Source: an uncultured Gammaproteobacteria bacterium (lineage in GTDB: Bacteria; Patescibacteriota; Microgenomatia; Levybacterales; UBA12049). Taken from it: a DNA stretch of 64,000 nucleotides. Each line of letters opens with the position of its first letter. Position 1 is the stretch's first letter. A model generated the notes under the pieces. That model saw nothing but the letters and a program-made list of their open reading frames with translations, did not search any database and was not told the origin of the DNA. This document shows positions 1 through 64,000 of the stretch, one piece after another. The translations under genes were made by a program, and so were the position numbers. The stretch is taken from contig CAYQEE010000002.1 of the NCBI GenBank assembly GCA_964416445.1, positions 106,691 through 170,690 of the forward strand, written 5' to 3'.

Positions 1-498
1 GATATCGATGCACTTTCAAAATATATTAAGAATGGGAAAATTTCTGGAACTGCTATTGATGTTTTTCCAAAAGAACCAAAAAGTAATGCAGAACAATTTA
101 GTACACCATTACAAAATTTACCTAACGTTATCTTAACTCCCCATGTCGGGGGAAGTACAGAAGAAGCACAATATAATATAGGTGAGTTTGTAGCAAATAA
201 AATGATTAGTTTTGTCAATACAGGTAACACAACACTCAGTGTTAATTTTCCTAATCTTACACTTCCAAACCAAATAAATGTTCACCGTTTTATCCATATT
301 CATAAGAATGAGCCTGGTATTCTTGCACAGATTAATAGAACTTTGGCAAAATATAAGATAAATATAGTGGGACAATATTTAAAAACAAACGAAGAAATTG
401 GTTATGTCATTACAGATGTAATTACAGAATATAATATGAAAGTATTAACTGATTTAAAACATATTCCAATGACAATTCGTGTCAGAATATTATATTAA
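1..498 (+). CDS. serA: D-3-phosphoglycerate dehydrogenase, C-terminal fragment (catalytic end plus ACT domain); 5' end is outside the window
   Basis: Frame 1 is open from base 1 (DIDALSKYIKNGKISGTAIDVFPKEP...HVGGSTEEAQ), the conserved 2-hydroxyacid dehydrogenase C-terminal motif, followed by an ACT-like tail. Stop at 496-498. Confidence 0.75.
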   Translation, partial: DIDALSKYIKNGKISGTAIDVFPKEPKSNAEQFSTPLQNLPNVILTPHVGGSTEEAQYNIGEFVANKMISFVNTGNTTLSVNFPNLTLPNQINVHRFIHIHKNEPGILAQINRTLAKYKINIVGQYLKTNEEIGYVITDVITEYNMKVLTDLKHIPMTIRVRILY

Positions 499-502
499 TA
501 AT

Positions 503-1588
503 ATGGGATTAACTTTTTTTACACCAGGGCCTTCACAACTATTCCCTACCATTCCTTTGTATATGCAAAAAGCACTAAAGGAAAACATTTGTTCCATTTC
601 TCACCGAAGTAAAAGTTTTGAAAATATTTTCATTAATACCGTACAAGGCTTACATACTCTTCTAAATATTCCGCAGGATTATAAAATATTTTTTCTCTCT
701 TCAGGAACTGAAGCCATGGAGCGAATTATAGAGAATTGCGTTGAAACTGAAAGTTTTCATTTTATTAACGGTTCATTTTCAAACCGATTTTTTCTCACTG
801 CGCAAGAAATAAAAAAAAATCCCAAAAAATATGAAGTAGCTTTAGGAAATGGGTTCGATTTTGAAAATATCAATGTTCCCAAAGAAAGTGAACTCATATG
901 TTTAACACATAATGAAACAAGTACTGGCGTTATCTTACCTTTAGAAAAAGTCTATCCTTTTAGAAAAAAGCATCCAAATGCACTTTTTGCACTTGATATT
1001 GTCTCTTCTGCACCACTAACTGAAGTTGATTTTTCACAATTTGATACTATTTTTTTCTCGGTCCAAAAAGGTTTTGGGTTACCCGCAGGACTTGGGGTTC
1101 TCATTGTAAGCCCAAAAGCTATGGAAAAAGCAACATATCTTTACAAGAAAAATATTTCTATTGGTAGCTATCATAACTTCATTTCCTTGGTAAAATATGA
1201 GGAAAAACATCAAACAGCAGAAACTCCATCAGTATTACATATCTATCTTCTCGGTGAAATTGTCCAAGAGATGTTAACAGCAGGTATTGAGAGGATCCGA
1301 AAAGATATTGAACAAAGAGCAGAAAGTTTATATAGTTTCTTAGATCATAGTAACAATTTGCAAGCTTTTGTAAAAGAACACGCTTTTCGATCCCCAACTG
1401 TTATCGTCATGCAAACAGGTAGCAAGACAATACGTATAAAAAAATATTTAGAAGGGAAAGGACTCATTGTAGGAAGCGGTTACGGTAAAAATAAAGAAGT
1501 CCAACTGAGAGTAGCTAATTTTCCTGCTATACCCTCGTCTGAGACAGAAAAGCTTATTAAATACTTAGAGGAGTTTCAGAATATTTAA
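503..1588 (+). CDS. serC: phosphoserine aminotransferase (class V aminotransferase)
   Basis: ORF track 479..1588 with GTG at 479. ATG at 503 (MGLTFFTPGPSQ...) is the more plausible start. Class V fold motifs (SSGTEAM, THNETSTG); gene order serA-serC. Confidence 0.8.
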   Translation: MGLTFFTPGPSQLFPTIPLYMQKALKENICSISHRSKSFENIFINTVQGLHTLLNIPQDYKIFFLSSGTEAMERIIENCVETESFHFINGSFSNRFFLTAQEIKKNPKKYEVALGNGFDFENINVPKESELICLTHNETSTGVILPLEKVYPFRKKHPNALFALDIVSSAPLTEVDFSQFDTIFFSVQKGFGLPAGLGVLIVSPKAMEKATYLYKKNISIGSYHNFISLVKYEEKHQTAETPSVLHIYLLGEIVQEMLTAGIERIRKDIEQRAESLYSFLDHSNNLQAFVKEHAFRSPTVIVMQTGSKTIRIKKYLEGKGLIVGSGYGKNKEVQLRVANFPAIPSSETEKLIKYLEEFQNI

Positions 1589-1593
1589 CCGTA

Positions 1594-2088
1594 CTATTGA
1601 CTTATACTATTAAAGATAACTCGATTTTCCAAAGGAAGTTGTTGGTAAAGTTCTTTCATTGATTTACCTAAAATAGGATGGATTATATTAGGTGCAATGT
1701 CTACTAACGGACGGAGAACAAAATCTCTTAAATGCATTCTAGGATGAGGAATTACTAATTCAGGTAGTTCAATTACTTCTTGATTAAAAAGTAATATATC
1801 AATATCAAGTTCTCGAGGCCCATTCTTAAATCGTTCTACTCTTCCTAACGTTTTTTCTATTTTTTTAACAAAGAGATATAGTCCAAAAGGTTCAAGAAAC
1901 GTCTCTCCTTCGAGCACTGTATTATAGAACGCATCCTGCTCTTGATATCCAACAGGATGAGACTCATACATAGGAGCTACTTTTGAAATTGCCACATTCT
2001 CTTTTAAGAAAAGTATTGCCCTATTAAGATACGTCTTCTTATCTCCCAGATTTGATCCTAATGCTAAATAAATACGTTTCTTTTGCAT
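1594..2088 (-). CDS. folK: 2-amino-4-hydroxy-6-hydroxymethyldihydropteridine pyrophosphokinase (HPPK)
   Basis: LGSNLGD and RELDIDILLF motifs typical of HPPK. Last gene of a minus-strand fol cluster. Confidence 0.85.
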   Translation of the reverse strand: MQKKRIYLALGSNLGDKKTYLNRAILFLKENVAISKVAPMYESHPVGYQEQDAFYNTVLEGETFLEPFGLYLFVKKIEKTLGRVERFKNGPRELDIDILLFNQEVIELPELVIPHPRMHLRDFVLRPLVDIAPNIIHPILGKSMKELYQQLPLENRVIFNSISQ

Positions 2089-2091
2089 GCA

Positions 2092-2655
2092 TTATTCTTT
2101 TCTCCGAATAAAGGAGAGAAATTCTTCTCGGGTAGCATTATTACTTCGAAAAGTACCTAATACATCTGAGGTAATCATAAGAGAATTTTGTTTTTCAACG
2201 CCTCGCATCATCATACAAAGATGTTGTGCTTCTACTACGACACCGACACCTTTTGGATTAAGAGCTTCCATAACAGCTTGTGCTATTTGTCCTGTAAGTC
2301 GCTCTTGCAACTGAAGACGCCGAGCAAACATATCAACAATTCTTGCTATTTTACTTACTCCTATAACTCGCTCTTCAGGAATATATCCTATATGGCATTT
2401 TCCAAAAAATGGTAAAAGATGATGTTCGCAGGTACTATATAACTCAATATCCTTCAAAATAATCATGCTATCATATTTTTGGGTAAATATGGCATCATTC
2501 ACTACCTCTTTAACCGTGAGGTTATTCCCTGAAGTTATAAATTCAAGCATCTTTGCAACACGTGCAGGAGTCTTCAATAAACCCTCACGTTGAGGATCTT
2601 CCCCAAGTTCAGAAAGTAATGTTCGAATTAGTTTTTCAATATTATTATTTTTCAT
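2092..2655 (-). CDS. folE: GTP cyclohydrolase I
   Basis: CEHHLLPF and HLCMMMRGV motifs of FolE. Confidence 0.9.
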
Positions 2656-3007
2656 TACTACTTGTTAGTTCAATACTGACGCCGTTTGTATTTTTGAGCC
2701 GATTTGGTTTGGTTATTTTTACGGTCACTCTTTGAACACCTTTAAAGGACAAGCATTTTGCAGTAATTTCTCCAGCCAACCTTTCAAGCAAATGAAATTT
2801 CGAATTATTAACTAATAAAATAACTTCATCATAGATAGCTTTGTAATTTACTGTATCGTTTATATTATCACTTTTACTCGCCATGGTAATATCTACATCA
2901 AGAGTTAGTGATATGATTAACCTCTGTATTTGGAATCTTTCTGCTTCAGTTACTCCAATATGACTATCTATAGCAAGATCATGAATAAGAATTCTTCCGA
3001 CTATCAT
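2645..3007 (-). CDS. folB: dihydroneopterin aldolase
   Basis: 120 aa, IGVTEAER motif. Overlaps folE by 11 nt and folP by 4 nt. Confidence 0.75.
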
Positions 3008-3876
3008 ATATTTTTACCATTTCTTATATAATTAAAGACGCTAAAAAACTTTTTAGTTTCAATTACATCATGGGTCCGAATAATAGAAGCTCCATTAAGC
3101 ACAGCAATAGCATTTGCTGCTAAAGAGGCTTCTAATCTATCTGTAACTGCTGGAATTTCTCTTGTATTTAACGACTCCTGCAGAATCTTACCAAGGGTAC
3201 TTTTTCGCGATACACCAATTAGAATTGGTAGTTCAAACTGGTCGAATTCTTTAAGACGATTTAGTATTTCGATGTTTTGTTGACTTGTTTTACCAAAACC
3301 AAAGCCAGGGTCTAGAATGATTCGTTCTTTTCCAATTCCTTTCCCTTCAAGGAGATGAATTTTATCTTCAAAAAAAGATGTTATACCTTTAATAACATCT
3401 TCATAAATTATTTCACCTTTTTGCATCGTTTTTGGATTACCTCGCATATGATTTATAACTATATAAGAGGATGTAGATGAAATAACATCTGCCATATGTC
3501 GATCCAATTGCAAACCACTGACATCATTAATAATATCGGCTCCTCTTTTCACCGCTTCTCGGGCCACTTCTGCTTTATACGTATCGATTGAAATCAATAT
3601 ATTTTCCCCATATTGAGATTTTGCGGTTTCAATTATAGGAATTACCCTTTCAAGCTCTTCTTCAATTGATACTGGATCTGCGCCAGGACGAGTCGATTCT
3701 CCTCCAATATCAATAATTTCTGCACCACTTTCTAGCATCAACGCGATATGATCAAGAGCGACTTGCTTATTATTGAAGAATTTACCTCCATCAAAAAAGG
3801 AATCCGGAGTAACATTTAAAACTCCCATGATTACGGGTCGTTTCTTCCTAAAAAATAATGCGTTTTCAGTCTTCAT
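3004..3876 (-). CDS. folP: dihydropteroate synthase
   Basis: MGVLNVTPDSFFDGG and DIGGESTRPG motifs. Confidence 0.9.
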   Translation of the reverse strand: MKTENALFFRKKRPVIMGVLNVTPDSFFDGGKFFNNKQVALDHIALMLESGAEIIDIGGESTRPGADPVSIEEELERVIPIIETAKSQYGENILISIDTYKAEVAREAVKRGADIINDVSGLQLDRHMADVISSTSSYIVINHMRGNPKTMQKGEIIYEDVIKGITSFFEDKIHLLEGKGIGKERIILDPGFGFGKTSQQNIEILNRLKEFDQFELPILIGVSRKSTLGKILQESLNTREIPAVTDRLEASLAANAIAVLNGASIIRTHDVIETKKFFSVFNYIRNGKNI

Positions 3877-3878
3877 AG

Positions 3879-4553
3879 TTATAAAGCCTCAGTAAGATTA
3901 TTTAGAATAATATCCGCACCTGCTGCTAATAGTTGTTCTTGCACATTAGTATCTTTGTTTACCCCAATGACACACATACCCGCCTTTTTGGCTGCAATAG
4001 TTCCATTTGCAGCGTCCTCAATAACAAGACATTCCTGTGGGTCTTTCTGCAGCTTTTCAGCTGTATAAAGATAGACATCCGGTGCAGGTTTTCCCCGCAA
4101 AACATCATCTGAAGATATTATCTCTCTAAAGTAATCTGATAGTTGTATTTGGAGAAGTAACTTTTTAGCCATATCTTCTTGATGTCCCCCTGTCGCAACA
4201 GCAAGAGGCTTTCCAGTTTGATACATTTTTCTAATAAACGCATCTGCTCCTTCAAGAATCGCTAAATTACCTGGTTTAAGAAGCGTTTCATATAATAGTG
4301 TTCTCCATTCAAGAGCAAGCTCCGGAATATTACCTTGTAAATTAAATTCCTTTTGAAACAATTGAATGATATCTTTAAGGCCCATTCCAAGCGTATTATA
4401 TTGAGATATTCTTCTCCGATCTACTATTCCATATCTCTCTAAAAACTCATACTTAGTTTGTCGATAGAAAGGAATAGAATCAATAAGAACACCATCCATG
4501 TCAAAAATTATTGCTTGAGAGCTATTTACATATTTTTGTATTTTGTAGCTCAT
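3879..4553 (-). CDS. HAD-superfamily hydrolase (beta-phosphoglucomutase-like phosphatase)
   Basis: IIFDMDGVLIDS motif I and a C-terminal DD motif. Tandem paralog of the next gene. Confidence 0.7.
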   Translation of the reverse strand: MSYKIQKYVNSSQAIIFDMDGVLIDSIPFYRQTKYEFLERYGIVDRRRISQYNTLGMGLKDIIQLFQKEFNLQGNIPELALEWRTLLYETLLKPGNLAILEGADAFIRKMYQTGKPLAVATGGHQEDMAKKLLLQIQLSDYFREIISSDDVLRGKPAPDVYLYTAEKLQKDPQECLVIEDAANGTIAAKKAGMCVIGVNKDTNVQEQLLAAGADIILNNLTEAL

Positions 4554-5227
4554 AAAAGTTCGGATAATGAATATAGCAAAGCATCTGGGTGTATTTCAAT
4601 GAGTTTTTTATAAATCTTCGAATCATTATTCACTGCGATAACTCGTATATGAGCACTTTTCGCTGCATAGACTCCATTTAATGAATCTTCGAGAACAACG
4701 CAATCAGATGCAGGAATATCTAATTCCTTCACTGTAAAGAGAAAGACATCGGGAGCAGGTTTGCCTAATGATACTTGGTCACTGGAGACAATAACTGTAA
4801 AATACTTTCGAAGATCAAGTTGTTCCAACATAGACTCCATCATTTTCTTTGTATGTCCTCCCGTTGCAATTGCTAACTTTTTTTTACCTTCAAGTGCATG
4901 GACCAATTCACGAGTTCCTTCTTTGAGAATATTTTCATTCTGTTTAAAAAAATATTCATAAAATATTGTCCTAAACTCCCTCATTAAATCACTCATATTC
5001 CCTTTCAGACCCAATTCTTTTTGAAATAACAGGATACAATCTTTGAGACCCATACCCATTGGATCGAATGAGATTTGTTCAATATCTAAGTTATGACGCT
5101 CAAAAAAAGCAAACAATGCTTTTTGCCAAACTGGTTCAGAATCAATGAGGAGTCCATCAACATCAAATATGACAGCTTTCGCTTTGTCAATTAAATGACG
5201 AGCAGTGGAATTTTGGAAATTAGTCAT
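4550..5227 (-). CDS. HAD-superfamily hydrolase (paralog)
   Basis: VIFDVDGLLIDSEP motif. Overlaps the downstream paralog by 4 nt. Confidence 0.7.
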   Translation of the reverse strand: MTNFQNSTARHLIDKAKAVIFDVDGLLIDSEPVWQKALFAFFERHNLDIEQISFDPMGMGLKDCILLFQKELGLKGNMSDLMREFRTIFYEYFFKQNENILKEGTRELVHALEGKKKLAIATGGHTKKMMESMLEQLDLRKYFTVIVSSDQVSLGKPAPDVFLFTVKELDIPASDCVVLEDSLNGVYAAKSAHIRVIAVNNDSKIYKKLIEIHPDALLYSLSELL

Positions 5228-5230
5228 AAA

Positions 5231-6163
5231 CTAAATAAGAGTTAACTGATCATCTTTTAACTCACTCGTTCTTTTTATATCCTCTTTGCCTTGCGCATAA
5301 GACACGAATACAGATAACCGTTTTTTCAAGGAAGTAAAAGAAAAAGAATCAAATACGTCTTCTATTTTTTCTCGAGTAAAATTTTTCATTGCACACATCG
5401 ATAAATCTATATGTGTAGGAGCATTTACATCTATTGTAGCGAGTTTTTTTGCTAGAGCAGCTTGCTCTGCATCAGTTGCCAATTTTAACGCAACCTTTTC
5501 TGGCAGTTCACCGATTTTAGTATAAAGATTTTCGAATGTACCATAAGTTTTTAATAAGTTTATTGCCGTCTTAGGACCAATTCCAGTTACTCCTGGGTAT
5601 CCATCAGAAGCATCTCCAACTAAGGCTTTATAATCAGTAACTTGTGAGGGTTTTACTCCATACTTTTCAAGTACTGTTTGCTCATCAAAGAGAATAAATT
5701 TCGTAATTCCGACAATTGGTGATAAAATTTTTATGTGAGAATTAACTAATTGGAGTAAATCTCGATCCCCCGTTAAAATAATAACTTCTGATTGTTGACT
5801 CATCGCTTGAAGAGCGATAGTTCCGATAACGTCATCTGCTTCATAACCATCCATTGAATAAATAGGAATACCTATCTTATTAATTGATTGTTGTAGTACC
5901 TCCATTTGTTCCGAAAGTCCATCTGCCATTTTCGGCCTATGTGCTTGATATCCTGAATATAACGATTTTCGAAACGTAGGAGCCGGCCTATCGAAACAAA
6001 TAGCAAGATGGCTTGGTTTAACAATCTCTAAGGTTTTAATAAGTATAGAAAAAAATCCGTATACTGCATTAACAGGTTGCCCATTTCCCCATGTTAATGG
6101 TGGAAAAGCATGAAACGCACGATGAACAATTGCATTACCGTCGATAATTAGAAGCTTATACAT
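5231..6163 (-). CDS. stand-alone 5'-3' exonuclease (Pol I N-terminal domain / FEN family)
   Basis: LLIIDGNAIVHRAFHA and GDRDLLQL motifs, plus an HhH region. Confidence 0.8.
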   Translation of the reverse strand: MYKLLIIDGNAIVHRAFHAFPPLTWGNGQPVNAVYGFFSILIKTLEIVKPSHLAICFDRPAPTFRKSLYSGYQAHRPKMADGLSEQMEVLQQSINKIGIPIYSMDGYEADDVIGTIALQAMSQQSEVIILTGDRDLLQLVNSHIKILSPIVGITKFILFDEQTVLEKYGVKPSQVTDYKALVGDASDGYPGVTGIGPKTAINLLKTYGTFENLYTKIGELPEKVALKLATDAEQAALAKKLATIDVNAPTHIDLSMCAMKNFTREKIEDVFDSFSFTSLKKRLSVFVSYAQGKEDIKRTSELKDDQLTLI

Positions 6164-6167
6164 GAAG

Positions 6168-8045
6168 TTATACTACTATTCCTAAAAAAGGAGAATCTTT
6201 TTTAACTTTTGGTCCGATGAGCTGTTCAAAATCTTCAGATTCAATTGTTTCCTTTTTTAACAGCGCATCTGCAAGTTTATCTAATTCTTTTCCTAACCCA
6301 TTCAATACTGAAACTGCAACAGCATATGCTTCATCAACTATTCGTTTTACTTCAGCATCAACCTTTGATTGCATCTCAGGGGAAAGCACTCTTTCATCAT
6401 ACATACTTCTTTTGTCAGTACTCAAATTGATTGGTCCTAAATCACTCATACCATACTCAACTACCATTGTTCTGGCAACCTCTGTGGCTTTTTCAATATC
6501 ATTGGAAGCACCAGTAGTCATTTCATTGAAAATCAACTTTTCGGCAACTCTTCCTCCCAACATTACTGAAACCTGCTCCCACAAATGTGTTTTGGTTTCA
6601 TGAGAACGTTCAATTGGCTCCATCATTGTATGCCCTAAACTCATTCCACGACTTACTATAGAGATTCTATGTACTGGATCCATATGAGGCATAAACCAAC
6701 TTACCAAGGCATGCCCTGCTTCATGGTAAGCAGTCATTTTTTTATCCTCATCTGACTGTAGTCTTCTCTTCTCTGGGCCAAGTTTAACTTTTGTTGCTGC
6801 TTCTTCTAGATCCTTCATATCAATGGCTTTTTTATTTAATCTTGCAGCTGAGATGGCAGCTTCATTAAGCATGTTTTCCAAATCTGCACCTGAAAAGCCA
6901 ACTGTTCTTTTAGCGACTTTTTCCCAAATTACTCCATCTGCGAAAGGTTTCCCTTTTGCGTGAATGGCAAGAATAGCCTTTCTACCCTCAATATCTGGCA
7001 TATCAAGTACCACTTTCCTATCAAAACGCCCAGGGCGAACAAGTGCCGGATCGAGAACATCAGGTCGATTTGTTGCAGCTATTACAATTAACTGTTCGTT
7101 TGGAGTAAATCCATCCATTTCTACTAAAATTTGATTTAATGTTTGTTCTCTTTCATCATGCCCACCCATAATACCAACACTCCTTTGTCTACCAATTGCG
7201 TCAACTTCGTCAATGAAAATAATTGCTGGTTGAGCTTTTTTGGCTGTACTAAATAAATCCCGAACTCGCGAAGCACCAACACCTACAAGCATTTCCATAA
7301 ATTCGCTCCCTGCCATAGAAAAGAAGGCAACCCCAGCTTCTCCAGCTGTGGCCCTTGCCAATAATGTTTTTCCTGTACCGGAAGGCCCAACCATTAATAC
7401 ACCTTTAGGAGTACGAGCACCCATTGCTCGATATTTGTCAGGATGACGAAGAAAATCAACGATTTCAGTAAGTTCTTGCTTCGCTTCGTCGACACCAGCG
7501 ACATCAGTAAAAGTAACTTTTGGGTGATCTTTATTAAATAATTTTGCTCGAGATTGCCCAAAAGAAAAAATATTTTCTTGTGCTCCCCGAGCTTGTCTGA
7601 AGATAAAATAAAAGAAAGCTATCATCAAAATAATAGGCAGAACAGAAGAGATAATATTTAACCAACCACTTAGACCTGAGTTATCATTTACGACAACTTT
7701 TGTTTTATCGAGTGGTACACCTGCATCCCGAAAAATTGAATAAACATTAGAATTTGGTTCCTTGGTACTTTCAACAACTTGTCCTCCTTTTTCATACACA
7801 GTCAATGTTGTATCATTGACGACAATCTGCGATACTTTTCCTGCTTTTACATCATTAATAACATCTGAGATTGCTTCTGTCTTATGAGGAACAAATGATG
7901 AATTAAACCCAACAAGCAAAAAGAGAGTAATGAAAAAAAGAAAGCCGTAAAGAAAAATATTTTTCCACGTAAGATTTACTTTTACTTTAACTATCTTTTT
8001 TTTATTATTTTTTTTGCCGTTCTTCGTAGCTGGAACCATCAACAT
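6168..8045 (-). CDS. ftsH: ATP-dependent zinc metalloprotease FtsH
   Basis: N-terminal TM, AAA Walker [16 protein letters not shown] zinc site. Confidence 0.9.
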
Positions 8046-8081
8046 AGTATACCATAGGATTTTAATTTTTGCAGCCTCTTT

Positions 8082-8900
8082 TTAAGGAAGAATAAATTCG
8101 TTTTTATCTTCATTATGAATAACTAATGAATCACGTATAAGCGTATTGATAATACGGTCTAATCGTTCAGCCATAATATTTTGGTTATTACTTTGAAAAT
8201 ATGCAAGAATATCAAGAAAAGATTGCCCTGACTTTTTCAAAAGAAGTTTCATAATAGCTCCTCGATAATATCTATCAGAATCTTTAAATTTTGATTGTTT
8301 CGGAATTTTAATCTTTTCTTTTTTTAACATGAGCGAACTATAGTCCATTAACGCTTGATTCCATATATATGCTTTTCCTTTAGGGAGTATACGAAGGGCT
8401 ATCTCCTCAATTACTTTATTATCGGCATAATCTACCATCAGAAACTGTGTCAGTATTACTTTCTTAATGTTTGTATCGACAACAGGAATTTGTTTATCGA
8501 AAGCAAAACACAAAAGCGCATTTGCAGTATATTCCCCTATTCCAGGTAATAATTTGAGACTTTTTGCATTATTAGGAAACACTCCTTGATAATTAGTCAC
8601 AATCTCAATTGCGAGCTTATGAAGATATAATGCCCGTCTATTATATCCAAGTCCTGACCATATCGAGAGAACATCAGCAAATTTTGCTTGAGCAAGTGTA
8701 TAGATAGTAGGAAATTTATTTATCCATAAACGATATTTTTCAATTACTCGTGTAACTTGCGTCTGCTGGAGCATTACTTCTGATATGAGTATATTGTACG
8801 GATTTCGTGTTGATCTCCACGGAAGATCTCTTTTATTTTTTTCATACCAGTCTAAAATGTAAGTCTGGAACTGCTGAATACGTTGCGGAGAAATCTGCAT
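8082..8900 (-). CDS. HhH-GPD DNA glycosylase, MutY/Nth-like, without a 4Fe-4S cysteine cluster
   Basis: WYEKNKRDLPWR start and LPGIGEYTANALL HhH-GPD motif. No Cys-X6-C-X2-C-X5-C block anywhere in the 272 aa. Confidence 0.65.
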   Translation of the reverse strand: MQISPQRIQQFQTYILDWYEKNKRDLPWRSTRNPYNILISEVMLQQTQVTRVIEKYRLWINKFPTIYTLAQAKFADVLSIWSGLGYNRRALYLHKLAIEIVTNYQGVFPNNAKSLKLLPGIGEYTANALLCFAFDKQIPVVDTNIKKVILTQFLMVDYADNKVIEEIALRILPKGKAYIWNQALMDYSSLMLKKEKIKIPKQSKFKDSDRYYRGAIMKLLLKKSGQSFLDILAYFQSNNQNIMAERLDRIINTLIRDSLVIHNEDKNEFILP

Positions 8901-8914
8901 AACGTTTATGAGAT

Positions 8915-9895
8915 CTAATAAATAAGACCCATTTTCATTTTTACTTCAGAAAGTGTTTCCTGAGAAATTTTCATACAGTTTTCGCGACTTCGTTCTAATA
9001 TCTCATTAACTATCTTTGGATTTTCTTCAAAATATTTTCTTTTTTTCTGTATTGGTTTTAATTCTTCATAAATAACATCTGCTAGTGTTTTTTTCATATC
9101 TCCATATCGAATTTTTCTCTCCTCATAATCTTGAACATATTTATTATACAAATCTTCGCTAAAAAACATTTTAGATAACATAAATAAATTTGCAACTCCT
9201 CCTTCTGATGGAAGCTTGCCACCTATTGTTCCACTATCAGTTGGGGCACTAGCTATTTTCTCTTGAATAATCGTATAATCATCTGTAAGCGAGATAAAAC
9301 TACCTTCCACAGATTTACTCATCTTGCCTTTTCCCGCAAGAGAAGGAACATATCCCCCTTTCGTTTTAAATCTCACCGGTTCAGGAAATGTTTCACCATA
9401 CGTATTATTAAATTTTCTTGCAATTTCTCGTGCTACTTCAAGATGTGGCTCTTGATCAATACCTACAGGAACAAGTTCAGCCTTATATAATAAAATATCT
9501 GCAGCCATAAGAATCGGATAATATAGTAATGCTACCGTAACGTTTTTGGGATACTGAGCTTTCTTTTCTTTAAAGGTAGGAAGATCTTCTAAAGGAGCTA
9601 GTGGATAAACAGTAGATAAAAGATATGAGAGTTCAGCATGAGGTAATTGAGATTGAATCTCAATAAAACATTTTTCAGGATTTAATCCAGCCGCAAGATA
9701 ATCTAATACAACATCTCTTACCGATTGTTGTAATGTTTGATGGGTATAGGGTGTAGTAAGTACGTGTAAATCGACTACAGAAAAAATGCATTCATACTCG
9801 TCTTGTACGGCGAGCATACCTTTTACTGCACCCAGATAATTTCCTAAATGGAGTCTTCCTGTGGCCCTAATCCCTGAATAAACTCTTTTTTTCAT
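8915..9895 (-). CDS. trpS: tryptophanyl-tRNA synthetase
   Basis: HLGNYLG (HIGH-like) and KMSKS motifs. Confidence 0.9.
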   Translation of the reverse strand: MKKRVYSGIRATGRLHLGNYLGAVKGMLAVQDEYECIFSVVDLHVLTTPYTHQTLQQSVRDVVLDYLAAGLNPEKCFIEIQSQLPHAELSYLLSTVYPLAPLEDLPTFKEKKAQYPKNVTVALLYYPILMAADILLYKAELVPVGIDQEPHLEVAREIARKFNNTYGETFPEPVRFKTKGGYVPSLAGKGKMSKSVEGSFISLTDDYTIIQEKIASAPTDSGTIGGKLPSEGGVANLFMLSKMFFSEDLYNKYVQDYEERKIRYGDMKKTLADVIYEELKPIQKKRKYFEENPKIVNEILERSRENCMKISQETLSEVKMKMGLIY

Positions 9896-9943
9896 AATTG
9901 TTTATAACTATATCATTTATTTTCAACCTTTACAAAGAACATA

Positions 9944-11140
9944 TTAACCTAACCAACTTTGTTTGAAGTTAGTATACGATCCTTTTTCAATGCTTTTTCT
10001 AATTTGCTTTACTAAATCGATTATAAAATATACATTATGATAAGTTGCTAAACGATAAGCAAGAAGTTCTTTTGTTCGAAAAAGATGGTTTAAATAACCA
10101 CGAGAATGCTTTTTACAAACCTGACAATTACAGTTTAGAGAAAGTGGATCAATGCTTTTCTGATAATTTGATTTCGTAATATCTAATCTAAAACGATTTT
10201 GAGATGACCCTTCGGGAGGATGAATAAATATTTGTCCAACTCTTCCAAGACGAGTTGGAGTAACACAATCGAAAGTATCTACTCCTCTTTCAATAATAGC
10301 AAAAATATCGTCAACATCCCCAACTCCAAGAAGATGCTTTATTTTGTTTTTAGGAAGAATTGGTAATACCCAATCAATAGCATTCTTCATTTCTTTTTTC
10401 CCTTCCCCTACTGCTACACCACCAATTGCAATACCAGGTGTATCACATGCAGTAATAAACTTTGCCGAAGCTTGACGCAGGTCTTTATAAATACTCCCTT
10501 GTACAATTCCGTAAAGAACTTGATCAAATTGAGACTGTGTATTTTGATATGCAGCTATTGATCGTTTCAACCAACGATGCGTTCTTTCCATTGAACTCTT
10601 TGCCCCTTCATAGGTAATCGGAAATGGAGGACAATCATCAAAAGCAAGAATAATATCCGCGCCTAATTTTTTTTGAATCAGGATAGATTGTTCAGGAGTA
10701 AAGAGATGTTTAGATCCATCTAGATGAGAACGGAATTCAACCCCATTTTCTGTAATTTTTACAAGGGACTTCTCTTGTAAAGAGATATCATTATCAAATC
10801 CAAATTTCTTATCTCTAGCTAACGAAAATACTTGAAATCCACCACTATCAGTCATCGTTACACCTTGAAAACCCATAAACTTTCCAATTCCTTGAAAGGC
10901 CTCAATTACATCTTCCCCAGGACGTAAATGGAGATGATAAGTATTTCCAAACAAAATTTGTACTCCTATAGCTTCTAGATCTTCAGGACTTAAACTTTTA
11001 ATAGAAGCTTGTGTACCGACAGGAACAAAAGCAGGCGTATCAACTATGCCATGACTCGTGATTAATTTTCCAATTCTAGCAGAGGAATATTTATCTTCTT
11101 GAAGAATAGTAAATCTAAAATTAGACTTTGAATCAAACAT
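9944..11140 (-). CDS. tgt: queuine tRNA-ribosyltransferase
   Basis: TPAFVPVGT and GVGDVDD motifs plus a C-terminal Zn site CNCQVC..H. Confidence 0.9.
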   Translation of the reverse strand: MFDSKSNFRFTILQEDKYSSARIGKLITSHGIVDTPAFVPVGTQASIKSLSPEDLEAIGVQILFGNTYHLHLRPGEDVIEAFQGIGKFMGFQGVTMTDSGGFQVFSLARDKKFGFDNDISLQEKSLVKITENGVEFRSHLDGSKHLFTPEQSILIQKKLGADIILAFDDCPPFPITYEGAKSSMERTHRWLKRSIAAYQNTQSQFDQVLYGIVQGSIYKDLRQASAKFITACDTPGIAIGGVAVGEGKKEMKNAIDWVLPILPKNKIKHLLGVGDVDDIFAIIERGVDTFDCVTPTRLGRVGQIFIHPPEGSSQNRFRLDITKSNYQKSIDPLSLNCNCQVCKKHSRGYLNHLFRTKELLAYRLATYHNVYFIIDLVKQIRKSIEKGSYTNFKQSWLG

Positions 11141-11167
11141 GAAAATATTGAACTACGTTCATTCTAG

Positions 11168-11239
11168 TACCAGAGGTGGGACTCGAACCCACAACCGCCT
11201 CGTTATGAATGAGGTGCTCCGCCGTTGAGCTACCCTGGC
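11168..11239 (-). tRNA. tRNA-Met (anticodon CAU; elongator Met or Ile2-lysidine type); CCA not encoded
   Basis: The reverse complement folds as acceptor GCCAGGG/CUCUGGU (with 2 GU pairs), D stem GCUC/GAGC, anticodon loop UUCAUAA, T arm GUGGG-UUCGAGU-CCCAC, discriminator A. Confidence 0.8.
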
Positions 11240-11377
11240 AAATCATACAACCTTAGATTTGCCTTTAAGCATCGATATAATTTTAACATATACGCTCTCC
11301 TATTGAAACCTTGTATCTTACAACTGAAAAATCTGAAAAAAAGCGACAATCTTTCATAAATAGTTTACAATTTACCT

Positions 11378-12298
11378 ATGCATAAAATAACTATCATCAG
11401 ATTTGTGCTCTTAATCGTTAGCATCCTTACCGGAAATTTATTCTGGTATATTTTCACAAATAGTCTGCAAACAGAACCGCTCTTAACTAACTCACCCTTA
11501 CGAATAGCTTTTTCACTTCTGCTTCCAATTATTATTTTTGCATTATATCTTCCGAGTATTCTCTGCTATTCTTTCTTTGAAAAATCAAAAACGCTTTTAC
11601 TAATTTTTATCATTCTATCATTCGCCTCTTATCCATTCATTGTTGGATTAAGTCAATTAAGTATTGCTGGACAATTAGTTATCTCGTTAAGCATATATTT
11701 TTTTGTTGAAGTATATCATAAGGCAAAATTTCTAATGAATAAAAAAACTTCATTTATAGGACAATTTTCACTTTCTTTAACTATTACTACATTAACAATT
11801 TCCATTGTTATAGCTATAAATTTTTACTCTACATATAAAAATATCCTTTCACAAAATAACATTCTAATATCTGATAAAATCTTTTCCACAAGCTTACTTC
11901 CTGTTACCCGAGCTTATCTAGATGATTTACAAGTTACCAATATTTCTGAAAAATTTGGTGATTATTTGCTAAAAAGATCTAACCAAACTAATGAACCAAT
12001 TGATAAAATACGAACTAAAATATTATTCATACTAGGATTACCTTCAGTTAGCGATTCAGAGACCATGGGGGTATTAATTGAGACCTCACTTAGGAAAAAT
12101 ATCATCCACATTTTTACAACTTACAGGCGAGAAATTCCTGTTCTCATATCTTTAGGCCTTGGGATTATTACACAAACCCTTCTTACGGTAAGCACCTGTT
12201 TAGCTGGTTTCATTGCTACATCTCTTCTTCAATTTTTCGTCTCCATGCAGCTACTTCATAGACGAAGAGAATTGGTAGAAATAGATTCAATAGAATAA
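11378..12298 (+). CDS. polytopic membrane protein, unknown function
   Basis: 306-aa ORF with multiple hydrophobic segments; no recognisable motif. Confidence 0.45.
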   Translation: MHKITIIRFVLLIVSILTGNLFWYIFTNSLQTEPLLTNSPLRIAFSLLLPIIIFALYLPSILCYSFFEKSKTLLLIFIILSFASYPFIVGLSQLSIAGQLVISLSIYFFVEVYHKAKFLMNKKTSFIGQFSLSLTITTLTISIVIAINFYSTYKNILSQNNILISDKIFSTSLLPVTRAYLDDLQVTNISEKFGDYLLKRSNQTNEPIDKIRTKILFILGLPSVSDSETMGVLIETSLRKNIIHIFTTYRREIPVLISLGLGIITQTLLTVSTCLAGFIATSLLQFFVSMQLLHRRRELVEIDSIE

Positions 12299-12327
12299 CA
12301 GCCCGACTTCCCGAGTTGTTATATGGT

Positions 12328-12344
12328 TCGTACCTCTGGTACGA
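12328..12344. terminator. GC-containing hairpin between convergent genes (possible bidirectional terminator; no clear U-tract)
   Basis: TCGTACC-TCT-GGTACGA perfect 7-bp inverted repeat in the 64-bp convergent gap. Confidence 0.3.
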
Positions 12345-12362
12345 GATCCATGAACATTAAAG

Positions 12363-13091
12363 CTACTTGATATCTATTTCTGGTCTATCCTCTTCATTAT
12401 TTTTGTGGGCTAGAGTATTCTGACTAGTTTTCAAATGAACATCTTGAATATGTTTACTATGCTCGCCTCTTTTACCACCTTTGAAACCAATTGAAGCATA
12501 ATTACCCTGAGCTTGCTCACCATAATTATTTACCGTATCGTTATGAGAATAATAGAGAGGGATGTCTACTGCTTTAATATCCGTTGCATCGTGATCATGT
12601 AAAATTAATTCAACCTCATTTTCTTGTTCATCTAAAGCTGGTATTGCAAGCAGCAATGCCCCCTCCTCAACCCGCTGTTCATAAAGTTGGGCTTCCTTTT
12701 TAGGGATACCAAGACTCATCATTGCTGCAAGAGCTCCTCCTGCTACTGCTCCAGTAACTGCTCCGGAGGCAGTTGCAGCTGCTGCACCAGTTAATCCCAA
12801 CATCGCCGCCAGTGGGCCTGCAATAAGGATACTCCCAATTCCCGGAACTGCTAATGTTCCTATAGCTATTAATAACCCAGCTAACCCACCAACAACAGCT
12901 CCTGTTGTTACTCCTGTAACGGTTGTCCTCCTTATATTTAAGATCTCAGAATTTTTTACTTCTTCTTTATGCAGTATAGGAGCTTTCATAATAATAGAAA
13001 TATTTTTAGTTTTATACCCTGCAGTTTTCAAACACTGAATAGCAAATTGAGCATTCTCTCGGTCGTCAAACACGCCAATTACTGTTTTCAT
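12363..13091 (-). CDS. glycine-zipper membrane protein with stress-protein-like N-terminal domain
   Basis: MKTVIGVFDDRENAQFAIQCLKTAGY N-domain then a Gly/Ala-rich TM zipper. Start chosen at the internal Met (13091); the ORF extends to 13166. Confidence 0.45.
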   Translation of the reverse strand: MKTVIGVFDDRENAQFAIQCLKTAGYKTKNISIIMKAPILHKEEVKNSEILNIRRTTVTGVTTGAVVGGLAGLLIAIGTLAVPGIGSILIAGPLAAMLGLTGAAAATASGAVTGAVAGGALAAMMSLGIPKKEAQLYEQRVEEGALLLAIPALDEQENEVELILHDHDATDIKAVDIPLYYSHNDTVNNYGEQAQGNYASIGFKGGKRGEHSKHIQDVHLKTSQNTLAHKNNEEDRPEIDIK

Positions 13092-13249
13092 TTTATTATC
13101 CTCTTTCATAAAAAGAATAACGAAGAAACGTGATACGTAAATGAGAATGATATAAGAGATAAGCAAGAAGTTAGTTCTTCAAAGCTTGTAATTGTCTAAA
13201 AATAATACCGAAAAATAACTTGTCTTACATACTTTACGAAACGTGAATT

Positions 13250-14731
13250 TTATGAGCCCTTATGATCAATTATTTTAGTAATTTTGCCATTTTTGAGGTA
13301 CATTATATAATTAATACAAGGAATAATCTCATCTTTATTATGAGTGATTAAAATAAGATTGGTACGAGAAGTCATGCCAATTTCATTAATAAAAGCTAAT
13401 ACTCTTTTTTTATTCTCATTATCTAATGCGTTACAAGGTTCATCAAGAATTAATACTTTAGGCTTTTTTAGCATAGCTCGAATAATAAGTACTAATTGTT
13501 TTTGCCCATAGGATAACTCTTGAAATTTACTGGAATATATTTCCTGAATTTTAAAACGTTTTAACCAAAAATTAACTTTTTTTTTCTGTTTATCACTTGT
13601 TCTTTTGTATAATCCTATAGAATCAAAATGTCCTGACAAGATAACATCTGAAACGGTAATACTTTTTTCGTATCGCATCATTGTTAAAGGAGAGACAACG
13701 CTGATAGCTTTCCTTCTTTTTTCTAATGGATTCTTATCTGCCAATTGTAAACCAAATAATGTAATATTATTTGCATAAGCTTGCAATTGTTCACCATAAA
13801 TCAATTGGATTAATGTTGATTTACCTGCCCCGTTTGGACCAAGGACTCCCCAGTTTTCACCTTGTTTCATAGTCCAATTAATATTTTGTAGAATTTTTTT
13901 CTTACCAAATTGCACGGTCACATTATGCATCTGTATTAACATTTCTGGTGTTTTCTTCTTTATAGGTATGTGCTTATGAAGATATATTTGCCCTGTTTTA
14001 TCATAGCTTTGAAATAATTCTGAAAATCCATTTAAAATAGTATTCTTTTCTCCCTGTGCCATTATGGTACAATCCTTCATTAATAAAATATGCGTTATGT
14101 ATTGAGGGATTTCGTTGTATTTATGAACAATTAATATGACATGAATCTTCTTCATAAGAATATTCAACAATTTCATAAGATTCTTTTTTGACATTACATC
14201 TAACCCGTCAAATGGTTCATCGAGAACAAGTAATTCGGGTTTATTTAACAATGCTTTTAAGATAAAAACCTTGCGCATTTCCCCTGAGGATAAATTTGTT
14301 ATTTCTTTATTAAGTAAGTTATCTATTGAGAAAGTATTCCTAAATGCTTTTGTAAGAAAGAACTTACCTAAATATTCTTTTACGCAAACACTTTTTTTTT
14401 CATTACCTATAACGGAATAGCTATCTTTTTGTTTTTCTTCTTTCTGAATTATATTATTTTGTGATTCAAAAGAGAGATATTGAATCGCATCTCTATTTTG
14501 TTGTGGATATAAATATTTTTTCTTAGAAAAATGACAAATAATTTCCCCTTGTTTTGTCGGTAATAATCCAGAAATTGCCTTTGCAAAAACAGATTTGCCT
14601 GAACCGTTAGCTCCATAAATTAACCAATTTTCACCCTTATAGAATGTCCAAGAAGTATTTTCAAAAAAAAACTTTTCTCCTTGTCTTATAGTTACTCGTT
14701 TAACAGACAGAAATGGTTGCTGTATTTTCAT
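13250..14731 (-). CDS. ABC ATPase with two tandem nucleotide-binding domains and no membrane domain (ModF-like)
   Basis: Two Walker A sites (GANGSGKS, GPNGAGKS), two signature-like LSxGxxQ/R motifs, two Walker B LDEP. Confidence 0.7.
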   Translation of the reverse strand: MKIQQPFLSVKRVTIRQGEKFFFENTSWTFYKGENWLIYGANGSGKSVFAKAISGLLPTKQGEIICHFSKKKYLYPQQNRDAIQYLSFESQNNIIQKEEKQKDSYSVIGNEKKSVCVKEYLGKFFLTKAFRNTFSIDNLLNKEITNLSSGEMRKVFILKALLNKPELLVLDEPFDGLDVMSKKNLMKLLNILMKKIHVILIVHKYNEIPQYITHILLMKDCTIMAQGEKNTILNGFSELFQSYDKTGQIYLHKHIPIKKKTPEMLIQMHNVTVQFGKKKILQNINWTMKQGENWGVLGPNGAGKSTLIQLIYGEQLQAYANNITLFGLQLADKNPLEKRRKAISVVSPLTMMRYEKSITVSDVILSGHFDSIGLYKRTSDKQKKKVNFWLKRFKIQEIYSSKFQELSYGQKQLVLIIRAMLKKPKVLILDEPCNALDNENKKRVLAFINEIGMTSRTNLILITHNKDEIIPCINYIMYLKNGKITKIIDHKGS

Positions 14732-14798
14732 AATAATTGGAGTTTTTTTGATACAACTTTTCTTTCTCTATTTATCACCCCTAAGGAAGTAAAGAAAA

Positions 14799-16052
14799 TT
14801 ACGAGTATGCATTAAGTATTTCTTTCGAAATTACAGTGAGACCTGCTAAAACTGAAGCTTCATCTTGGCTATAAGTTATTCGTAGACACTCATCTTTTTG
14901 TTTCCATTTTTCATCGAGTCCTGGATAGAAATATTTCCCTGGAACAACTAATACTCCCTTTGCTTTTAATCGTTGATAAAGTTCATATGAACTTATTGGT
15001 AAATCTTTACACCAAAGCCATAAAAATAAAGCTCCTTCGCTTTTATGTAGGAAATACGGAATAGTACTCCCTTTCATTAACTGATGAAAATGAGCGACAG
15101 CAGTTTCAGACTTTCTTAAATAAAATGGCTTTATGATATTATTACTTATCTCCATAATTTTTCCATTAGTAAACAACGGTAATGTTAAATGCTGTCCAAG
15201 AGTTCCCGTAGAAAGTGACACAATAGCATTAAAGCTTGAAAGATAACTTGTTATTTCTTCGTTTGCAATAACAATTGCTGTACGTGTACTTGGTAAACCA
15301 ATTTTTGATAATGTAAGAACATACACAACATGTTCACTCCAAACTGGAGAAATATCTGTAAAAAGTATATTGGGAAAAGGTGTTCCATACGCGTTATCGA
15401 TAATAAGAGGAATATTATTCGTTTTTGCTAACACATGTAAACGATCCATTTCTGAATCGGTAATCACATTACCTGTAGGATTAGTTGGGCGAGAAACACA
15501 GAGAGCAGCTATATTAGATTGTATCTTGATCTTTTCAAAATTTATATGATATTTAAATGTATGATCATCGAGAAAACTAATAGTTGGTTTCACCGCAGTA
15601 AATAGATTCTCACTAATACCTTGGTCTGCATAACCAATATATTCAGGAACAAGCGGCAATAATATTTTTCTATACTCATCTTCTGATTCGCCAGCAAGCA
15701 TATTGAATAAGTAAAAGAAGGTTGTTTGACTACCATTTATTATGGAGACATTTTTCGAACTTATATTCCATCCATATTGATTATGAAAAAATGTAGCAAT
15801 TGCGTTAATAAACTCATTACTACCTTGTGGAGTCGTATAATTTCCTAGTAATTTTTCAAGTTCACCTTGATTATTTGCTATTTCAGTCCATCTGTCTCTC
15901 CATATTGATTCTACAGCTGGAATATGAGCAGGATTTCCTCCGCCTAACATAAGCATCTTTTGTTGCCCATCCAATGCTTGCCCAAGATCGTCCATTAACT
16001 CCAAAATACCTGTTTTTCTAGTAAGTTTTTTCCCAAAATTTGATAATTTCAT
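14799..16052 (-). CDS. avtA: valine--pyruvate aminotransferase-like class I aminotransferase
   Basis: N-terminus LSNFGKKLTRKTGILELMDDLG...MLGGGNPAHIP closely resembles the AvtA family. Sits at the end of the ilv operon. Confidence 0.6.
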   Translation of the reverse strand: MKLSNFGKKLTRKTGILELMDDLGQALDGQQKMLMLGGGNPAHIPAVESIWRDRWTEIANNQGELEKLLGNYTTPQGSNEFINAIATFFHNQYGWNISSKNVSIINGSQTTFFYLFNMLAGESEDEYRKILLPLVPEYIGYADQGISENLFTAVKPTISFLDDHTFKYHINFEKIKIQSNIAALCVSRPTNPTGNVITDSEMDRLHVLAKTNNIPLIIDNAYGTPFPNILFTDISPVWSEHVVYVLTLSKIGLPSTRTAIVIANEEITSYLSSFNAIVSLSTGTLGQHLTLPLFTNGKIMEISNNIIKPFYLRKSETAVAHFHQLMKGSTIPYFLHKSEGALFLWLWCKDLPISSYELYQRLKAKGVLVVPGKYFYPGLDEKWKQKDECLRITYSQDEASVLAGLTVISKEILNAYS

Positions 16053-16083
16053 AGCTAATTTTTTCTCGTAGTAAGTAGCCTAC

Positions 16084-17844
16084 TTATGAAGTAACTGCTC
16101 CTTCTGAAGCATTCGATACTAATTTTGCATATTTTGCTAAAATTCCTCGTTTATATCGAGAAGTTGGTGCTTTCCATTTTGCTCGTCTATCTGAAATTTC
16201 TTTATCTGTTACTAAAAGGTTCATTGTTTTAGTTTTTAAACTAATTTCTATATTATCCCCATCTTGAACAAGAGCAATGAGACCTCCTTCTTGAGCCTCG
16301 GGAGTTACATGGCCAATCATGTATCCGTGGGTTCCTCCTGAAAAACGTCCATCAGTAACAAGAGCAACATCCTTTCCTAATCCTGCCCCCATAAGTGCTG
16401 CTGATGGAGAAAGCATTTCTCTCATACCGGGACCTCCTTTGGGACCTTCATAACGAATGAATATTACATCCCCCTTATTAATTTTGCCATTCAAAATTGC
16501 ATCTAGTGCCTCTTCCTCTCTATTGAACACTCTTGCTATACCTTTATGAAGTTCAATTTCCTTACCTGAAAGTTTCATCACGGCACCACCTGAAGCTAAA
16601 TTACCCCTCATAATAACAATATGGTGACCTGCAGGTGCGAGGGGTTTTTGGACTGAATAGATAATATTCTGATCCTTTGGTAAAAGAGGAGCGTCTTTTA
16701 CATTTTCTCCGAGCGTTTTCCCTGTTACGGTAAGGCAATCTCCATGAAGTAATCCAGCATCAAGTAAATGCTTCATTACCATCGTAGATCCACCAATATT
16801 AAAGAGATCTTCCATTACATATTTTCCGGATGGTTTAAAATTACCAATAAGAGGGGTTTTCTCACCAATTCTTTCAAAATCATCCAGCGTAAGTTTTACA
16901 TTTGCTTCATGAGCAAGCGATAATAAGTGAAGAACAGCATTTGTAGAACCATTTAATGCCATAACAATAGTAATTGCGTTTTCAAATGCTTCTCGCGTCA
17001 TTATATCCCTCGCACGAATACCTTTTTTGAGTAAATTAAATAACGCTTTTACTGAATTAATACAATCTTGACGCTTATAGACTGAAATATTGTTATGAAT
17101 ATCAACTGCGGGATGAGATGAACTTCCCGGCACACTCATGCCTAATGCTTCAATTGCTAATGCCATGGTATTTGCAGTGTACATACCACCACATGATCCA
17201 TTTCCAGGACAAGCATGACACTCAATTTCATGAAGTTCCTTCTCATCCATTTTTCCCGCAGCATATGAACCTACCGCTTCAAAGAGACTGACAATAGTTA
17301 AGTCTTCCCCTTTATATTTTCCTGGTAGAATCGTTCCACCATAAAGTGTCAATCCAATGCTGTTATTCCTAGCTAAAGGAATTAATGCAGCAGGAATTGT
17401 TTTATCGCAACCACTAAGAGTTAATGCTCCATCTGCCGCGTATGCTTCATGCATTGCTTCTATACAATCAGCAATAAGTTCTCGAGAAACTAATGAGTAC
17501 TTCATTCCTTCAGTTCCCATCGTCTCTCCATCAGTAATTACTGGAGTACCAAAAATAATAGGCTTACCATTATTCTTGTCTATTTCTTCACATATTATTT
17601 TTCCTAAAGTTTGGATATGGGCGTTACAAGGAGTAATGTTTGTATAAGGACAGGCAACTGTCACCAATGGTTTTTCAAAATCCTCATCAGTATAACCAAC
17701 AGCTCTCATCATCGCTCTCGCGGGTGCTCGTCTTACCCAATCATCACTTTCTCGATTTCCAGTTAACTGATGACTTCTCTGCTTAAGAGATCGTGAGGTA
17801 TTTGTACATTCACAATTATCACATGAACAATTCGTTTTATTCAT
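16084..17844 (-). CDS. ilvD: dihydroxy-acid dehydratase
   Basis: [16 protein letters not shown] Fe-S motif and overall ILVD/EDD pattern. Confidence 0.9.
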
Positions 17845-17854
17845 ACGTAAGTAA

Positions 17855-19099
17855 TTATATCAAATAATCATATAGCAACTCTTCGCTAGACAATATTCGA
17901 AAATTTAGTTCCGCTTTCTTCATTCGTTCTAAAAGTGGTTGTAAATCTTTTTTATCACGAAGTTCGATACCAACGAGTGCAGCACCTTTCTCTTTGTTTG
18001 TTTTTTTCATATATTCAAATCGAACAATATCATCTGTTGGGCCGAGTGCACTATCTACAAACTTTCGTAATTGTCCTGGCTTTTGGGTAAATTGAATGAT
18101 AATATAATGCTTTCGTCCCTGGTAAACCAGACTTCGTTCCATAATATCTGGATATCGAAGAATGTCATTGTTTCCTCCACTCAATATACAGACAACAGTT
18201 TTACCGATAATTTCTTTTGAAACAGCGTCAAGTGCAGAAACAGAAAGTGCACCGGCAGGTTCAGCAATGATTCCTTCATTTTGGTAAAGTTCTATCATTG
18301 TTGTACAATCTTTACCCTCAGGAATTAACACAATTTGCTTAACATTATTTTTACAAATAAGAAAAGTACTCTTACCAACAGTTTGAACTGCAGCTCCATC
18401 GACAAAAGTATCTATTTTTTGAAGTGTTATGATTTTGTCTTGCTTAATAGATTCGTACATACTTGGTGACCCTAAAGGTTCAGCTCCAATAATCATAATT
18501 TTATTATTTTTTTGTTTGAGATACGAAGAAATTCCAGAAATTAATCCTCCACCTCCTATTGCAGCAATAACAATATCAACATTTCCTTTCAATTCATCAT
18601 AAACTTCTTTGCCGACTGTACCTTGCCCAGAAATTGTCAAAAAATCATCAAAAGGATGAACATATATCGCATTTTTTTCTTTACAATAGTTTTTAGCTGC
18701 CTTACTTGATTCATCATAGGTATTTCCCACGAGACGAACCTCTGTATATTTTCCCCCAAAGTGTTTTACTTTCTCAATTTTTTGATTAGGAGTAACAATT
18801 GGCATAAAGATCACTCCTTTTATTCGCAGTTCAGAACAACTAAAGGCTACACCTTGTGCATGATTTCCCGCGCTTGCACAGACAACTCCCCTGCTTCGTT
18901 CTTCTGAGGTTAATGTCGCCATTTTGTTATAAGCACCTCGTATTTTAAAGGATCGAACTTCTTGTAAATCTTCCCTCTTTATATAAATTTTCGCATTATA
19001 CTTTTGAGAAAGTCTCTTTGAGAATTGTAAAGGAGTCTTTGCAATAACTTTTTCAAGTCTTTTTGCTGCTTCATCAATCTGTTTAATAGTTATTAACAT
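17855..19099 (-). CDS. ilvA: threonine ammonia-lyase (biosynthetic threonine dehydratase)
   Basis: PLP fold SFKIRGA, GNHAQG and GGGGL motifs, with a C-terminal regulatory-like domain. Confidence 0.85.
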
Positions 19100-19110
19100 A
19101 ATTTAATATT

Positions 19111-19157
19111 AAAAAACCCGCATTTCGCGGGAATCTGTTTTTACGAAATCAGATTCC
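19111..19157 (-). promoter_or_regulatory. ilvA attenuator: antiterminator GGAAUCUG/CAGAUUCC and intrinsic terminator CCCGCGAAAUGCGGG-U6, ending 12 nt before the ilvA ATG
   Basis: Read on the minus strand. The hairpin plus U6 directly precedes the start codon, and its 5' arm overlaps an alternative 8-bp helix with the region just after the leader stop codon. Confidence 0.6.
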
Positions 19158-19158
19158 G

Positions 19159-19209
19159 CTACATACGGTTACTAATTGCAATAATTGAAATTTGTTTTAC
19201 GTTTCTCAT
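19159..19209 (-). CDS. Ile-rich leader peptide MRNVKQISIIAISNRM (ilvA leader, 16 aa)
   Basis: ATG begins 17 nt after the ilvC stop. Four Ile within ISIIAI. The stop is followed immediately by the antiterminator/terminator. Confidence 0.6.
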   Translation of the reverse strand: MRNVKQISIIAISNRM

Positions 19210-19225
19210 TTTAAATACACTGTTA

Positions 19226-20275
19226 TTATTTTTGGTTTTCTGGCCTCAATTCACGAACTTTTCTTCCAGTTGTCCACATCTCACTATTTTTTATAGCAAC
19301 TAATTCCTGTTGTAATTTCTCCCGATAATCAGGTTTACTGTTGGCTACAATTGTAATTTCAGCTTCGTTTCCACTTTTAACGCTTTGATATAAATCTTCA
19401 AATACTGGTTCTACTGCTTTTCGAAATTTATCTTTCCAATCAAGCGCACCTCGCTGAGCCGTCGTAGAACAATTAGCAAACATCCAATCCATTCCATTTT
19501 CACCAATAAGGGGGTATAAACTTTGCGTTGCCTCCTCTACTGTTTCATTAAAAGCTTCCGATGGGCTATGACCATGTTTTCGCAATAAATTATATTGTGC
19601 TTCCATTAAACCAGCGATTGCACCCATTAATACACCTCTTTCCCCAGTCAAATCGCTATAGACTTCCTTCTCCAAAGTTGTTGGAAAAAGAAAACCAGAA
19701 CCCACACCAATCCCCATTGCTTTTACGACATCGTGCGCACGTCCGGATGGATCTTGATACACGGCATAACTAGAATTTATTCCTTTCCCTTCCAAAAAAT
19801 GTTTCCGTACTGTTCTTCCTGATCCCTTTGGAGCAATAAGAATTACATCGACATCCTTTGGAGGAATTATTTTTGTTTTTTTAGAAAATGTGACACCAAA
19901 CCCGTGAGAAAAATAAAGAGTTTTCCCTCTTGTTAAATTCTTTTTTATTGTCGGCCATAGAGCAATCTGTGCAGCATCTGAAAGTAAAAAACAGATAATT
20001 GTTCCTTTTTTAACTGCTTCTTCAATTGAAAATAATGTTTTGCCTTCAACCCAACCATCTGCCTGCGCTTTTGTATATGTATTTGACGGTTTTCGCTGAC
20101 CAACAATAACATTAAATCCATTATCTCGCATATTTAATGCTTGTGCTGGACCTTGAACACCATATCCAATAACGGCAATAACATCATTCTTTAATACCTC
20201 TCGGGCTTTTTCTAAAGGAAATTCATCTCGCGTTACAACTTCCTCTTGATACCCACCAAAATTCATTTTTGCCAT
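19226..20275 (-). CDS. ilvC: ketol-acid reductoisomerase
   Basis: MAKMNFGG...VIGYGVQGPAQALN Rossmann N-terminus; the ORF track extends upstream to 20320. Confidence 0.9.
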   Translation of the reverse strand: MAKMNFGGYQEEVVTRDEFPLEKAREVLKNDVIAVIGYGVQGPAQALNMRDNGFNVIVGQRKPSNTYTKAQADGWVEGKTLFSIEEAVKKGTIICFLLSDAAQIALWPTIKKNLTRGKTLYFSHGFGVTFSKKTKIIPPKDVDVILIAPKGSGRTVRKHFLEGKGINSSYAVYQDPSGRAHDVVKAMGIGVGSGFLFPTTLEKEVYSDLTGERGVLMGAIAGLMEAQYNLLRKHGHSPSEAFNETVEEATQSLYPLIGENGMDWMFANCSTTAQRGALDWKDKFRKAVEPVFEDLYQSVKSGNEAEITIVANSKPDYREKLQQELVAIKNSEMWTTGRKVRELRPENQK

Positions 20276-20325
20276 AAATTTATTACAAGTAAGTATATAC
20301 AAATCCTTATACCAATGCAAGCTAT

Positions 20326-22014
20326 TTATACATACTTATCAATATATTCCACTAATCTCTTTAGCCCTTCGCGTAATTTGTCCTCGTCTAATCCGTATGA
20401 TATACGAATGTGACTTTCTCCACCTAAGCCAAAAGCGCTTCCAGGGACAATTGCAACTTTTGCCTCATGAATAAGTCGTACTGCTAAATCATAATCATCA
20501 ATATTCCCTTCAACTTTTGCAAATGCATAATAAGCTCCTTCCGGAGTTACTAATTTTATTTTTTGAGATTTGTTCAACACTTCAACAACTACTGCACGTC
20601 TTTTTTCAAATGCTTCTTTATACTGAGCTACCATTGTTTGCTTGCCTTTTATTGCAGCAAGTGCGGCATATTGAGATACTGCAGTTGGACAAGTAACTAA
20701 TGAATCATGTATTTTAAATATTTGAGTAATAAGTTTTTTATTGGCAATAATATATCCAATTCTCCACCCTGTCATAGCATACGACTTAGATACGCCAAAA
20801 ATTGAAATGACACGATCACTTACTTCTTTAAAACTACCTATGCTAATATGCTTTTTGCTATCAAAAGTAAAATATTCATAAATCTCATCCGATATGATAA
20901 ATAAGTTATATTGTATCGCGATACGAGCTATCTGCTGTAGCTCATCATATGTATATACTTTTCCTGTCGGATTGCATGGATTACAAACAAGAATTGCTTT
21001 TGTTTGTTGAGTTATAGCTCCTTCAACTTTTGATGAATCAAAAATCCACCCATTTTCTGTCTCTGTTAATGGAACAAAAATTGGCCTACCTCCGTGACGA
21101 GCAATTCTTGTTTGTGTAATATGCGACGCATAATCAGGCGTTAAGACAATAATTTCATCATTTGGATTTAACAGCGCAATAAAAGTTGCCATAAGTGCTT
21201 CAATAGCACCATGTGTTACAAGAACTTGGTCTTTTGAAACAATAATTTTATTATCCTTTCTGACTTTTGTAACAATTGCTTCTCGCAGCGCGTCGATTCC
21301 ATAACCAGAAGTATATTTATCTGTTTTTCCCGACTTTATTGCTTCTATAGCAGCTTCTTTGATAGAGTCATCAGTATTGAATGACGGAATACCTTGTGCA
21401 AGAGAAATAACGTCTTCTTGGGATTCCGCCATTAATTGCAATCGTTTAATAGCTGATACTTCAATTGAAGAAGCCACATATGATGGCTCTTTAACAACAT
21501 CCGAAAACTTGCCAGTATACGCATTACCTTCTTTTGTTAAGGCAATTCTGCCTGAACGCACGTATTCTTTAATTCCAAACGGTTTCAGTAGAGAATATAA
21601 TGAATTAATCTCTTCTTCGGAACCAGATTTTTCAATCGTAACAAAATCACTCCCGACATAAACAATTTTTGCTCGAAACAAATAAACAAGATCTTCTACT
21701 TCCCTTCTTTGATCGGGATTTTTTGTTGCTACTTTTATAAGTGAGATTTCTTTGAATAAAAGCTCCTCATCTGTTTTTTCAAACACTTTAACAACTTCGA
21801 TAATTCTATAAAGTTGTTTTACTATTTTTTCGATTATATGTGAGTCCGTTTTAACAACTACAGTAAACCGCGAAAGACCTTTTGTTTCAATTTCTGAAAC
21901 TGTTAAACTTTCAATATTAATTTTCCGTCGGAGGAATAAATCCGCAATTCGATAAAGCACACCGGGTTTATTATCGGTAAAAATAATGATTGTATATTGT
22001 TTTATATTTTTCAT
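20326..22014 (-). CDS. ilvH: fusion protein: acetolactate synthase small/regulatory subunit (ACT plus ALS_ss_C, about aa 1-175) joined in frame to a class I (aspartate/aromatic-type) aminotransferase (about aa 190-562)
   Basis: N-terminus IIIFTDNKPGVLYRIADLFLRRKINIESL (IlvH ACT). C-part AQGIPSF...YTSGYG...GWRIGY fold-type I PLP aminotransferase. Single uninterrupted 562-aa ORF. Confidence 0.7.
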   Translation of the reverse strand: MKNIKQYTIIIFTDNKPGVLYRIADLFLRRKINIESLTVSEIETKGLSRFTVVVKTDSHIIEKIVKQLYRIIEVVKVFEKTDEELLFKEISLIKVATKNPDQRREVEDLVYLFRAKIVYVGSDFVTIEKSGSEEEINSLYSLLKPFGIKEYVRSGRIALTKEGNAYTGKFSDVVKEPSYVASSIEVSAIKRLQLMAESQEDVISLAQGIPSFNTDDSIKEAAIEAIKSGKTDKYTSGYGIDALREAIVTKVRKDNKIIVSKDQVLVTHGAIEALMATFIALLNPNDEIIVLTPDYASHITQTRIARHGGRPIFVPLTETENGWIFDSSKVEGAITQQTKAILVCNPCNPTGKVYTYDELQQIARIAIQYNLFIISDEIYEYFTFDSKKHISIGSFKEVSDRVISIFGVSKSYAMTGWRIGYIIANKKLITQIFKIHDSLVTCPTAVSQYAALAAIKGKQTMVAQYKEAFEKRRAVVVEVLNKSQKIKLVTPEGAYYAFAKVEGNIDDYDLAVRLIHEAKVAIVPGSAFGLGGESHIRISYGLDEDKLREGLKRLVEYIDKYV

Positions 22015-22016
22015 AC

Positions 22017-23702
22017 TTATTCTAATCGTATTTCATGAACTGCAGCTCCACTTGGAACCATAGGAAATACTTTAGTTTCTTTTTTAACTTTTATTTCCAA
22101 AAGATATGGGTTTTTTGATGTAAATAATGTATCCAATGCTTTATCTAAATCACTTCTACGCTCTACTTTTTGTGCGTCGATATAGAATCCTTTTGCCACT
22201 GCGACGAAATCAGGATTTTGTAATTCTACAAAAGAATATCTATTATCAAAAAACATTTGTTGCCATTGACGCACCATTCCTAAAAAATTGTTATTTAAAA
22301 TAATGATTTTTACCGGAATTTGTTCTTGAGCAAGCGTTGCAAGTTCCTGAATATTCATTTGGAAACTACCATCTCCAATTATCGCGATTACTTCTCTATT
22401 TGGAGAGGCAACCTTTGCTCCTAGTGCTGCAGGTAATGCAAAACCCATTGTCCCTGCACCTCCAGAAGTAATAAAACTATCTGGTTTCTGAAATTTATAA
22501 TACCGAGCCGCAATCATTTGATGTTGCCCAACGTCAGCAACAACTATTGCCTCACCTTTGGTCTTTTCAGAAATACGATTAATGACTTCAGCCATAATAA
22601 TTTCGCCTTCTTTCGGATGAATCTCGCTTTCTATTACTTTTTTGTTTTCCTCATTATCATATTTTCTAAACTCGTTAAGCCATTCATCATGCCTATTTGG
22701 TTTACTATAGGAAATTAGTTCTTCAAGAGCAATTTTAGCATTAGATACTATGGGAACTTCAGCCCGAACATTTTTGTTTAGTTCTGCAGGATCGATATCA
22801 ATATGAATTATTTTTGCATGTCGTGCATAATCAGATAATCTTCCTGTCACACGATCATCAAACCTCATACCAACAGCAAGTATCACATCTGCCTTATTAG
22901 TGAGTACATTTGGACCATAATTACCATGCATACCCAACATACCAACGTATAATGGATGACCTACTGGAAAGGCAGATAGACCAAGCAAGGTCGAAGCTAC
23001 TGGAATTCCAGTTTTTTCAACAAATTTCTTTATCTCATTTTCAGCTTTTCCTATGAGAACACCATGGCCAATAAACATAAGTGGACGTTTTGCGGCATTG
23101 AGTAAATCAGATGCTAATTTAATTTGCTTGATGTTGGGTACCAAAGTTGGTTGATAACTTGGAATTCGCATTCGCTTTGGATAAGAAAAATTTAAAAGAT
23201 CTATTTGTGCACTTTTCGTAACATCAATCAATACTGGTCCTGGCCTCCCTGTTTTCGCAATATGAAACGCTTTTGCAAATACTTCAGGTATTTCAGAAAC
23301 TTTTGTAATTTGATAATTCCATTTGGTAATAGGGGTACTAATACCTATAATATCCGCTTCCTGAAATGCATCGGAACCCAATAAATTTTCTGCCACTTGA
23401 CCAGTGATACACACAAGAGGAACAGAATCCATCATTGCATCCATTATCGGAGTAATTAAATTTGTGGCACCAGGACCAGAAGTTACCAATACCACCCCTG
23501 GTTCACCAGTCATTCTTGCATAACCTTCTGCCGCATGTCCCGCACCTTGTTCATGACGGACTAAAATATGTCGAATTTTTTCTTTATAGTCATAGAGTGC
23601 GTCATACACAGGCATGATTGCCCCTCCAGGATATCCAAATATTACTTTTACTTTTTCTGCAAGCAACGATTCGATTATTGCATGCGATCCATTCATTTTC
23701 AT
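22017..23702 (-). CDS. ilvB: acetolactate synthase large subunit (ThDP-dependent)
   Basis: GYPGGAIMPVYDAL, GDGSFQMN ThDP motif. Start set at MKMNGSH (23702), because the longer ORF would run through the attenuator terminator. Confidence 0.9.
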   Translation of the reverse strand: MKMNGSHAIIESLLAEKVKVIFGYPGGAIMPVYDALYDYKEKIRHILVRHEQGAGHAAEGYARMTGEPGVVLVTSGPGATNLITPIMDAMMDSVPLVCITGQVAENLLGSDAFQEADIIGISTPITKWNYQITKVSEIPEVFAKAFHIAKTGRPGPVLIDVTKSAQIDLLNFSYPKRMRIPSYQPTLVPNIKQIKLASDLLNAAKRPLMFIGHGVLIGKAENEIKKFVEKTGIPVASTLLGLSAFPVGHPLYVGMLGMHGNYGPNVLTNKADVILAVGMRFDDRVTGRLSDYARHAKIIHIDIDPAELNKNVRAEVPIVSNAKIALEELISYSKPNRHDEWLNEFRKYDNEENKKVIESEIHPKEGEIIMAEVINRISEKTKGEAIVVADVGQHQMIAARYYKFQKPDSFITSGGAGTMGFALPAALGAKVASPNREVIAIIGDGSFQMNIQELATLAQEQIPVKIIILNNNFLGMVRQWQQMFFDNRYSFVELQNPDFVAVAKGFYIDAQKVERRSDLDKALDTLFTSKNPYLLEIKVKKETKVFPMVPSGAAVHEIRLE

Positions 23703-23728
23703 AAAAAAAATCCCCGCTGTAAGCGGGG
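23703..23728 (-). terminator. ilvB attenuator terminator CCCCGCUUACAGCGGGG-U8, abutting the ilvB ATG
   Basis: Perfect 6-bp GC stem plus 8 U on the minus strand. An alternative pairing is available with the upstream GCGGGG segment (23757-23771). Confidence 0.65.
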
Positions 23729-23763
23729 TTAAGTTTGTTTGCTCCAAGCAATCAAACCCCGCG

Positions 23764-23811
23764 TTAAGGGGTAATGACGACAAGGAGTTTAAGTGTGCTT
23801 TTCAATATCAT
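23764..23811 (-). CDS. branched-chain leader peptide MILKSTLKLLVVITP (ilvB leader, 15 aa)
   Basis: Regulatory run LLVVIT. The stop codon lies inside segment CCCCUUAACGCGGGG. Confidence 0.65.
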   Translation of the reverse strand: MILKSTLKLLVVITP

Positions 23812-23817
23812 ACGTTT

Positions 23818-23846
23818 ATTCTAACAAATAGCGTTTTTGTCGTCAA
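23818..23846 (-). promoter_or_regulatory. sigma70-type promoter TTGACG-N17-TAGAAT for the ilvB leader
   Basis: Hexamers read on the minus strand. -10 ends 6 nt before the leader ATG. Confidence 0.5.
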
Positions 23847-23858
23847 TAAGTGTTTGGA

Positions 23859-23887
23859 TTGACTTTGCTACCCATTAGAAGTAAACT
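23859..23887 (+). promoter_or_regulatory. candidate promoter TTGACT-N17-TAAACT for the suf operon
   Basis: In the divergent ilvB/suf intergenic region. AGGAGGG RBS at 23902-23908, then the GTG start at 23915. Confidence 0.4.
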
Positions 23888-23914
23888 TACACTACATTTT
23901 TAGGAGGGTACTAA

Positions 23915-24181
23915 GTGGAAAATAATACAACTCAAAAAACTCAGCGCTCCCCGTATGTTTTATCTAAATTTGATCTTCTTGGAACAATTTTAGAAGAGTG
24001 TCCAAGGGCAGCAGAATTATTAGCTGAATACGGGTTACATTGTATCAGTTGTTTTGCAAATCAGTTTGATACGTTAGAAATGGGTGCACAAGTACATGGG
24101 ATGACCGATGACGATCTTAACGATATGGTAAATGAAATTAATACTGAATTAGAACTCGAATGGAGACAGGGAAAATTATGA
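23915..24181 (+). CDS. small DUF1858-like protein (CxxC-containing), first gene of the suf cluster
   Basis: GTG start preceded by AGGAGGG. LSKFDLLGTILEECPRAAELLAEYGLHCISC resembles the DUF1858 family. The assignment is weak. Confidence 0.45.
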   Translation: MENNTTQKTQRSPYVLSKFDLLGTILEECPRAAELLAEYGLHCISCFANQFDTLEMGAQVHGMTDDDLNDMVNEINTELELEWRQGKL

Positions 24182-24927
24182 AAGCGTTAAAAATTACTGA
24201 TTTACATGTACAAACACTCGATGGGAAAAAAATATTAAACGGTGTTAATCTTGAAATAAAAACTGGTGAAATTCATGCTATTATGGGTCCGAACGGCGGT
24301 GGTAAATCAACATTCTCTCAAGTGCTCATGGGTCATCCCGGGTATGTTGTCACCCAAGGGACAATAGTTATTGATGGTATTGACATTACGTCTCTCTCCC
24401 CTGATCAACGAGCTAAACACGGGCTTTTCCTCGGTTTTCAATATCCAGTTGAAGTTGCTGGGGTTAACTTTGCAAACTATCTGAGACTCGCAATGAACGA
24501 GCAACGAAAAGAGCACGAGAAGAAGATTTCCCCAATCGCTTTTCGAAAACTTCTGGCTGAAAAAGCACAACCCTTAATGTTCAATGAGGATATTGCAAAA
24601 CGAATGCTCAATGAAGGGTTTTCGGGAGGTGAAAAGAAAAAATCAGAAATACTCCAATTAGCTATTTTGCAACCTGATTTTGCTATATTAGATGAACCAG
24701 ATTCTGGACTCGATATTGACGCCTTACGATACATTGCTAATAGTATAAATGCAATGAAGAGCAGTCTGGGATTGATTCTAATAACACATTATCAGAGGAT
24801 TCTTCGTTATATCAATCCACAATTTGTCCATATTATGATCAAAGGGAAACTTGTAGAATCAGGAAGTGGGAATCTTGCAAAAGAAATAGAAGAAAAAGGA
24901 TATGAAAATTACATTCAAAGTAATTAA
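24178..24927 (+). CDS. sufC: Fe-S cluster assembly ATPase
   Basis: GPNGGGKST Walker A, ABC signature, Walker [14 protein letters not shown] overlap with the upstream gene. Confidence 0.9.
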
Positions 24928-24932
24928 TTACT

Positions 24933-26336
24933 ATGGCATTGAACAAACAACCAGTTATCAAAGACTCTTATAAATTTGGTTTTCACAAACCAGAACTTTC
25001 TGTTTTTAAAACGCCAAAAGGATTAAATCCACAAGTAGTTGAAGCAATCTCTTACTTCAAGAAGGAACCCGCATGGATGCTAAAATTTCGACTCGATGCC
25101 TTGAAGATATTTGAGCAAAAACAGCTTCCAACATGGGGAGCAGATTTATCTGGAATTAATTTTAATGATATTTACTATTATATTAGTCCGTCAGAAAAAA
25201 AATTTCATACCTGGGACGAGGTTCCAAATGATATCAAAGACACTTATGATAAGATTGGAATACCGCAAGCTGAACGTAAGTTTTTAGCAGGTGTTGGGGC
25301 ACAATGGGATTCTGAAGTCATCTATCATAATTTAAAAACACAATGGGAAAACCAAGGTGTTATCTTTACTGATACTGATACTGCCCTTCAAAAGTATCCT
25401 GATATTTTTAAACATTATTTCGGAACTATTATCCCTCCATATGATAATAAGCTTGCAGCACTTAATTCAGCAGTTTGGAGTGGAGGTTCATTTATCTATG
25501 TACCAAAAGGTATTCATGTCGAAATTCCTTTACAAGCATATTTTAGGATAAATGCAAATAATATGGGGCAATTCGAAAGAACACTCATCATTGCAGAAGA
25601 AGGAAGTTACGTACATTACGTCGAGGGATGCACGAGCCCAATTTATACAACTGACTCCTTACACGCTGCTGTTGTTGAAATTATTGTCAAAAAAGGAGCT
25701 CGAGTTCGCTATACAACAATACAAAACTGGTCAAATAACGTTTATAACCTCGTAACAAAACGTATGAAAGTTGAAGAAGAAGGAATTGGAGAATGGATCG
25801 ATGGAAATTTAGGTTCCAAAATCACAATGAAGTACCCTTCTGTATTTTTAACAGGAAAAGGAGCTAAAGGAGAGGTACTATCACTCGCATTTGCTGGGAA
25901 AGGACAACACCAAGATGCAGGAGGAAAAGCATTTCATCTTGCTCCTTATACAACAAGCACTATTACCTCTAAATCGGTTAGTATGGGCGGAGGCAGAGCA
26001 AGTTATCGAGGAATGATAAAAATATTGAATGGTGCAAAAGGAAGTAAATCATTTGTGCGATGTGATGCATTACTCCTCGATGAACTCTCTCGTTCAGATA
26101 CATATCCTACTAATATTGTGAATGAACAAGATATTACTCTTGGACATGAAGCATCAGTCAGTAAAGTTGGTCAAGAACAACTTTTTTATCTTATGTCACG
26201 AGGTTTATCTGAGGCAGAAGCAACATCATTAATTGTTAATGGATTCATTGAACCTATTGTTAAAGAACTTCCTTTAGAATATGCTGTTGAACTGAACAGG
26301 CTTATTGAACTTTCAATGGAAGGAGCTGTTGGGTAA
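24933..26336 (+). CDS. sufB: Fe-S cluster assembly scaffold protein
   Basis: 467 aa with the SufB/SufD beta-helix core. Confidence 0.9.
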
Positions 26337-26360
26337 TATATTACTCATGATGTATCTTCT

Positions 26361-26927
26361 ATGTATAACGAAATTACTATAGAGAAAGAACAACATGTCA
26401 CTATTCCTATCCTTTGGACAGGAGAAGAAACGAATCTATCGTATTCCATTATACTTAATGGTCGTGGAGGAAAAGTAACATTTCTTGCATTGCTTTTAGG
26501 GAATAATGCGGACAATTTAACTCTGGAAACAAAAGTATACCATCAGGCACAGGATACCAAAAGTGAAATTATTGTGAGAAGTACTTTAACTGATCGTGCA
26601 CAAGTAAATTTTAACGGATTAGTATCCATAGCTCATGGCGCTAAAGGGACAAATGCATGGCTAGCAGCTCATATTTTATTGCTTTCTGATAAAGCAAAAG
26701 GTCAAGCTATTCCTAGTTTAGAAATACTGGAGAATGATATTAAAGCAGGCCACGCAACAACTGTAGGAAGAGTCCATGATAACGAACTTTTTTATCTCAT
26801 GTCACGAGGCATACCAAAACAAAAAGCAAAAGAGTTAATTGTTGAAGGTTTTTTGGAAAGTATGCTTACTCTTTTCCCAAATAAACTCGCAGAAAGAGCA
26901 AGAAAGGAACTACAAACGCATGAATAA
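26361..26927 (+). CDS. sufD: SufD-like protein, truncated (188 aa; only the C-terminal beta-helix/helical part)
   Basis: Paralogous to the sufB C-terminus (FYLMSRGIP shared), but less than half the usual SufD length. Confidence 0.65.
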   Translation: MYNEITIEKEQHVTIPILWTGEETNLSYSIILNGRGGKVTFLALLLGNNADNLTLETKVYHQAQDTKSEIIVRSTLTDRAQVNFNGLVSIAHGAKGTNAWLAAHILLLSDKAKGQAIPSLEILENDIKAGHATTVGRVHDNELFYLMSRGIPKQKAKELIVEGFLESMLTLFPNKLAERARKELQTHE

Positions 26928-28155
26928 GGCAATTTTTAACAACATAAAAGATGATTTTCCTATCTTTTCTCATTATCCAAACTTGATTTACTTGGACAAT
27001 GCAGCCACTTCACAAAAACCAAAATCAGTTATTAACGCAGTCAGTACATTCTACCAGCGGCATAATGCAAATATTCATAGGGGGATTTACTCATTAAGCC
27101 AAGATGCGACACATTTATTTGAACAAACACGGAATCAAGTAGCTCAATTTATTGGAGTAACTAATTCTCAGGAAATTGTTTTCACCGGTAATGCGTCAGA
27201 AGCAATCAATGTTGTTGCCTATGGATGGGCAAGAAAACAATTACAAAAAGGAGACATTATTATCACCACTGAGATGGAACATCACTCAAACATTGTCCCC
27301 TGGCAGCGGCTGAAAGACGAAATAGGAATTCAGTTAGTTTTTCTTCCCATAGGACCAGACTATAAGCTTGATTATAAAAAGTTAAAAGATATGTCTATTG
27401 CTTTAGACAAAATTAAACTTTTAGCAATTTCTCATGCATCAAATGTATTAGGTGTTATTAATCCCATAAATGAAATAATAACCTACTTGAAACAAATTGG
27501 TGTTCATACTAAAGTATTGGTTGATGCGGCTCAATCTATTCCCCACTTACCTATTAATGTCAATAATCTAGGATGTGATTTTCTCGTTTTTTCATCACAT
27601 AAAATGCTCGGTCCTTCAGGTGTTGGCGTACTTTGGGGAAAGAAAGAACTGCTTCTTGAGACAGATCCTTTCTTTGTTGGAAGCCATATGATTCGTAGCG
27701 TTACCAAGGAAAAAGCTACTTGGGCAGATCTTCCCGATAAATTCGAAACAGGAACTCGCAATTTAGAGGGAGTAATTGGACTAGGGGCAGCTATCAAATA
27801 CTTACAATCTGTTGACATGGAAGTTTTAATGAAACATGAACTAGATTTAACAGACTATTCGCTTCAATTATTACAAAAGATTAAAGATATTAAGGTATAT
27901 GGGCCCCAAACCTCTACCAATAGATTAGGAGTATTTTCATTTAACATTGCAAATATTCATGCACATGATGTTGCCGAGATACTCAATAGACATCATATTG
28001 CAGTACGTTCAGGACACCATTGCGCACAAACAGTTATGCAATTCATTAATGAACCAGCAACTATTCGAGCATCGTTCTATCTCTACAATACAAAAAGGGA
28101 TATTGAAAAATTAATAGAAGGAATTGAAAATGTTAAAAAAATATTTAGTTTATGA
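26920..28155 (+). CDS. sufS: cysteine desulfurase
   Basis: SHKMLGPSGVGVLWG PLP-lysine motif and catalytic Cys in RSGHHCAQ. Start MNKAIF at 26920 overlaps the sufD stop. Confidence 0.9.
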   Translation: MNKAIFNNIKDDFPIFSHYPNLIYLDNAATSQKPKSVINAVSTFYQRHNANIHRGIYSLSQDATHLFEQTRNQVAQFIGVTNSQEIVFTGNASEAINVVAYGWARKQLQKGDIIITTEMEHHSNIVPWQRLKDEIGIQLVFLPIGPDYKLDYKKLKDMSIALDKIKLLAISHASNVLGVINPINEIITYLKQIGVHTKVLVDAAQSIPHLPINVNNLGCDFLVFSSHKMLGPSGVGVLWGKKELLLETDPFFVGSHMIRSVTKEKATWADLPDKFETGTRNLEGVIGLGAAIKYLQSVDMEVLMKHELDLTDYSLQLLQKIKDIKVYGPQTSTNRLGVFSFNIANIHAHDVAEILNRHHIAVRSGHHCAQTVMQFINEPATIRASFYLYNTKRDIEKLIEGIENVKKIFSL

Positions 28156-28526
28156 ACAACGTACATGATACTCTTTATAGAGAAATTATATTAGAGCATT
28201 GGAAGAATCCATTAAACTATGGGGTTATAATAAATGCGACAATTGATATCACCGATAATAATCCACTCTGTGGAGATTCTATTAGAATTACAGCAAATTT
28301 TTCTAAAGATAATCTGACTGAAATTAAATTTACTTCTGAAGGTTGCGCAATTTCAAAAGCATCAGCCTCAATTTATACCGAAATGATAAAAAATAAATCA
28401 ATAGAAAAGCTCACATTAATAACAGAACATGCAATCCTCAATGAGCTAGGGGTAAGCTTAACTCCAGCTAGAAAAAAGTGTGCTCTGTTAGCCTATCGAA
28501 CTTTTCTAAAGGCCATAAAATCATAA
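28152..28526 (+). CDS. sufU: SufU-type sulfur transfer / Fe-S scaffold-like protein
   Basis: NPLCGDSI, SEGCAISKASAS and KKCALLAYRT motifs of the IscU/SufU family. Confidence 0.8.
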   Translation: MNNVHDTLYREIILEHWKNPLNYGVIINATIDITDNNPLCGDSIRITANFSKDNLTEIKFTSEGCAISKASASIYTEMIKNKSIEKLTLITEHAILNELGVSLTPARKKCALLAYRTFLKAIKS

Positions 28527-28584
28527 TCTCATACTATCTTATAGATTTGCCTGTAATAGATAAATATGTTATATCATAGGTAAG

Positions 28585-29184
28585 ATGGTAGTTTCGCAAG
28601 AATATTTACAAAATAGACTTCCATTTACTCCGGCAGGTAGCAATCATATTACCCATTCAATTATTTGGCCGCTCCCAAAAACACATACATCCGAAAGAAC
28701 ATTTTTAGCTATGCATGCTCACACGGCTAGACTGTCATCGTTACCTTTAAGACGAGATCATATCATGAGTATCTTACAGCAGGAAGCCAAACCATATGTG
28801 CCCCATACAGAAGTGTTATATAAAAAATATGAAGGAGGTACGGTAAAAGAAGAAACGCATCCTAATTTAGTTGGTTTAAAAAGATTTACCTCTGCAGAGG
28901 AATATGTACAAATTGGAAATGATACATTTATTCATCAAACAGATACTTTACTAAGTACTAATTCAGACAGTATTCACCCGATAGGAATTCGGCATACACG
29001 AAGAATGTTTAATCCTGAGGAATCATTCGAAATAGTGGAATATCCCAAGGGAGCAAGATACGAATTACATGGATCTCCCGATCAAGCGACGTTAGTTATT
29101 CTGTATGACCTTCCCACAGCTCAAGCTATTAATGCACCAACGCTTTTTAGGCCTCCTCTACCGAGAGAGTCATGCAGAAGATAA
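28585..29184 (+). CDS. hypothetical His-rich protein
   Basis: 199-aa ORF with no recognisable family. Slightly GC-richer than its surroundings. Convergent with leuB, overlapping it by 15 nt. Confidence 0.35.
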   Translation: MVVSQEYLQNRLPFTPAGSNHITHSIIWPLPKTHTSERTFLAMHAHTARLSSLPLRRDHIMSILQQEAKPYVPHTEVLYKKYEGGTVKEETHPNLVGLKRFTSAEEYVQIGNDTFIHQTDTLLSTNSDSIHPIGIRHTRRMFNPEESFEIVEYPKGARYELHGSPDQATLVILYDLPTAQAINAPTLFRPPLPRESCRR

Positions 29185-30249
29185 ATTTTCAAGAAATTCT
29201 ACTATTCTATCACCTACCACGGCGGTTGAAATAATTTTATTTTGTGCAGAAGTAATATCTCTTGTTCCATGTCCTTCAGTCAGTAACATCTGTACTGCAT
29301 TATAAATAGCATTTCGTTCATTTACTAAACCAAAACTATACTCCAACATCATTGCAGCTGATAAGATACAACCAATAGGATTGGCTATATTTTTCCCTGC
29401 TGCTTTTGGAAAAGATCCATGAATTGGTTCGAATAATGAAGTCTTCAATCCAATCGAAGCTGATGGTAATAAGCCGATAGAACCACTAATAACTGATGCC
29501 TCGTCAGTTAAAATATCACCAAACATATTTTCAGTAACTATGACATCAAATTCCCTTGGTCTTTTAATTATTTGCATTGCTGCATTATCAACAAACATAA
29601 AATCTACAAGAATATCAGAGTAATCATGCATCATAGATTGTACTGTTTCACGCCATAACCGTGAGGTTTCCAAAACATTCGCTTTATCTACGACAGTTAA
29701 TTTTTTCTTTCTTCTCTTGGCTAATTGAAACGCATAGGTAACAACACGCTGAATTTCATCTCTCGTGTATTCAGAAGTATCATACGCACTCGTCCGATTC
29801 TCATTTCTTCCTCGTTTACCGAAATATATTCCTCCAATAAGTTCTCGTATGACAATAAAATCAACTGCTTGAATAATTTCTTCTTTTAATGGTGAACGAG
29901 AAAGAAAGTTTCTAAAAGTAAATATGGGACGGATATTTGCATATAAACCTAAGTTCTTTCTCATTGCAAGTAATCCTTGTTCGGGACGAATTGCAATTTT
30001 TGGATCATTATCATACTTAGGATCTCCTATGGCTCCAAAGAGTATTGCATCTGATGTTTCACAAATTTCTCTCGTCTCCTCAGGATATGGACTACCTGTT
30101 TTATCAATCGCTATTGCACCTATTAATCCATCCACAAAGGTGAATTCATGATGATATTTTTGGGCAATTTTTTTTAAAACCTTTATAGCTTGTTGGGTAA
30201 TCTCAGGTCCAATACCATCACCAGGAAGAACTGCAATTATTTTTTTCAT
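29170..30249 (-). CDS. leuB: 3-isopropylmalate dehydrogenase
   Basis: AVLPGDGIGPE and NLFGDILTDEAS motifs. Confidence 0.9.
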   Translation of the reverse strand: MKKIIAVLPGDGIGPEITQQAIKVLKKIAQKYHHEFTFVDGLIGAIAIDKTGSPYPEETREICETSDAILFGAIGDPKYDNDPKIAIRPEQGLLAMRKNLGLYANIRPIFTFRNFLSRSPLKEEIIQAVDFIVIRELIGGIYFGKRGRNENRTSAYDTSEYTRDEIQRVVTYAFQLAKRRKKKLTVVDKANVLETSRLWRETVQSMMHDYSDILVDFMFVDNAAMQIIKRPREFDVIVTENMFGDILTDEASVISGSIGLLPSASIGLKTSLFEPIHGSFPKAAGKNIANPIGCILSAAMMLEYSFGLVNERNAIYNAVQMLLTEGHGTRDITSAQNKIISTAVVGDRIVEFLENLSSA

Positions 30250-30255
30250 ACGCTC

Positions 30256-30870
30256 TTAATAGGATATTGAATAGTCATTTTCTCTTGTTTTTTCAAACTC
30301 TTCAATTTTTGTTTTCATACTAAGTATATAGTCAATATCATCATACCCATTCATAACACATATTTTTTTATATGGATTCAAATCAAAATGCTCATACATG
30401 TTCATTGAGGGAATGCCAACAACTTGTTTGTCTACATTAATATCAATTATTGTTTTGGAGTCATGTAGTATAGTATTAAATAACTCGTTAAGAAAGTTCT
30501 GAGAGACCTGGACAGGTAATAAACTATTATTAAGCGCGTTATTCTTGAAAATATCTGCAAAGTAACTTGAAATTACCGCTTTAAATCCATAATCGGCTAA
30601 AGCCCACGCCGCATGTTCTCTACTCGACCCACATCCAAAGTTATATCCTGCAACCAGAATTTCACCAGTATAATCTGGATGATTAAGAATAAAGTGTGGT
30701 TTCGGATTCCCATCCATATCATATCGCCAATCTCGAAAAACATTTAATCCAAAACCTTCACGAGAAGTTGCTTTTAAAAAACGTGCAGGAATAATTTGAT
30801 CTGTATCAACATTCTCCATTTGTAATGGAACTGCTGTTGAAGTAATTTTAGACAATTGTTTTCTTTTCAT
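30256..30870 (-). CDS. leuD: 3-isopropylmalate dehydratase small subunit
   Basis: Aconitase swivel-domain motifs GCGSSREHA. Confidence 0.9.
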
Positions 30871-32276
30871 ATCATATCCCTGACATCAGTCACATATCCC
30901 GTTATTGCAGCAGCCGCAGCAGTTATTGGGCTAGCAAGGAATGTTCTCGCTCCCGGGCCTTGTCTACCCTGGAAATTTCTGTTTGAGGTTGAAATACAAT
31001 ATTTGCCTGTTGGGATTTTGTCATCATTCATGCCTAAACAAGCAGAGCATCCCGAACCACGCACATCAAAACCAGCTTCAAGAAAAATTTTATCTAATCC
31101 TTCTTTTCTTACTTGTGCTTCAACTTGTTTTGAGCCAGGCACAACAAGAACAGTCACATCACGAGGCTTTTTCTTTCCTTTTACGATTTGCGCTACCATT
31201 CGAAAATCTTCTATTCGAGAATTGGTACAACTACCAAGAAAAACATAATCTACCTTTTGTCCAATCATTTTTTTCCCGGGCTGTAAACCCATATAAGTCA
31301 TTGCTTTACGAAAACTCTCCTGCTGTGAACTGGTTTCAAATATATCTTCTGTTGGAATAGTTTTTGTAATTCCCATGCCCATTCCAGGATTAGTTCCATA
31401 TGTTATCATCGGTTCGATATCCTTTGCATCTATAGATATTTGCTTATCATAAATTGCTCCTTTATCTGTTCTTAACGATCTCCAATAAGTAACAGCTTGA
31501 TTCCAAGCTTCGCCTTTTGGCATAAATTTGCGATTTTTCATATATGCAAATGTTGTATCATCGGGAGCAATCAATCCACCTCGCGCTCCCATTTCTATAC
31601 TCATATTACAAATAGTCATTCGTGCTTCCATCGATAAACTTTCAATAGCTGAACCTGAATATTCAACAAAGTACCCTGTACCTCCTGCTGTGGAGATTTT
31701 TGAGATGATATAAAGAATAATATCTTTAGAAACAACGCCCTTCCCTAATTTACCTTCAATTTTGATATTCATTGTTTTTGGTTTATATTGCAAAATTGAT
31801 TGAGTAGCCAATACTTGCTCAACTTCACTTGTTCCTATTCCAAAGGCAATACATCCAAACGCCCCATGTGTCGATGTATGACTATCCCCACACACAACTG
31901 TCATTCCTGGTTTGGTTATACCGAGTTCAGGACCAATAACATGAACTATTCCTTGATAAGGGTGTCCTAATCCATAAAGTTCTACTTGAAAATCTTCACA
32001 ATTTTTCTTTAACATCTCAACTTGTCTTCTTGATAATTCTTCGCGAATTGGTTTATCTTGATCTTTGGTTGGAACATTATGATCCATCGTAGCCCATGTC
32101 CTTTTGGTCCGAAAAACAGGAATACCTCGCTTACGTAAGCCTGAAAATGCTTGCGGGCTTGTCACTTCATGAACGAGATGCGCATCGATATAAAGAATTG
32201 CTGGATAGTCTTCTTTTTGAAATACTACATGGCTGTTCCAAATTTTTTCAAAAAGTGTTTTCGGTTCACTTTGCAT
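30867..32276 (-). CDS. leuC: 3-isopropylmalate dehydratase large subunit
   Basis: Aconitase family with CGDSHT, GSCTNSR and CSACLG motifs. Confidence 0.9.
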
Positions 32277-32280
32277 ATTA

Positions 32281-33774
32281 TTATCCTATTATTTTACTTA
32301 AACTATCGAGATATGCTCGTACTGTAGCAACAATAATATCGGTATCTGATCCGAAACCATAGAAAACATTACCTTTAAAGGCAATCTGAATATGCACTTT
32401 TCCTATATCATCACTCCCCCCAGTTACTGCCTGAATAAGGAATTCTTCAAGATTCACTTTCTTTTTAATAATTTTATTTACTGCATTAAATGCTGCATCT
32501 ACGGGACCATTTCCTGTCGAACTAGCAATTTCCTCAATTCCATTTACCAATAATTTGACAGAAGCCATTGGATATAAGGGAGTTCCACAAACCACTTCAA
32601 GAAACTCTAATTTTATTCCTGCGTCTTTAATAGATCCTCCCATAAGGATATGCAAATCATTATCATTGACGTCCTTTTTCTTATCTGCTAATGTTAAAAA
32701 TTTTTCATAGATTCCATCTAATTCTTGCGACGTTACTTTATACCCAAGTCTCTCTAAATGATGATTCAACGCAGATCTACCTGAACGTGCTGTCAAGGCT
32801 AGTGAAGATTCATTAATACCAACATCTTTGGGATTTATTATTTCGTAAGTAAATCGATTCTTTAAAATTCCGTTTTGATGAATTCCTGATGAGTGCGCAA
32901 AGGCATTTCTTCCAACAATTGCTTTATTTGCTTGGATTGGCATTCGCATCAATCGTGAGACTAGCCTACTTGTAGGATAAATTTTTCTTGTATTAATATT
33001 CGATAATACCTTGAGATCTTTTCTTGTTTTCATAATCATTACTGCTTCTTCTAAAGAGGTATTTCCTGCTCGCTCCCCCACACCATTTATAGTTACTTCC
33101 ACTTGCCTTGCACCATTTTGAACTGCAGCAATTGTATTAGCAGTTGCCATTCCTAAATCATTATGACAATGAACTGAAACAATAACATTTTCAATTCCTT
33201 TTACATGTTCATAAAGATATTTAATTTTTTCACCAAATTCGTTAGGTAAACAGTAGCCAGTGGTATCAGGAATATTAACAGTTGTTGCACCTGCCTCAAT
33301 TGCTGCTTGGATAAACTTTGCTAAAAATTCATTTTCTGTTCTCCCCGCATCCATTGCAGAAAATTCGACATCTTCCACATATTGTTTTGCATGTTTCACT
33401 GATGCAACTGCTTGTTCCAAGATCTTTTCTCTAGTAGATCGGAATTGATGAATAATATGAATATCAGAACTACTAATAAATGTATGGATTCGTTTATTCT
33501 TTGCAAATTTTAACGATTCAGCTGCACAATCAATATCTGCAGGTATTGCTCGTGATAGGGCACAGATAATTGGCTCTGTAACAACCTTTGAGATCTCTTG
33601 TACAGAATGTAAATCTCCTGGACTTGATATTGGAAATCCAGCTTCAATAACATCTACACCAAGTTCGCTAAGAGCAGTCGCAACTTCAATTTTTTCAACT
33701 GTATTGAGTTGGCAACCCGGTACCTGTTCTCCATCACGTAGTGTTGTATCAAAAATATAAACTTTATCTTTCAT
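32281..33774 (-). CDS. leuA: 2-isopropylmalate synthase
   Basis: [11 protein letters not shown] and HCHNDLG motifs, with a LeuA dimerisation/regulatory C-terminus. Confidence 0.9.
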
Positions 33775-33785
33775 ATTTTACCTAT

Positions 33786-33806
33786 AAAAAAACCCGCTCT
33801 TCGCGG
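33786..33806 (-). terminator. leu attenuator terminator CCCGCGAAGAGCGGG-U7, ending 11 nt before the leuA ATG
   Basis: Its 5' arm UCCCGC can alternatively pair with GCGGGA, which overlaps the leader stop codon (antiterminator). Confidence 0.65.
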
Positions 33807-33839
33807 GAGTTCGTTTGTTACTAGCCAAACAATCCCGCC

Positions 33840-33884
33840 TTAAACGGAAAGGAGTGAAAGGCCAAGAAGTAAATTTTTTATCAT
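33840..33884 (-). CDS. Leu-rich leader peptide MIKNLLLGLSLLSV (leu leader, 14 aa)
   Basis: 6 of 14 residues are Leu. Stop UAA directly abuts the GGCGGGA antiterminator segment. Confidence 0.65.
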   Translation of the reverse strand: MIKNLLLGLSLLSV

Positions 33885-33893
33885 AGTTCGTTT

Positions 33894-33923
33894 ATTGTAA
33901 CAATTATGAGACTATTTCGTCAA
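33894..33923 (-). promoter_or_regulatory. promoter TTGACG-N18-TACAAT for the leu leader
   Basis: -10 ends 9 nt before the leader ATG. Confidence 0.5.
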
Positions 33924-33930
33924 TAGTACT

Positions 33931-34860
33931 TTATTTTATAGATATTGTTGTGCACCATGATTCATATTCTTTATCTTCTCCTCTAACTATTTTAAAGAAT
34001 TTATCTTGTAATTTTGCTGTAATTGTCCCCCGTTTTCCGTTCCCAATAATTCTCTTATCAATTTTTGCTACCCAAGCAACCTGACAGCCAGTACCTGAAA
34101 GAAACACTTCGTCAGCAACATATAATTCACTACGATCTACGGTTCTTGCCTCAATGGGAATACCCATATCTTTTGCAATTTTCATGAGTGATCTTCGAGT
34201 AATTCCTTCGAGAACATCATCTCCTGCAGCTGGAGTAATGAGTACACCATCACGAATAATAAATAAATTTTCAGCTGAACCTTCACAAACACTTCCTGCT
34301 TCAGATAACATTATTGCTTCATCGTATCCATTTTCATGAGCCTCTTTTCTTGCTAGAGCTGAGTTTACATAACCTCCCGATATTTTTGCTCGTGAAGGTA
34401 TTGCATTATCTGATATTCTCCTCCATGAAGAAACCATTAATGATAATCCTTTACTAACTGGTAAATATTCACCTAAAGGGATCATATATAATGCGAAATC
34501 CAGTACTGTATCTGCTAAATTAGGTCCAAGATTTGTATGACCAACATATGCATAGGGACGTAAGTAGACATCGGTTTGTGGCCTATTCTTTTTGATTAAA
34601 TCTAGCGTGTTTTCACGAAGTTGCTCTTTTGTATAAGGAAGACTACAGCCTAATATTTTTACTGATGATAAAAAACGTTTATAGTGATCATCAATTCTAA
34701 AAACTGAAATACTTCCCTTTTTGGTATTTACATATCCGCGAATTCCTCCAAAGATTCCTGTACCATATTGGAGAGCATTCGTCATAATTGAGACTTTTGC
34801 GTCTTCAATTTTTATGATATTTCCTTGAAAATATGCATACGGAAATGGTGTTGAATTCAT
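33931..34860 (-). CDS. ilvE: branched-chain amino acid aminotransferase (fold type IV)
   Basis: YGTGIFGGIRGY and EGSAENLF...TGCQV motifs. Confidence 0.85.
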   Translation of the reverse strand: MNSTPFPYAYFQGNIIKIEDAKVSIMTNALQYGTGIFGGIRGYVNTKKGSISVFRIDDHYKRFLSSVKILGCSLPYTKEQLRENTLDLIKKNRPQTDVYLRPYAYVGHTNLGPNLADTVLDFALYMIPLGEYLPVSKGLSLMVSSWRRISDNAIPSRAKISGGYVNSALARKEAHENGYDEAIMLSEAGSVCEGSAENLFIIRDGVLITPAAGDDVLEGITRRSLMKIAKDMGIPIEARTVDRSELYVADEVFLSGTGCQVAWVAKIDKRIIGNGKRGTITAKLQDKFFKIVRGEDKEYESWCTTISIK

Positions 34861-34917
34861 AAACTGTTTTTACCAATACCTTTACCTTTGTAATAAATTA
34901 TAAAACAAGGCTAATCG

Positions 34918-34946
34918 ATTCTAGCAAACGAACTATGACACGTCAA
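34918..34946 (-). promoter_or_regulatory. promoter TTGACG-N17-TAGAAT for ilvE
   Basis: No leader peptide or terminator follows. The spacer contains the 13-mer TCATAGTTCGTTT, which is also present (reverse-complemented) in the leu leader region. Confidence 0.45.
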
Positions 34947-34969
34947 TATAATTTCAAAACGAAAAGACA

Positions 34970-35497
34970 TTAAAGGTACGTAACTGCTGCATAAATTTCT
35001 TTGAGAAATTGTGATGGAATTGTCGATAACAATGTAGTTGCATAAAATCCTAAAGAATTTAATAATTCATAAAGGTTTCTATACGATATTGGATAAGGAA
35101 CCCAATAATTATGTCTCTCAGTATTATATTCAACAAATATAATTCTACCCATTTTCTTTAAATAACGTTTTACTCGCATAAGAAATATCTTTTTATCTTG
35201 AATATAATGAAGCGAATTTGCCATTATAATCCCATCAAGTGGGGGCAAAACGAGTTGTTTTGTAAAATCAGTATTATAATAATATACTTCCCTTGTAGGA
35301 AACATCTGTTGAAACAATTTTTTTTGTGTCTGCAATCGATGATTATCTAAATCAATAGAATAAATTTCAGATTGAGGATGAACTAAATCAGCTAATGCCA
35401 ACGTAAAAGAACCTTCTCCTGAACCAAAATCTGCCCATACACTTTTTCCCTTGGGAATACCTGTCTCAATAAGATGTATATGATCTTTATGTTCCAT
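34970..35497 (-). CDS. class I SAM-dependent methyltransferase
   Basis: ADFGSGEGSFTLALA motif I-like and Rossmann-like beta strands. Confidence 0.55.
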   Translation of the reverse strand: MEHKDHIHLIETGIPKGKSVWADFGSGEGSFTLALADLVHPQSEIYSIDLDNHRLQTQKKLFQQMFPTREVYYYNTDFTKQLVLPPLDGIIMANSLHYIQDKKIFLMRVKRYLKKMGRIIFVEYNTERHNYWVPYPISYRNLYELLNSLGFYATTLLSTIPSQFLKEIYAAVTYL

Positions 35498-35602
35498 AAT
35501 TCAGTGATAAGCAAAATAATCCGAATAGACACAGGGTAAGGAATGCTAACTTGTTTAACAATAAAATTAATTATATCATTGAGAAATAATTTAAAAGAAT
35601 TC

Positions 35603-36256
35603 ATGGTTATACCTACTATTTTGTTGGAAAAAAAACTTTGGGAAAAAGGCTTTCGCAATATAGCTGGAGTTGATGAAGCAGGAAAAGGACCATTAGCTGG
35701 TCCTGTCACCGCAGGTGCAGTTGTAATTCATTCAGAGAAACAAATCGTAAAATCTGTGAGAGATAGTAAATTAATGACGGCAAAACAACGAGAACAAGCT
35801 TTTGCGGAAATATGTCTTCGTTCTACAGCATTTGGGATAGGAGTCGTATCTGCTACTGTGATTGATAAAATAGGAATTGATAAAGCCGTTCAAAAAGCAA
35901 TGCTCATGGCACTTGATGAGATTGAAATTACTTTTGGTTTACAGATTTCCTATGTGATTGTTGACGGTTCTCGAACAGTCCCTTTGCAATTTTATCAATC
36001 ACAAAGAATTAAAGCAGGAGGATTATATCACTACTCAATATCGGCAGGATCAGTTTTAGCAAAAGTAACCAGAGATACTATTATGAAACAACTTGCAAAA
36101 CAGTACTCATATTATGGATTTGATAAACATGTCGGTTATGGAACAAAAGATCACCTTCAAGCATTAGCGGCTCATGGGATATGCCCTATTCATAGAAAAT
36201 CATTTGCCCCGATAAAATATTTTTCTAAAAATAACACTTCGCTTGCACAGAAATAG
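35603..36256 (+). CDS. rnhB: ribonuclease HII
   Basis: GVDEAGKGPLAGPV motif. Internal Met chosen as start; the ORF track begins at 35543. Confidence 0.85.
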   Translation: MVIPTILLEKKLWEKGFRNIAGVDEAGKGPLAGPVTAGAVVIHSEKQIVKSVRDSKLMTAKQREQAFAEICLRSTAFGIGVVSATVIDKIGIDKAVQKAMLMALDEIEITFGLQISYVIVDGSRTVPLQFYQSQRIKAGGLYHYSISAGSVLAKVTRDTIMKQLAKQYSYYGFDKHVGYGTKDHLQALAAHGICPIHRKSFAPIKYFSKNNTSLAQK

Positions 36257-36265
36257 AAACAAGAA

Positions 36266-37831
36266 TTATTTATTTACGACAGAGGCTTTTTTCCTATAAC
36301 GAGGATTATCAATAGTTATATATGATACCACTACGCTTAAGAACGCAAGAAATGCTGCTATACCAATAATCCATCTAAAGCCAAAGATAAATGACGTATC
36401 AATCACGTTGTAGGCAATGGCTGTAGCCTGAGAACTAAAATCTTTCGGTATTTCTATTCCTCCTAGTTTACTTCCTTGGCTACGAATTTCGTTTTGTTGA
36501 GAAATGTTCAGACCTGATGTTTGTAACTGATAATCAAGCCGATGTAAAAATAACGTTAAAATAATTGCTCCAAGTAAAGCAACAGCCAAAAGACCAGCTA
36601 TTCTCGCAATGGCGTTATTCACTCCTGAAGCAGCGCCAGAATATCGTCGATCAACTGCTAAGGCTGATTTTGTTAAGGGAGCTATAACAATTGCCATTCC
36701 TACACCAAAAAGAATCAAACCTGGCAAATACTGTAGGAAATAATTTGCATGCAACCCGGGGAAAATAAAGAGAAGCATTCCAACGGAAACAAGCAGTGGA
36801 CCAATTATCATAGGTAATCGAGGCCCAATTTTGTCTGCAACTGCTCCCGCAGGCCCTGAAAGAAAGGTGATTAGTAGAATTGTTGGTAGTAATCCCAAAC
36901 CAGCCATAATAGGTGAATACTTTTGTATTTGTTGAAAATTAAGCACAAGGAAAAATATAACTCCGTTTAAAGCAAAATAAAGAAATGTCGTTGCAATATT
37001 CGCTCCGATAACAAGTGGTGATTTAAAAAGTGAAAAAGGAACTAAAGGTTCTTGTGCATTCTTTTCGATAAGAATGAACAAAATAAAAAAGATAAAACCT
37101 CCAATAAGACTGGTTATAATACTCCAGTTCATCCATCCAAACGTAGGACCATTAATTAAACCATAAACAATTCCTAGTAGTGAGACAAGGATACATATTG
37201 TCCCAAACAAATCAATATTTTTTGCGTCTTGGTTTTTTGATTCAGGAACAAACCGAACAGTGATAAATAATGCTAATAAGCCCAAAGGAATATTAATATA
37301 AAATATCGATTGCCACCCCAAGGTTTGAACTAACCATCCACCTAAGAAAGGACCAAGTGCTGCAATCGCACCAGCGCATCCTGACCATAAACCAATAACC
37401 TTTCCTCTCTCTTGTTCCCTAAACGCGACATTAATAATACTCAAACTACCTGGGATCATCATTGCAGCACCAATTCCTTCTAGAGCACGATAAATTATTA
37501 ATTGCGTAGTAGTTTGAGCAATACTACATAAAAATGAAGCAAGAATAAATAAAGTAATACCATAAAGGAAAATCCTCTTTCGGCCAAATCTATCTCCAAG
37601 TGCGCCACTTATTAATATCAAAGCAGAAAGCATCAAGGAATAACCATTAATGATCCATTGCATATCAATAAGATTTGCATGAAATTTTGACTGAATAATA
37701 GGAATTGCAATATTTACTACTGTTCCATCAAGAAAAGACATACCGCTAGCTAAAACTGTAGCAAAAAGAATGAGCTTACCGATGAGATTTTTAAGAGAAT
37801 ATTGCTCCATAGCTGGATTATACCAGATCAA
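36266..37831 (-). CDS. MFS transporter, 14-TMS drug:H+ antiporter (DHA2)-like
   Basis: 521 aa, many TM segments, GxLaDrxGrkR-like motif (GDRFGRKR). Confidence 0.75.
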   Translation of the reverse strand: MIWYNPAMEQYSLKNLIGKLILFATVLASGMSFLDGTVVNIAIPIIQSKFHANLIDMQWIINGYSLMLSALILISGALGDRFGRKRIFLYGITLFILASFLCSIAQTTTQLIIYRALEGIGAAMMIPGSLSIINVAFREQERGKVIGLWSGCAGAIAALGPFLGGWLVQTLGWQSIFYINIPLGLLALFITVRFVPESKNQDAKNIDLFGTICILVSLLGIVYGLINGPTFGWMNWSIITSLIGGFIFFILFILIEKNAQEPLVPFSLFKSPLVIGANIATTFLYFALNGVIFFLVLNFQQIQKYSPIMAGLGLLPTILLITFLSGPAGAVADKIGPRLPMIIGPLLVSVGMLLFIFPGLHANYFLQYLPGLILFGVGMAIVIAPLTKSALAVDRRYSGAASGVNNAIARIAGLLAVALLGAIILTLFLHRLDYQLQTSGLNISQQNEIRSQGSKLGGIEIPKDFSSQATAIAYNVIDTSFIFGFRWIIGIAAFLAFLSVVVSYITIDNPRYRKKASVVNK

Positions 37832-37844
37832 ATGGAAATATAGT

Positions 37845-38606
37845 TTAGCTTATAGTGTGAAAAATCCTTGCTATAAAATAGCCTATGAAAGCTGCTCCCA
37901 ACCCAATTATAAGCATTCTGAGACCACTTTTCCACCAATTTCCAACAAGCGAAACTGCCTGATAGACACCAACCGCAAAAAGAGTAATCCCACTAATAGT
38001 TATTGAAACAACTAACCCATTTGTATGACTTAGGAAAAAGAATGGTATCGCTGGGATAAAATGGCCAACGGCGGTTGCAATTGTAACAATAATTGAACTT
38101 TTCAAAACATCTTTTGTATTTATAGGCTCTATATGAAGTTCCTCAGCCATCATTACATCCAACCATATTTTTTTATTCGAACAAATTGTGTCAACTAATT
38201 CTTCCAGAACTTTTCCTTTAATACCTTTTTCCTCGTAAATTCTCCTCACTTCTTCTTTTTCCATTTCAGGCATTTCTTCAATCTCTTGTTCTTCTTTTCT
38301 TCGCTCACTATCGTAATAATCTCTTTGAGCTAACGCAGAAGTATAGGCAACAGCTCCCATTGAGATAGATTCAGCTATTGAAGCAGCAATAACTGTCGCG
38401 ATCAAAACACGAACATCCGCAGTTGCAGCCATTACACCAAGGATAATTCCCAAAGCATTCACTAATCCATCTTGGCCTCCAAGAATAACATCCCGTAATG
38501 GATTTTCCCTTTTATGTTTTTCCGCTTTTTTGTGTAAGTTAAACTCTTGTTCTGTAGGCTTTCTATGATTAGCATTTTGAGCCATATCTTTTACATACTC
38601 TATCAA
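37845..38606 (-). CDS. VIT1/CCC1-family iron/manganese transporter
   Basis: LGGQDGLVN N-terminal motif, acidic cytoplasmic loop, C-terminal TM bundle. Confidence 0.7.
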   Translation of the reverse strand: MIEYVKDMAQNANHRKPTEQEFNLHKKAEKHKRENPLRDVILGGQDGLVNALGIILGVMAATADVRVLIATVIAASIAESISMGAVAYTSALAQRDYYDSERRKEEQEIEEMPEMEKEEVRRIYEEKGIKGKVLEELVDTICSNKKIWLDVMMAEELHIEPINTKDVLKSSIIVTIATAVGHFIPAIPFFFLSHTNGLVVSITISGITLFAVGVYQAVSLVGNWWKSGLRMLIIGLGAAFIGYFIARIFHTIS

Positions 38607-38657
38607 AAAAAAATAATTTTGGGAATTATTGCTTAAAACACACTTCTCGATATGATA

Positions 38658-39101
38658 TCACATTGGTTGAAGATTCGTTATTGAACTGATATTTGAAAAC
38701 CAGAATTCACTACCTGTCCCAAGAGCTGAAATTTCATATTGATATGGAGTACCCTTTCTCAAATAAGATATCGTATAACTCGTCGAACTTGCAGGAATAT
38801 TAGAGACAGCATTCGTAAAGGTCGAATCAGTTGCCCTCTTGTAGTATATATTAAAAAAATTTGCTCCATCAACATGAGGCAGAGGAATAATTGCCTCTTC
38901 ATAAAACCCTCGAGTAAGACTTGTCCCAGCAACAGATTGCGCTACTGATCTTTTATTAAGAACGAGAAATATAACGAGTAATATTGCTATTGATGATCCT
39001 ACTATTAATAAACCTGTATATGATGATAAAGATTTTATATGTTTCTTTGTTCTCTGAGTAGTATGTTTCGTCTTGTGCTTAGAAGTTACCCTCTTTTTCA
39101 T
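38658..39101 (-). CDS. hypothetical membrane-anchored protein
   Basis: Basic N-terminus, one TM, then a beta-rich domain; no family recognised. Confidence 0.4.
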   Translation of the reverse strand: MKKRVTSKHKTKHTTQRTKKHIKSLSSYTGLLIVGSSIAILLVIFLVLNKRSVAQSVAGTSLTRGFYEEAIIPLPHVDGANFFNIYYKRATDSTFTNAVSNIPASSTSYTISYLRKGTPYQYEISALGTGSEFWFSNISSITNLQPM

Positions 39102-39155
39102 ACCTACTTCTACCGTAATTCAAATCAAGCATCTTGTCAAGATGATCAAATTTTA

Positions 39156-39330
39156 TAAGGCAGAAATAATAACAATTACCCCTACGATAAAGAACTGAAT
39201 ACCGTTCATTTTTCTAACGATATCGGGTGAAACTACTTTACTCAGTTGTAATCCTCCAAATACTGCAATTCTCGTTCGAATTACCAATGCTAACCATGCG
39301 CCTACTATTACTTCATGCGCTTTATAACGC
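39156..39330 (-). pseudogene. possible C-terminal remnant of a polytopic membrane protein (about 57 codons, no start codon)
   Basis: In-frame stretch ...LATRYKAHEVIVGAWLALVIRTRIAVFGGLQLSKVVSPDIVRKMNGIQFFIVGVIVIISAL* preceded by a stop. Lies in the 390-bp gap 39102..39491. Confidence 0.2.
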
Positions 39331-39491
39331 GTAGCAAGTATAAAAGAGTCTCGTTAAGTCTTATCGGGTAATTCAGCAGTAAAATTATTATAAAGGTAGT
39401 AAGCAAAACTGGAAGAGATAACGATACCATATCTCGTTATTTTACGTACACTATAGACGAAATTTGCTGTACCATGAAGCTCAAATACCAG

Positions 39492-41018
39492 CTAAGATAA
39501 CCAATTGCAAATAACATCTTCAATGAGTTTTTTTTTAACTGCATAATATTCTTTAAATCTTATTTCTTTCGATCGTAATCCACTTATATTTTCAGGAATA
39601 TCCACTCCAGAAATCACGCTATTAATCTGTGAAAGTATTTCAAATTCATTCGTAAAAGTATGCTCTTCATTTACTAGTGAACTATAAATATTTTTAATAA
39701 ATTTTGACCAGTGAGCAGTGGAACAAATCAGTAAAGGTAGTTTATGCTCTGTCTTCATCTGAAATTGTTCACCTATTTTTTGAGCAACTGATGTATGTGG
39801 ATCTATAATATAGTTTGTTTCATAAAATATCTTTGTTATATTCTGTAAACACGCTGTATTATTAACCCATCCTGCATAAAACTCATTTTGTAAGATTCGT
39901 TTCGTTTCAGTATCCACTTCAAATCTTCCATTTTCCATTAAGTTCTTCATCCATACAGTAACCTTACCAGTGTTATTTGTAATTAGATATAAAAGTCGTT
40001 CTATATTACTCGCAATAAGAATATCCATTGAAGGTGAAGGAGTTTTAATTAATGACCTATTATTTATTGAATAAACACCAGTTTGCAAAAAATCTACAAG
40101 AACATTATTTTCATTAGATGCACAAATAAGTTTACGGATGGGTAACCCCATTAATTTTGCATAATACGCTGCAAGAAGATTCCCAAAATTTCCTGTAGGA
40201 ACGACAAGATCAATTTGTTGGCCTAATTCAATTTTGTTCCTATTAATTAATTCTAAATAACTACTTATATGATAAATTATTTGAGGAAGTAATCTCCCCC
40301 AGTTAATTGAATTTGCCGAAGAAAGTTTAATATTACGATTTTTCATCATATTTTGAAAAATTTTGTCCTTAAAAATTTCTTTAACAAGATTTTGAACATT
40401 ATCAAAATTACCTTCCAGGGCAAAAACACCAAGATTGCTCCCTTCTTGCGTAACCATTTGAAGTTCTTGCAACTGGGAGACGTGATCTTTAGGATAAAAA
40501 ACAAGAAGGTTAATATCTTTCTTATTTTTGTATCCTTCTAATGCTGCTTTTCCAGTATCTCCTGACGTAGCAACAAGAATAAGATATTGAACTGGTTTCT
40601 TACCTTGTTTAATAAGAAGCAAATTATTTCGTTTAACTGCTTTTTGAAAAAATAGAGGCATTATTTGTAATGCTAAATCTTTAAATGCTAATGTAGGACC
40701 ATGCCAAAGCTCCAACACAAATTGATTTTCTTTCAAAGGATGTACTGGTACTATTTGTTTATGTCTAAAATTAACCCCATATGCTTCTTTAACTATTTTT
40801 TTTAATGAAGCATATGAAAAATCTGTTTGAAAACTATTTAATATTGCAACTGCAATTTCTTGATACGATTTTCCTACCAAGTGCTGTAATTGAGTTTTCG
40901 TAAACTTAGGTATTTTCGTAGGGACAAATAAACCTCCATCTCGGGCAATATTATTAAGAATAACTTCTGAAAATGTAAATACTTTGGTGTCTCCTCGAGT
41001 ACTTTTGTAGTTAATCAT
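39492..41018 (-). CDS. thrC: threonine synthase (long form, about 500 aa)
   Basis: WHGPTLAFKD PLP-lysine motif and overall long ThrC architecture. Confidence 0.9.
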   Translation of the reverse strand: MINYKSTRGDTKVFTFSEVILNNIARDGGLFVPTKIPKFTKTQLQHLVGKSYQEIAVAILNSFQTDFSYASLKKIVKEAYGVNFRHKQIVPVHPLKENQFVLELWHGPTLAFKDLALQIMPLFFQKAVKRNNLLLIKQGKKPVQYLILVATSGDTGKAALEGYKNKKDINLLVFYPKDHVSQLQELQMVTQEGSNLGVFALEGNFDNVQNLVKEIFKDKIFQNMMKNRNIKLSSANSINWGRLLPQIIYHISSYLELINRNKIELGQQIDLVVPTGNFGNLLAAYYAKLMGLPIRKLICASNENNVLVDFLQTGVYSINNRSLIKTPSPSMDILIASNIERLLYLITNNTGKVTVWMKNLMENGRFEVDTETKRILQNEFYAGWVNNTACLQNITKIFYETNYIIDPHTSVAQKIGEQFQMKTEHKLPLLICSTAHWSKFIKNIYSSLVNEEHTFTNEFEILSQINSVISGVDIPENISGLRSKEIRFKEYYAVKKKLIEDVICNWLS

Positions 41019-41637
41019 ATCTTTCTATTACTTCAAGCAATAAATCTTCAGAAAATCTCTCATGTCGTAGTAAATGATAATCAAAGATAATTTCAGCTAG
41101 CTTTTTGTATTTATCCGTTCGAAACAACAAAAGTTTTTCATAACATCGCGCGAGAGCTTCTTTTGGAGATTCTCCTTCCTGTAAGGAAAATGCATCTCCC
41201 CAAATGATAGGCTTTGGATCACGTACAAATAATTCAAACATCTGACGTTTAACTCGATATGGAGTATGCAGATAAACCATTTTTGAGTATTGTGATAATT
41301 GGTTAAGAATATCAGCATGGGTATAAATTAAACTTCCTGTCGTGTCAACAACGATATTTTCATCGGAAGCAGTTTTGATTTTCTCAATTACTTCACGCAT
41401 TACTTCGATTTCATATTGAAGATATTTTGCACTCGTCTTCTTATATCTATGTTCATATGGATATCCCATCCATTTTGCAACATCTTGTATGCCTGTGTAA
41501 CCTAATTTTTTAAGTTCATGTGATAACTTCTCTTCAATAAGATCGTCACAGCAGATTCTTATAAATCCTTTCTTTTCTAATTTCTTTGACCAAAATGATT
41601 TGCCAGAACCTGATATACCTACCAATGTAACTATCAT
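41011..41637 (-). CDS. P-loop kinase of the shikimate-kinase/NMP-kinase fold, at the operon position normally held by homoserine kinase
   Basis: Walker A GISGSGKS, acidic CDD region, DTTGS and VYL segments matching the shikimate kinase pattern. 8-nt overlap with thrC, 45 nt after hom. Confidence 0.6.
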   Translation of the reverse strand: MIVTLVGISGSGKSFWSKKLEKKGFIRICCDDLIEEKLSHELKKLGYTGIQDVAKWMGYPYEHRYKKTSAKYLQYEIEVMREVIEKIKTASDENIVVDTTGSLIYTHADILNQLSQYSKMVYLHTPYRVKRQMFELFVRDPKPIIWGDAFSLQEGESPKEALARCYEKLLLFRTDKYKKLAEIIFDYHLLRHERFSEDLLLEVIERYD

Positions 41638-41682
41638 AAAATTATTCCTTTCGTTATTGCTTGCATTGATCTAGAGAGTGTG

Positions 41683-42762
41683 TTATCCATGTGATACTCC
41701 TTTTACTCTTCTTGCAATAGTTAAAATGTCTCCAAATACTCCAGCGGCAGTAACATCAATACCTGCTCCAGGACCTTTAATTATTAATGGATTATTAAAA
41801 TATCTTTTTGTTTTAATAACAAATAAATTATCTGTACCCTTTAAGCTACCCATATCACTTGTTTTTGACACAGCCTGTAATCCTACTTCGCAGGTATTTC
41901 TATTTATTTCAGCAACATATCGCAAATGCATATTATTTTTACTCTCAATTGCAGAACGTTGAAGATATTCTGCATCGAGATCTGGTAAAAGTTTTAGAAA
42001 TTCATGACTTTTTAGATTGTTCATATACCTAGGAAAAAGTCCAGCCAATCGGACTTTTTCAAATTCTGACGGCCAACCGCAAAGTCGCGATAGTATTAAT
42101 GCTTTTCTTGCCACGTCCATTCCCGAAAGGTCACTCCGTGGATCTGGTTCAGCAAAACCTTTATTTATTGCTGAATATACAGTCTCTGAAAAAAGTTTAC
42201 CTCGCTCCATTTGTGAGAAAATGTATCCTAACGTTCCACTTAAACAACCATGAATTTCTAGTATTTCATCTCCTGTATCTCGTAATGTTCTTATCGTCTG
42301 AATAACTGGTAATCCTGCACCAACTACTGTTTCAAAATAAAGTACATGACCCTTTACTTGTTGGAGTTCATCATACTGTTTTTGTGAATGGGAAAGTGGT
42401 TTTTTATTAGCCATAACAACAAAACCATTTTGACGCATAGCCTGACAAATATGCGCAATGGTTTTATCAGATGCTGTAGTGTCTATCAGAACAAAAGGAT
42501 AGTTAATTAGTTCAATTGCCTTTTTGATATTTTTTTCATTATCTTCGGCGACTTGACTTTGGTGTAACTCCAATACTAGATCTGAATAGGTACTAAACGA
42601 AATTCCATCTTTATTAAAAATTCCTTTCTGAGAAGTGAATAATCCACAATACGTGAGTTCAATTCCATACTCTTGTTTAATCCATACCTGTTGATTAATA
42701 ATTTGTTCAACTACTTTTCTACCAATATTTCCCATTCCTAAGTGAATAATATTCAATTTCAT
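41683..42762 (-). CDS. hom: homoserine dehydrogenase (no ACT domain)
   Basis: GMGNIGRKV NAD site and catalytic-domain motifs GAGAGLPVI and LSGTLGYIF. Confidence 0.85.
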   Translation of the reverse strand: MKLNIIHLGMGNIGRKVVEQIINQQVWIKQEYGIELTYCGLFTSQKGIFNKDGISFSTYSDLVLELHQSQVAEDNEKNIKKAIELINYPFVLIDTTASDKTIAHICQAMRQNGFVVMANKKPLSHSQKQYDELQQVKGHVLYFETVVGAGLPVIQTIRTLRDTGDEILEIHGCLSGTLGYIFSQMERGKLFSETVYSAINKGFAEPDPRSDLSGMDVARKALILSRLCGWPSEFEKVRLAGLFPRYMNNLKSHEFLKLLPDLDAEYLQRSAIESKNNMHLRYVAEINRNTCEVGLQAVSKTSDMGSLKGTDNLFVIKTKRYFNNPLIIKGPGAGIDVTAAGVFGDILTIARRVKGVSHG

Positions 42763-42763
42763 A

Positions 42764-43678
42764 TTAACTATCTTTACATATCTTTGTTCCGATAAAATCA
42801 GGGTTAAAAGTATTTTTTACCCAAACAGGTATTCCTTTTAGAGAGACAGGTATCATTGCCTCGGGATGTAAAATTTTTGCTCCCTTTTTTGAAAGCAATA
42901 AAGCATCTTCGTAGCTTAATTGAGAATATAACTTCGCATTTTGATTTACATGAGGATCACTACAATACACGCCGTTAACTTCTTTCCAAAGAATTACTTG
43001 CGTTGCATCGAAAATATAGGCAAGCAAAGTAGCACTATAATCAGAACCTCCCCTTCCTAAACTTATAATTGTTCCATTTTTTGTTGATGCAAAAAAACCT
43101 GTCACTATAGGAACTATTTTTTTTCTGATAAGTGGAACTACTAGCTTATCAGCGTTACATGTTGTTTCTTTCACAAGTACAATTGGATTGGATAAATCTT
43201 TCAAAATAATAATCTCCGAAGCATTTATTGCTCTTGCTGAATTCTCATACTTATTCAATGCCGCAGCTACTAGATGACTACTAAATCGTTCCCCATACGT
43301 TATGATATATTCATAATCAACTTGAGAAAGTGTCCTTCTCTGTTTCAAATTGTCTTGTAATGTTTTGTATAAATCATACAGAGATTCTTCTAGATTCTGG
43401 AAAATATTTTTGGGTAATTGTAACTCTTTAAGAACCTGCATATGAAGTTCATAGAGCAGTCGCAATTCATAATCTCCTTCTTCAAATTCGTTTTCTTTAT
43501 ATTTATTAAATACTGAGATAAGTTTATCTGTTACCTTGTACATTGCGGAGACGACAACAAGAATATCGTCATGCCTGCGAAATTTTCTAATAATTTCAGC
43601 TACATGTAATATCTTACCTCCAGACTCTAGTGATGATCCACCAAATTTCATTACAATCATACTCTGTTTTATAAACAT
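42764..43678 (-). CDS. aspartate kinase, catalytic domain only (304 aa, no ACT regulatory domains)
   Basis: VMKFGGSSL N-terminal motif of the amino-acid kinase family. Too short to hold the usual two C-terminal ACT domains. Confidence 0.75.
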   Translation of the reverse strand: MFIKQSMIVMKFGGSSLESGGKILHVAEIIRKFRRHDDILVVVSAMYKVTDKLISVFNKYKENEFEEGDYELRLLYELHMQVLKELQLPKNIFQNLEESLYDLYKTLQDNLKQRRTLSQVDYEYIITYGERFSSHLVAAALNKYENSARAINASEIIILKDLSNPIVLVKETTCNADKLVVPLIRKKIVPIVTGFFASTKNGTIISLGRGGSDYSATLLAYIFDATQVILWKEVNGVYCSDPHVNQNAKLYSQLSYEDALLLSKKGAKILHPEAMIPVSLKGIPVWVKNTFNPDFIGTKICKDS

Positions 43679-43702
43679 AAAAAAACCTCCCTTTGGGAGG
43701 TT
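43679..43702 (-). terminator. thr attenuator terminator AACCUCCCAAAGGGAGGUU-U7, abutting the aspartokinase ATG
   Basis: An alternative 12-bp antiterminator GGGAG(U)GUUUGUA/UACAAACCUCCC involves the last leader-peptide codons. Confidence 0.65.
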
Positions 43703-43723
43703 TGTAAGTTTATTTGTTATTCA

Positions 43724-43792
43724 CTACAAACACTCCCAAACAAATTGGGTAATTGTAGTAATACTAATACTTATATATTGATAATGTTGCAT
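43724..43792 (-). CDS. Thr/Ile-rich leader peptide MQHYQYISISITTITQFVWECL (thr leader, 22 aa)
   Basis: Run ISISITTIT (4 Ile, 3 Thr) like the E. coli thr leader. Stop UAG lies inside the antiterminator 5' strand. Confidence 0.65.
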   Translation of the reverse strand: MQHYQYISISITTITQFVWECL

Positions 43793-43798
43793 AAAAAT

Positions 43799-44034
43799 AA
43801 AAAAAACCGCCGTCAAATATTACGCTTGTAATATTCAAAGGCGGATATTCTCCGTGGTTCCACTTTGATTCCTCTTACGAGGCACTTATCAGTTCTTTAT
43901 CGGAAACTATCCGTTTTAGCTTCTCAGGTTGTCCTCCGGAAAGACTTTATGCTGAAAGCTTACACTCATTGGCTTTCTTCTCTATACATGCCATCTTCCC
44001 CTTCTCGTCTAAGTCCAATCGCTAAATTAAAACT
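43799..44034 (-). promoter_or_regulatory. T-box riboswitch-like leader (about 235 nt) ending in its own intrinsic terminator, upstream of the thr leader peptide
   Basis: Minus strand. Antiterminator CAAAG-[UGGAACC bulge]-A-CGGA-GAAUA-UCCG-C-CUUUG (+43836..43867). Stem III-like CCUC-GUAA-GAGG just upstream. AGAGA bulge followed by hairpin GAAAGC-N12-GCUUUC (Stem I distal-like). Terminator CCGCCUUUGAAUAUUAC...GUAAUAUUUGACGGCGG-U8 (+43799..43844) sequesters CUUUG. Confidence 0.55.
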
Positions 44035-44040
44035 AAAAAT

Positions 44041-44069
44041 ATTCTAACGAACAAATAAAAACTTGTCAA
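44041..44069 (-). promoter_or_regulatory. promoter TTGACA-N17-TAGAAT for the thr control region
   Basis: Perfect -35 and near-consensus -10 with a 17-nt spacer; read on the minus strand. Confidence 0.5.
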
Positions 44070-44107
44070 GTAAAAAAACTAACGATTTCATGGTAGAGGT
44101 GGTTAAT

Positions 44108-44560
44108 CTACTTAACTTTAAAAGGAGTTCCTTTACCTATCTCAACATACCTCTTCAAACTATTGAGATAATATTCCCAGTCTGATTGATATTCTTTAAA
44201 ACAAAAAAGCTGTGGGTTTAGTCCTTCATGGACAAAGGAGAGACTGGTAGTTTCTGTATTTATCTCTTGCAAAGAAAATTTCACCGTGGTCCCAACCCAT
44301 TCATCAGTTTTATCACAACCATTCATTTTAAAATATTGCTCGACACATTTCCATACAACATCTTTCATGGGCAATAATTTTGAAATCTTCATTACAACAT
44401 ATGCTCTCGGACCAAAACGAAATGTAGCAGTACCTCCAACATGAGAATAAACTTCAACATCATTTGTCCACCAATGGGTAAGACCTTCTTTTGTCGTAAT
44501 TGCGTTGTAGATACTTTCAGGTTTTGCGTTTATACTTATTTTTTTATTATAGCTTTCCAC
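44108..44560 (-). CDS. SRPBCC (AHSA1/START-like) family protein
   Basis: 150 aa with an N-terminal pattern typical of AHSA1-like proteins (IYNAITTKEGLTHWW). Confidence 0.55.
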   Translation of the reverse strand: MESYNKKISINAKPESIYNAITTKEGLTHWWTNDVEVYSHVGGTATFRFGPRAYVVMKISKLLPMKDVVWKCVEQYFKMNGCDKTDEWVGTTVKFSLQEINTETTSLSFVHEGLNPQLFCFKEYQSDWEYYLNSLKRYVEIGKGTPFKVK

Positions 44561-44615
44561 TTGGTTATCTTAACATAGCTGATCTTACTTAACAAATAGT
44601 TTCAATAACAATATA

Positions 44616-45587
44616 CTAATTTACCTCTTGAGAGGTTATTTCAATATCAAGTAATTTATGATTTCGTAAGATAAGCAATGTATAAGTAGTACCTGCTCTT
44701 TTTTGACTTAACTTTCGATGTAAGTAATCCACACCTGATATTTGCTCATCATTAAGTTTGAGAATCAGATCTCCTTTTTGTAAACCGGCCTTATCAGCAG
44801 GCGTTCTTTTTTGTATAGATATTATTTCTACAACAGTAGGTAATGGTAATTTAAATATTTTTTGTATTTGTACAGGAATCGAGCACGTCGATGCTTTAAT
44901 ACCAAAAACTCCTCGTCTAACTCGACCGAAACTTATTAATTCACTTATCACCCATGAAGCTGTATTACTTGAAATTGCTAAACCAATTCCCTGAGCCATA
45001 GCAATCATCGCTGTATTGATACCTATTACTTTTCCTCTACTATCAACAAGCGGACCTCCTGAGTTCCCCGGATTTAAAGGAACATCTGTCTGAAGCACAT
45101 TCTCAATAAGTTTTCCTTCTTTATTTCGTATTACTCTCCCTAACGCTGAGATAACTCCTGTTGAAACCGTACTTTGGAATCCATAGGGGTTTCCTATAGC
45201 AATAACCAGTTGTCCGACTCTTACTTGATCTGAATCACCTAATTCTGCATAGGGTAGCTTACTCTCTAATAATCGAAGTAATGCTAAGTCCGTTGAAGGA
45301 TCAACACCAACAATCTGACCAATATACATTTTCCCTGAAGATAGACTAACTTCAATATCTCCTGCTTGATCTATTACATGATTATTTGTTAAAACAAACC
45401 CATCAGGAGTAATAATGACACCTGATCCCATACCAAGCCCTTCTGGTCTATTCGCATCCATAAACTTTTTAGTCGTTTTAATTTGAACGGTAGCATCACC
45501 GACCTTATCAACAACATGAATAACAGCGTTTGAATACGCATCTAAGAGCTGGTTATCATCGGGAATATTGGGCTGTCCATGAACCAT
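44616..45587 (-). CDS. HtrA/DegP-family serine protease with a C-terminal PDZ domain
   Basis: LTNNHVI (His), D, and GNSGGPL (Ser) catalytic motifs, then a PDZ domain. Confidence 0.85.
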   Translation of the reverse strand: MVHGQPNIPDDNQLLDAYSNAVIHVVDKVGDATVQIKTTKKFMDANRPEGLGMGSGVIITPDGFVLTNNHVIDQAGDIEVSLSSGKMYIGQIVGVDPSTDLALLRLLESKLPYAELGDSDQVRVGQLVIAIGNPYGFQSTVSTGVISALGRVIRNKEGKLIENVLQTDVPLNPGNSGGPLVDSRGKVIGINTAMIAMAQGIGLAISSNTASWVISELISFGRVRRGVFGIKASTCSIPVQIQKIFKLPLPTVVEIISIQKRTPADKAGLQKGDLILKLNDEQISGVDYLHRKLSQKRAGTTYTLLILRNHKLLDIEITSQEVN

Positions 45588-45637
45588 AAAGTAAAATTCG
45601 TTCTGAGAATTATTAAATTAGCAGTCGAAGTTAAACT

Positions 45638-45666
45638 ATGCTAACACCAAAATTTTATTCTGTCAA
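45638..45666 (-). promoter_or_regulatory. promoter TTGACA-N17-TAGCAT upstream of the protease gene
   Basis: Read on the minus strand, about 50 nt upstream of the ATG. Confidence 0.4.
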
Positions 45667-45741
45667 TATACTTACTCTGAGGTATGTATGGCAAACTATA
45701 ACATCTGCTTGAATTAAAACGGAGAAGAGATTCTTAAGTTA

Positions 45742-46485
45742 TTAGAGCTTTAAAAAATCGAATATTTTTTTTTGTTCTTGCAATGATTCCACAACTAAAT
45801 CTGCACCCACTGCGGCTAATTGTTCCTTCGTATAAGCTCCCGTTGCAACCGCAATACATTCTAATCCTCCTGCTTTTGCACAGGCAACATCTAATGGTGA
45901 ATCCCCAACAATGACAAAATGCTTTAAAGGAAGTAATTGAGGTTGTTCAAGTAACGCACTCGCACGAGATATTGCTATAGGAATAAGATCAACACGTTTG
46001 TCAGCCATATCACCGAACGCTCCATAGTCTAGATACTGCCTGAGACCAGCTCCTTCTACTTTTTTCCACCCTATTTCTTCAATATTGCCGGTAAGTAATC
46101 CTAAGGGAAGCCCTTCATGTCGCAAATGAGCTAAAAGTTCAGGAGCTCCAGGAGTCGGAAGAAAGGCATCCTCTCCTTCATGTACCCGATAATATGCACG
46201 CATAGCCTGTATTGCATCGGGTAGTCTCGCGTGGATAGCTTGAACTGGGTAGCCATTCAGCTTGACCACTTCAGATATAATTTGCCGGTCAATCATCCCA
46301 TCAGGTGTAATTTGGTTAATTGAAGCATGAGGAAGTCCATATACCTGACTAAATGCAAAATTAAAGGCTCCAACATGAGTTTTATTATTTCCCATAACAA
46401 GCGTTTTATCAATATCAAGTAAAGGTAATTTTACTCCTCTTTTTAATAATTCTTGTCCTCGCATTCGTTCGGGTATTCCACTCAT
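45742..46485 (-). CDS. HAD-superfamily hydrolase (phosphatase)
   Basis: LLDIDKTLV motif I and a GDS..D motif. Visibly GC-richer than the neighbouring genes. Confidence 0.6.
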   Translation of the reverse strand: MSGIPERMRGQELLKRGVKLPLLDIDKTLVMGNNKTHVGAFNFAFSQVYGLPHASINQITPDGMIDRQIISEVVKLNGYPVQAIHARLPDAIQAMRAYYRVHEGEDAFLPTPGAPELLAHLRHEGLPLGLLTGNIEEIGWKKVEGAGLRQYLDYGAFGDMADKRVDLIPIAISRASALLEQPQLLPLKHFVIVGDSPLDVACAKAGGLECIAVATGAYTKEQLAAVGADLVVESLQEQKKIFDFLKL

Positions 46486-46802
46486 AATAGGTAATGAGTA
46501 TACATTATTATAGGTCTATATACAAGGGTTGCAATCACTTGAATTTAACCTTCTAATGTTATGACCTCATTAATCTTTTTCATTATTTCACTTCGCCATT
46601 TTTGCTTCTTAGAAGTAACAAATAAGAAGGAACATTCATGAAGGAATCATTAAAATTCTATAAATTTCTCGTTTCATAAGAAGAATATATTAATGATTTG
46701 CTGTTTACTAGTCCAACTTGTAATTTGCATATATTTTGCATAATCTAGTACTAGTTTCTTATTGATAGTGAGACTATTGAGACACTATGTATAATTATTT
46801 CT

Positions 46803-47177
46803 ATGGAAAATAGCATTCAAGACACGTTTATATTACTACGGGAAATGCTTCATGAATATGCACCTCCATTTATCATAAAAATTGATAATGATACGAGTTT
46901 TGAACTCTATTCTCCGAGAAGAATAATATTAGGAGGAAAAACTATTAATGGTATCTTTTTTTGTGGAATTACTTTACAGAAAGAATCTATTGGACTTTAT
47001 TTCATGCCAGTATATATTAACCCTAAACTCATTTTAAAACTAAATCCAAATTTTGCCCGATTGCTTCAAGGGAAATCTTGTTTTTATATTAAAAACTTAA
47101 ACACATTACTTATCGAAGCGGTAAAAGAAACAGTAGAAATTGGTCTACAAGAATATAAGAGATATCATTGGATTTAA
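46803..47177 (+). CDS. hypothetical protein
   Basis: 124-aa ORF, no family recognised. Confidence 0.35.
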   Translation: MENSIQDTFILLREMLHEYAPPFIIKIDNDTSFELYSPRRIILGGKTINGIFFCGITLQKESIGLYFMPVYINPKLILKLNPNFARLLQGKSCFYIKNLNTLLIEAVKETVEIGLQEYKRYHWI

Positions 47178-47194
47178 GTCTAAAACGCATCTCT

Positions 47195-47527
47195 TTATAA
47201 GCCAATTGTATACAAAAAAGAAAGCCAAATCTTCTTTCCAAAAGAGGCATGTTTCATCTTAAAATATCTTGTCCTTTTTTTAAAATCTTTTGTACCGGGA
47301 TTTGGAGGATTTGCCCAACAGGAAAATATAAGGAATTGATCTCTCTTATTTACTTTTCCAATAGCAATGATTGTTTGATTGTTGATTTTCCTTTGAAATT
47401 CTATTGTTTGATCCTGCATTCTCGTTACTTTTTGCGGATTAGTAATTGTCAATTCAATGAGATTTTTTTTAATTTTTCTTTCTTTAAGACGTACTAATGC
47501 ATGATTTGTCCAAATAATAACTTTCAC
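47195..47527 (-). CDS. DUF4258-like small protein (toxin-like family), orphan
   Basis: N-terminus MKVIIWTNHALVRLKERKI matches the DUF4258 pattern. No adjacent antitoxin-like ORF. Confidence 0.45.
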   Translation of the reverse strand: MKVIIWTNHALVRLKERKIKKNLIELTITNPQKVTRMQDQTIEFQRKINNQTIIAIGKVNKRDQFLIFSCWANPPNPGTKDFKKRTRYFKMKHASFGKKIWLSFLYTIGL

Positions 47528-47623
47528 CTTTTTATTCTATCAAGTAATTAACTCCTATCGTTTTCTGTACATTTTGTTCCTTTAATCGCTACGTCACTCA
47601 TAATTATAGGAATGAGAATCATA

Positions 47624-47980
47624 TTATTTGATATGTTTTTCAATTTTCTCAATTAAATCATCCATATTAAACGGTTTCGCTAAAAAATCATCTGCCCCTG
47701 CTTCCCTCGCTGACTCCTTTATGTCTCGACTCGCCGAAATCATTATGATTGGTATCTCCCTTGTCCGCTCCTCATTCTTTAAATATCTGCATATCTCTCG
47801 CCCATCTATCCCTGACATCCATATGTCTAGCAATAATAAATCTGGATAATCCCTCTCCATCTTATATATGGTCTCCCCATCAACCGTTGAATCTACCTCA
47901 TATCCAAACTCCTCTAATATCAACCTCGTTGATTCTACAATCGCTGGATCATCATCTGCTACTAATATCCTCTTCTTCAT
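47624..47980 (-). CDS. stand-alone response-regulator receiver domain (CheY-like)
   Basis: DD...D phospho-acceptor pocket (VADDDP, LLLLDIWM), T/S and K positions present. Confidence 0.85.
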   Translation of the reverse strand: MKKRILVADDDPAIVESTRLILEEFGYEVDSTVDGETIYKMERDYPDLLLLDIWMSGIDGREICRYLKNEERTREIPIIMISASRDIKESAREAGADDFLAKPFNMDDLIEKIEKHIK

Positions 47981-48043
47981 AAAGTAACCACTATATGAAC
48001 ATTTCCCCCTATGAATAATTTATGGGTAAGTGATAGAAAAAGT

Positions 48044-50209
48044 CTACTCGTGTTTAATAGATTCTTCACTTATTCTCTGAAATCTTTTTGATAAACTTGT
48101 ACGCTTCTTTATTGGTAAAGTAAAACAAAATGTTGAACCTCTCCCCTCAGTACTCTCTACCCAAATCTCCCCCTGTGATCGCTTAATAATTTCGCTCGAT
48201 ATATATAGCCCTAATCCTAAACCAGGATATGTCTCTTTACCGGGACCACTCACTCGAAAAAATCGTTCAAATACTTTCTCTTGTTTCTCTTTAGCAATAC
48301 CAACACCAAAGTCTTGGACGCAAAGCTTTACATGACCATCCTGTATAGACGTTTGAATCAATATTTCTTTCGCGTACGGCGAATATTTAATTGCATTAGA
48401 AACAAGATTGGTAATTACCTGTCCAATTCGTTCACGATCTCCAAAAATTGTGTGTTTTGTCCTCCCAATAATACGTAATTGATGTTTGTTCGTTGTTCGT
48501 TGTAATTCCTCAGTAAGTTCAGTTACAAGTTCGTCAAAAGCAAAATACTCATCGTTAAACTGCATTCTTCCTGCTTCAATTTTCGTAACATCAAGTAAAT
48601 CTCCAATCAGACTCGTTAATTTATCAACTTGGGCATCAAGTTTTCCAAGTAGATCTGCAGCTTGTTGATTTCCTTCTTTAGTAAATTTTAAACGTAATAC
48701 TTGCGCAAATGACTTTATACTGGTTACCGGAGTTTTTAATTCATGTGAAGCTATTCCAATAAATTCGTCCTTTTGTTTTTCAAGTTTCTTCCGCTCAGCA
48801 ATTTCTTTTTGCGCTTCTTTATATAACCGAGCATTTTCAATTGCTAAAGAAGCTCTACTTGCAAGTTCTTCAGCCATAGCTAAATCAGTATCTGAATAAT
48901 GACGCTGGTTATCAGAAGTTATAAATGAAATTGCTCCAATCGCTTTATTATTGATAAGTACTGGAACAATCATTGCTGATCTCATATGAAGACTTCTCAT
49001 AAGATCAAGTTCTTTTTTACTTTTCGCTGAGGCAATAATCATCTCATCAGTAATGAACGGATAAAGTACAGATTTACCTGACCGAATAACATCAGGAATT
49101 CCTGAAGTATCAGACATTTTCGGTGGGTTAGTTTTGCGATATGCTTTTGCCCAAGCAATTTTTTTAGGATCTTTATGCGTAACAGCAATTTGTTTTAACT
49201 CGCCATGAACGTCTAGCATATCAACACCACACCAATCAGCAACATGAGGAACAGCACTTTTTGCAACTCTTTGGAGCGTAGTATTATAATCAAGTGAAGA
49301 AGAGAGAAATTTACTTGCCTCAGCTAAAAAAGCTAAATTACTTTGACTTTCCTGTAGTTTTTCCTCCGCTCTTTTTTGTTCTGTAATATCTCTATTGATA
49401 GAAAGAGAACCTAAAATATTACTATCTTTATCTTTCAAGATGGTCGTTGTGGAGTATATATCTACGGGAGTTCCATCAATCTTTTGTTGTTTAACATGAC
49501 CTGTCCAATAACCTTTTTCAAATAATTTATCTATCGAGGGTTTGCGACTATACGATGGGAATTCCGTTCGGAGGAAACTAGAATCCTTACCAATAACATC
49601 TTTTGCTCTCCATCCATATAATTCTTCAGCGCCTCTATTCCACGTTCGAATAGCATAGGAACTGTCAGTTGTGATAACTGCAGCGGGAATATGTTCTAAC
49701 AATGTTTTGTGAAAATGAGAGCTTTCTTCTTGTTCAACGAGATTTGTTATATCGTCAATTGCAAGCGCGATAAGGTGAATACTATCCCCTTCAAGAAAAA
49801 CACTCCGTGCATTAAGGATCAAAATTTTCTTACCAACATGTTCAAAAGTATGTTCAATTTTTAAATTATCTACATGGTTACTTTTAGGAAGAACTGTTTT
49901 CAGTAATTTCTTCAGTTGGGGTATATTCCATTGTCCACTTTCTAATTCGAAAAATGGTTTATCTGTGATTCCTTCTTTAGTTAGGTAAAATGTATCAAAA
50001 AATGATTTATTAGCTGTTTTTATTTTAAAGTTCGGATACAATATTACGATTGGTTCGCGAAGAATATTGATAAGAGCCTCGGTATAAAGATAATGCTCCA
50101 TAAACTCCGCTACAGTAAGAGTTTGTAAATTTTTAAAATAGGCAGCTTTATGATTCATAATGTTTACGGATTGTACGTTTTCTTTTGATTTACGTGTTAT
50201 AGTCTTCAT
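48044..50209 (-). CDS. sensor histidine kinase with PAS and GAF sensory domains
   Basis: H-box HELKTP, then N, G1 and G2 boxes (GLGLGLYIS) at the C-terminus, with PAS/GAF-like N-terminal regions. Confidence 0.85.
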   Translation of the reverse strand: MKTITRKSKENVQSVNIMNHKAAYFKNLQTLTVAEFMEHYLYTEALINILREPIVILYPNFKIKTANKSFFDTFYLTKEGITDKPFFELESGQWNIPQLKKLLKTVLPKSNHVDNLKIEHTFEHVGKKILILNARSVFLEGDSIHLIALAIDDITNLVEQEESSHFHKTLLEHIPAAVITTDSSYAIRTWNRGAEELYGWRAKDVIGKDSSFLRTEFPSYSRKPSIDKLFEKGYWTGHVKQQKIDGTPVDIYSTTTILKDKDSNILGSLSINRDITEQKRAEEKLQESQSNLAFLAEASKFLSSSLDYNTTLQRVAKSAVPHVADWCGVDMLDVHGELKQIAVTHKDPKKIAWAKAYRKTNPPKMSDTSGIPDVIRSGKSVLYPFITDEMIIASAKSKKELDLMRSLHMRSAMIVPVLINNKAIGAISFITSDNQRHYSDTDLAMAEELASRASLAIENARLYKEAQKEIAERKKLEKQKDEFIGIASHELKTPVTSIKSFAQVLRLKFTKEGNQQAADLLGKLDAQVDKLTSLIGDLLDVTKIEAGRMQFNDEYFAFDELVTELTEELQRTTNKHQLRIIGRTKHTIFGDRERIGQVITNLVSNAIKYSPYAKEILIQTSIQDGHVKLCVQDFGVGIAKEKQEKVFERFFRVSGPGKETYPGLGLGLYISSEIIKRSQGEIWVESTEGRGSTFCFTLPIKKRTSLSKRFQRISEESIKHE

Positions 50210-50329
50210 ATAAGAATTAGGTTATTATCGTATGTTTTTAACATACATCCTAAAAAGAATAGCACTATTGTATGCTATGACTATAGTAATCGGCAAGCGA
50301 AGAGAGGTGAACCAAGAAAAGAGGAGAGA

Positions 50330-52093
50330 TTATTCTAATTCATCAATAATAAATCCTTTAACTTGATGGTCCCACATATTTTTGAAAATTCCGTTAGGCT
50401 TTTTTAATAGTTCATCGGGGTTGCCATCTTCAATTATTTTTCCTCCATCGAGAATAATGATTCTATCCATTTTTTTCAACGTAGATAATCTATGAGCAAT
50501 AGCGATCACTGTTCTATCTTTCATCAACTGTTCAAGAGACAGTTGAATGGCATGTTCACTTTCACTATCAAGGCTACTAGTAGCTTCATCAAGTACAAGA
50601 ATTGGTGCATTCTTAAGAAACGCTCGAGCAATGGCAATACGTTGTCTCTGACCACCGGAAAGTTTTACTCCTCGTTCGCCAACTAATGTTTCATATCCTT
50701 GAGGTAATGAAGAAATAAATCCATCTGCCTGTGCTAACTTTGCTGCATAAATAACAGCTTCATCAGTTGCAAGTGGATTGCTATACCGTATATTCTCACG
50801 AATAGTTCTATGAAAAAGACTCGTGTCCTGAGGGACAAACGCAATCGATAGACGTAAGCTTTCAAGAGTTACATCAAAAATATTCTGTCCATCTATTTTT
50901 ATTGCCCCTGCTTGTACATCGAAATGTCTCAACAACAAAGAAACGAAAGTTGTTTTCCCCGCACCACTTCTTCCAACAAACCCAACCTTTTGTCCTGCAG
51001 GTATTTGAAGTGAGAAATTTTCAAAAACTTGAGTATTTTCGTATTGAAAATCTATTGATTCAACAGAAATTGCCCCTTTTGATAAAACTAAATGAGAAGC
51101 ATGTGGAGCATCCACAATAATATGTTCTTGTAAAATTTCTTCAAGACCTTCTTTTGCTTCACCATAATACCGAGCTGCATCTCGCATTTCTTGACCAATA
51201 AAGAACAATTGCCCTGAAAGATCGCCAACAATTGCAATAACCATCACAATAACGCCAATATTCACAACGTGTATTTGAAATAAATACACAGAAGTCCCAA
51301 TGAGTAGAACCATAATAATAAATATGAAAACTCCATTTACGACGAGCACCCATTCACTGAGTCGCCATCGATCGAAACCTGATTGGCGCTGTTTACTAAT
51401 ATATTTTTTAATGTAATCTCGCTCTCCTGTTACATAGGCATGTTCATGAACTAAAGAAATATTTGACAATGAATCAACAATTCGTCCTTTAAGTGTGGAA
51501 AGAGATTCTGCAAACTGCACTGAATAAGGCTGAAGTTTTCTTGCAAACCAAACATTAATACCAAGAAAAAAAATTGACCAAATACCTATGATTAATCCAA
51601 GCCGCATATCACTAATCCACGCAAAAATAACATACCAACAGAGTCCGATAATGAGGGGTATAAATCGCCATAATATTTTTTCAAAGAGATCATCTGTTCC
51701 GTCTACTGCATTTGCAATCTTGCTTGAGAGAGAGCCAGCAAAACGACTATTAAAATAATCTTTACTATGCAAAGAAATATAATCAAATAATTTTTGATAT
51801 GCAGTCGCTCGTAATCCAGTAAACCAATGCATACCGGTAAAACCACTTGCTCGCCAAAATACCTGGGCTAATAAGAATAATATTGAATATGCAATTGCCC
51901 AGGTCCAAATAGCATCAATACTTAATGGTTGACCTGCAATTGCATCAGTTAAGTTCCGTAGAACAATAACCGTAAAACGATCAACGGCTGTAGCTATGAG
52001 CACAAAAATCAATGCAAAAATTGCCCATTTTTTATGTATTTTTGAAATAAAGTAGGCAAATTGAAGAGGTTTTTTTGGCAGATATTCCTTCAT
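50330..52093 (-). CDS. ABC exporter, fused permease-ATPase (MsbA-like)
   Basis: Six N-terminal TMs, Walker A GRSGAGKTT, signature LSGGQRQR, Walker B ILVLDEATS. Confidence 0.85.
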   Translation of the reverse strand: MKEYLPKKPLQFAYFISKIHKKWAIFALIFVLIATAVDRFTVIVLRNLTDAIAGQPLSIDAIWTWAIAYSILFLLAQVFWRASGFTGMHWFTGLRATAYQKLFDYISLHSKDYFNSRFAGSLSSKIANAVDGTDDLFEKILWRFIPLIIGLCWYVIFAWISDMRLGLIIGIWSIFFLGINVWFARKLQPYSVQFAESLSTLKGRIVDSLSNISLVHEHAYVTGERDYIKKYISKQRQSGFDRWRLSEWVLVVNGVFIFIIMVLLIGTSVYLFQIHVVNIGVIVMVIAIVGDLSGQLFFIGQEMRDAARYYGEAKEGLEEILQEHIIVDAPHASHLVLSKGAISVESIDFQYENTQVFENFSLQIPAGQKVGFVGRSGAGKTTFVSLLLRHFDVQAGAIKIDGQNIFDVTLESLRLSIAFVPQDTSLFHRTIRENIRYSNPLATDEAVIYAAKLAQADGFISSLPQGYETLVGERGVKLSGGQRQRIAIARAFLKNAPILVLDEATSSLDSESEHAIQLSLEQLMKDRTVIAIAHRLSTLKKMDRIIILDGGKIIEDGNPDELLKKPNGIFKNMWDHQVKGFIIDELE

Positions 52094-52195
52094 AAAATTA
52101 GTATAACAGAATATACTTCCCTTCTTTTCATGCTACGTAATACCATCGAATGCTTAGGAATAAAAAAGGAACATGCAACGTGGTATACTTATTAA

Positions 52196-52693
52196 ATGAA
52201 GACTTTACGATCCGATACGTCCCTCGCTCTTCAATTTGCATCAGGAACTACCCCAAAACAGCTTGATGGATTTTATCAAGGAAAGTTAATAAAATTACTA
52301 CCTAAAAACGTTTTAGAATCATTTGGAAGTATGATTTTGCAGGTTTGGTTACCGTGGTATGGGAAAGAATTTGCGGGTCAAGAAAACAAAGGAAGCAATC
52401 GATTACCGAAGTACTTACTATCTTTTTTTAAATCATTTTATGGCGACTCCATCATTCTCAAGATTGATAAACAAAGTATTAACGTATTTCCTTTTCGAAC
52501 AATGATAACAACTGGATTACAAGATAAGATGAAAGTCCTTCAACTAACTTATGATTTACCACAAAATCCTTCTCGAGTTCGACAAGTCATTGATGAGTTG
52601 GTCTGTATTGAAAAAGACACCTATCTTGGGAAAGCATACCTCAAAGAAGGAAACAAACAGAGAATTGTTGCTTATTTTACTTTAACGAAGTAA
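52196..52693 (+). CDS. hypothetical protein
   Basis: 165-aa ORF, no family recognised. Confidence 0.35.
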   Translation: MKTLRSDTSLALQFASGTTPKQLDGFYQGKLIKLLPKNVLESFGSMILQVWLPWYGKEFAGQENKGSNRLPKYLLSFFKSFYGDSIILKIDKQSINVFPFRTMITTGLQDKMKVLQLTYDLPQNPSRVRQVIDELVCIEKDTYLGKAYLKEGNKQRIVAYFTLTK

Positions 52694-53245
52694 CGTATGA
52701 GCAGTGTTTGCAATTTTGAGAAGAGTATTCCAGTTTCGAGTCGTTATATTTTTCCCAAATTCTTTTTCAATTATCTTCATTAAGTCACCAGATCCTCGCT
52801 TTGCAGAAACTTCAAGAACACTACATATTTCCCGATTGATAACTCGTAGAATTGTAAAGTCCTTTTCTGGAGATTGATACGGAATTGGTAATTTACTCTG
52901 CTGATTATCAGAGGTGAAGGTTATATACAATCTTATCTTTGAATTCATATGAATTTGTTTAAAAGGATCAGCGGAGATAAGCTTTTCTATTTCATCGTTA
53001 GAACGAATAAAAACTCTAATATCTCGATGAAATGACTTACTAAGAGTTTTTTCTATTTCTTCCGTAAGTAGATAGCTATTCTTTTCAGCAGTTTCAAAGA
53101 TAACATTACCACTTGCCAGAACAGTACGAACATTTTTATATCCTAGTAATTCGAAGGCGCTCTTGAGATCGGACATTTTAATAAGGCTATTTCCCCCCAC
53201 GTTGATTCCTCTGAGAAGTGCAATATAGATAGTTGATGCATTCAT
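52682..53245 (-). CDS. DUF1697-family protein
   Basis: YIALLRGINVGGN N-terminal motif characteristic of DUF1697. Confidence 0.5.
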   Translation of the reverse strand: MNASTIYIALLRGINVGGNSLIKMSDLKSAFELLGYKNVRTVLASGNVIFETAEKNSYLLTEEIEKTLSKSFHRDIRVFIRSNDEIEKLISADPFKQIHMNSKIRLYITFTSDNQQSKLPIPYQSPEKDFTILRVINREICSVLEVSAKRGSGDLMKIIEKEFGKNITTRNWNTLLKIANTAHTLLR

Positions 53246-53337
53246 TATAAGCGCTAAAATTATATCAAAGAAACTTTTTTACGTAAAATAGCTTCAAAAA
53301 AGATAAGCGATGCGCAAACAGATATCAAGGAGTCGTT

Positions 53338-53652
53338 TTACAAAGGGTGCCATTGAGAATGAAGTAAATCAACTTTTTGATTAATAAATAACACTCCTTC
53401 TGTAAGTAACATCGCTTTTTTGGTAACTACTCCTCCACTCCCCGAATAACCGACTAACGCTCCTGTGGAAGAAACAACCCTATGACATGGTGTTCGTGGA
53501 GCATCAGGATTCGTTTTCATAATAAGCCCTACTGCACGAGCTGCTTTTGGACTTCCCGCTAATTTTGCGAGTTGTCCATAGGTAGCAACTTTTCCTTTTG
53601 GAATTTGTCTTGTCAGCTGGTAAATTGTCTCTTTAAATGAAAAGGAAGCCAT
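53338..53652 (-). CDS. methylated-DNA-protein-cysteine methyltransferase DNA-binding domain protein (MGMT family)
   Basis: PCHRVV active-site motif. Confidence 0.75.
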   Translation of the reverse strand: MASFSFKETIYQLTRQIPKGKVATYGQLAKLAGSPKAARAVGLIMKTNPDAPRTPCHRVVSSTGALVGYSGSGGVVTKKAMLLTEGVLFINQKVDLLHSQWHPL

Positions 53653-53837
53653 AAAAATAGTATACTATAGAAACGTAAGAATAAAGAAATGATTTCGAAA
53701 TAGTTTTCATCTATTCTTTTGTAGGTTGCTAATAAAATGCAATAACATCTGAACGAAATATCTAAGATTTTATCAGCTGTAACTTTATTCTATCTTTTAC
53801 ATCATTAAATAATGGATATACCTTCCACAAAAGATTA

Positions 53838-54350
53838 CTACGAAAAGCTATCGATAATTCTTTCTATGCATTGCGTTTGAGATAGTTGTTCCGTGTTCAA
53901 AATAATAGCTCCTTCATAAGGATTTTTTTTAATATTGTCATAGATCTCTTGTAAAGTATCATTGCCAATAGGTCTTCTTATATAATTTGTTGCTTCCACA
54001 CGTTGCGTATCCCGTTCTAAAAGTGTCTGCAGTGAACAAGTTAACTGAAATACTTTTACAGGAATATTACGCTTTTGAGCTTCTTGCGTTGCTTGTCTCA
54101 GAATATCCAGGTGGACATCACGAAATATGCCATCCATAACAACGCTCAATCCATTTTTAAGTAAATACTGCAACACGGGCAGTGAAGTTCTGTAGGCATA
54201 CAGTAACTGTTCCTCCGTTTCTTCTCCAAAAAAATCTTTAAAGTTATCAATTTTTAACCATACTGTTTTCATTTGAAAGTTACGAAATGATTTTGCGAGA
54301 GTAGTTTTCCCACTAGCTGGCGCACCACGAAAAATTATAAGCCGTTGCAT
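53838..54350 (-). CDS. P-loop kinase-like ATPase (AAA_33-like)
   Basis: Walker A GAPASGKTT. Confidence 0.5.
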   Translation of the reverse strand: MQRLIIFRGAPASGKTTLAKSFRNFQMKTVWLKIDNFKDFFGEETEEQLLYAYRTSLPVLQYLLKNGLSVVMDGIFRDVHLDILRQATQEAQKRNIPVKVFQLTCSLQTLLERDTQRVEATNYIRRPIGNDTLQEIYDNIKKNPYEGAIILNTEQLSQTQCIERIIDSFS

Positions 54351-54457
54351 AAAATCAGTATAGCATTTTTATACCACCCAGAGAGTTTTTAACATAACAA
54401 ACATACTTTCCGACACATGTACTGATTTTTATTTGATCTGCGTGTTATTATCAGTTT

Positions 54458-55243
54458 ATGGTATCTGACATTTTCCTTAATCTTATTCTTCTTATTTTTC
54501 TTTTATTATCAATTATTGAAAATAACATTACTCCTTCTGCTGAGCAGATAAAACATATTCGGAAGAAGATTCCACCTCTACCTATACTTACTTTTTTCAT
54601 TTATGGATTTCTACTGAGTGTCTTTTTGATTCTTAAAGAACAAAACCTCACGAGAGCTTATCTTATTTTTTCTTTCAGCATTCTTATTATTGGCCACGCG
54701 GTTTGGCTATCGTTATTAAGAAAAAGAATTATTTTAGTTTTCTTCGTGTTACTAAGTACTTGTATTATTATGTATCGATTATTTTTACCCTCGGCTTTAA
54801 GTCACGATATTTTTCTTTTTAGTTCCCTTGTATGGATTGGTTCTTTTCTCACTTCATTAAACATTCTCACCACACAGAGATTTATCATTATTAGTATCAT
54901 ATGGTTTATTTATGATTCTCTGTATGTTTGGTTCACACCGCTCGCGCATATTGTTAACACAAAATCAAGTACTCTAGGATTTCCCTTATCAATAAATATT
55001 AACACCACCTCAATTGGCACTGCTGATGTATTATGGGCAACTCTATTTCTATCACTCTTACGAAGCGTAAAACAAAAAATTTTTGGAATTACTCTTCTAA
55101 TACTTAGTAATCTCTTACTCTCTCTCTATAGTTATTGGAGCAATACAATTCTTTTCTTTCCATTATTAGTATTATGGGTACCCCTTGGTATGATCTTTCT
55201 AATTTATCTTACGTTTACCAATCGAAGATCCCGAAAAGATTGA
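54458..55243 (+). CDS. polytopic membrane protein, unknown function
   Basis: 261 aa, strongly hydrophobic throughout. Confidence 0.4.
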   Translation: MVSDIFLNLILLIFLLLSIIENNITPSAEQIKHIRKKIPPLPILTFFIYGFLLSVFLILKEQNLTRAYLIFSFSILIIGHAVWLSLLRKRIILVFFVLLSTCIIMYRLFLPSALSHDIFLFSSLVWIGSFLTSLNILTTQRFIIISIIWFIYDSLYVWFTPLAHIVNTKSSTLGFPLSININTTSIGTADVLWATLFLSLLRSVKQKIFGITLLILSNLLLSLYSYWSNTILFFPLLVLWVPLGMIFLIYLTFTNRRSRKD

Positions 55244-55380
55244 GTTAGTTTGTCTTTATCTGCTCATAATATTCAGGAAAACGAGGTCTGAAACGCTTCA
55301 AATACGCAAAATTGGCTTCCAAGAGAATATGCAAAAGTTTATTGGTTGACTTCTCTGTTGTCGTTTGAAATAGTAAGATC

Positions 55381-58300
55381 ATGGTGACAGATGACTCTGC
55401 AAAAATTGCACAGGCCCAGAATGTTAACTATTTATCACGTTTTCAACACAAAATCTTTAAAAATATTCTTTTTAAAAAACCTTTTCTCTCTAAAGTAACT
55501 ATTCTATTAGGTATAATTATCTGCTTCATATTAACCACTGGTTTTCTTATTATTATTCGTATGAATAATAATAAGAATTTAAAAATAAACAAAGCAACGG
55601 TACATATGAAACCAGTAAAGGCAGTTAATTATTTTTCTGTTATCTCGGTATCTCCACAAAATAATTCTTCAGGAAATGCACCTGATACTCCAATTACCAT
55701 TACGTTCAGCGAACCAGTAAAACCGAACAGTCTAAGAAGTTACTTTGCAGAGTCACCAATGATTCCTGGAATATTTTCTCAGGGTGCATCACCTAATAGT
55801 GTGATTTTTACTGCAAAGTTTCCTTACGGGGAAGGTACTTCGGTAAAAGTTATCCTCAATAAGGGATTTGAATCGATTGCAGGCCACAAATTTCCCATTG
55901 ATTATACCTATAATTTTTCAACGAAGATTCCCGATAATAGTGTTGTCTTTGGAAATAATAATATTAATTCACGCTGGCTCAATTTACCTGTAGGAACAAG
56001 CACAACCTTCAATTTACAACTTGGTAGTAATGTTTCTCCCAATTCGTCGGTAACAATCTATAAGGGTACTTTTGATAAAATAGTTTCATCACTTCTCTAT
56101 AGTAATCAGACAAACCAAGGGTCTAATTACATCACGCAGAACTATCTTAACTATCCTGTTGATACTTCGAGTTTACAACAAATATCTACGATCACTAACA
56201 TCCAAAACGGTTCGTATTTTACTTTTAACCAAGATGAAGGTCTGTATTATATAGAAGCCAAAAATGGCGATCAAGTATTGGGTTCAACATGGGTAAGCGT
56301 TAATGATGAAGGGCTTATTGTCAGACAAGATGATCAAAAAGTAACGATAGCAGCACAAAATATTAAAACCGGCGATATAAATTCGAGCGTAAAAGTGTAT
56401 TTATGGAACTTGCAAGATAAACCAACCCTTATTCAAGCAACACAAATACAAGGTTTCGGTGAGATTCCTGTTGCATATCCTCAAACAGTTGATTTAATTG
56501 TAGGTCAAACGGCCAATGGAGTTATATTAGCCCCTATGTCAGTACCTGAAACCCAAGCTGACATTAGAGTTACTGATAATTTATCCAATATTTATAAAAT
56601 CTATTTACAAACAGATAAACCAACATATACGGCGCAGAGTATCGTAAAGTTTACTGGTATTGTAAGAGTAAATAATGATGCCCAATATACTTTACCTTCT
56701 CAAGGAACTCATGTAGAGATATGGGTTCCTGATCCTTATGATTCTACAAAAAAACTTATTGATCAGACAGTAACTGTTGGAGATGGAGGCATTATATCAG
56801 GACAATTTACACTTCCTTCTTCTTTTACTCCTTCTGCAGATTCCACAACACTTTCAGCAACTCTCTATGCGGCTGCAGCAAATGGTACTCCGCCAGACAG
56901 CACAGCAAGATCATATACGACTTTTGATGTCATATCGCAACAGTCAAAAGCACTTATAAAAGTAACTTTTGACAATAATACCTATACTCATGATCAGTCT
57001 GTTGTTGCACATGTTAGTGCTTTCGATGAATCTGGTAATCCTATGGCAAACAAAGCAATTACTTATACCATTTATTCAAAAGATTACTATGAAAACGATC
57101 CTTCATCTGTTGCTAATTATGGAAATGATTGGGGCGAACAAACAAAAGTGGTAAATCAACCCACAACACTCGATGGGAATGGTAAAGTTGACATTAAAAT
57201 TGCACCAACTGATAACCATGTTAGTCAAGCTATCACTTTGGAAGCATCTACAACCGATGGTACTAATACGGCAATTTATGGGGCAAAGACGGTACTTGTG
57301 CAACAAGGAATTATTGTTTTAACATTTGGATCTAGTCGACAAGAATATCATTCTGGCGATACAACACTAACGAGAGTATATGCACAAGATCTTCAAGGTA
57401 ATCCCACAGCAAATCTAAATTTAAATTATGAAATATATTCATCAGAATACGATAACGTATTACGCAGCTTCAAAGAAACAGTTTTAAGTCAAGGAACGGC
57501 AACAACTGACTCAAATGGCTTTGTGCTTATATCGCAACCAATAATATCAAATGCATCCAATGTTTCTATCAGGGTCACCACAAAAGATTCCCTAGGTAAT
57601 CCTATTCAAGCAGAAAGATCAATGGATATTTTATCAAGTAATGTTAATTCGTCTGCCATTTACTATCACAACCCTACATTAACGAATCTGGATGTCGCAA
57701 CTGACAAATTAAGTTACAATGTTGGCGATACTGCAAATCTTGTCATAAATTCTCCTTATGATCAAAATGTTCAAGTAACATTTGAAGGTGGAAGAATATA
57801 CCATAATGAATGGTTACATCTCTCTAGGGGTAATAATAACTACCCAATACAGATTACTTCACAATTAGCACCTTCGTTTAATATTAATTTAAGTTATTTT
57901 CACAATGGCAACCTATATGTTGAAGGTTTACCCATAATAGTCCATGACAACTCCAAAACGTTTACCCTTACCTTAACCAGTGATAAAAACATATATGCAA
58001 AAAATGATCAGGCACAAGTTACGATTACCGCAAAAGATAATACAGGAAAACCAGTGAGTGGGAAAGTAATTGTCAATGTGATTGATGATAGCATTTTTAA
58101 TTTGCGTAACAATTTACCAAACAGTAATCTGTATTGGAATTTTTATAGTCCTCGTATCGATACGACAAATTTTTCTGCATCATCTTTGGGAATTGGAACA
58201 GGAGGCGGTTGTGGCGGAGGCAGTGGGATTGATATAACATATGTTCCAAACAGGCTTGGCAATAGTTATTACATGAATTCTACTTTTACTACCGATCAGA

Positions 58301-58422
58301 ATGGGATAGTAATAGCTACTATTCCCCTATCTCAGGTTAGTGGAAATCTCCGAGTCTATGTTACAGCCGTGAGTGGATCTACCGCTGTTAGTCAATCTCA
58401 ATCTTTGCTATTAGTGCAGTAA
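55381..58422 (+). CDS. large membrane-anchored extracellular protein with an Ig-like (Big/SbsA-type) N-terminal domain and repetitive beta-rich domains
   Basis: 1013 aa, single N-terminal TM (aa 37-58). VISVSPQNNSSGNAPDTPITITFSEPV resembles an SbsA/Big_5 Ig-like domain. Ser/Thr/Asn-rich. No thioester CxEQ. Confidence 0.55.
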   Translation: MVTDDSAKIAQAQNVNYLSRFQHKIFKNILFKKPFLSKVTILLGIIICFILTTGFLIIIRMNNNKNLKINKATVHMKPVKAVNYFSVISVSPQNNSSGNAPDTPITITFSEPVKPNSLRSYFAESPMIPGIFSQGASPNSVIFTAKFPYGEGTSVKVILNKGFESIAGHKFPIDYTYNFSTKIPDNSVVFGNNNINSRWLNLPVGTSTTFNLQLGSNVSPNSSVTIYKGTFDKIVSSLLYSNQTNQGSNYITQNYLNYPVDTSSLQQISTITNIQNGSYFTFNQDEGLYYIEAKNGDQVLGSTWVSVNDEGLIVRQDDQKVTIAAQNIKTGDINSSVKVYLWNLQDKPTLIQATQIQGFGEIPVAYPQTVDLIVGQTANGVILAPMSVPETQADIRVTDNLSNIYKIYLQTDKPTYTAQSIVKFTGIVRVNNDAQYTLPSQGTHVEIWVPDPYDSTKKLIDQTVTVGDGGIISGQFTLPSSFTPSADSTTLSATLYAAAANGTPPDSTARSYTTFDVISQQSKALIKVTFDNNTYTHDQSVVAHVSAFDESGNPMANKAITYTIYSKDYYENDPSSVANYGNDWGEQTKVVNQPTTLDGNGKVDIKIAPTDNHVSQAITLEASTTDGTNTAIYGAKTVLVQQGIIVLTFGSSRQEYHSGDTTLTRVYAQDLQGNPTANLNLNYEIYSSEYDNVLRSFKETVLSQGTATTDSNGFVLISQPIISNASNVSIRVTTKDSLGNPIQAERSMDILSSNVNSSAIYYHNPTLTNLDVATDKLSYNVGDTANLVINSPYDQNVQVTFEGGRIYHNEWLHLSRGNNNYPIQITSQLAPSFNINLSYFHNGNLYVEGLPIIVHDNSKTFTLTLTSDKNIYAKNDQAQVTITAKDNTGKPVSGKVIVNVIDDSIFNLRNNLPNSNLYWNFYSPRIDTTNFSASSLGIGTGGGCGGGSGIDITYVPNRLGNSYYMNSTFTTDQNGIVIATIPLSQVSGNLRVYVTAVSGSTAVSQSQSLLLVQ

Positions 58423-58549
58423 TTCGTTCTAATTTTTTCTCTTTTAACTATGCTATTTTTTATTGAGCTTGTAGAATCTGATACTAATCTTAATTAAGTC
58501 TATTTTTCAGAAAAAGTCAACTGATATACCCAAAGGATGAAGAGAGAAA

Positions 58550-58879
58550 TTATTTAGTTAACTGTTTATTATACTCAAGTGCAAGTTGTATCCAATAATC
58601 AAAGTCTTTCTGAGTGTTTATGGCATCTTTCGTGAGGAATATCCATCCAGGCATTTCTTTACCTCTCATGACTGCTATTTTTGCTCCTTTTCTTTTCAGT
58701 GACTCTTGATCCTTGGGGTCAATTCTCAGCATCATGATATGATCGGGTCTGTTATTAACCGAAACACACATTTTCCCATTTATCATAAATGCGAGTCCTC
58801 CAAATGCTCTCTTTTCTTCAACATGAGAATTTGCAAGTGCTCTTCTCACTTCTTCTGCCAATGTTTCGTCGTATGCCAT
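58550..58879 (-). CDS. TfoX N-terminal domain-like protein
   Basis: MAYDETLAEEVRRAL...EKRAFGGLAFMINGKM pattern. Confidence 0.45.
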   Translation of the reverse strand: MAYDETLAEEVRRALANSHVEEKRAFGGLAFMINGKMCVSVNNRPDHIMMLRIDPKDQESLKRKGAKIAVMRGKEMPGWIFLTKDAINTQKDFDYWIQLALEYNKQLTK

Positions 58880-58881
58880 AG

Positions 58882-59271
58882 TTAGCTTCTCATGAATGTT
58901 CTATACGCGGTTAAGTCAAAATATATGATAAGTTTTGCAAGTTTGTCGTCTTCTACTCTCCAAACTTCTGCAACATCCTGCTCCATTTTTTTCCCTTTCG
59001 GATTTACATAAACGTAATGAACAATAGCACAAGCATTCTTGTCTTCAGCAATCATGTCTTTCACCTGAACACTTTCCATACCGGTGAGGAAAGTTATGAA
59101 TGATTGAACAACTTCTTCTTTTCCATTCGCAATAAGAACATGTGATGCATCAGCAAAATATGCATCATGAGCATAAAGCTCTTTCCATTTATCATCCTTC
59201 TTATTGAGACTATCATAATAGCTCAGGATAAGATTTTTTGTTGACATAAATTGCAACTCCTTTGACGGCAA
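58882..59271 (-). CDS. SnoaL-like / NTF2-like domain protein
   Basis: About 120 aa with an alpha+beta cone pattern; the assignment is weak. Confidence 0.4.
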   Translation of the reverse strand: MPSKELQFMSTKNLILSYYDSLNKKDDKWKELYAHDAYFADASHVLIANGKEEVVQSFITFLTGMESVQVKDMIAEDKNACAIVHYVYVNPKGKKMEQDVAEVWRVEDDKLAKLIIYFDLTAYRTFMRS

Positions 59272-59274
59272 ATT

Positions 59275-59886
59275 CTATTTCAAGACATTATAGCGAATAT
59301 GCGTTACAAGATTGTCTCCGCCTACTTCAACTGGTTCGAGCTTGAGATTGGGTACCCCTTCAAAAAGTCGCGCCCCCGCGCCAATGGTCACTGGAACTAT
59401 ATGCAACCACAGTTCATCAATTAGACCAGCCGCCAAGTATTGATTAACCGTATTTGCACCTCCCATAATCTTTACATTTCGATCTCCAGCCGCTTCTTTT
59501 GCTTTTGAAAGCGCGGATTCAATACCATCCGTCACAAAGAAGAATGTCGTTCCGCCTTCCATCTCTATAGGTCTCCGCTCTTTGTGTGTGAGCACGAAAA
59601 CCGGAGCGTGATATGGAGGATTTTCGCCCCACCATCCTTCCCATTCTGGTGTATCTCTCCTATCTTTTGGCCCAAACATGTTACTACCCATAATGAATGC
59701 ACCAGCATCTAAAATAGCGTCTATCTCCTTTTTATGTTTATACTTCTCTGGCTCAGCGAACATCCAACGATCTAGCAAGTCTGAACTGAAGTTATCTCCA
59801 AATGGTTTTTCGAAAGTTTGATTGGTGCCTGCTCCAAATCCATCAAGAGATATTGCCATCCCACTAGTAATTTTTTGTTTTTCCAC
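59275..59886 (-). CDS. dihydrofolate reductase-like protein (RibD C-terminal domain family)
   Basis: GMAISLDGF...DELWLHIVPVTIGAG pattern of the RibD_C/DHFR-like family. Confidence 0.6.
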   Translation of the reverse strand: MEKQKITSGMAISLDGFGAGTNQTFEKPFGDNFSSDLLDRWMFAEPEKYKHKKEIDAILDAGAFIMGSNMFGPKDRRDTPEWEGWWGENPPYHAPVFVLTHKERRPIEMEGGTTFFFVTDGIESALSKAKEAAGDRNVKIMGGANTVNQYLAAGLIDELWLHIVPVTIGAGARLFEGVPNLKLEPVEVGGDNLVTHIRYNVLK

Positions 59887-60285
59887 TTTTTTATTTTACC
59901 ATATCGCCTATTGGGTAACACTTTTTTTGAAGGGTGGGTGAAGGAGTTCTAAGTACAAATTCACAAATTACCATTCACTATTGCATTTAAAAATTCACAA
60001 TGTATTAAGTTTAAATATGAAAATGAAACCTACCATTTAGCTCTATTCCTCTTACAGTTATTCTTTGGAGAATTATTTATTGGTGTAATTTTAATATGGT
60101 TTTCTGAAATGAGAAAAATAGAGCAACAAGTTTAAAACTTTTATCCTTAAATGTCCTATTGAATACTGACGTTAGGACGATTTCTGCTTCCCCGACCTAG
60201 AATCTTTATAGTGAAAGAAGTTTTGGATATTCTGCAGAATAAAATTTACGTTGCAATAATGAAGCAAAGATGGAAAGAAATAATA

Positions 60286-60831
60286 TTACTTCGTAATGGC
60301 AATCTTCAATGGCTCCAATCCCTTCGTTACAACTCTAGATATCGATAATATAGTCCTAATACCTGCAGGTAATCCTCCAATACCTAAGTAGGATTGAATT
60401 TCTTTTAATGCTTGTTCCTGTGAAGTTTTAGCTTTACCCAAGTGAACACCACCTTGCACATGACTAAGAAACTTTATTAAATCTATAACTGAAATGGGTG
60501 TACCGTCTATAATCATAATTTGCCTACTAAGAAGCTTATCTCTATTGACCTCTAATGGGTATGCTAAATGTGGAACACTTGTATCTGGATCAAAACCATC
60601 TTCCATAGAGTAAAACATTAAACTGGAGTCACCTAAGGGAATTTGCCTGTTATTGATTTTGAACTTTATTTTTAGCTTTTTATTCCCATTTACTTGATCT
60701 ATTAATGGATAGTCATCGATAAGTAACTTTCTTAGCAATGGGGCTATCATGAAGATTTCATAACCATCTTGAGATTTCATTTTTTTCTCTATGTCTTCGA
60801 GGGTTTTCAGAAATAATGTAACTTTATCCAT
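60286..60831 (-). CDS. hypothetical protein (start uncertain; ORF track gives 60286..61029)
   Basis: The longer ORF overlaps the upstream Cys-rich gene by 73 nt, so the internal Met is preferred. No family recognised. Confidence 0.3.
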   Translation of the reverse strand: MDKVTLFLKTLEDIEKKMKSQDGYEIFMIAPLLRKLLIDDYPLIDQVNGNKKLKIKFKINNRQIPLGDSSLMFYSMEDGFDPDTSVPHLAYPLEVNRDKLLSRQIMIIDGTPISVIDLIKFLSHVQGGVHLGKAKTSQEQALKEIQSYLGIGGLPAGIRTILSISRVVTKGLEPLKIAITK

Positions 60832-60956
60832 GAAGAAAGTACTTATAATAAGAACGTTCAGGAGTTTGCTCCCCTCAGTTAGCGATCTTAGAACTTCTTT
60901 TCTGGAATCAGAGGAAATGTATGAGCCTATTTTTATATAAATCTCTAGGTAAAAAA

Positions 60957-61226
60957 TTAGTCTAAACTTCCTTTTGCATTTCCAGCAACCTTCTTTTTCC
61001 TTAAATACCCAAGCCAGCAAATAGGACAAGGTTCGCTACCTTTATAGAGGTGTCCTCGATTACAAACTTTCTTCCCTTGTTTTTTAAATTCGGCCAAAAT
61101 AGTTGGAGGAACATCTTTGCGACAACCACAATGCTTTAAATGCTCCTCGTGCCATTTGACTCGTTCCGCAAGTGTTGAGGGCATTTTGATTATGTTTTTC
61201 TTGTGCCAATCAGCGTTGATTTTCAT
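60957..61226 (-). CDS. small cysteine-rich protein, putative zinc ribbon
   Basis: HCGC ... C ... CPIC spacing in 89 aa. Confidence 0.35.
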   Translation of the reverse strand: MKINADWHKKNIIKMPSTLAERVKWHEEHLKHCGCRKDVPPTILAEFKKQGKKVCNRGHLYKGSEPCPICWLGYLRKKKVAGNAKGSLD

Positions 61227-61237
61227 AACTCAGTACT

Positions 61238-61591
61238 TTAGTGTTTTTTGTAACCTACAAGAATTGGAAGAAGAAATGTTATAACGTAATACAGGTATAC
61301 ATCTAGCTTGTAATACCCATCAGTTGGTTTAAATACCTTAACGAGGAGAAAGTAGTCGCAAATAACAGCAATAAGTACCCATACAAGAGCTAGCAATATA
61401 TATTGCTGCAATGAGTTTAACTTGATTCGCTTAATCAGTATCCAAATGGTAATAAGTATGCCAATGGGCATAATAATCCAACCAATTAGAGAATGAGAGA
61501 CTAGCGGGAAAAGTACTATTCCAAGTATGTAACCAATGAGCCAAAGAATAAATCCCCATCCAAATGCAGCTTTGATAAATTGTTTATTCAC
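61238..61591 (-). CDS. small 4-TM membrane protein
   Basis: 117 aa, four hydrophobic helices. Confidence 0.4.
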   Translation of the reverse strand: MNKQFIKAAFGWGFILWLIGYILGIVLFPLVSHSLIGWIIMPIGILITIWILIKRIKLNSLQQYILLALVWVLIAVICDYFLLVKVFKPTDGYYKLDVYLYYVITFLLPILVGYKKH

Positions 61592-61745
61592 ATAATAATG
61601 TTACCACAAGGAACTTCTTATGCTAGTGATTGACATCACAGTTGTAATTGAGGCTGAAAATGATGCTCCGCACGTGGGACACTATCGGAACCGAACAGTG
61701 GCTTCGGGAAGTGTGGTTTAGAGTTAACTATCAAATTGATTTAGT

Positions 61746-62234
61746 TTATTTTACCTCACTGGCAAGAATGTAATCTTCATCTTCAGTAGGTGGCTGCCAT
61801 TGCAAAAGATAGTTGTCCAACATTTCTCGACTAATCTTAAACGACTCTTTCGTGAGATTATTGTTTCTACCCAGTACCCTTTCTCGTATCATTTCTATAG
61901 GAGTCTCCACATAGTACATTACTACTTTAGCACCAATTGTATCTGCTCTTCTCCTCATCTCATCTCGTGTTTCTCTTTCCCAAAAACCCTCATCTATAAT
62001 GACATCAACACCTTTCTCGGCAAGCTGGAAGGCAACATCCCTTGATAAGTCGATGATTTTACGATCCCACTCTGCATATCCATCGATTTTAGGGTCATTT
62101 CCTATTAAACTAATTGACCACTCATCTTTCGTGATTTTCACTGCACCTGTTTGTTCTTCTAGTTTCTTTGCAAAAGTAGTTTTACCTGATCCGATAAAAC
62201 CACAAATTAGATAAACGGTGGATTTTTTATTCAT
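61746..62234 (-). CDS. P-loop kinase-like ATPase (AAA_33-like)
   Basis: Walker A GFIGSGKTT. Start taken at MNKKST (62234); the ORF track extends to 62348. Confidence 0.5.
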   Translation of the reverse strand: MNKKSTVYLICGFIGSGKTTFAKKLEEQTGAVKITKDEWSISLIGNDPKIDGYAEWDRKIIDLSRDVAFQLAEKGVDVIIDEGFWERETRDEMRRRADTIGAKVVMYYVETPIEMIRERVLGRNNNLTKESFKISREMLDNYLLQWQPPTEDEDYILASEVK

Positions 62235-62280
62235 GAGAAAATTATACCAGAAGTCCGTGTAGTGAACTAAACAAGCAAAA

Positions 62281-62300
62281 ATGCTCCCACTGGTAGATAT
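62281..62300. repeat. 20-nt motif ATGCTCCCACTGGTAGATAT (copy 1), upstream of the minus-strand ATPase gene
   Basis: Near-identical copy at 63705..63724 (ATGCTCCCACTGGCAGACAT). Confidence 0.4.
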
Positions 62301-62416
62301 ATTCCGAAACGGAAAAATTGAAATTGATTCTCTTCTTGAGGGTTTCAAGGCTCTTTATGCGAATTTTAATATCCAAATTTCAGCGTGTAATTGATTTTAG
62401 AGCTAATGATATATCC

Positions 62417-62986
62417 TCATTGCTTCTTTACAACACGAGGATCAGGGATAAACCAGATTATAGTTACCAAAGCAATCAAACCATATGAGATCCAAGAATT
62501 TATGAATGCCATATATACAGCAAAGGCATAACATGCAAGAGACATCCAGCCTTTTATATCACTCCCTAACGCTTTAGCAAGACTAGAATCTTTCCCTTGA
62601 TGTTTTATGATTGCTCGCTCAAGCAAAGTGTAAGCAATTGCTGAAGAAAAAAGTATAAAAGAATAAGAAGCAGTCGGTATAGGTTTTGCAAGATTATTCC
62701 CTAACCATTCAGTTGCAAACGGTATAAAGGAGAGCCAAAAAAGTAGATGCATATTCGCCCACATCACCCATCCATTTACACTACTTGTTGCTCGTATTAA
62801 GTGATGATGATTATTCCAATATGTTGCTATTGTTTGAAAACTCCAAGCATAAATCAAGATGAAAGGAACTAAAGATATAAGAGAAGACAAAGATGCTGTG
62901 GATGGAATGCGTAGACCAAGAACGGTAATAGTAATAATAATAGCAAGTACGCCATCGCTAAAGGCTTCAAGTCTTGAAGGATTCAT
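62417..62986 (-). CDS. DUF1211 / TMEM175-like membrane protein (putative K+ channel family)
   Basis: RLEAFSDGVLAIIITITVL signature at the N-terminus, with 6 predicted TMs. Confidence 0.6.
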   Translation of the reverse strand: MNPSRLEAFSDGVLAIIITITVLGLRIPSTASLSSLISLVPFILIYAWSFQTIATYWNNHHHLIRATSSVNGWVMWANMHLLFWLSFIPFATEWLGNNLAKPIPTASYSFILFSSAIAYTLLERAIIKHQGKDSSLAKALGSDIKGWMSLACYAFAVYMAFINSWISYGLIALVTIIWFIPDPRVVKKQ

Positions 62987-63008
62987 AGAATATGTTCCTC
63001 TATAGTCA

Positions 63009-63623
63009 CTATCTTTTTAAAATTTTGAATGCGATATCTCTTCCATACTTTTGCATAATTGCAAGGTCTATCCAAGACTTTGCGAAGTCTTCAAGAAGCT
63101 GTACCTTTTCGTTGCCTCCAAAGTCATATACTTCTCCAAAACCAATTTCTTGTGCTAATTTCTTTACTATCTCTTTCCCTTTTTGGCTATCCCCTGCTGT
63201 AAACATATCAATTTTTATATTGTTAAAATTGGGGTTTACCATATTTTCTGCTCCTGTTGTATTAAATCCTTTCACAATATCCCTACAGTTTGTTAGGGCA
63301 ACAAGAGCTTCAAATCCGTTGGTATATCCTTCTGGTTTGGTCATAACGACATTCGTTGTATCAATAATTATTTTCCCCGAGACATCACCTAATTCTTTTG
63401 CAGTATCTACCATTGCCGCAGCAGGGACAGAAACAACGACAACTTCTGCTTTTCCTACTGCTTCTTTCACAGGGAGTGCAAAAATAGAAGTATTATTTAC
63501 CAGCTCTTTGCCTTTAAAATTGTGCACTTCTCTAACACCTAAATAAATGATATGTCCAACCTCTGCAAATCTTTTTGCTAAAGTACCTCCCACATTTCCA
63601 GAACCAATGATTGCAATATTCAT
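63009..63623 (-). CDS. NAD(P)-binding oxidoreductase (F420-dependent NADP reductase-like / ProC-like Rossmann fold)
   Basis: IAIIGSGNVGGTLA dinucleotide-binding motif. Confidence 0.6.
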   Translation of the reverse strand: MNIAIIGSGNVGGTLAKRFAEVGHIIYLGVREVHNFKGKELVNNTSIFALPVKEAVGKAEVVVVSVPAAAMVDTAKELGDVSGKIIIDTTNVVMTKPEGYTNGFEALVALTNCRDIVKGFNTTGAENMVNPNFNNIKIDMFTAGDSQKGKEIVKKLAQEIGFGEVYDFGGNEKVQLLEDFAKSWIDLAIMQKYGRDIAFKILKR

Positions 63624-63704
63624 AACATGTATAGTATACCAGAAGTTCTAAAGCAAATTAAAAAACTAGGCATGGGCCTTGAGGCTAATTGAGGCTAAAA
63701 TAAA

Positions 63705-63724
63705 TGCTCCCACTGGCAGACATG
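63705..63724. repeat. 20-nt motif ATGCTCCCACTGGCAGACAT (copy 2), upstream of the minus-strand oxidoreductase gene
   Basis: 18 of 20 identical to copy 1. Both copies sit 45-80 nt upstream of minus-strand starts. Confidence 0.4.
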
Positions 63725-63810
63725 TTTAGGAAAAGAGAGATAGAGATAGATATTAGTTTAACCAATATAAAAACACTTTATGAAACCTTCAATCTCAGTG
63801 CTGCAATTTA

Positions 63811-64000
63811 ATCAAATAACCAGTTAAGAAGCTTATTTTCTATGTTTGCCCTTATAGCTAAGTCAGTAACTTGTCCAACCTTATGCTTTGCTAATAGAAC
63901 GTTCCCATCTGCTCTAGTAGCTTGAGATAGAACTGCTCTCATAGGCTTTTCATATTTCTTATCAAGAAAAACACAGTGTGCAATACTAATGGCCTCATTG
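63811..64000 (-). CDS. C-terminal fragment of an unidentified protein; the 5' part is outside the window
   Basis: The minus frame is open from the window edge to the stop at 63811-63813 (...KHKVGQVTDLAIRANIENKLLNWLFD*). Confidence 0.25.

Follow-up and report, generated by a model that had tools for sequence, protein, structure and literature searches.

Introduction

In Desulfovibrio vulgaris Miyazaki F, threonine prototrophy depends on DvMF_0971, a protein annotated as a shikimate kinase, and an E. coli thrB mutant is complemented by it (Price et al. 2018, PLoS Genet, PMC5764234). The NCBIfam model NF040667 ('hom_kin_desulfo') represents this protein. Further homoserine kinases remain to be discovered according to Price et al. 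(PMC5764234), and for 20% of 148 prototrophic microbes homoserine kinase was a low-confidence step in GapMind (PMC7311316). Re-use of the shikimate kinase (SK) scaffold has a precedent in the plant proteins SKL1 and SKL2, SK homologues in which some shikimate-binding residues were lost and other functions gained (Fucile et al. 2008, PMC2593004). These differ from the protein described here in being eukaryotic, in having functions unrelated to threonine synthesis, and in the residues that they have lost.

Here, we analyzed a 64,000-nucleotide stretch of DNA (the window) that encodes an operon of aspartokinase (AK), homoserine dehydrogenase (hom), a P-loop kinase (X) and threonine synthase (thrC). 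Like DvMF_0971, X is a P-loop protein related to shikimate kinases that stands in the place of a GHMP-family ThrB. We predict with high confidence that X, a protein of the SK (NMP-kinase-like P-loop) fold, replaces ThrB as the ATP-dependent L-homoserine kinase (EC 2.7.1.39). The earlier note had proposed this function for the gene in the thrB slot, and that part of its reading is strongly supported by computation. Its claim of novelty, that a P-loop enzyme had not been described in the role of homoserine kinase, was wrong, since DvMF_0971 was shown to act in this role in 2018 (PMC5764234) and is modelled by NF040667. Because DvMF_0971 is known and X falls outside NF040667, what is new here is not a kind of enzyme but a separate sister family of predicted SK-like homoserine kinases, far more widespread and as yet unannotated.

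Results and discussion

The threonine operon of the window

The gene order AK-hom-X-thrC follows the pathway logic and gene order of E. coli thrABC (Table 1). X is a real gene in the thrB slot, as first noted. It overlaps thrC by 8 nt (ATGATTAA), and thrC is translationally coupled to X. The threonine synthase scores 243.5 bits against the TIGR00260 equivalog (cutoff 167.1) and the aspartokinase 238.4 bits against TIGR00657 (cutoff 208.7). The best NCBIfam match of hom is the bifunctional AK-homoserine dehydrogenase (AK-HD) I model PRK09436 (332.8 bits, positions 466-815), and AK matches positions 1-298 of the same model. The two genes therefore correspond to the halves of an E. coli ThrA-type protein. 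The operon differs from thrABC in three respects: the unrelated P-loop fold of X in place of the GHMP fold of ThrB, an AK without ACT domains, and a threonine T-box instead of a leader-peptide attenuator. The window lacks asd. It also encodes IlvA and the full set of ilv/leu genes, so threonine would be both made and consumed, which makes metabolic sense.

Table 1 Features of the threonine operon and its leader in the window.
Feature	Position	Strand	Basis
thrC, threonine synthase, 508 aa, long form	39492..41018	(-)	TIGR00260 equivalog and Pfam Thr_synth_N
X, 208-aa shikimate kinase-fold P-loop kinase, candidate ATP-dependent homoserine kinase	41011..41637	(-)	
hom, homoserine dehydrogenase, ThrA-type, without ACT domain	41683..42762	(-)	Pfam Homoserine_dh (154 bits) and NAD_binding_3
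AK, aspartokinase, catalytic domain only, 304 aa, without ACT regulatory domains	42764..43678	(-)	Pfam AA_kinase (161 bits, residues 7-289)
Second hairpin, AAACCUCCC-AAA-GGGAGGUUU and U-run, just ahead of the AK start codon	43683..43703	(-)	Terminator-like scan
T-box terminator hairpin, CCGCC...GGCGG then U-run	43800..43851	(-)	Seen in sequence; palindromic match of model R1, positions 188-239
T-box leader, threonine specifier codon ACA then A	43834..44028	(-)	RF00230, 51.4 bits, E 2.1e-10
Promoter-like site TTGACA-17-TAGAAT, upstream of the leader	44041..44069	(-)	Consensus match only

X has neither the fold nor the motifs of GHMP ThrB (PF00288), and it matches neither the PGM-like TIGR02535 nor HAD-type ThrH. 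A regular expression for GHMP motif II (PxGSGLGSSA-like) gave 0 matches in 1,146,273 nt, comprising the window and 84 loci of X homologues. The window, within these 1.15 Mb, thus contains no GHMP ThrB, as the earlier note had stated. A tblastn search with an approximate E. coli ThrB query found nothing significant in the same DNA. The absence of thrB applies to the window, as 64 kb of the source genome were covered. Three further open reading frames of the window were considered and rejected: a HAD protein (45742-46485) with weak phosphoglycolate-phosphatase matches, which is not a ThrH-type homoserine phosphotransferase, and two AAA_33/zeta-toxin-like P-loop proteins (53838-54350 and 61746-62348), which are not AroK.

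X belongs to a sister family of the Desulfovibrio homoserine kinases

We compared X and its homologues to curated protein families. The top NCBIfam match of X is NF040667 ('homoserine kinase'; 29.5 bits, E 5.7e-7), whereas Pfam SKI (PF01202) scores 16.3 bits (E 0.011), below its gathering score of 22.1, and the match to AroK PRK05057 reaches 14.9 bits (cutoff 195). NF040667 was likewise the top match for 30 of 30 and 10 of 10 members of the X family, always ahead of the AroK/AroL models. Only 7-9 of the 30 matched an SK model at all, with E-values no better than about 1e-5. The 40 members scored 24-56 bits against NF040667 (best 56.2), and neither X nor any of them reached its cutoff of 197 bits; scores this far below the cutoff indicate a distinct sister family. 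On these HMM scores, the X family appears to be the nearest relative of the DvMF_0971/NF040667 family, yet distinct from it.

The resemblance to NF040667 is strongest around the strand region of the DTTGS motif, at model positions ~60-110. X exceeds the 163 positions of the model by ~45 residues, its insertions lying in the substrate-binding lobe and behind the LID. Two shorter proteins (P0255 and P0262) were considered as intermediates toward the Desulfovibrio model and rejected as X-family proteins with loop deletions. The families also differ in that X homologues lie mainly outside Desulfovibrio and are often operon-linked or fused, and in that their function is predicted whereas that of DvMF_0971 is genetically validated.

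The X family is present in at least 531 species-level genomes (635 representative clusters), mainly from Patescibacteria/Peregrinibacteria together with non-Desulfovibrio Desulfobacterota, Chloroflexota, Nitrospinota and Acidiferrales. Public sources label its members 'hypothetical protein' or 'shikimate kinase', the latter in JGI and UniRef. A literature search on the family in Patescibacteria gave nothing relevant.

A shikimate kinase fold with a remodelled substrate site

The three-dimensional fold of X is that of shikimate kinase, in agreement with its first assignment as an SK-like P-loop protein, and its identity to shikimate kinases is 14-24%. We surveyed 83 members of the X family and compared them with the SK residues tabulated in PMC2593004 (M. 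tuberculosis SK numbering). In the numbering of X, residues K13, D31, E76, G101, P143 and R173 show little or no variation across several phyla, and neither do G7 and G12 of Walker A, D98 and S102. Of the SK shikimate and Mg residues compared, only G80, D34 and R136 are kept. The other shikimate contacts of X are replaced (R58 by L73, the GGG motif by T100-G101-S102 and F49 by M57), and the Mg ligand D32 has become C29. These replacements recur in the family: R58 to Leu in 78 of 83 members, G79 to Thr in 80, G81 to Ser in all 83, F49 to Met or Leu, and D32 to Cys, Ser, Gly, Asn or Thr.

The additional ~45 residues contribute new invariant positions, W56, G58, P60, D98, W146 and E156. The W56-x-G58-x-P60 motif, W146 and E156 set X apart from AroK/AroL (PF01202; M. 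tuberculosis SK, PDB 1L4U and 2IYQ), as do its thr rather than aro neighbours.

Gene neighbourhoods and gene fusions

Conservation of the locus was assessed in 80 species-representative loci, in 36 of which X and thrC are no more than 300 nt apart, in several gene orders. At least one gene of the Asp-to-Thr pathway is present in 48 loci, with hom in 25 and asd in 20. The remaining 32 loci (~40%) have no thr-pathway gene within 8 kb and derive mostly from the larger genomes of Desulfobacterota and Chloroflexota; the residues that are invariant among linked members are kept in these unlinked ones too. No aro family was found in the scanned open reading frames of the window or in six Pfam-annotated X neighbourhoods.

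Two loci, L012 and L090 (the latter Pfam-verified), contain AK-hom-asd-X-thrC with overlapping genes. As these five-gene operons encode all other steps, X is the sole candidate for the step left uncovered. The order thrS-X-thrC is found in a complete Roizmanbacteria genome (CP065004.1), while thrC lies upstream of X in three loci (L007, L039 and L062). X is linked to both classes of thrC, of ~508 and ~430 residues.

X is also found as a domain of longer polypeptides. One protein of 1031 residues (P0127) comprises AA_kinase, two ACT, NAD_binding_3 and Homoserine_dh domains followed by X, and its gene is present on two independent contigs, with thrC next to it at a 1-nt overlap. At least 19 distinct 90% clusters share the full-length architecture, at only 50-70% identity to P0127. 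Inspection of the DNA of two further loci (L072 and L036) revealed uninterrupted fusion reading frames of 1044 and 1047 residues, and a relative of these (L068) has the split form. The fusion order places the X domain right after the homoserine-producing domain. In Peregrinibacteria a ThrA-like AK-ACT-HD protein is intact and X is fused to its C-terminus. A trifunctional AK-HD-kinase polypeptide is not known from the E. coli system.

A threonine T-box leader precedes the operon

The leader of the window operon has the elements of a T-box: a specifier codon followed by a purine, the AAAGUGGAACCACGG motif (conserved T-box, UGGN bulge), a terminator, and a downstream gene for the cognate amino acid. 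A second, homologous leader lies upstream of the five-gene L090 operon, with specifier ACU (RF00230, 47.1 bits), and conserves the terminator hairpin. Both scores are below the RF00230 gathering score of 93 bits, at which the Rfam search called no leader; the two were seen at a relaxed threshold. Their alignments span the full model (1-219) with the stem II region deleted. A third leader, likewise homologous and directly upstream of X-thrC in locus L022 (specifier ACC), was matched only by a purpose-built two-sequence model and had no Rfam call at E<=0.01. The three specifiers, ACA-A, ACU-A and ACC-A, all encode threonine and differ in the wobble base alone, and each is followed by a conserved purine.

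The promoter-like site upstream of the window leader has 11 of 12 consensus matches and is the top site of the scanned region. Since a T-box with a threonine specifier precedes AK-hom-X-thrC, uncharged tRNA-Thr should switch the operon on. No tRNA-Thr gene was found in the DNA of the window and loci, and a literature search on T-boxes in CPR gave nothing relevant.

Predicted function of X

Gene order, fusion, the threonine T-box, the active-site pattern and the nearest curated family, all of them computational lines of evidence, strongly support X as a homoserine kinase. We propose that X makes O-phospho-L-homoserine for the downstream, translationally coupled threonine synthase. K13 and S14 of Walker A, together with K142 of the LID loop at the position of SK R117, would hold ATP-Mg. 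D31 (SK D34) would position and activate the acceptor hydroxyl, while R173 (SK R136) is predicted to bind the substrate carboxylate. The invariant residues of the extra loops, W56, G58, P60, D98, W146 and E156, may reshape the pocket to fit a small amino acid.

Gene context and the T-box point to involvement in threonine supply rather than to the exact reaction, and X might instead be a threonine-pathway kinase with another substrate or role, acting on threonine or serine, on homoserine as well as shikimate where the genome is reduced, or as a regulatory kinase or ATPase on AK or HD. The aspartokinase of the window lacks ACT domains, so some other control is conceivable. Moreover, some unlinked members have His, Arg or another residue in place of K142, and one MAG encodes two X paralogues (L076 and L077), which hints at some functional spread. 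We nevertheless consider this improbable. Threonine synthase requires O-phosphohomoserine, for which the five-gene operons encode no other source, and the fusions put X directly after the domain that produces homoserine. In addition, D31 and R173 are acceptor-site residues for a small-molecule substrate with a hydroxyl and a carboxylate, and the closest characterized relative is a homoserine kinase.

An ordinary AroK/AroL shikimate kinase lying in a threonine operon by chance, with the homoserine kinase encoded elsewhere, is a very unlikely identity for X. The fold of X, the weak SKI/AroK matches of X and of 7-9 of 30 members and the JGI and UniRef labels would fit such an enzyme, as would the 64-kb view of the source genome. 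However, X does not reach the Pfam SKI threshold, the homoserine kinase model outscores every SK model for each member tested, and none of the 83 members retains R58, G79, G81, F49 or the Mg-binding D32 (PMC2593004). The genomic context argues in the same direction: X is linked to thrC, hom, asd and thrS, no aro gene accompanies it in the window or six Pfam-annotated loci, X is fused to AK-HD, and the operon is under a threonine-specific T-box. Finally, a degenerate, non-catalytic P-loop protein that serves threonine synthase or homoserine dehydrogenase as a scaffold or structural partner, as the coupling to thrC and the fusions to AK-HD might suggest, is hardly credible given the active-kinase pattern of invariant or nearly invariant Walker A residues (G7, G12 and K13), D31, D98, G101, S102 and R173.

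Beyond the assignment of X as a homoserine kinase, we favor, on balance, a broader view of the family. It would form a second, independently diverged branch of SK-fold homoserine kinases, or possibly be ancestral to the narrow Desulfovibrio clade. Threonine-making Patescibacteria, along with many Desulfobacterota, Chloroflexota and Nitrospinota, would have it as their main homoserine kinase. The family would include the first trifunctional AK-HD-homoserine kinase polypeptides, all under T-box control that senses tRNA-Thr in CPR. For the assignment itself, the AK-HD-X fusions and the threonine T-box provide unusually clean, independent genomic evidence.

Homoserine kinase is among the steps most often missing in genome-based prediction of amino-acid biosynthesis, and CPR/Patescibacteria are usually presumed incapable of amino-acid synthesis. 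If the X family are homoserine kinases, predictions of threonine auxotrophy would be corrected, especially for CPR/Patescibacteria, and false calls of a shikimate-pathway step would end. As the main homoserine kinase of the lineages named above, the family would account for a considerable part of the 'missing ThrB' gaps in genome-based pathway reconstruction. It would also offer a testable case of how a small kinase scaffold was adapted to an amino acid in place of shikimate.

Additional features of the leader region

The second hairpin, directly before AK, has 9 pairs, of which 5 are G-C, and contains a GGAGG that would be the ribosome-binding site of AK. The DNA from the T-box terminator to the AK start also has a small Thr/Ile-rich open reading frame (...ISISITTIT..., start 43816) together with a weak match to 'Phe_leader' (34 bits; gathering score 55), each of which could belong to a leader-peptide attenuator.

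Operon context of a predicted homoserine kinase

The P-loop protein X, whose gene comes third in a cluster on the minus strand, is very probably a homoserine kinase. Five independent lines of computation underlie this prediction: operon conservation, gene fusion, threonine T-box control, the active-site residue pattern and the nearest characterised relative. The cluster runs aspartokinase (AK), homoserine dehydrogenase (hom), X and threonine synthase (thrC), the flanking genes being securely identified by TIGR and Pfam models. An ORF check bore out the X reading frame proposed in the earlier note, as well as the gene order and the 8-nt overlap between the X stop and thrC start codons (ATGATTAA). 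Neither AK nor hom retains an ACT domain, and the two resemble the separated halves of a ThrA-type bifunctional protein (AK-HD) that has lost its regulatory region; this loss suggests that allosteric feedback by threonine would be absent. In many relatives, a further ~500 nt is retained between the AK match and the hom match.

Coordinates of features in the window and in loci of X relatives (L numbers)
Feature	Locus	Coordinates	Strand	Remarks
Folate/pterin cluster	window	1594-3876	-	HPPK, GTP cyclohydrolase I, 120-aa ORF between them, dihydropteroate synthase (Pterin_bind)
Branched-chain genes	window	17855-34860		
Region of ORF at SufS-like start	window	24933-28155	+	
thrC	window	39492-41018	-	passes TIGR00260 equivalog cutoff
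X	window	41011-41637	-	208 aa, ATG start, AAAGGA ribosome-binding site
hom	window	41683-42762	-	Pfam Homoserine_dh; nearest to dehydrogenase half of ThrA-type AK-HD I
AK	window	42764-43678	-	passes TIGR00657; 304 aa, catalytic domain
Second stem-loop region	window	43679-43830	-	T-box terminator to AK start
T-box terminator	window	~43800-43851	-	CCGCC...GGCGG + U-run, read in sequence
Small ORF	window	start 43816		Thr/Ile-rich (ISISITTIT)
T-box leader	window	43834-44028	-	full-length Rfam match, 51.4 bits, E 2e-10
Putative promoter	window	44069-44041	-	near-consensus, TTGACA-17-TAGAAT
Small P-loop ORF	window	53838-54350	-	
Small P-loop ORF	window	61746-62348	-	
T-box leader	L090	5150-5338		upstream of AK-hom-asd-X-thrC
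Second T-box leader	L090	3622-3787		upstream of SHMT (glyA)
DUF2000 gene (PF09391)	L090	10631-11065		3' of thrC
T-box leader	L022	997-1238		upstream of X-thrC
DUF2000 gene (PF09391)	L089	2417-2851		between X and thrS
Fused AK-HD-X ORF	L072	5487-8621		1044 aa, uninterrupted; then thrC, then asd
Fused AK-HD-X ORF	L036	5475-8618		1047 aa, uninterrupted

Relation to the Desulfovibrio homoserine kinase

In Pfam, X matches only generic P-loop families, with AAA_33 barely over threshold (29.2 bits) and SKI under it (16.3 bits). Its top NCBIfam match is NF040667 (hom_kin_desulfo, homoserine kinase; E 5.7e-7, 29.5 bits versus a curated cutoff of 197), a model that originates from Price et al. 2018 (PMC5764234). 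Threonine rescues Desulfovibrio vulgaris Miyazaki F mutants in DvMF_0971, a gene annotated as a shikimate kinase; the genome holds a different, essential shikimate kinase, and cloned DvMF_0971 rescues an E. coli thrB deletion (PMC5764234). Thus, shikimate-kinase-related P-loop homoserine kinases are established as an enzyme kind, and the claim in the earlier note that no P-loop enzyme had been described in this role fails, whereas the function it proposed for X keeps its high probability.

NF040667 was the top curated match for 30/30 aligned relatives and 10/10 further distant representatives, at only 24–56 bits; shikimate-kinase models always scored below it and matched a minority of these 40. 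Compared by HMM scores, the X family misses the 197-bit membership cutoff by a wide margin, and X exceeds the 163-position model by ~45 residues. By these measures X falls outside NF040667, in a distinct sister family. What is new is a widespread, unannotated variant predicted to belong with the shikimate-kinase-fold homoserine kinases.

Searched exhaustively with phmmer, 1.84 billion cluster representatives yielded 635 matches at E<=1e-3, of which 497 reached E<=1e-10 and 179 reached E<=1e-30; among GTDB species, each represented by one genome, relatives turned up in 531 stretches. Patescibacteria carriers comprise Roizman-, Levyi-, Gottesman- and Daviesbacteria, Microgenomates, Saccharibacteria-labelled MAGs and Peregrinibacteria/Peribacteria. 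Relatives at 40–45% identity occur in Desulfobacterota, Anaerolineae and other Chloroflexota, Acidiferrales and Nitromaritima, and the cultured sulfate reducer Desulforhabdus amnigena also carries a member. NCBI labels these proteins "hypothetical protein", and JGI and UniRef use "shikimate kinase"; among the matches listed from these sources, none is called "homoserine kinase". Our literature search found no paper on the family. The titles "uncultured Gammaproteobacteria", "Thermoplasmatales archaeon" or "Methanosarcinales archaeon" stand on many MAG records whose thr operons are clearly Patescibacteria-like (L005, L008, L010, L012, L013, L017, L018, L035 and others); these TPA_asm labels look unreliable, and taxonomic conclusions were drawn without them.

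Active-site residues

The ligand residues of the shikimate kinase MtSK, as listed in Fucile et al. 2008 (PMC2593004), were mapped onto X by hhalign and counted in 83 family members; the MtSK reference sequence was confirmed identical to PDB 1L4U over 176 residues. In the Walker A region, G9 (G7 in X, 83/83), G14 (G12), K15 (K13, 83/83) and S16 (S/T14) are kept, as are D34 (D31), E61 (E76), G80 (G101) and P118 (P143), each in 83/83, R136 (R173, 82/83) and Y140 (Y177). The LID residue R117 corresponds to K142, which is K in 58, H in 13 and R in 7 of the 83. Replacements affect D32 (C/S/G/N/T), F49 (M/L), T17 (Y/H/F), R58 (L, 78/83), G79 (T, 80/83) and G81 (S, 83/83). New invariant or near-invariant residues lie mostly within insertions: W16, W56, G58, P60, D98, Y105, W146 and E156. 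Such a pattern would be expected of an active phosphotransferase that binds a carboxylate-bearing alcohol, no longer shikimate. Some of these additions may contact the amino group of homoserine; D98 could instead serve as a Walker-B-like Mg ligand, compensating for the loss of D32.

Gene neighbourhoods and fusions

Neighbourhoods were compared in the 80 best species-representative loci of the 531, with flanks of up to 8 kb, many shortened by contig ends. At least one aspartate-to-threonine pathway gene lies near X in 48/80 loci: thrC is within 300 nt in 36, hom is nearby in 25 and asd in 20. The flank includes thrS in 12/80. The order AK-hom-asd-X-thrC occurs in L090 (the closest relative, 60% identity, with Pfam-verified neighbours) and, with overlapping reading frames, in L012. 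A complete 1.45-Mb Roizmanbacteria genome has thrS-X-thrC-infC-rpmI-rplT-pheST, L007, L039 and L062 place thrC upstream of X, and L048 reads X-AK-hom-asd; the linkage outlasts rearrangement. Linked thrC genes are of both the long (~508 aa) and short (~430 aa) classes. The five-gene operons cover every step from aspartate to threonine save homoserine kinase, X being the sole unassigned gene. A search for motifs of the GHMP family, to which canonical ThrB belongs, gave zero matches across 1.15 Mb (window plus relatives' loci), in agreement with the earlier reading that the window holds no GHMP ThrB.

No linkage to the pathway was seen within the flanks at 32/80 loci, mostly from large Desulfobacterota and Chloroflexota genomes. 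Linked and unlinked members share the invariant residues, with one notable difference: at the K142 position, 39% of unlinked members have H. One Desulfobacteraceae MAG holds two paralogues, neither thr-linked (L076, CAZONI010000093.1; L077, CAZONI010000002.1), a hint that family members have diverged in function or that the bin is contaminated. DUF2000 genes in L090 and L089 are a possible further threonine-related partner; none was seen downstream of the window thrC.

In Peregrinibacteria/Peribacteria-labelled genomes, X is fused to AK-HD in predicted trifunctional polypeptides of 1001–1094 aa (P0127, P0390-P0406, P0415, L072, L036). The cluster representative P0127 (1031 aa) comprises AA_kinase, two ACT, NAD_binding_3 and Homoserine_dh domains, followed by the X domain at residues 825–1028. 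It is present on two independent contigs; on the 350-kb contig thrC follows directly with a 1-nt overlap. Distinct clusters (90% identity) with the full-length architecture number at least 19 and are just 50–70% identical to P0127. Separate genes encode AK-HD (812 aa) and X (223 aa) at L068, a related Peregrinibacteria locus. In JGI the fusion bears only the name "bifunctional aspartokinase / homoserine dehydrogenase 1", so the third domain went unnoticed; these fusions, with their predicted kinase domain, were unrecognised before.

Threonine T-box leaders

The leader upstream of the window AK carries the AAAGUGGAACCACGG T-box motif and falls short of Rfam's gathering score (93), apparently for lack of the stem II region. 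The L090 leader is 80% identical and immediately precedes its operon, and a covariance model built from both found a third, far more diverged leader in L022 (62 bits), immediately ahead of the X-thrC pair, on which Rfam's own T-box model made no call. The specifier positions read ACA-A (window), ACU-A (L090) and ACC-A (L022), all threonine codons that differ in the wobble base alone and precede a conserved purine. These are predicted threonine-specific T-box leaders of thr operons in Patescibacteria-like genomes; as a group they stay under Rfam's gathering threshold and seem to be without stem II. Since the specifiers are threonine codons, uncharged tRNA-Thr would induce the window operon, X included. 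Our literature search found no paper on T-box riboswitches in the candidate phyla radiation.

The second T-box leader of L090 and its glyA gene directly precede the thr operon. The stretch between the window terminator and AK contains a small ORF, another conserved stem-loop (ACUACAA...UUGUAGU around CCCAAU...UUGGG) and a hairpin, AAACCUCCCAAAGGGAGGUUUUUUU, that includes the AK Shine-Dalgarno sequence. Rfam makes a weak "Phe_leader" call on this stretch (34 bits versus GA 55), which could form a second, tandem control element.

Other genes in the window

Patescibacteria are usually described as lacking amino-acid biosynthesis. The window (GC ~34%, closest relatives Patescibacteria) carries a full branched-chain set (ilvA, ilvC, probable ilvD and ilvB, leuB, leuD, leuC, probable leuA, ilvE), so the Patescibacteria-like host, judged by gene content, is genuinely equipped for amino-acid biosynthesis and can put threonine to use. 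Within the 64 kb, searches found no GHMP kinase, no protein of the SKI family, no aro gene and no asd. A HAD ORF upstream of the operon was rejected as ThrH, being phosphoglycolate-phosphatase-like, and the two small P-loop ORFs were rejected as AroK; they are AAA_33/zeta-toxin-like with weak PSTK and gluconokinase similarity. Folate and Suf genes are also present; one ORF overlaps the point at which the SufS-like aminotransferase is predicted to begin, and could represent either a truncated SufD or a mis-set start codon.

Follow-up and report, generated by a model that had tools for sequence, protein, structure and literature searches.

The leader of the threonine (thr) operon in an uncultured Patescibacteria (CPR) bacterium appears to carry two sensors of threonyl-tRNA charging in series, a T-box and then a Thr/Ile-rich leader-peptide attenuator, which would act as an AND gate because both default to termination. 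We put the probability of this reading at about 80%. The leader occupies 43679-44069 on the minus strand of the window, by which we mean the whole 64,000-nt stretch of DNA analyzed; what was observed there directly are the sequence elements, their conservation and covariation, the codon content of the leader open reading frame (ORF), and the thermodynamic plausibility of the competing folds. An earlier note on this DNA had proposed such a series, listing a promoter (TTGACA-N17-TAGAAT), a T-box antiterminator, a competing 17-bp terminator with U8 that sequesters CUUUG, a 22-aa Thr/Ile-rich leader peptide, and a second antiterminator/terminator pair whose U7 abuts the aspartokinase ATG. All five were found on the minus strand where it had placed them, and the proposed order is borne out by an RF00230 match, covariation, ACN at the specifier position of 9/9 T-boxes, and 13 Thr-rich orthologous ORFs. 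The main features are as follows.

44041-44069, minus strand: sigma-70-type promoter, TTGACA (44069-44064), 17-nt spacer, TAGAAT (44046-44041), 11/12 consensus matches
43834-44028, minus strand: T-box leader to the end of the antiterminator (RF00230), with Stem I, Stem IIA/B pseudoknot, Stem III, and antiterminator, without Stem II
43799-43844, minus strand: terminator 1 (the T-box terminator), a 38-nt stem-loop (43844-43807) plus U8 (43806-43799), -18.8 kcal/mol
43724-43792, minus strand: leader ORF, MQHYQYISISITTITQFVWECL plus UAG, 22 codons, with 13 orthologous ORFs
43679-43749, minus strand: attenuator RNA, regions 1-4 plus U7 (duplex folding)
39492-43678, minus strand: regulated thr operon, with its gene order also in relatives
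42764-43678, minus strand: aspartokinase without ACT domains
41683-42762, minus strand: homoserine dehydrogenase
41011-41637, minus strand: 208-aa P-loop kinase, likely homoserine kinase
39492-41018, minus strand: threonine synthase

Homologous leaders were found on 13 further distinct related contigs, and the thr gene order recurs in relatives, usually with asd added. The Logan runs SRR12266072-77 contain a locus identical to that of the window. Four of the contigs have the tandem layout (L084, L086, L120, and L146), three have a T-box, thrS, the attenuator, and then the operon (L171, L178, and L179), four have an attenuator only, one has a T-box only, and one has a deleted T-box remnant. Across the five tandem loci, the window included, the T-box U-tract lies 0-19 nt from the leader AUG. 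As judged from sequence comparison, the leader features are far beyond chance, recurring with compensatory changes on related contigs whose aspartokinases are 46-56% identical. A metagenome DNA search with the 3' strand of Stem I and a free codon returned 83 stretches, among which the real leaders were only L116, L120, and L146; the other stretches were chance matches in GC-rich coding DNA. A contig search with an aspartokinase alignment, whose patterns were too generic, returned only aspartokinases of 30-38% identity from other phyla.

The spacing of the two elements and the position of the promoter speak to whether they share a transcript. If they were independent units, a possibility that the earlier note had listed, a T-box-like small RNA would end at terminator 1, with a second promoter driving the leader ORF and the operon. 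Nothing that speaks for this arrangement was found, and we give it almost no credence, since U8 and the leader AUG are only 6 nt apart in the window and 0 nt apart in L084 and L120, and a promoter scan between the two terminators of the window gave no promoter-like site. In addition, loci without a T-box have TTGACA-N17-TAGAAT directly before the leader ORF, whereas relatives with a T-box, including the tandem loci, have a TTGACA-type promoter upstream of it, at the position equivalent to that in the window.

The covariance model RF00230 aligned over its full length (1-219) to 44028-43834 of the minus strand, the E value being 2.1e-10 on the region and 2.5e-8 across the whole window. The T-box call of the earlier note is upheld, although the score of 51.4 bits falls below the gathering score of 93, which is why this T-box is absent from a default Rfam scan. 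Homologous leaders (L084, L086, L087, L120, L146, L178, and L179) scored 35-55 bits. In the alignment designated A2, 96.9% of cells are paired in the antiterminator form and 96.8% in the terminator form, compared with 40-54% in slid controls; 9 and 12 pairs, respectively, have changes on both sides, and the T-box covariation score exceeded 500/500 shuffles. On this comparison, the predicted T-box helices all covary across homologues. The Stem II positions of the model are deleted in the window alignment, leaving only ~52 nt from Stem I to the antiterminator. This does not exclude membership in the T-box family, because glyQS-type T-boxes also lack Stem II.

43915-44026, minus strand: Stem I (RF00230 alignment, homologue comparison)
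Stem I, minus strand: base helix UUUAGC/GCUAAA
Stem I, minus strand: lower helix CUUAG/CUGAG, one position of which shows A-U, G-U, and G-C among homologues
Stem I, minus strand: upper helix GGGAAGA/UCUUUCC, 4 pairs with changes on both sides
43983-43979, minus strand: AGAGA bulge of Stem I (model alignment)
43971-43960, minus strand: distal loop of Stem I (model alignment)
43930-43932, minus strand: specifier codon ACA (Thr), then a conserved purine, A, at 43929 (homologue alignment)
43890-43913, minus strand: Stem IIA hairpin (43913-43901) and IIB 3' strand GAACUG (43895-43890), containing AAAGAACUGA
43871-43882, minus strand: Stem III, CCUC-GUAA-GAGG, 3/4 pairs changed on both sides, 96% of cells paired
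43836-43867, minus strand: antiterminator (helix A1, T-box bulge, A2 hairpin)
43867-43863 with 43840-43836, minus strand: helix A1, CAAAG/CUUUG
43862-43856, minus strand: 7-nt T-box bulge, UGGAACC
Antiterminator, minus strand: A2 hairpin, CGGA-GAAUA-UCCG

Both the distal AG bulge and the distal loop, which make up the tRNA elbow platform, are present in the window, where the distal loop has AGUG in place of the family motif GNUG. L087, L120, L146, and L171 lack this part; Stem I is short and capped by a tetraloop in L087 and L146 and is a bare hairpin presenting ACC in L171. The K-turn-like region at the base of Stem I is conserved throughout the homologues and can be aligned to the model, with AA on its 3' strand where the consensus has GA.

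The specifier loop of the window reads GGAGG-ACA-A. At the specifier position, ACA, ACU, or ACC followed by A occurs in 9/9 T-boxes, and the wobble base alone varies (ACA-A in the window, ACU-A or ACC-A in eight homologues). By this alignment the specifier codon is ACA, at 43932-43930, and is Thr-specific, with recognition by tRNA predicted. The earlier note had offered ACU or CUG within AAAGAACUGA as candidates; these were rejected because that stretch supplies the 3' strand of a pseudoknot, Stem IIA/B, in which GAACUG of IIB is predicted to pair with the hairpin loop UAGUUU of IIA. A pseudoknot of 4-6 bp in the same register is found in 7/7 sequences (combined shuffle p = 7e-4), with the compensatory variants UAGUUC/GAACUA, UGGUUC/GAACCA, UGACUU/AAGUUA, GCUC/GAGC, and ACCA/UGGU. 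Even when the comparison is confined to the tandem loci, pairing is kept in the upper Stem I helix, the pseudoknot, and Stem III despite their differing sequences, which speaks for selection on the T-box at these loci.

Helix A1, the UGGAACC bulge, the A2 hairpin, Stem III, and the AGAGA bulge are as the earlier note described them, and conservation is evident in the antiterminator, where A1 and A2 are 97-100% paired across homologues and UGG-ACC is invariant in nine sequences. The variable base N of the bulge is A in eight of these and G in L086. Either form of UGGN could pair with U73, and the suggestion that UGGA points to a U73 discriminator is logically right as a prediction from the motif. 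ARAGORN called no tRNA-Thr gene in the window or in 16 loci, and an extra tRNA called by Rfam in L120 is tRNA-His. As a separate observation, a Gottesmanbacteria contig carries an alaS T-box with a GCC specifier and a UGGU bulge; the bulge fits A73 of tRNA-Ala, indicating that T-boxes are in use in the clade.

In folding, the antiterminator is weak on its own, which fits expectation for a helix predicted to be stabilized by tRNA. The 5' arm of terminator 1 shares sequence with A2 and with the 3' (CUUUG) strand of A1; with that strand in common, the antiterminator with its UGGN-ACC bulge and this intrinsic terminator are mutually exclusive. A simple terminator scan missed terminator 1 because of its internal mismatches, and it was folding that gave the -18.8 kcal/mol. 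Its 17-pair helix is 97.5% paired among homologues, with three pairs changed on both sides, one such change being a swap from U-A to C-G that is specific to the window.

These patterns of change also bear on the idea that only the leader-peptide attenuator works and that the T-box is a relic in decay, dating from the time when an ancestral arrangement with thrS between the two elements lost that gene. We consider this very unlikely. The A-C mismatch at the closing pair of the window A2 could be taken as decay, but the single U-to-C change in the shared strand of the window is compensated in the terminator helix. Likewise, four loci manage with the attenuator alone and thrS lies between the two elements in L171, L178, and L179, but the four tandem loci upstream of aspartokinase keep every helix, the pseudoknot, ACN-A, and UGGN, and they differ by compensatory changes at the aspartokinase identities given above. 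Real decay is seen in L180/L181, where an obviously deleted T-box remnant precedes the leader ORF; in L180 it takes the form of deletion, unlike the window.

With the T-box retained as the probable first sensor, the second would be the leader-peptide attenuator, the parts of which are listed here.

43774-43748, minus strand: regulatory Ile/Thr codons 7-15 of the leader ORF
43749-43745, minus strand: region 1, CCCAA
43739-43724, minus strand: region 2, UUGGGAGUGUUUGUAG, with the stop codon inside
43708-43695, minus strand: region 3, CUUACAAACCUCCC
43691-43686, minus strand: region 4, GGGAGG, also the aspartokinase Shine-Dalgarno sequence
43685-43679, minus strand: U7 of terminator 2
43702-43679, minus strand: terminator 2, CCUCCC-AAA-GGGAGG plus U7, -13.1 kcal/mol

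Codons 7-15 of the window leader include three Thr and four Ile codons. The 13 orthologous leader ORFs contain 67 Thr among 265 residues (25%); all 13 have in-frame runs of 3-10 Thr codons in which synonymous codons vary, and the Thr run always lies 4-9 codons before the stop. The leader AUG is conserved, and the sequence before it is U/A-rich, or the 5' untranslated region is very short in promoter-proximal versions. No Shine-Dalgarno sequence precedes the leader AUG at any locus examined, so we infer translation only from the kept Thr-codon run and frame.

Terminator 2 abuts the aspartokinase ATG at 43678, and its competing antiterminator is formed by GGGAGUGUUUGUAG with CUUACAAACCUCCC. The attenuator pairings were derived by per-sequence duplex folding, since MAFFT had aligned the attenuator's 3' half out of structural register. 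The 2:3 duplex has energies of -9 to -24 kcal/mol with compensatory changes in 13/13 loci, the 1:2 hairpin is likewise found in 13/13, and so are the alternative 1:2, 2:3, and 3:4 pairings, again with compensatory changes. The stop codon of the orthologues falls in or just before region 2, and the region-1 hairpin begins directly after the Thr run. When ribosome footprints were masked before folding, a ribosome at the stop let the terminator form in 10/10 loci simulated, and a ribosome at the first Thr codon abolished it in 9/10, the exception being L086, which kept its terminator. In the model, then, ribosome position behaves as in classical attenuation.

The Rfam leader-peptide models, which the earlier note had named as a check, gave weak matches to the region: Phe_leader reached 34 bits, and Thr_leader (RF00506) reached 16 bits against a gathering score of 55. 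These scores and the missing Shine-Dalgarno sequences would suit a leader in which the T-box works, the small ORF is untranslated, and the second hairpin terminates transcription and masks the ribosome-binding site either constitutively or under some other control. Such a leader is very improbable given that the Thr runs stay in frame in 13/13 ORFs while their synonymous codons vary, that stop codon and region-1 hairpin keep their places relative to region 2 and the Thr run, and that matching Leu/Val/Ile-rich ORFs of this design accompany ilv and leu in the window.

Under the preferred reading of two sensors in series, we infer from these elements how tRNA binding, translation of the leader ORF, and both termination events could combine into a multiplicative output. 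Transcription would start a few bases past the TAGAAT box, and the nascent RNA would fold as a T-box with the Thr codon ACA displayed by Stem I. Uncharged tRNA-Thr (anticodon UGU) would pair with ACA, and its free 3' end would pair with UGGA of the T-box bulge, a contact predicted to stabilize the weak antiterminator and let polymerase pass terminator 1 (U8 at 43806-43799). Charged tRNA-Thr would be unable to do so, and the -18.8 kcal/mol terminator would prevail. The read-through RNA would bear the 22-codon leader ORF, beginning 6 nt past the U-tract. If Thr-tRNA and Ile-tRNA were plentiful, the ribosome would reach UAG inside region 2, and region 3 would pair with region 4 to form terminator 2 just before the aspartokinase start, a hairpin that would also hide the GGGAGG ribosome-binding site. 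A ribosome stalled at Ile/Thr codons 7-15 would instead cover region 1, and region 2 would then pair with region 3, blocking terminator 2 and freeing the ribosome-binding site. From the three relatives with thrS between the elements, a T-box, thrS, attenuator, thr operon arrangement seems a likely origin, with thrS subsequently lost or moved.

The first element shares with known T-boxes (RF00230; B. subtilis tyrS, thrS, and glyQS leaders) the Stem I specifier loop (GAA...NNN-A), AG bulge, distal loop, Stem IIA/B pseudoknot, Stem III, UGGN-ACC antiterminator bulge with a mutually exclusive intrinsic terminator, and a specifier codon that matches the regulated pathway. It differs in scoring below the gathering score, in lacking Stem II while keeping the IIA/B pseudoknot, in the short tetraloop-capped (L087 and L146) or bare ACC hairpin (L171) Stem I of some relatives, in preceding a second, ribosome-dependent attenuator, and in its Patescibacteria (CPR) host. 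The second element shares with enterobacterial thrL (RF00506) and the trp, his, leu, and ilv attenuators a short ORF rich in Thr/Ile codons, 1:2, 2:3, and 3:4 pairings, a stop codon beside region 2, and an intrinsic terminator directly ahead of the leading biosynthetic gene; E. coli thrL mixes Thr and Ile codons, as does the window leader. At 16 bits against the RF00506 gathering score of 55, it is analogous to thrL, not homologous. Unlike these classical attenuators, its ORF has no Shine-Dalgarno sequence and lies downstream of a T-box rather than a promoter, and the 3' arm of its terminator also serves as the ribosome-binding site for the start codon that follows.

Riboswitches and T-boxes also occur in tandem, as in trp operons in some Firmicutes, and in Salmonella the mgtA leader combines a Mg2+ riboswitch with the proline-codon ORF mgtL. 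In common with the window, they have two modules in series and a sharper or combined response. To our knowledge, however, known tandems repeat one kind of sensor or sense different signals, whereas the window is predicted to pair two mechanistically different sensors of the tRNA charging of one amino acid. The S. aureus ilv leader was rejected as a tandem precedent, being a T-box replaced by a leader peptide.

The earlier note knew of no described example of the arrangement. One exists in B. subtilis, in the at (rtpA/yczA, anti-TRAP) operon, where a leader peptide regulates how translation is initiated at the gene that follows. As described in PMC10327191, which cites Chen & Yanofsky (Science 2003 and Mol Cell 2004), a tRNA-Trp T-box in this operon precedes rtpLP, a leader peptide that has three Trp codons. 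By that account, the at operon shares with the window a T-box and a downstream ORF enriched in codons for the specifier's amino acid, and uncharged tRNA would be sensed twice, by direct binding and by ribosome stalling. Five loci here have the same kind of tandem, which in the window joins the specifier ACA to a leader ORF with Thr codons that begins 6 nt past the T-box U-tract. Unlike the at operon, the leader ORF of the window sits in a terminator/antiterminator switch with U7, ribosome-binding-site masking being additional; the amino acid is Thr rather than Trp, the target is a biosynthetic operon rather than a regulator, and the phylum is another. The window arrangement is thus a variant, not a first, and the at operon appears to be the only earlier described case that it resembles. 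Literature searches for T-boxes in Patescibacteria or candidate phyla returned nothing relevant, and no description of a tandem T-box and leader-peptide arrangement in Patescibacteria was found.

The odds seem to us even that these leaders represent an undescribed Microgenomates subclass of T-box, without Stem II and sub-threshold, which in several lineages is fused to a leader-peptide attenuator and would be the first tandem of a T-box with a transcriptional leader-peptide attenuator. This subclass would keep the IIA/B pseudoknot while its Stem I ranges from full length to a bare hairpin. The T-boxes found here score under the Rfam threshold, so that current annotation pipelines miss them.

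CPR bacteria are usually described as poor in biosynthesis or regulation, and this host is therefore unexpected: its 64-kb window alone has RNA attenuators on all three of its operons thr, ilv, and leu. Ahead of leu and ilv lie leader peptides, Leu-rich and Leu/Val/Ile-rich, with terminators, so the organism uses leader-peptide attenuation generally. ACT domains normally mediate feedback inhibition of aspartokinase, and their lack in this enzyme may explain the heavy control at the RNA level.

T-boxes and leader-peptide attenuators are usually portrayed as alternatives that replace each other between phyla (PMC2965389). Both sensors on one transcript for one amino acid would show that combination is possible. 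If the reading is right, the leader works as an AND gate with two keys, the thr operon being transcribed only once direct tRNA binding and ribosome stalling have both signaled threonine starvation, and the series of T-box-thrS-attenuator, T-box-attenuator, remnant-attenuator, attenuator only, and T-box only shows the gain and loss of modules. The T-box would read the uncharged/charged ratio of a single isoacceptor and the attenuator the decoding rate of several Thr/Ile codons, and the leader would provide a natural setting in which to study what is gained from two different readouts of tRNA charging.

The leader of the threonine (thr) operon lies on the minus strand. An earlier note had described it as a T-box followed by a leader-peptide attenuator; that observation is confirmed here, and its interpretation as a tandem is supported by the sequence analysis, with corrections to the position of the specifier and to the matter of precedent. 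The features are as follows.

44069-43679, minus strand: thr leader, whole, upstream of the aspartokinase ATG
Within 44069-43679, minus strand: promoter TTGACA-N17-TAGAAT (promoter scan)
Within 44069-43679, minus strand: structured leader, 229 nt
Within 44069-43679, minus strand: leader ORF, 22 codons
Within 44069-43679, minus strand: second hairpin with U7 tract, ending one base before the ATG
42764-43678, minus strand: aspartokinase, 304 aa
41011-41637, minus strand: P-loop kinase (AAA_33/AAA_18), 208 aa, between hom and thrC

The operon downstream encodes aspartokinase, homoserine dehydrogenase, the P-loop kinase, and threonine synthase. As in its close relatives, the aspartokinase consists of an amino-acid-kinase domain only, and because ACT domains are absent, allosteric feedback control is probably absent as well. 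Its annotated ATG at 43678 may represent an in-frame extension, as the family consensus starts with MIVMKFGG (ATG at 43660). The P-loop kinase is kept in most related operons, matches the non-canonical homoserine kinase model NF040667 weakly, and occupies the position of a GHMP-type homoserine kinase in the related loci L173 and L177; it is probably a non-orthologous homoserine kinase. Sequence comparison places the host in the Microgenomates group of the Patescibacteria (CPR): FtsH shares 75-78% identity with proteins assigned by name to Candidatus Levybacteria, Microgenomates, or Patescibacteria, and among named aspartokinases the closest come from Gottesmanbacteria and Patescibacteria. G+C content is ~34%.

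A default Rfam scan gave no match at the thr leader, the gathering score of the T-box model RF00230 being 93 bits. With E-value reporting, RF00230 matched over the whole model at 44028-43834 (minus strand) with 51.4 bits (E = 2.1e-10 for the region and 2.5e-8 for the 64-kb window), significant yet below the gathering score, and this was the sole non-tRNA match with E <0.05 in the window. The alignment placed every T-box element named in the earlier note: the base helix and K-turn region, specifier loop, AGAGA bulge, and distal loop, then a small hairpin at the Stem IIA position, Stem III, and the antiterminator with its UGGAACC bulge. Stem II was absent from this alignment. By folding, the T-box terminator (terminator 1) reaches -18.8 kcal/mol and takes in the CUUUG strand of antiterminator helix A1. 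The antiterminator is unstable alone, as is usual where a helix depends on tRNA for its stability. The element agrees with the structural definitions that were checked, save for its Rfam score and Stem II, although the 3' strand of the K-turn region reads AA in place of the consensus GA.

Relatives were contigs encoding the closest aspartokinases (46-56% identity), plus one metagenome DNA scan. Homologous thr T-boxes in them scored 35-55 bits in Rfam. In a seven-sequence T-box alignment (alignment A2), with the structure written from the Rfam alignment, standard pairs filled 96.9% of cells in the antiterminator form and 96.8% in the terminator form, vs 40-54% and 41-53% when 3' partners were slid by 1-3 columns. 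Nine and 12 pairs, respectively, had changed on both sides, and for neither form did any of 500 shuffles reach the observed covariation score. Most compensatory changes fell in the upper Stem I helix and Stem III. A U-to-C change found only in the window, in the strand common to helix A2 and terminator 1, is compensated in the terminator, where C-G replaces U-A, and gives an A-C mismatch in helix A2. In eight sequences the bulge is UGGA and in the remaining one UGGG; either could pair with a U73 discriminator. Conservation of the helices and bulge in relatives bears out the T-box call.

In all seven sequences, the small hairpin that follows Stem I has a loop complementary to a segment 4-5 nt downstream, in the same register and with compensatory changes (combined shuffle p = 7e-4), and we identify this predicted pairing as the Stem IIA/B pseudoknot. 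The candidate specifier that the earlier note placed inside AAAGAACUGA is rejected, as this sequence is the 3' strand of the pseudoknot. The aligned specifier-loop triplet is ACA in the window, ACU in L084, L087, L178, and L179, and ACC in L086, L120, L146, and L171. In every case an A and then the lower helix come next, which fits the described GAA...NNN-A loop (PMC5794164). Only the wobble base varies, and selection therefore appears to maintain a threonine codon at this place in the T-box RNA. No tRNA-Thr gene was found in the window or the fetched loci. A tRNA at L120 13747-13818 was found by Rfam and missed by ARAGORN; the anticodon loop (GUG), C73, and an additional G at the 5' end mark it as a tRNA-His.

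For the second element, 13 orthologous leader ORFs of 15-23 codons contain 67 Thr in 265 residues, always as a run of 3-10 mixed synonymous codons, often with Ile codons adjoining. Each of the 13 leaders has a 1:2 hairpin starting directly after the Thr run, a 2:3 duplex (the antiterminator, -9 to -24 kcal/mol) containing the stop codon or lying directly beside it, and a 3:4 terminator with a U-tract (terminator 2). The strands differ compensatorily among loci (e.g., GUUUGUA/UACAAAC, GUGUA/UACAC, UUUCGUA/UACGAGA). Both the ORF and the alternative pairings of the attenuator proposed in the earlier note are conserved. When ten sequences were folded with a 28-nt ribosome footprint masked, terminator 2 formed in 10/10 for a ribosome placed on the stop codon and was lost in 9/10 for one placed on the run's first Thr codon. 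Located 7 nt ahead of the following AUG, GGGAGG makes up the 3' arm of this terminator, and the hairpin therefore would also mask a ribosome-binding site. The weak point of this reading is that no Shine-Dalgarno sequence precedes the leader ORF at any locus; save for a visible ribosome-binding site, the element agrees with definitions of leader-peptide attenuators. With 16 bits to the Rfam model of the enterobacterial thrL family, it is no homologue of that family.

The two elements occur in several arrangements among the window and related loci.

T-box, leader peptide, operon: window, L084, L086, L120
T-box, leader peptide, different gene: L146
Threonine T-box, thrS, threonine leader-peptide attenuator, operon: L171 (960-3000), L178 (370-2500), L179 (140-2260)
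T-box, operon: L087
Deleted T-box remnant, leader peptide, operon: L180/L181 (L180 2290-2500, L181 1-170; directly before the Thr leader ORF MTYRNSIAIITTTTTSTTRWEDS)
Leader peptide, operon: L173, L174, L175/L176, L177

The T-box U-tract and the leader AUG are separated by 6 nt in the window and by 12-19 nt in L146 and L086, and they adjoin (0 nt) in L084 and L120. This close spacing, and the lack of any promoter-like site between T-box and leader ORF in the window scan, uphold the proposed arrangement in series. Loci without a T-box have a consensus promoter directly before the leader ORF; in loci with one, the promoter precedes the T-box. Among tandem loci alone, the T-box helices vary in sequence yet stay paired, and a true relic appears as a deletion: the L180/L181 remnant consists of a Stem I 5' fragment ACUUGGGACGAG, a small hairpin, and the terminator tail GACGGAUUUUUUU. 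Both points argue against a relic and for a T-box under selection.

In L171, L178, and L179, the operon is aspartokinase-hom-asd-kinase-thrC, and at most a few bases separate the thrS stop from the leader AUG; this order is a likely ancestral form of the tandem. A long Stem I is kept in the window, L084, L086, L178, and L179. It is short, without the AG bulge or distal-loop platform, in L087 (2754-2945), L120 (4313-4504), and L146 (2363-2552), capped in L087 and L146 by a GUAA-containing loop, and in L171 it is cut down to a hairpin with loop ACUCACCAA. At L146 (656-2552, minus strand; L116 is a partial near-copy), the tandem of T-box (ACC) and Thr leader peptide precedes a 522-aa protein that is not an aspartokinase and had no Pfam match. 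Rfam also found T-boxes before alaS and glyA in related contigs, with two antiterminator/terminator units in tandem before glyA (SHMT) at L084 1130-1370. The alaS T-box of a Gottesmanbacteria contig (L175 2618-2786, minus strand; 67 bits, also below the gathering score) has GAA-GCC-A in the specifier loop and UGGU in the bulge, as expected of an alanine T-box because tRNA-Ala has A73.

Two further attenuators of the same design, both of the classical leader-peptide type, lie in the window, neither detected by Rfam.

23701-23811, minus strand: leader-peptide attenuator before ilvB; ORF MILKSTLKLLVVITP, ATG at 23811; antiterminator/terminator pair, CCCCGC-UUACA-GCGGGG, then A and U8, ending at the ilvB ATG (23701)
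33790-33883, minus strand: leader-peptide attenuator before leuA; promoter, then ORF MIKNLLLGLSLLSV, ATG at 33883, 5' UTR apparently a few bases only; terminator CCCGC-GAAGA-GCGGG and U7 after the ORF

The organism therefore seems to use leader-peptide attenuation routinely. Amino acid biosynthesis genes are unusually many for a Patescibacteria genome (14799-23783 and 29170-34860: ilvB, an aminotransferase, ilvA, ilvD, avtA, ilvE, and leuA/C/D/B), and suf Fe-S cluster genes lie at 24160-28526.

As both terminators would be the stable default of the leader, the two sensors most likely act as an AND gate. Uncharged tRNA-Thr would have to bind the T-box for terminator 1 to be passed; a ribosome would then have to stall at Thr or Ile codons for terminator 2 to be passed and the ribosome-binding site to be freed. 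The T-box would read the charged or uncharged state of the isoacceptor pairing with ACA, and the ribosome how fast ACU, ACA, ACC, and Ile codons are decoded. We infer every step of this mechanism from sequence.

The leader peptide of the Bacillus subtilis anti-TRAP operon acts on translation, whereas that of the window is predicted to drive a transcription terminator. As in the thr leader, a T-box there has a leader peptide downstream: a tRNA-Trp T-box is followed by tRNA-dependent ribosome stalling, according to PMC10327191 (citing Chen and Yanofsky 2003, 2004). This operon is a precedent for the arrangement, of which the earlier note knew no described example. A review-type analysis treats T-box and leader-peptide mechanisms as interchangeable alternatives between phyla (PMC2965389). 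In our literature search, no paper connected T-boxes to Patescibacteria or candidate phyla, and none described a tandem of T-box and leader peptide for threonine. The thr leader would extend such regulation to an unexpected group of organisms and is backed by an informative natural series of arrangements.
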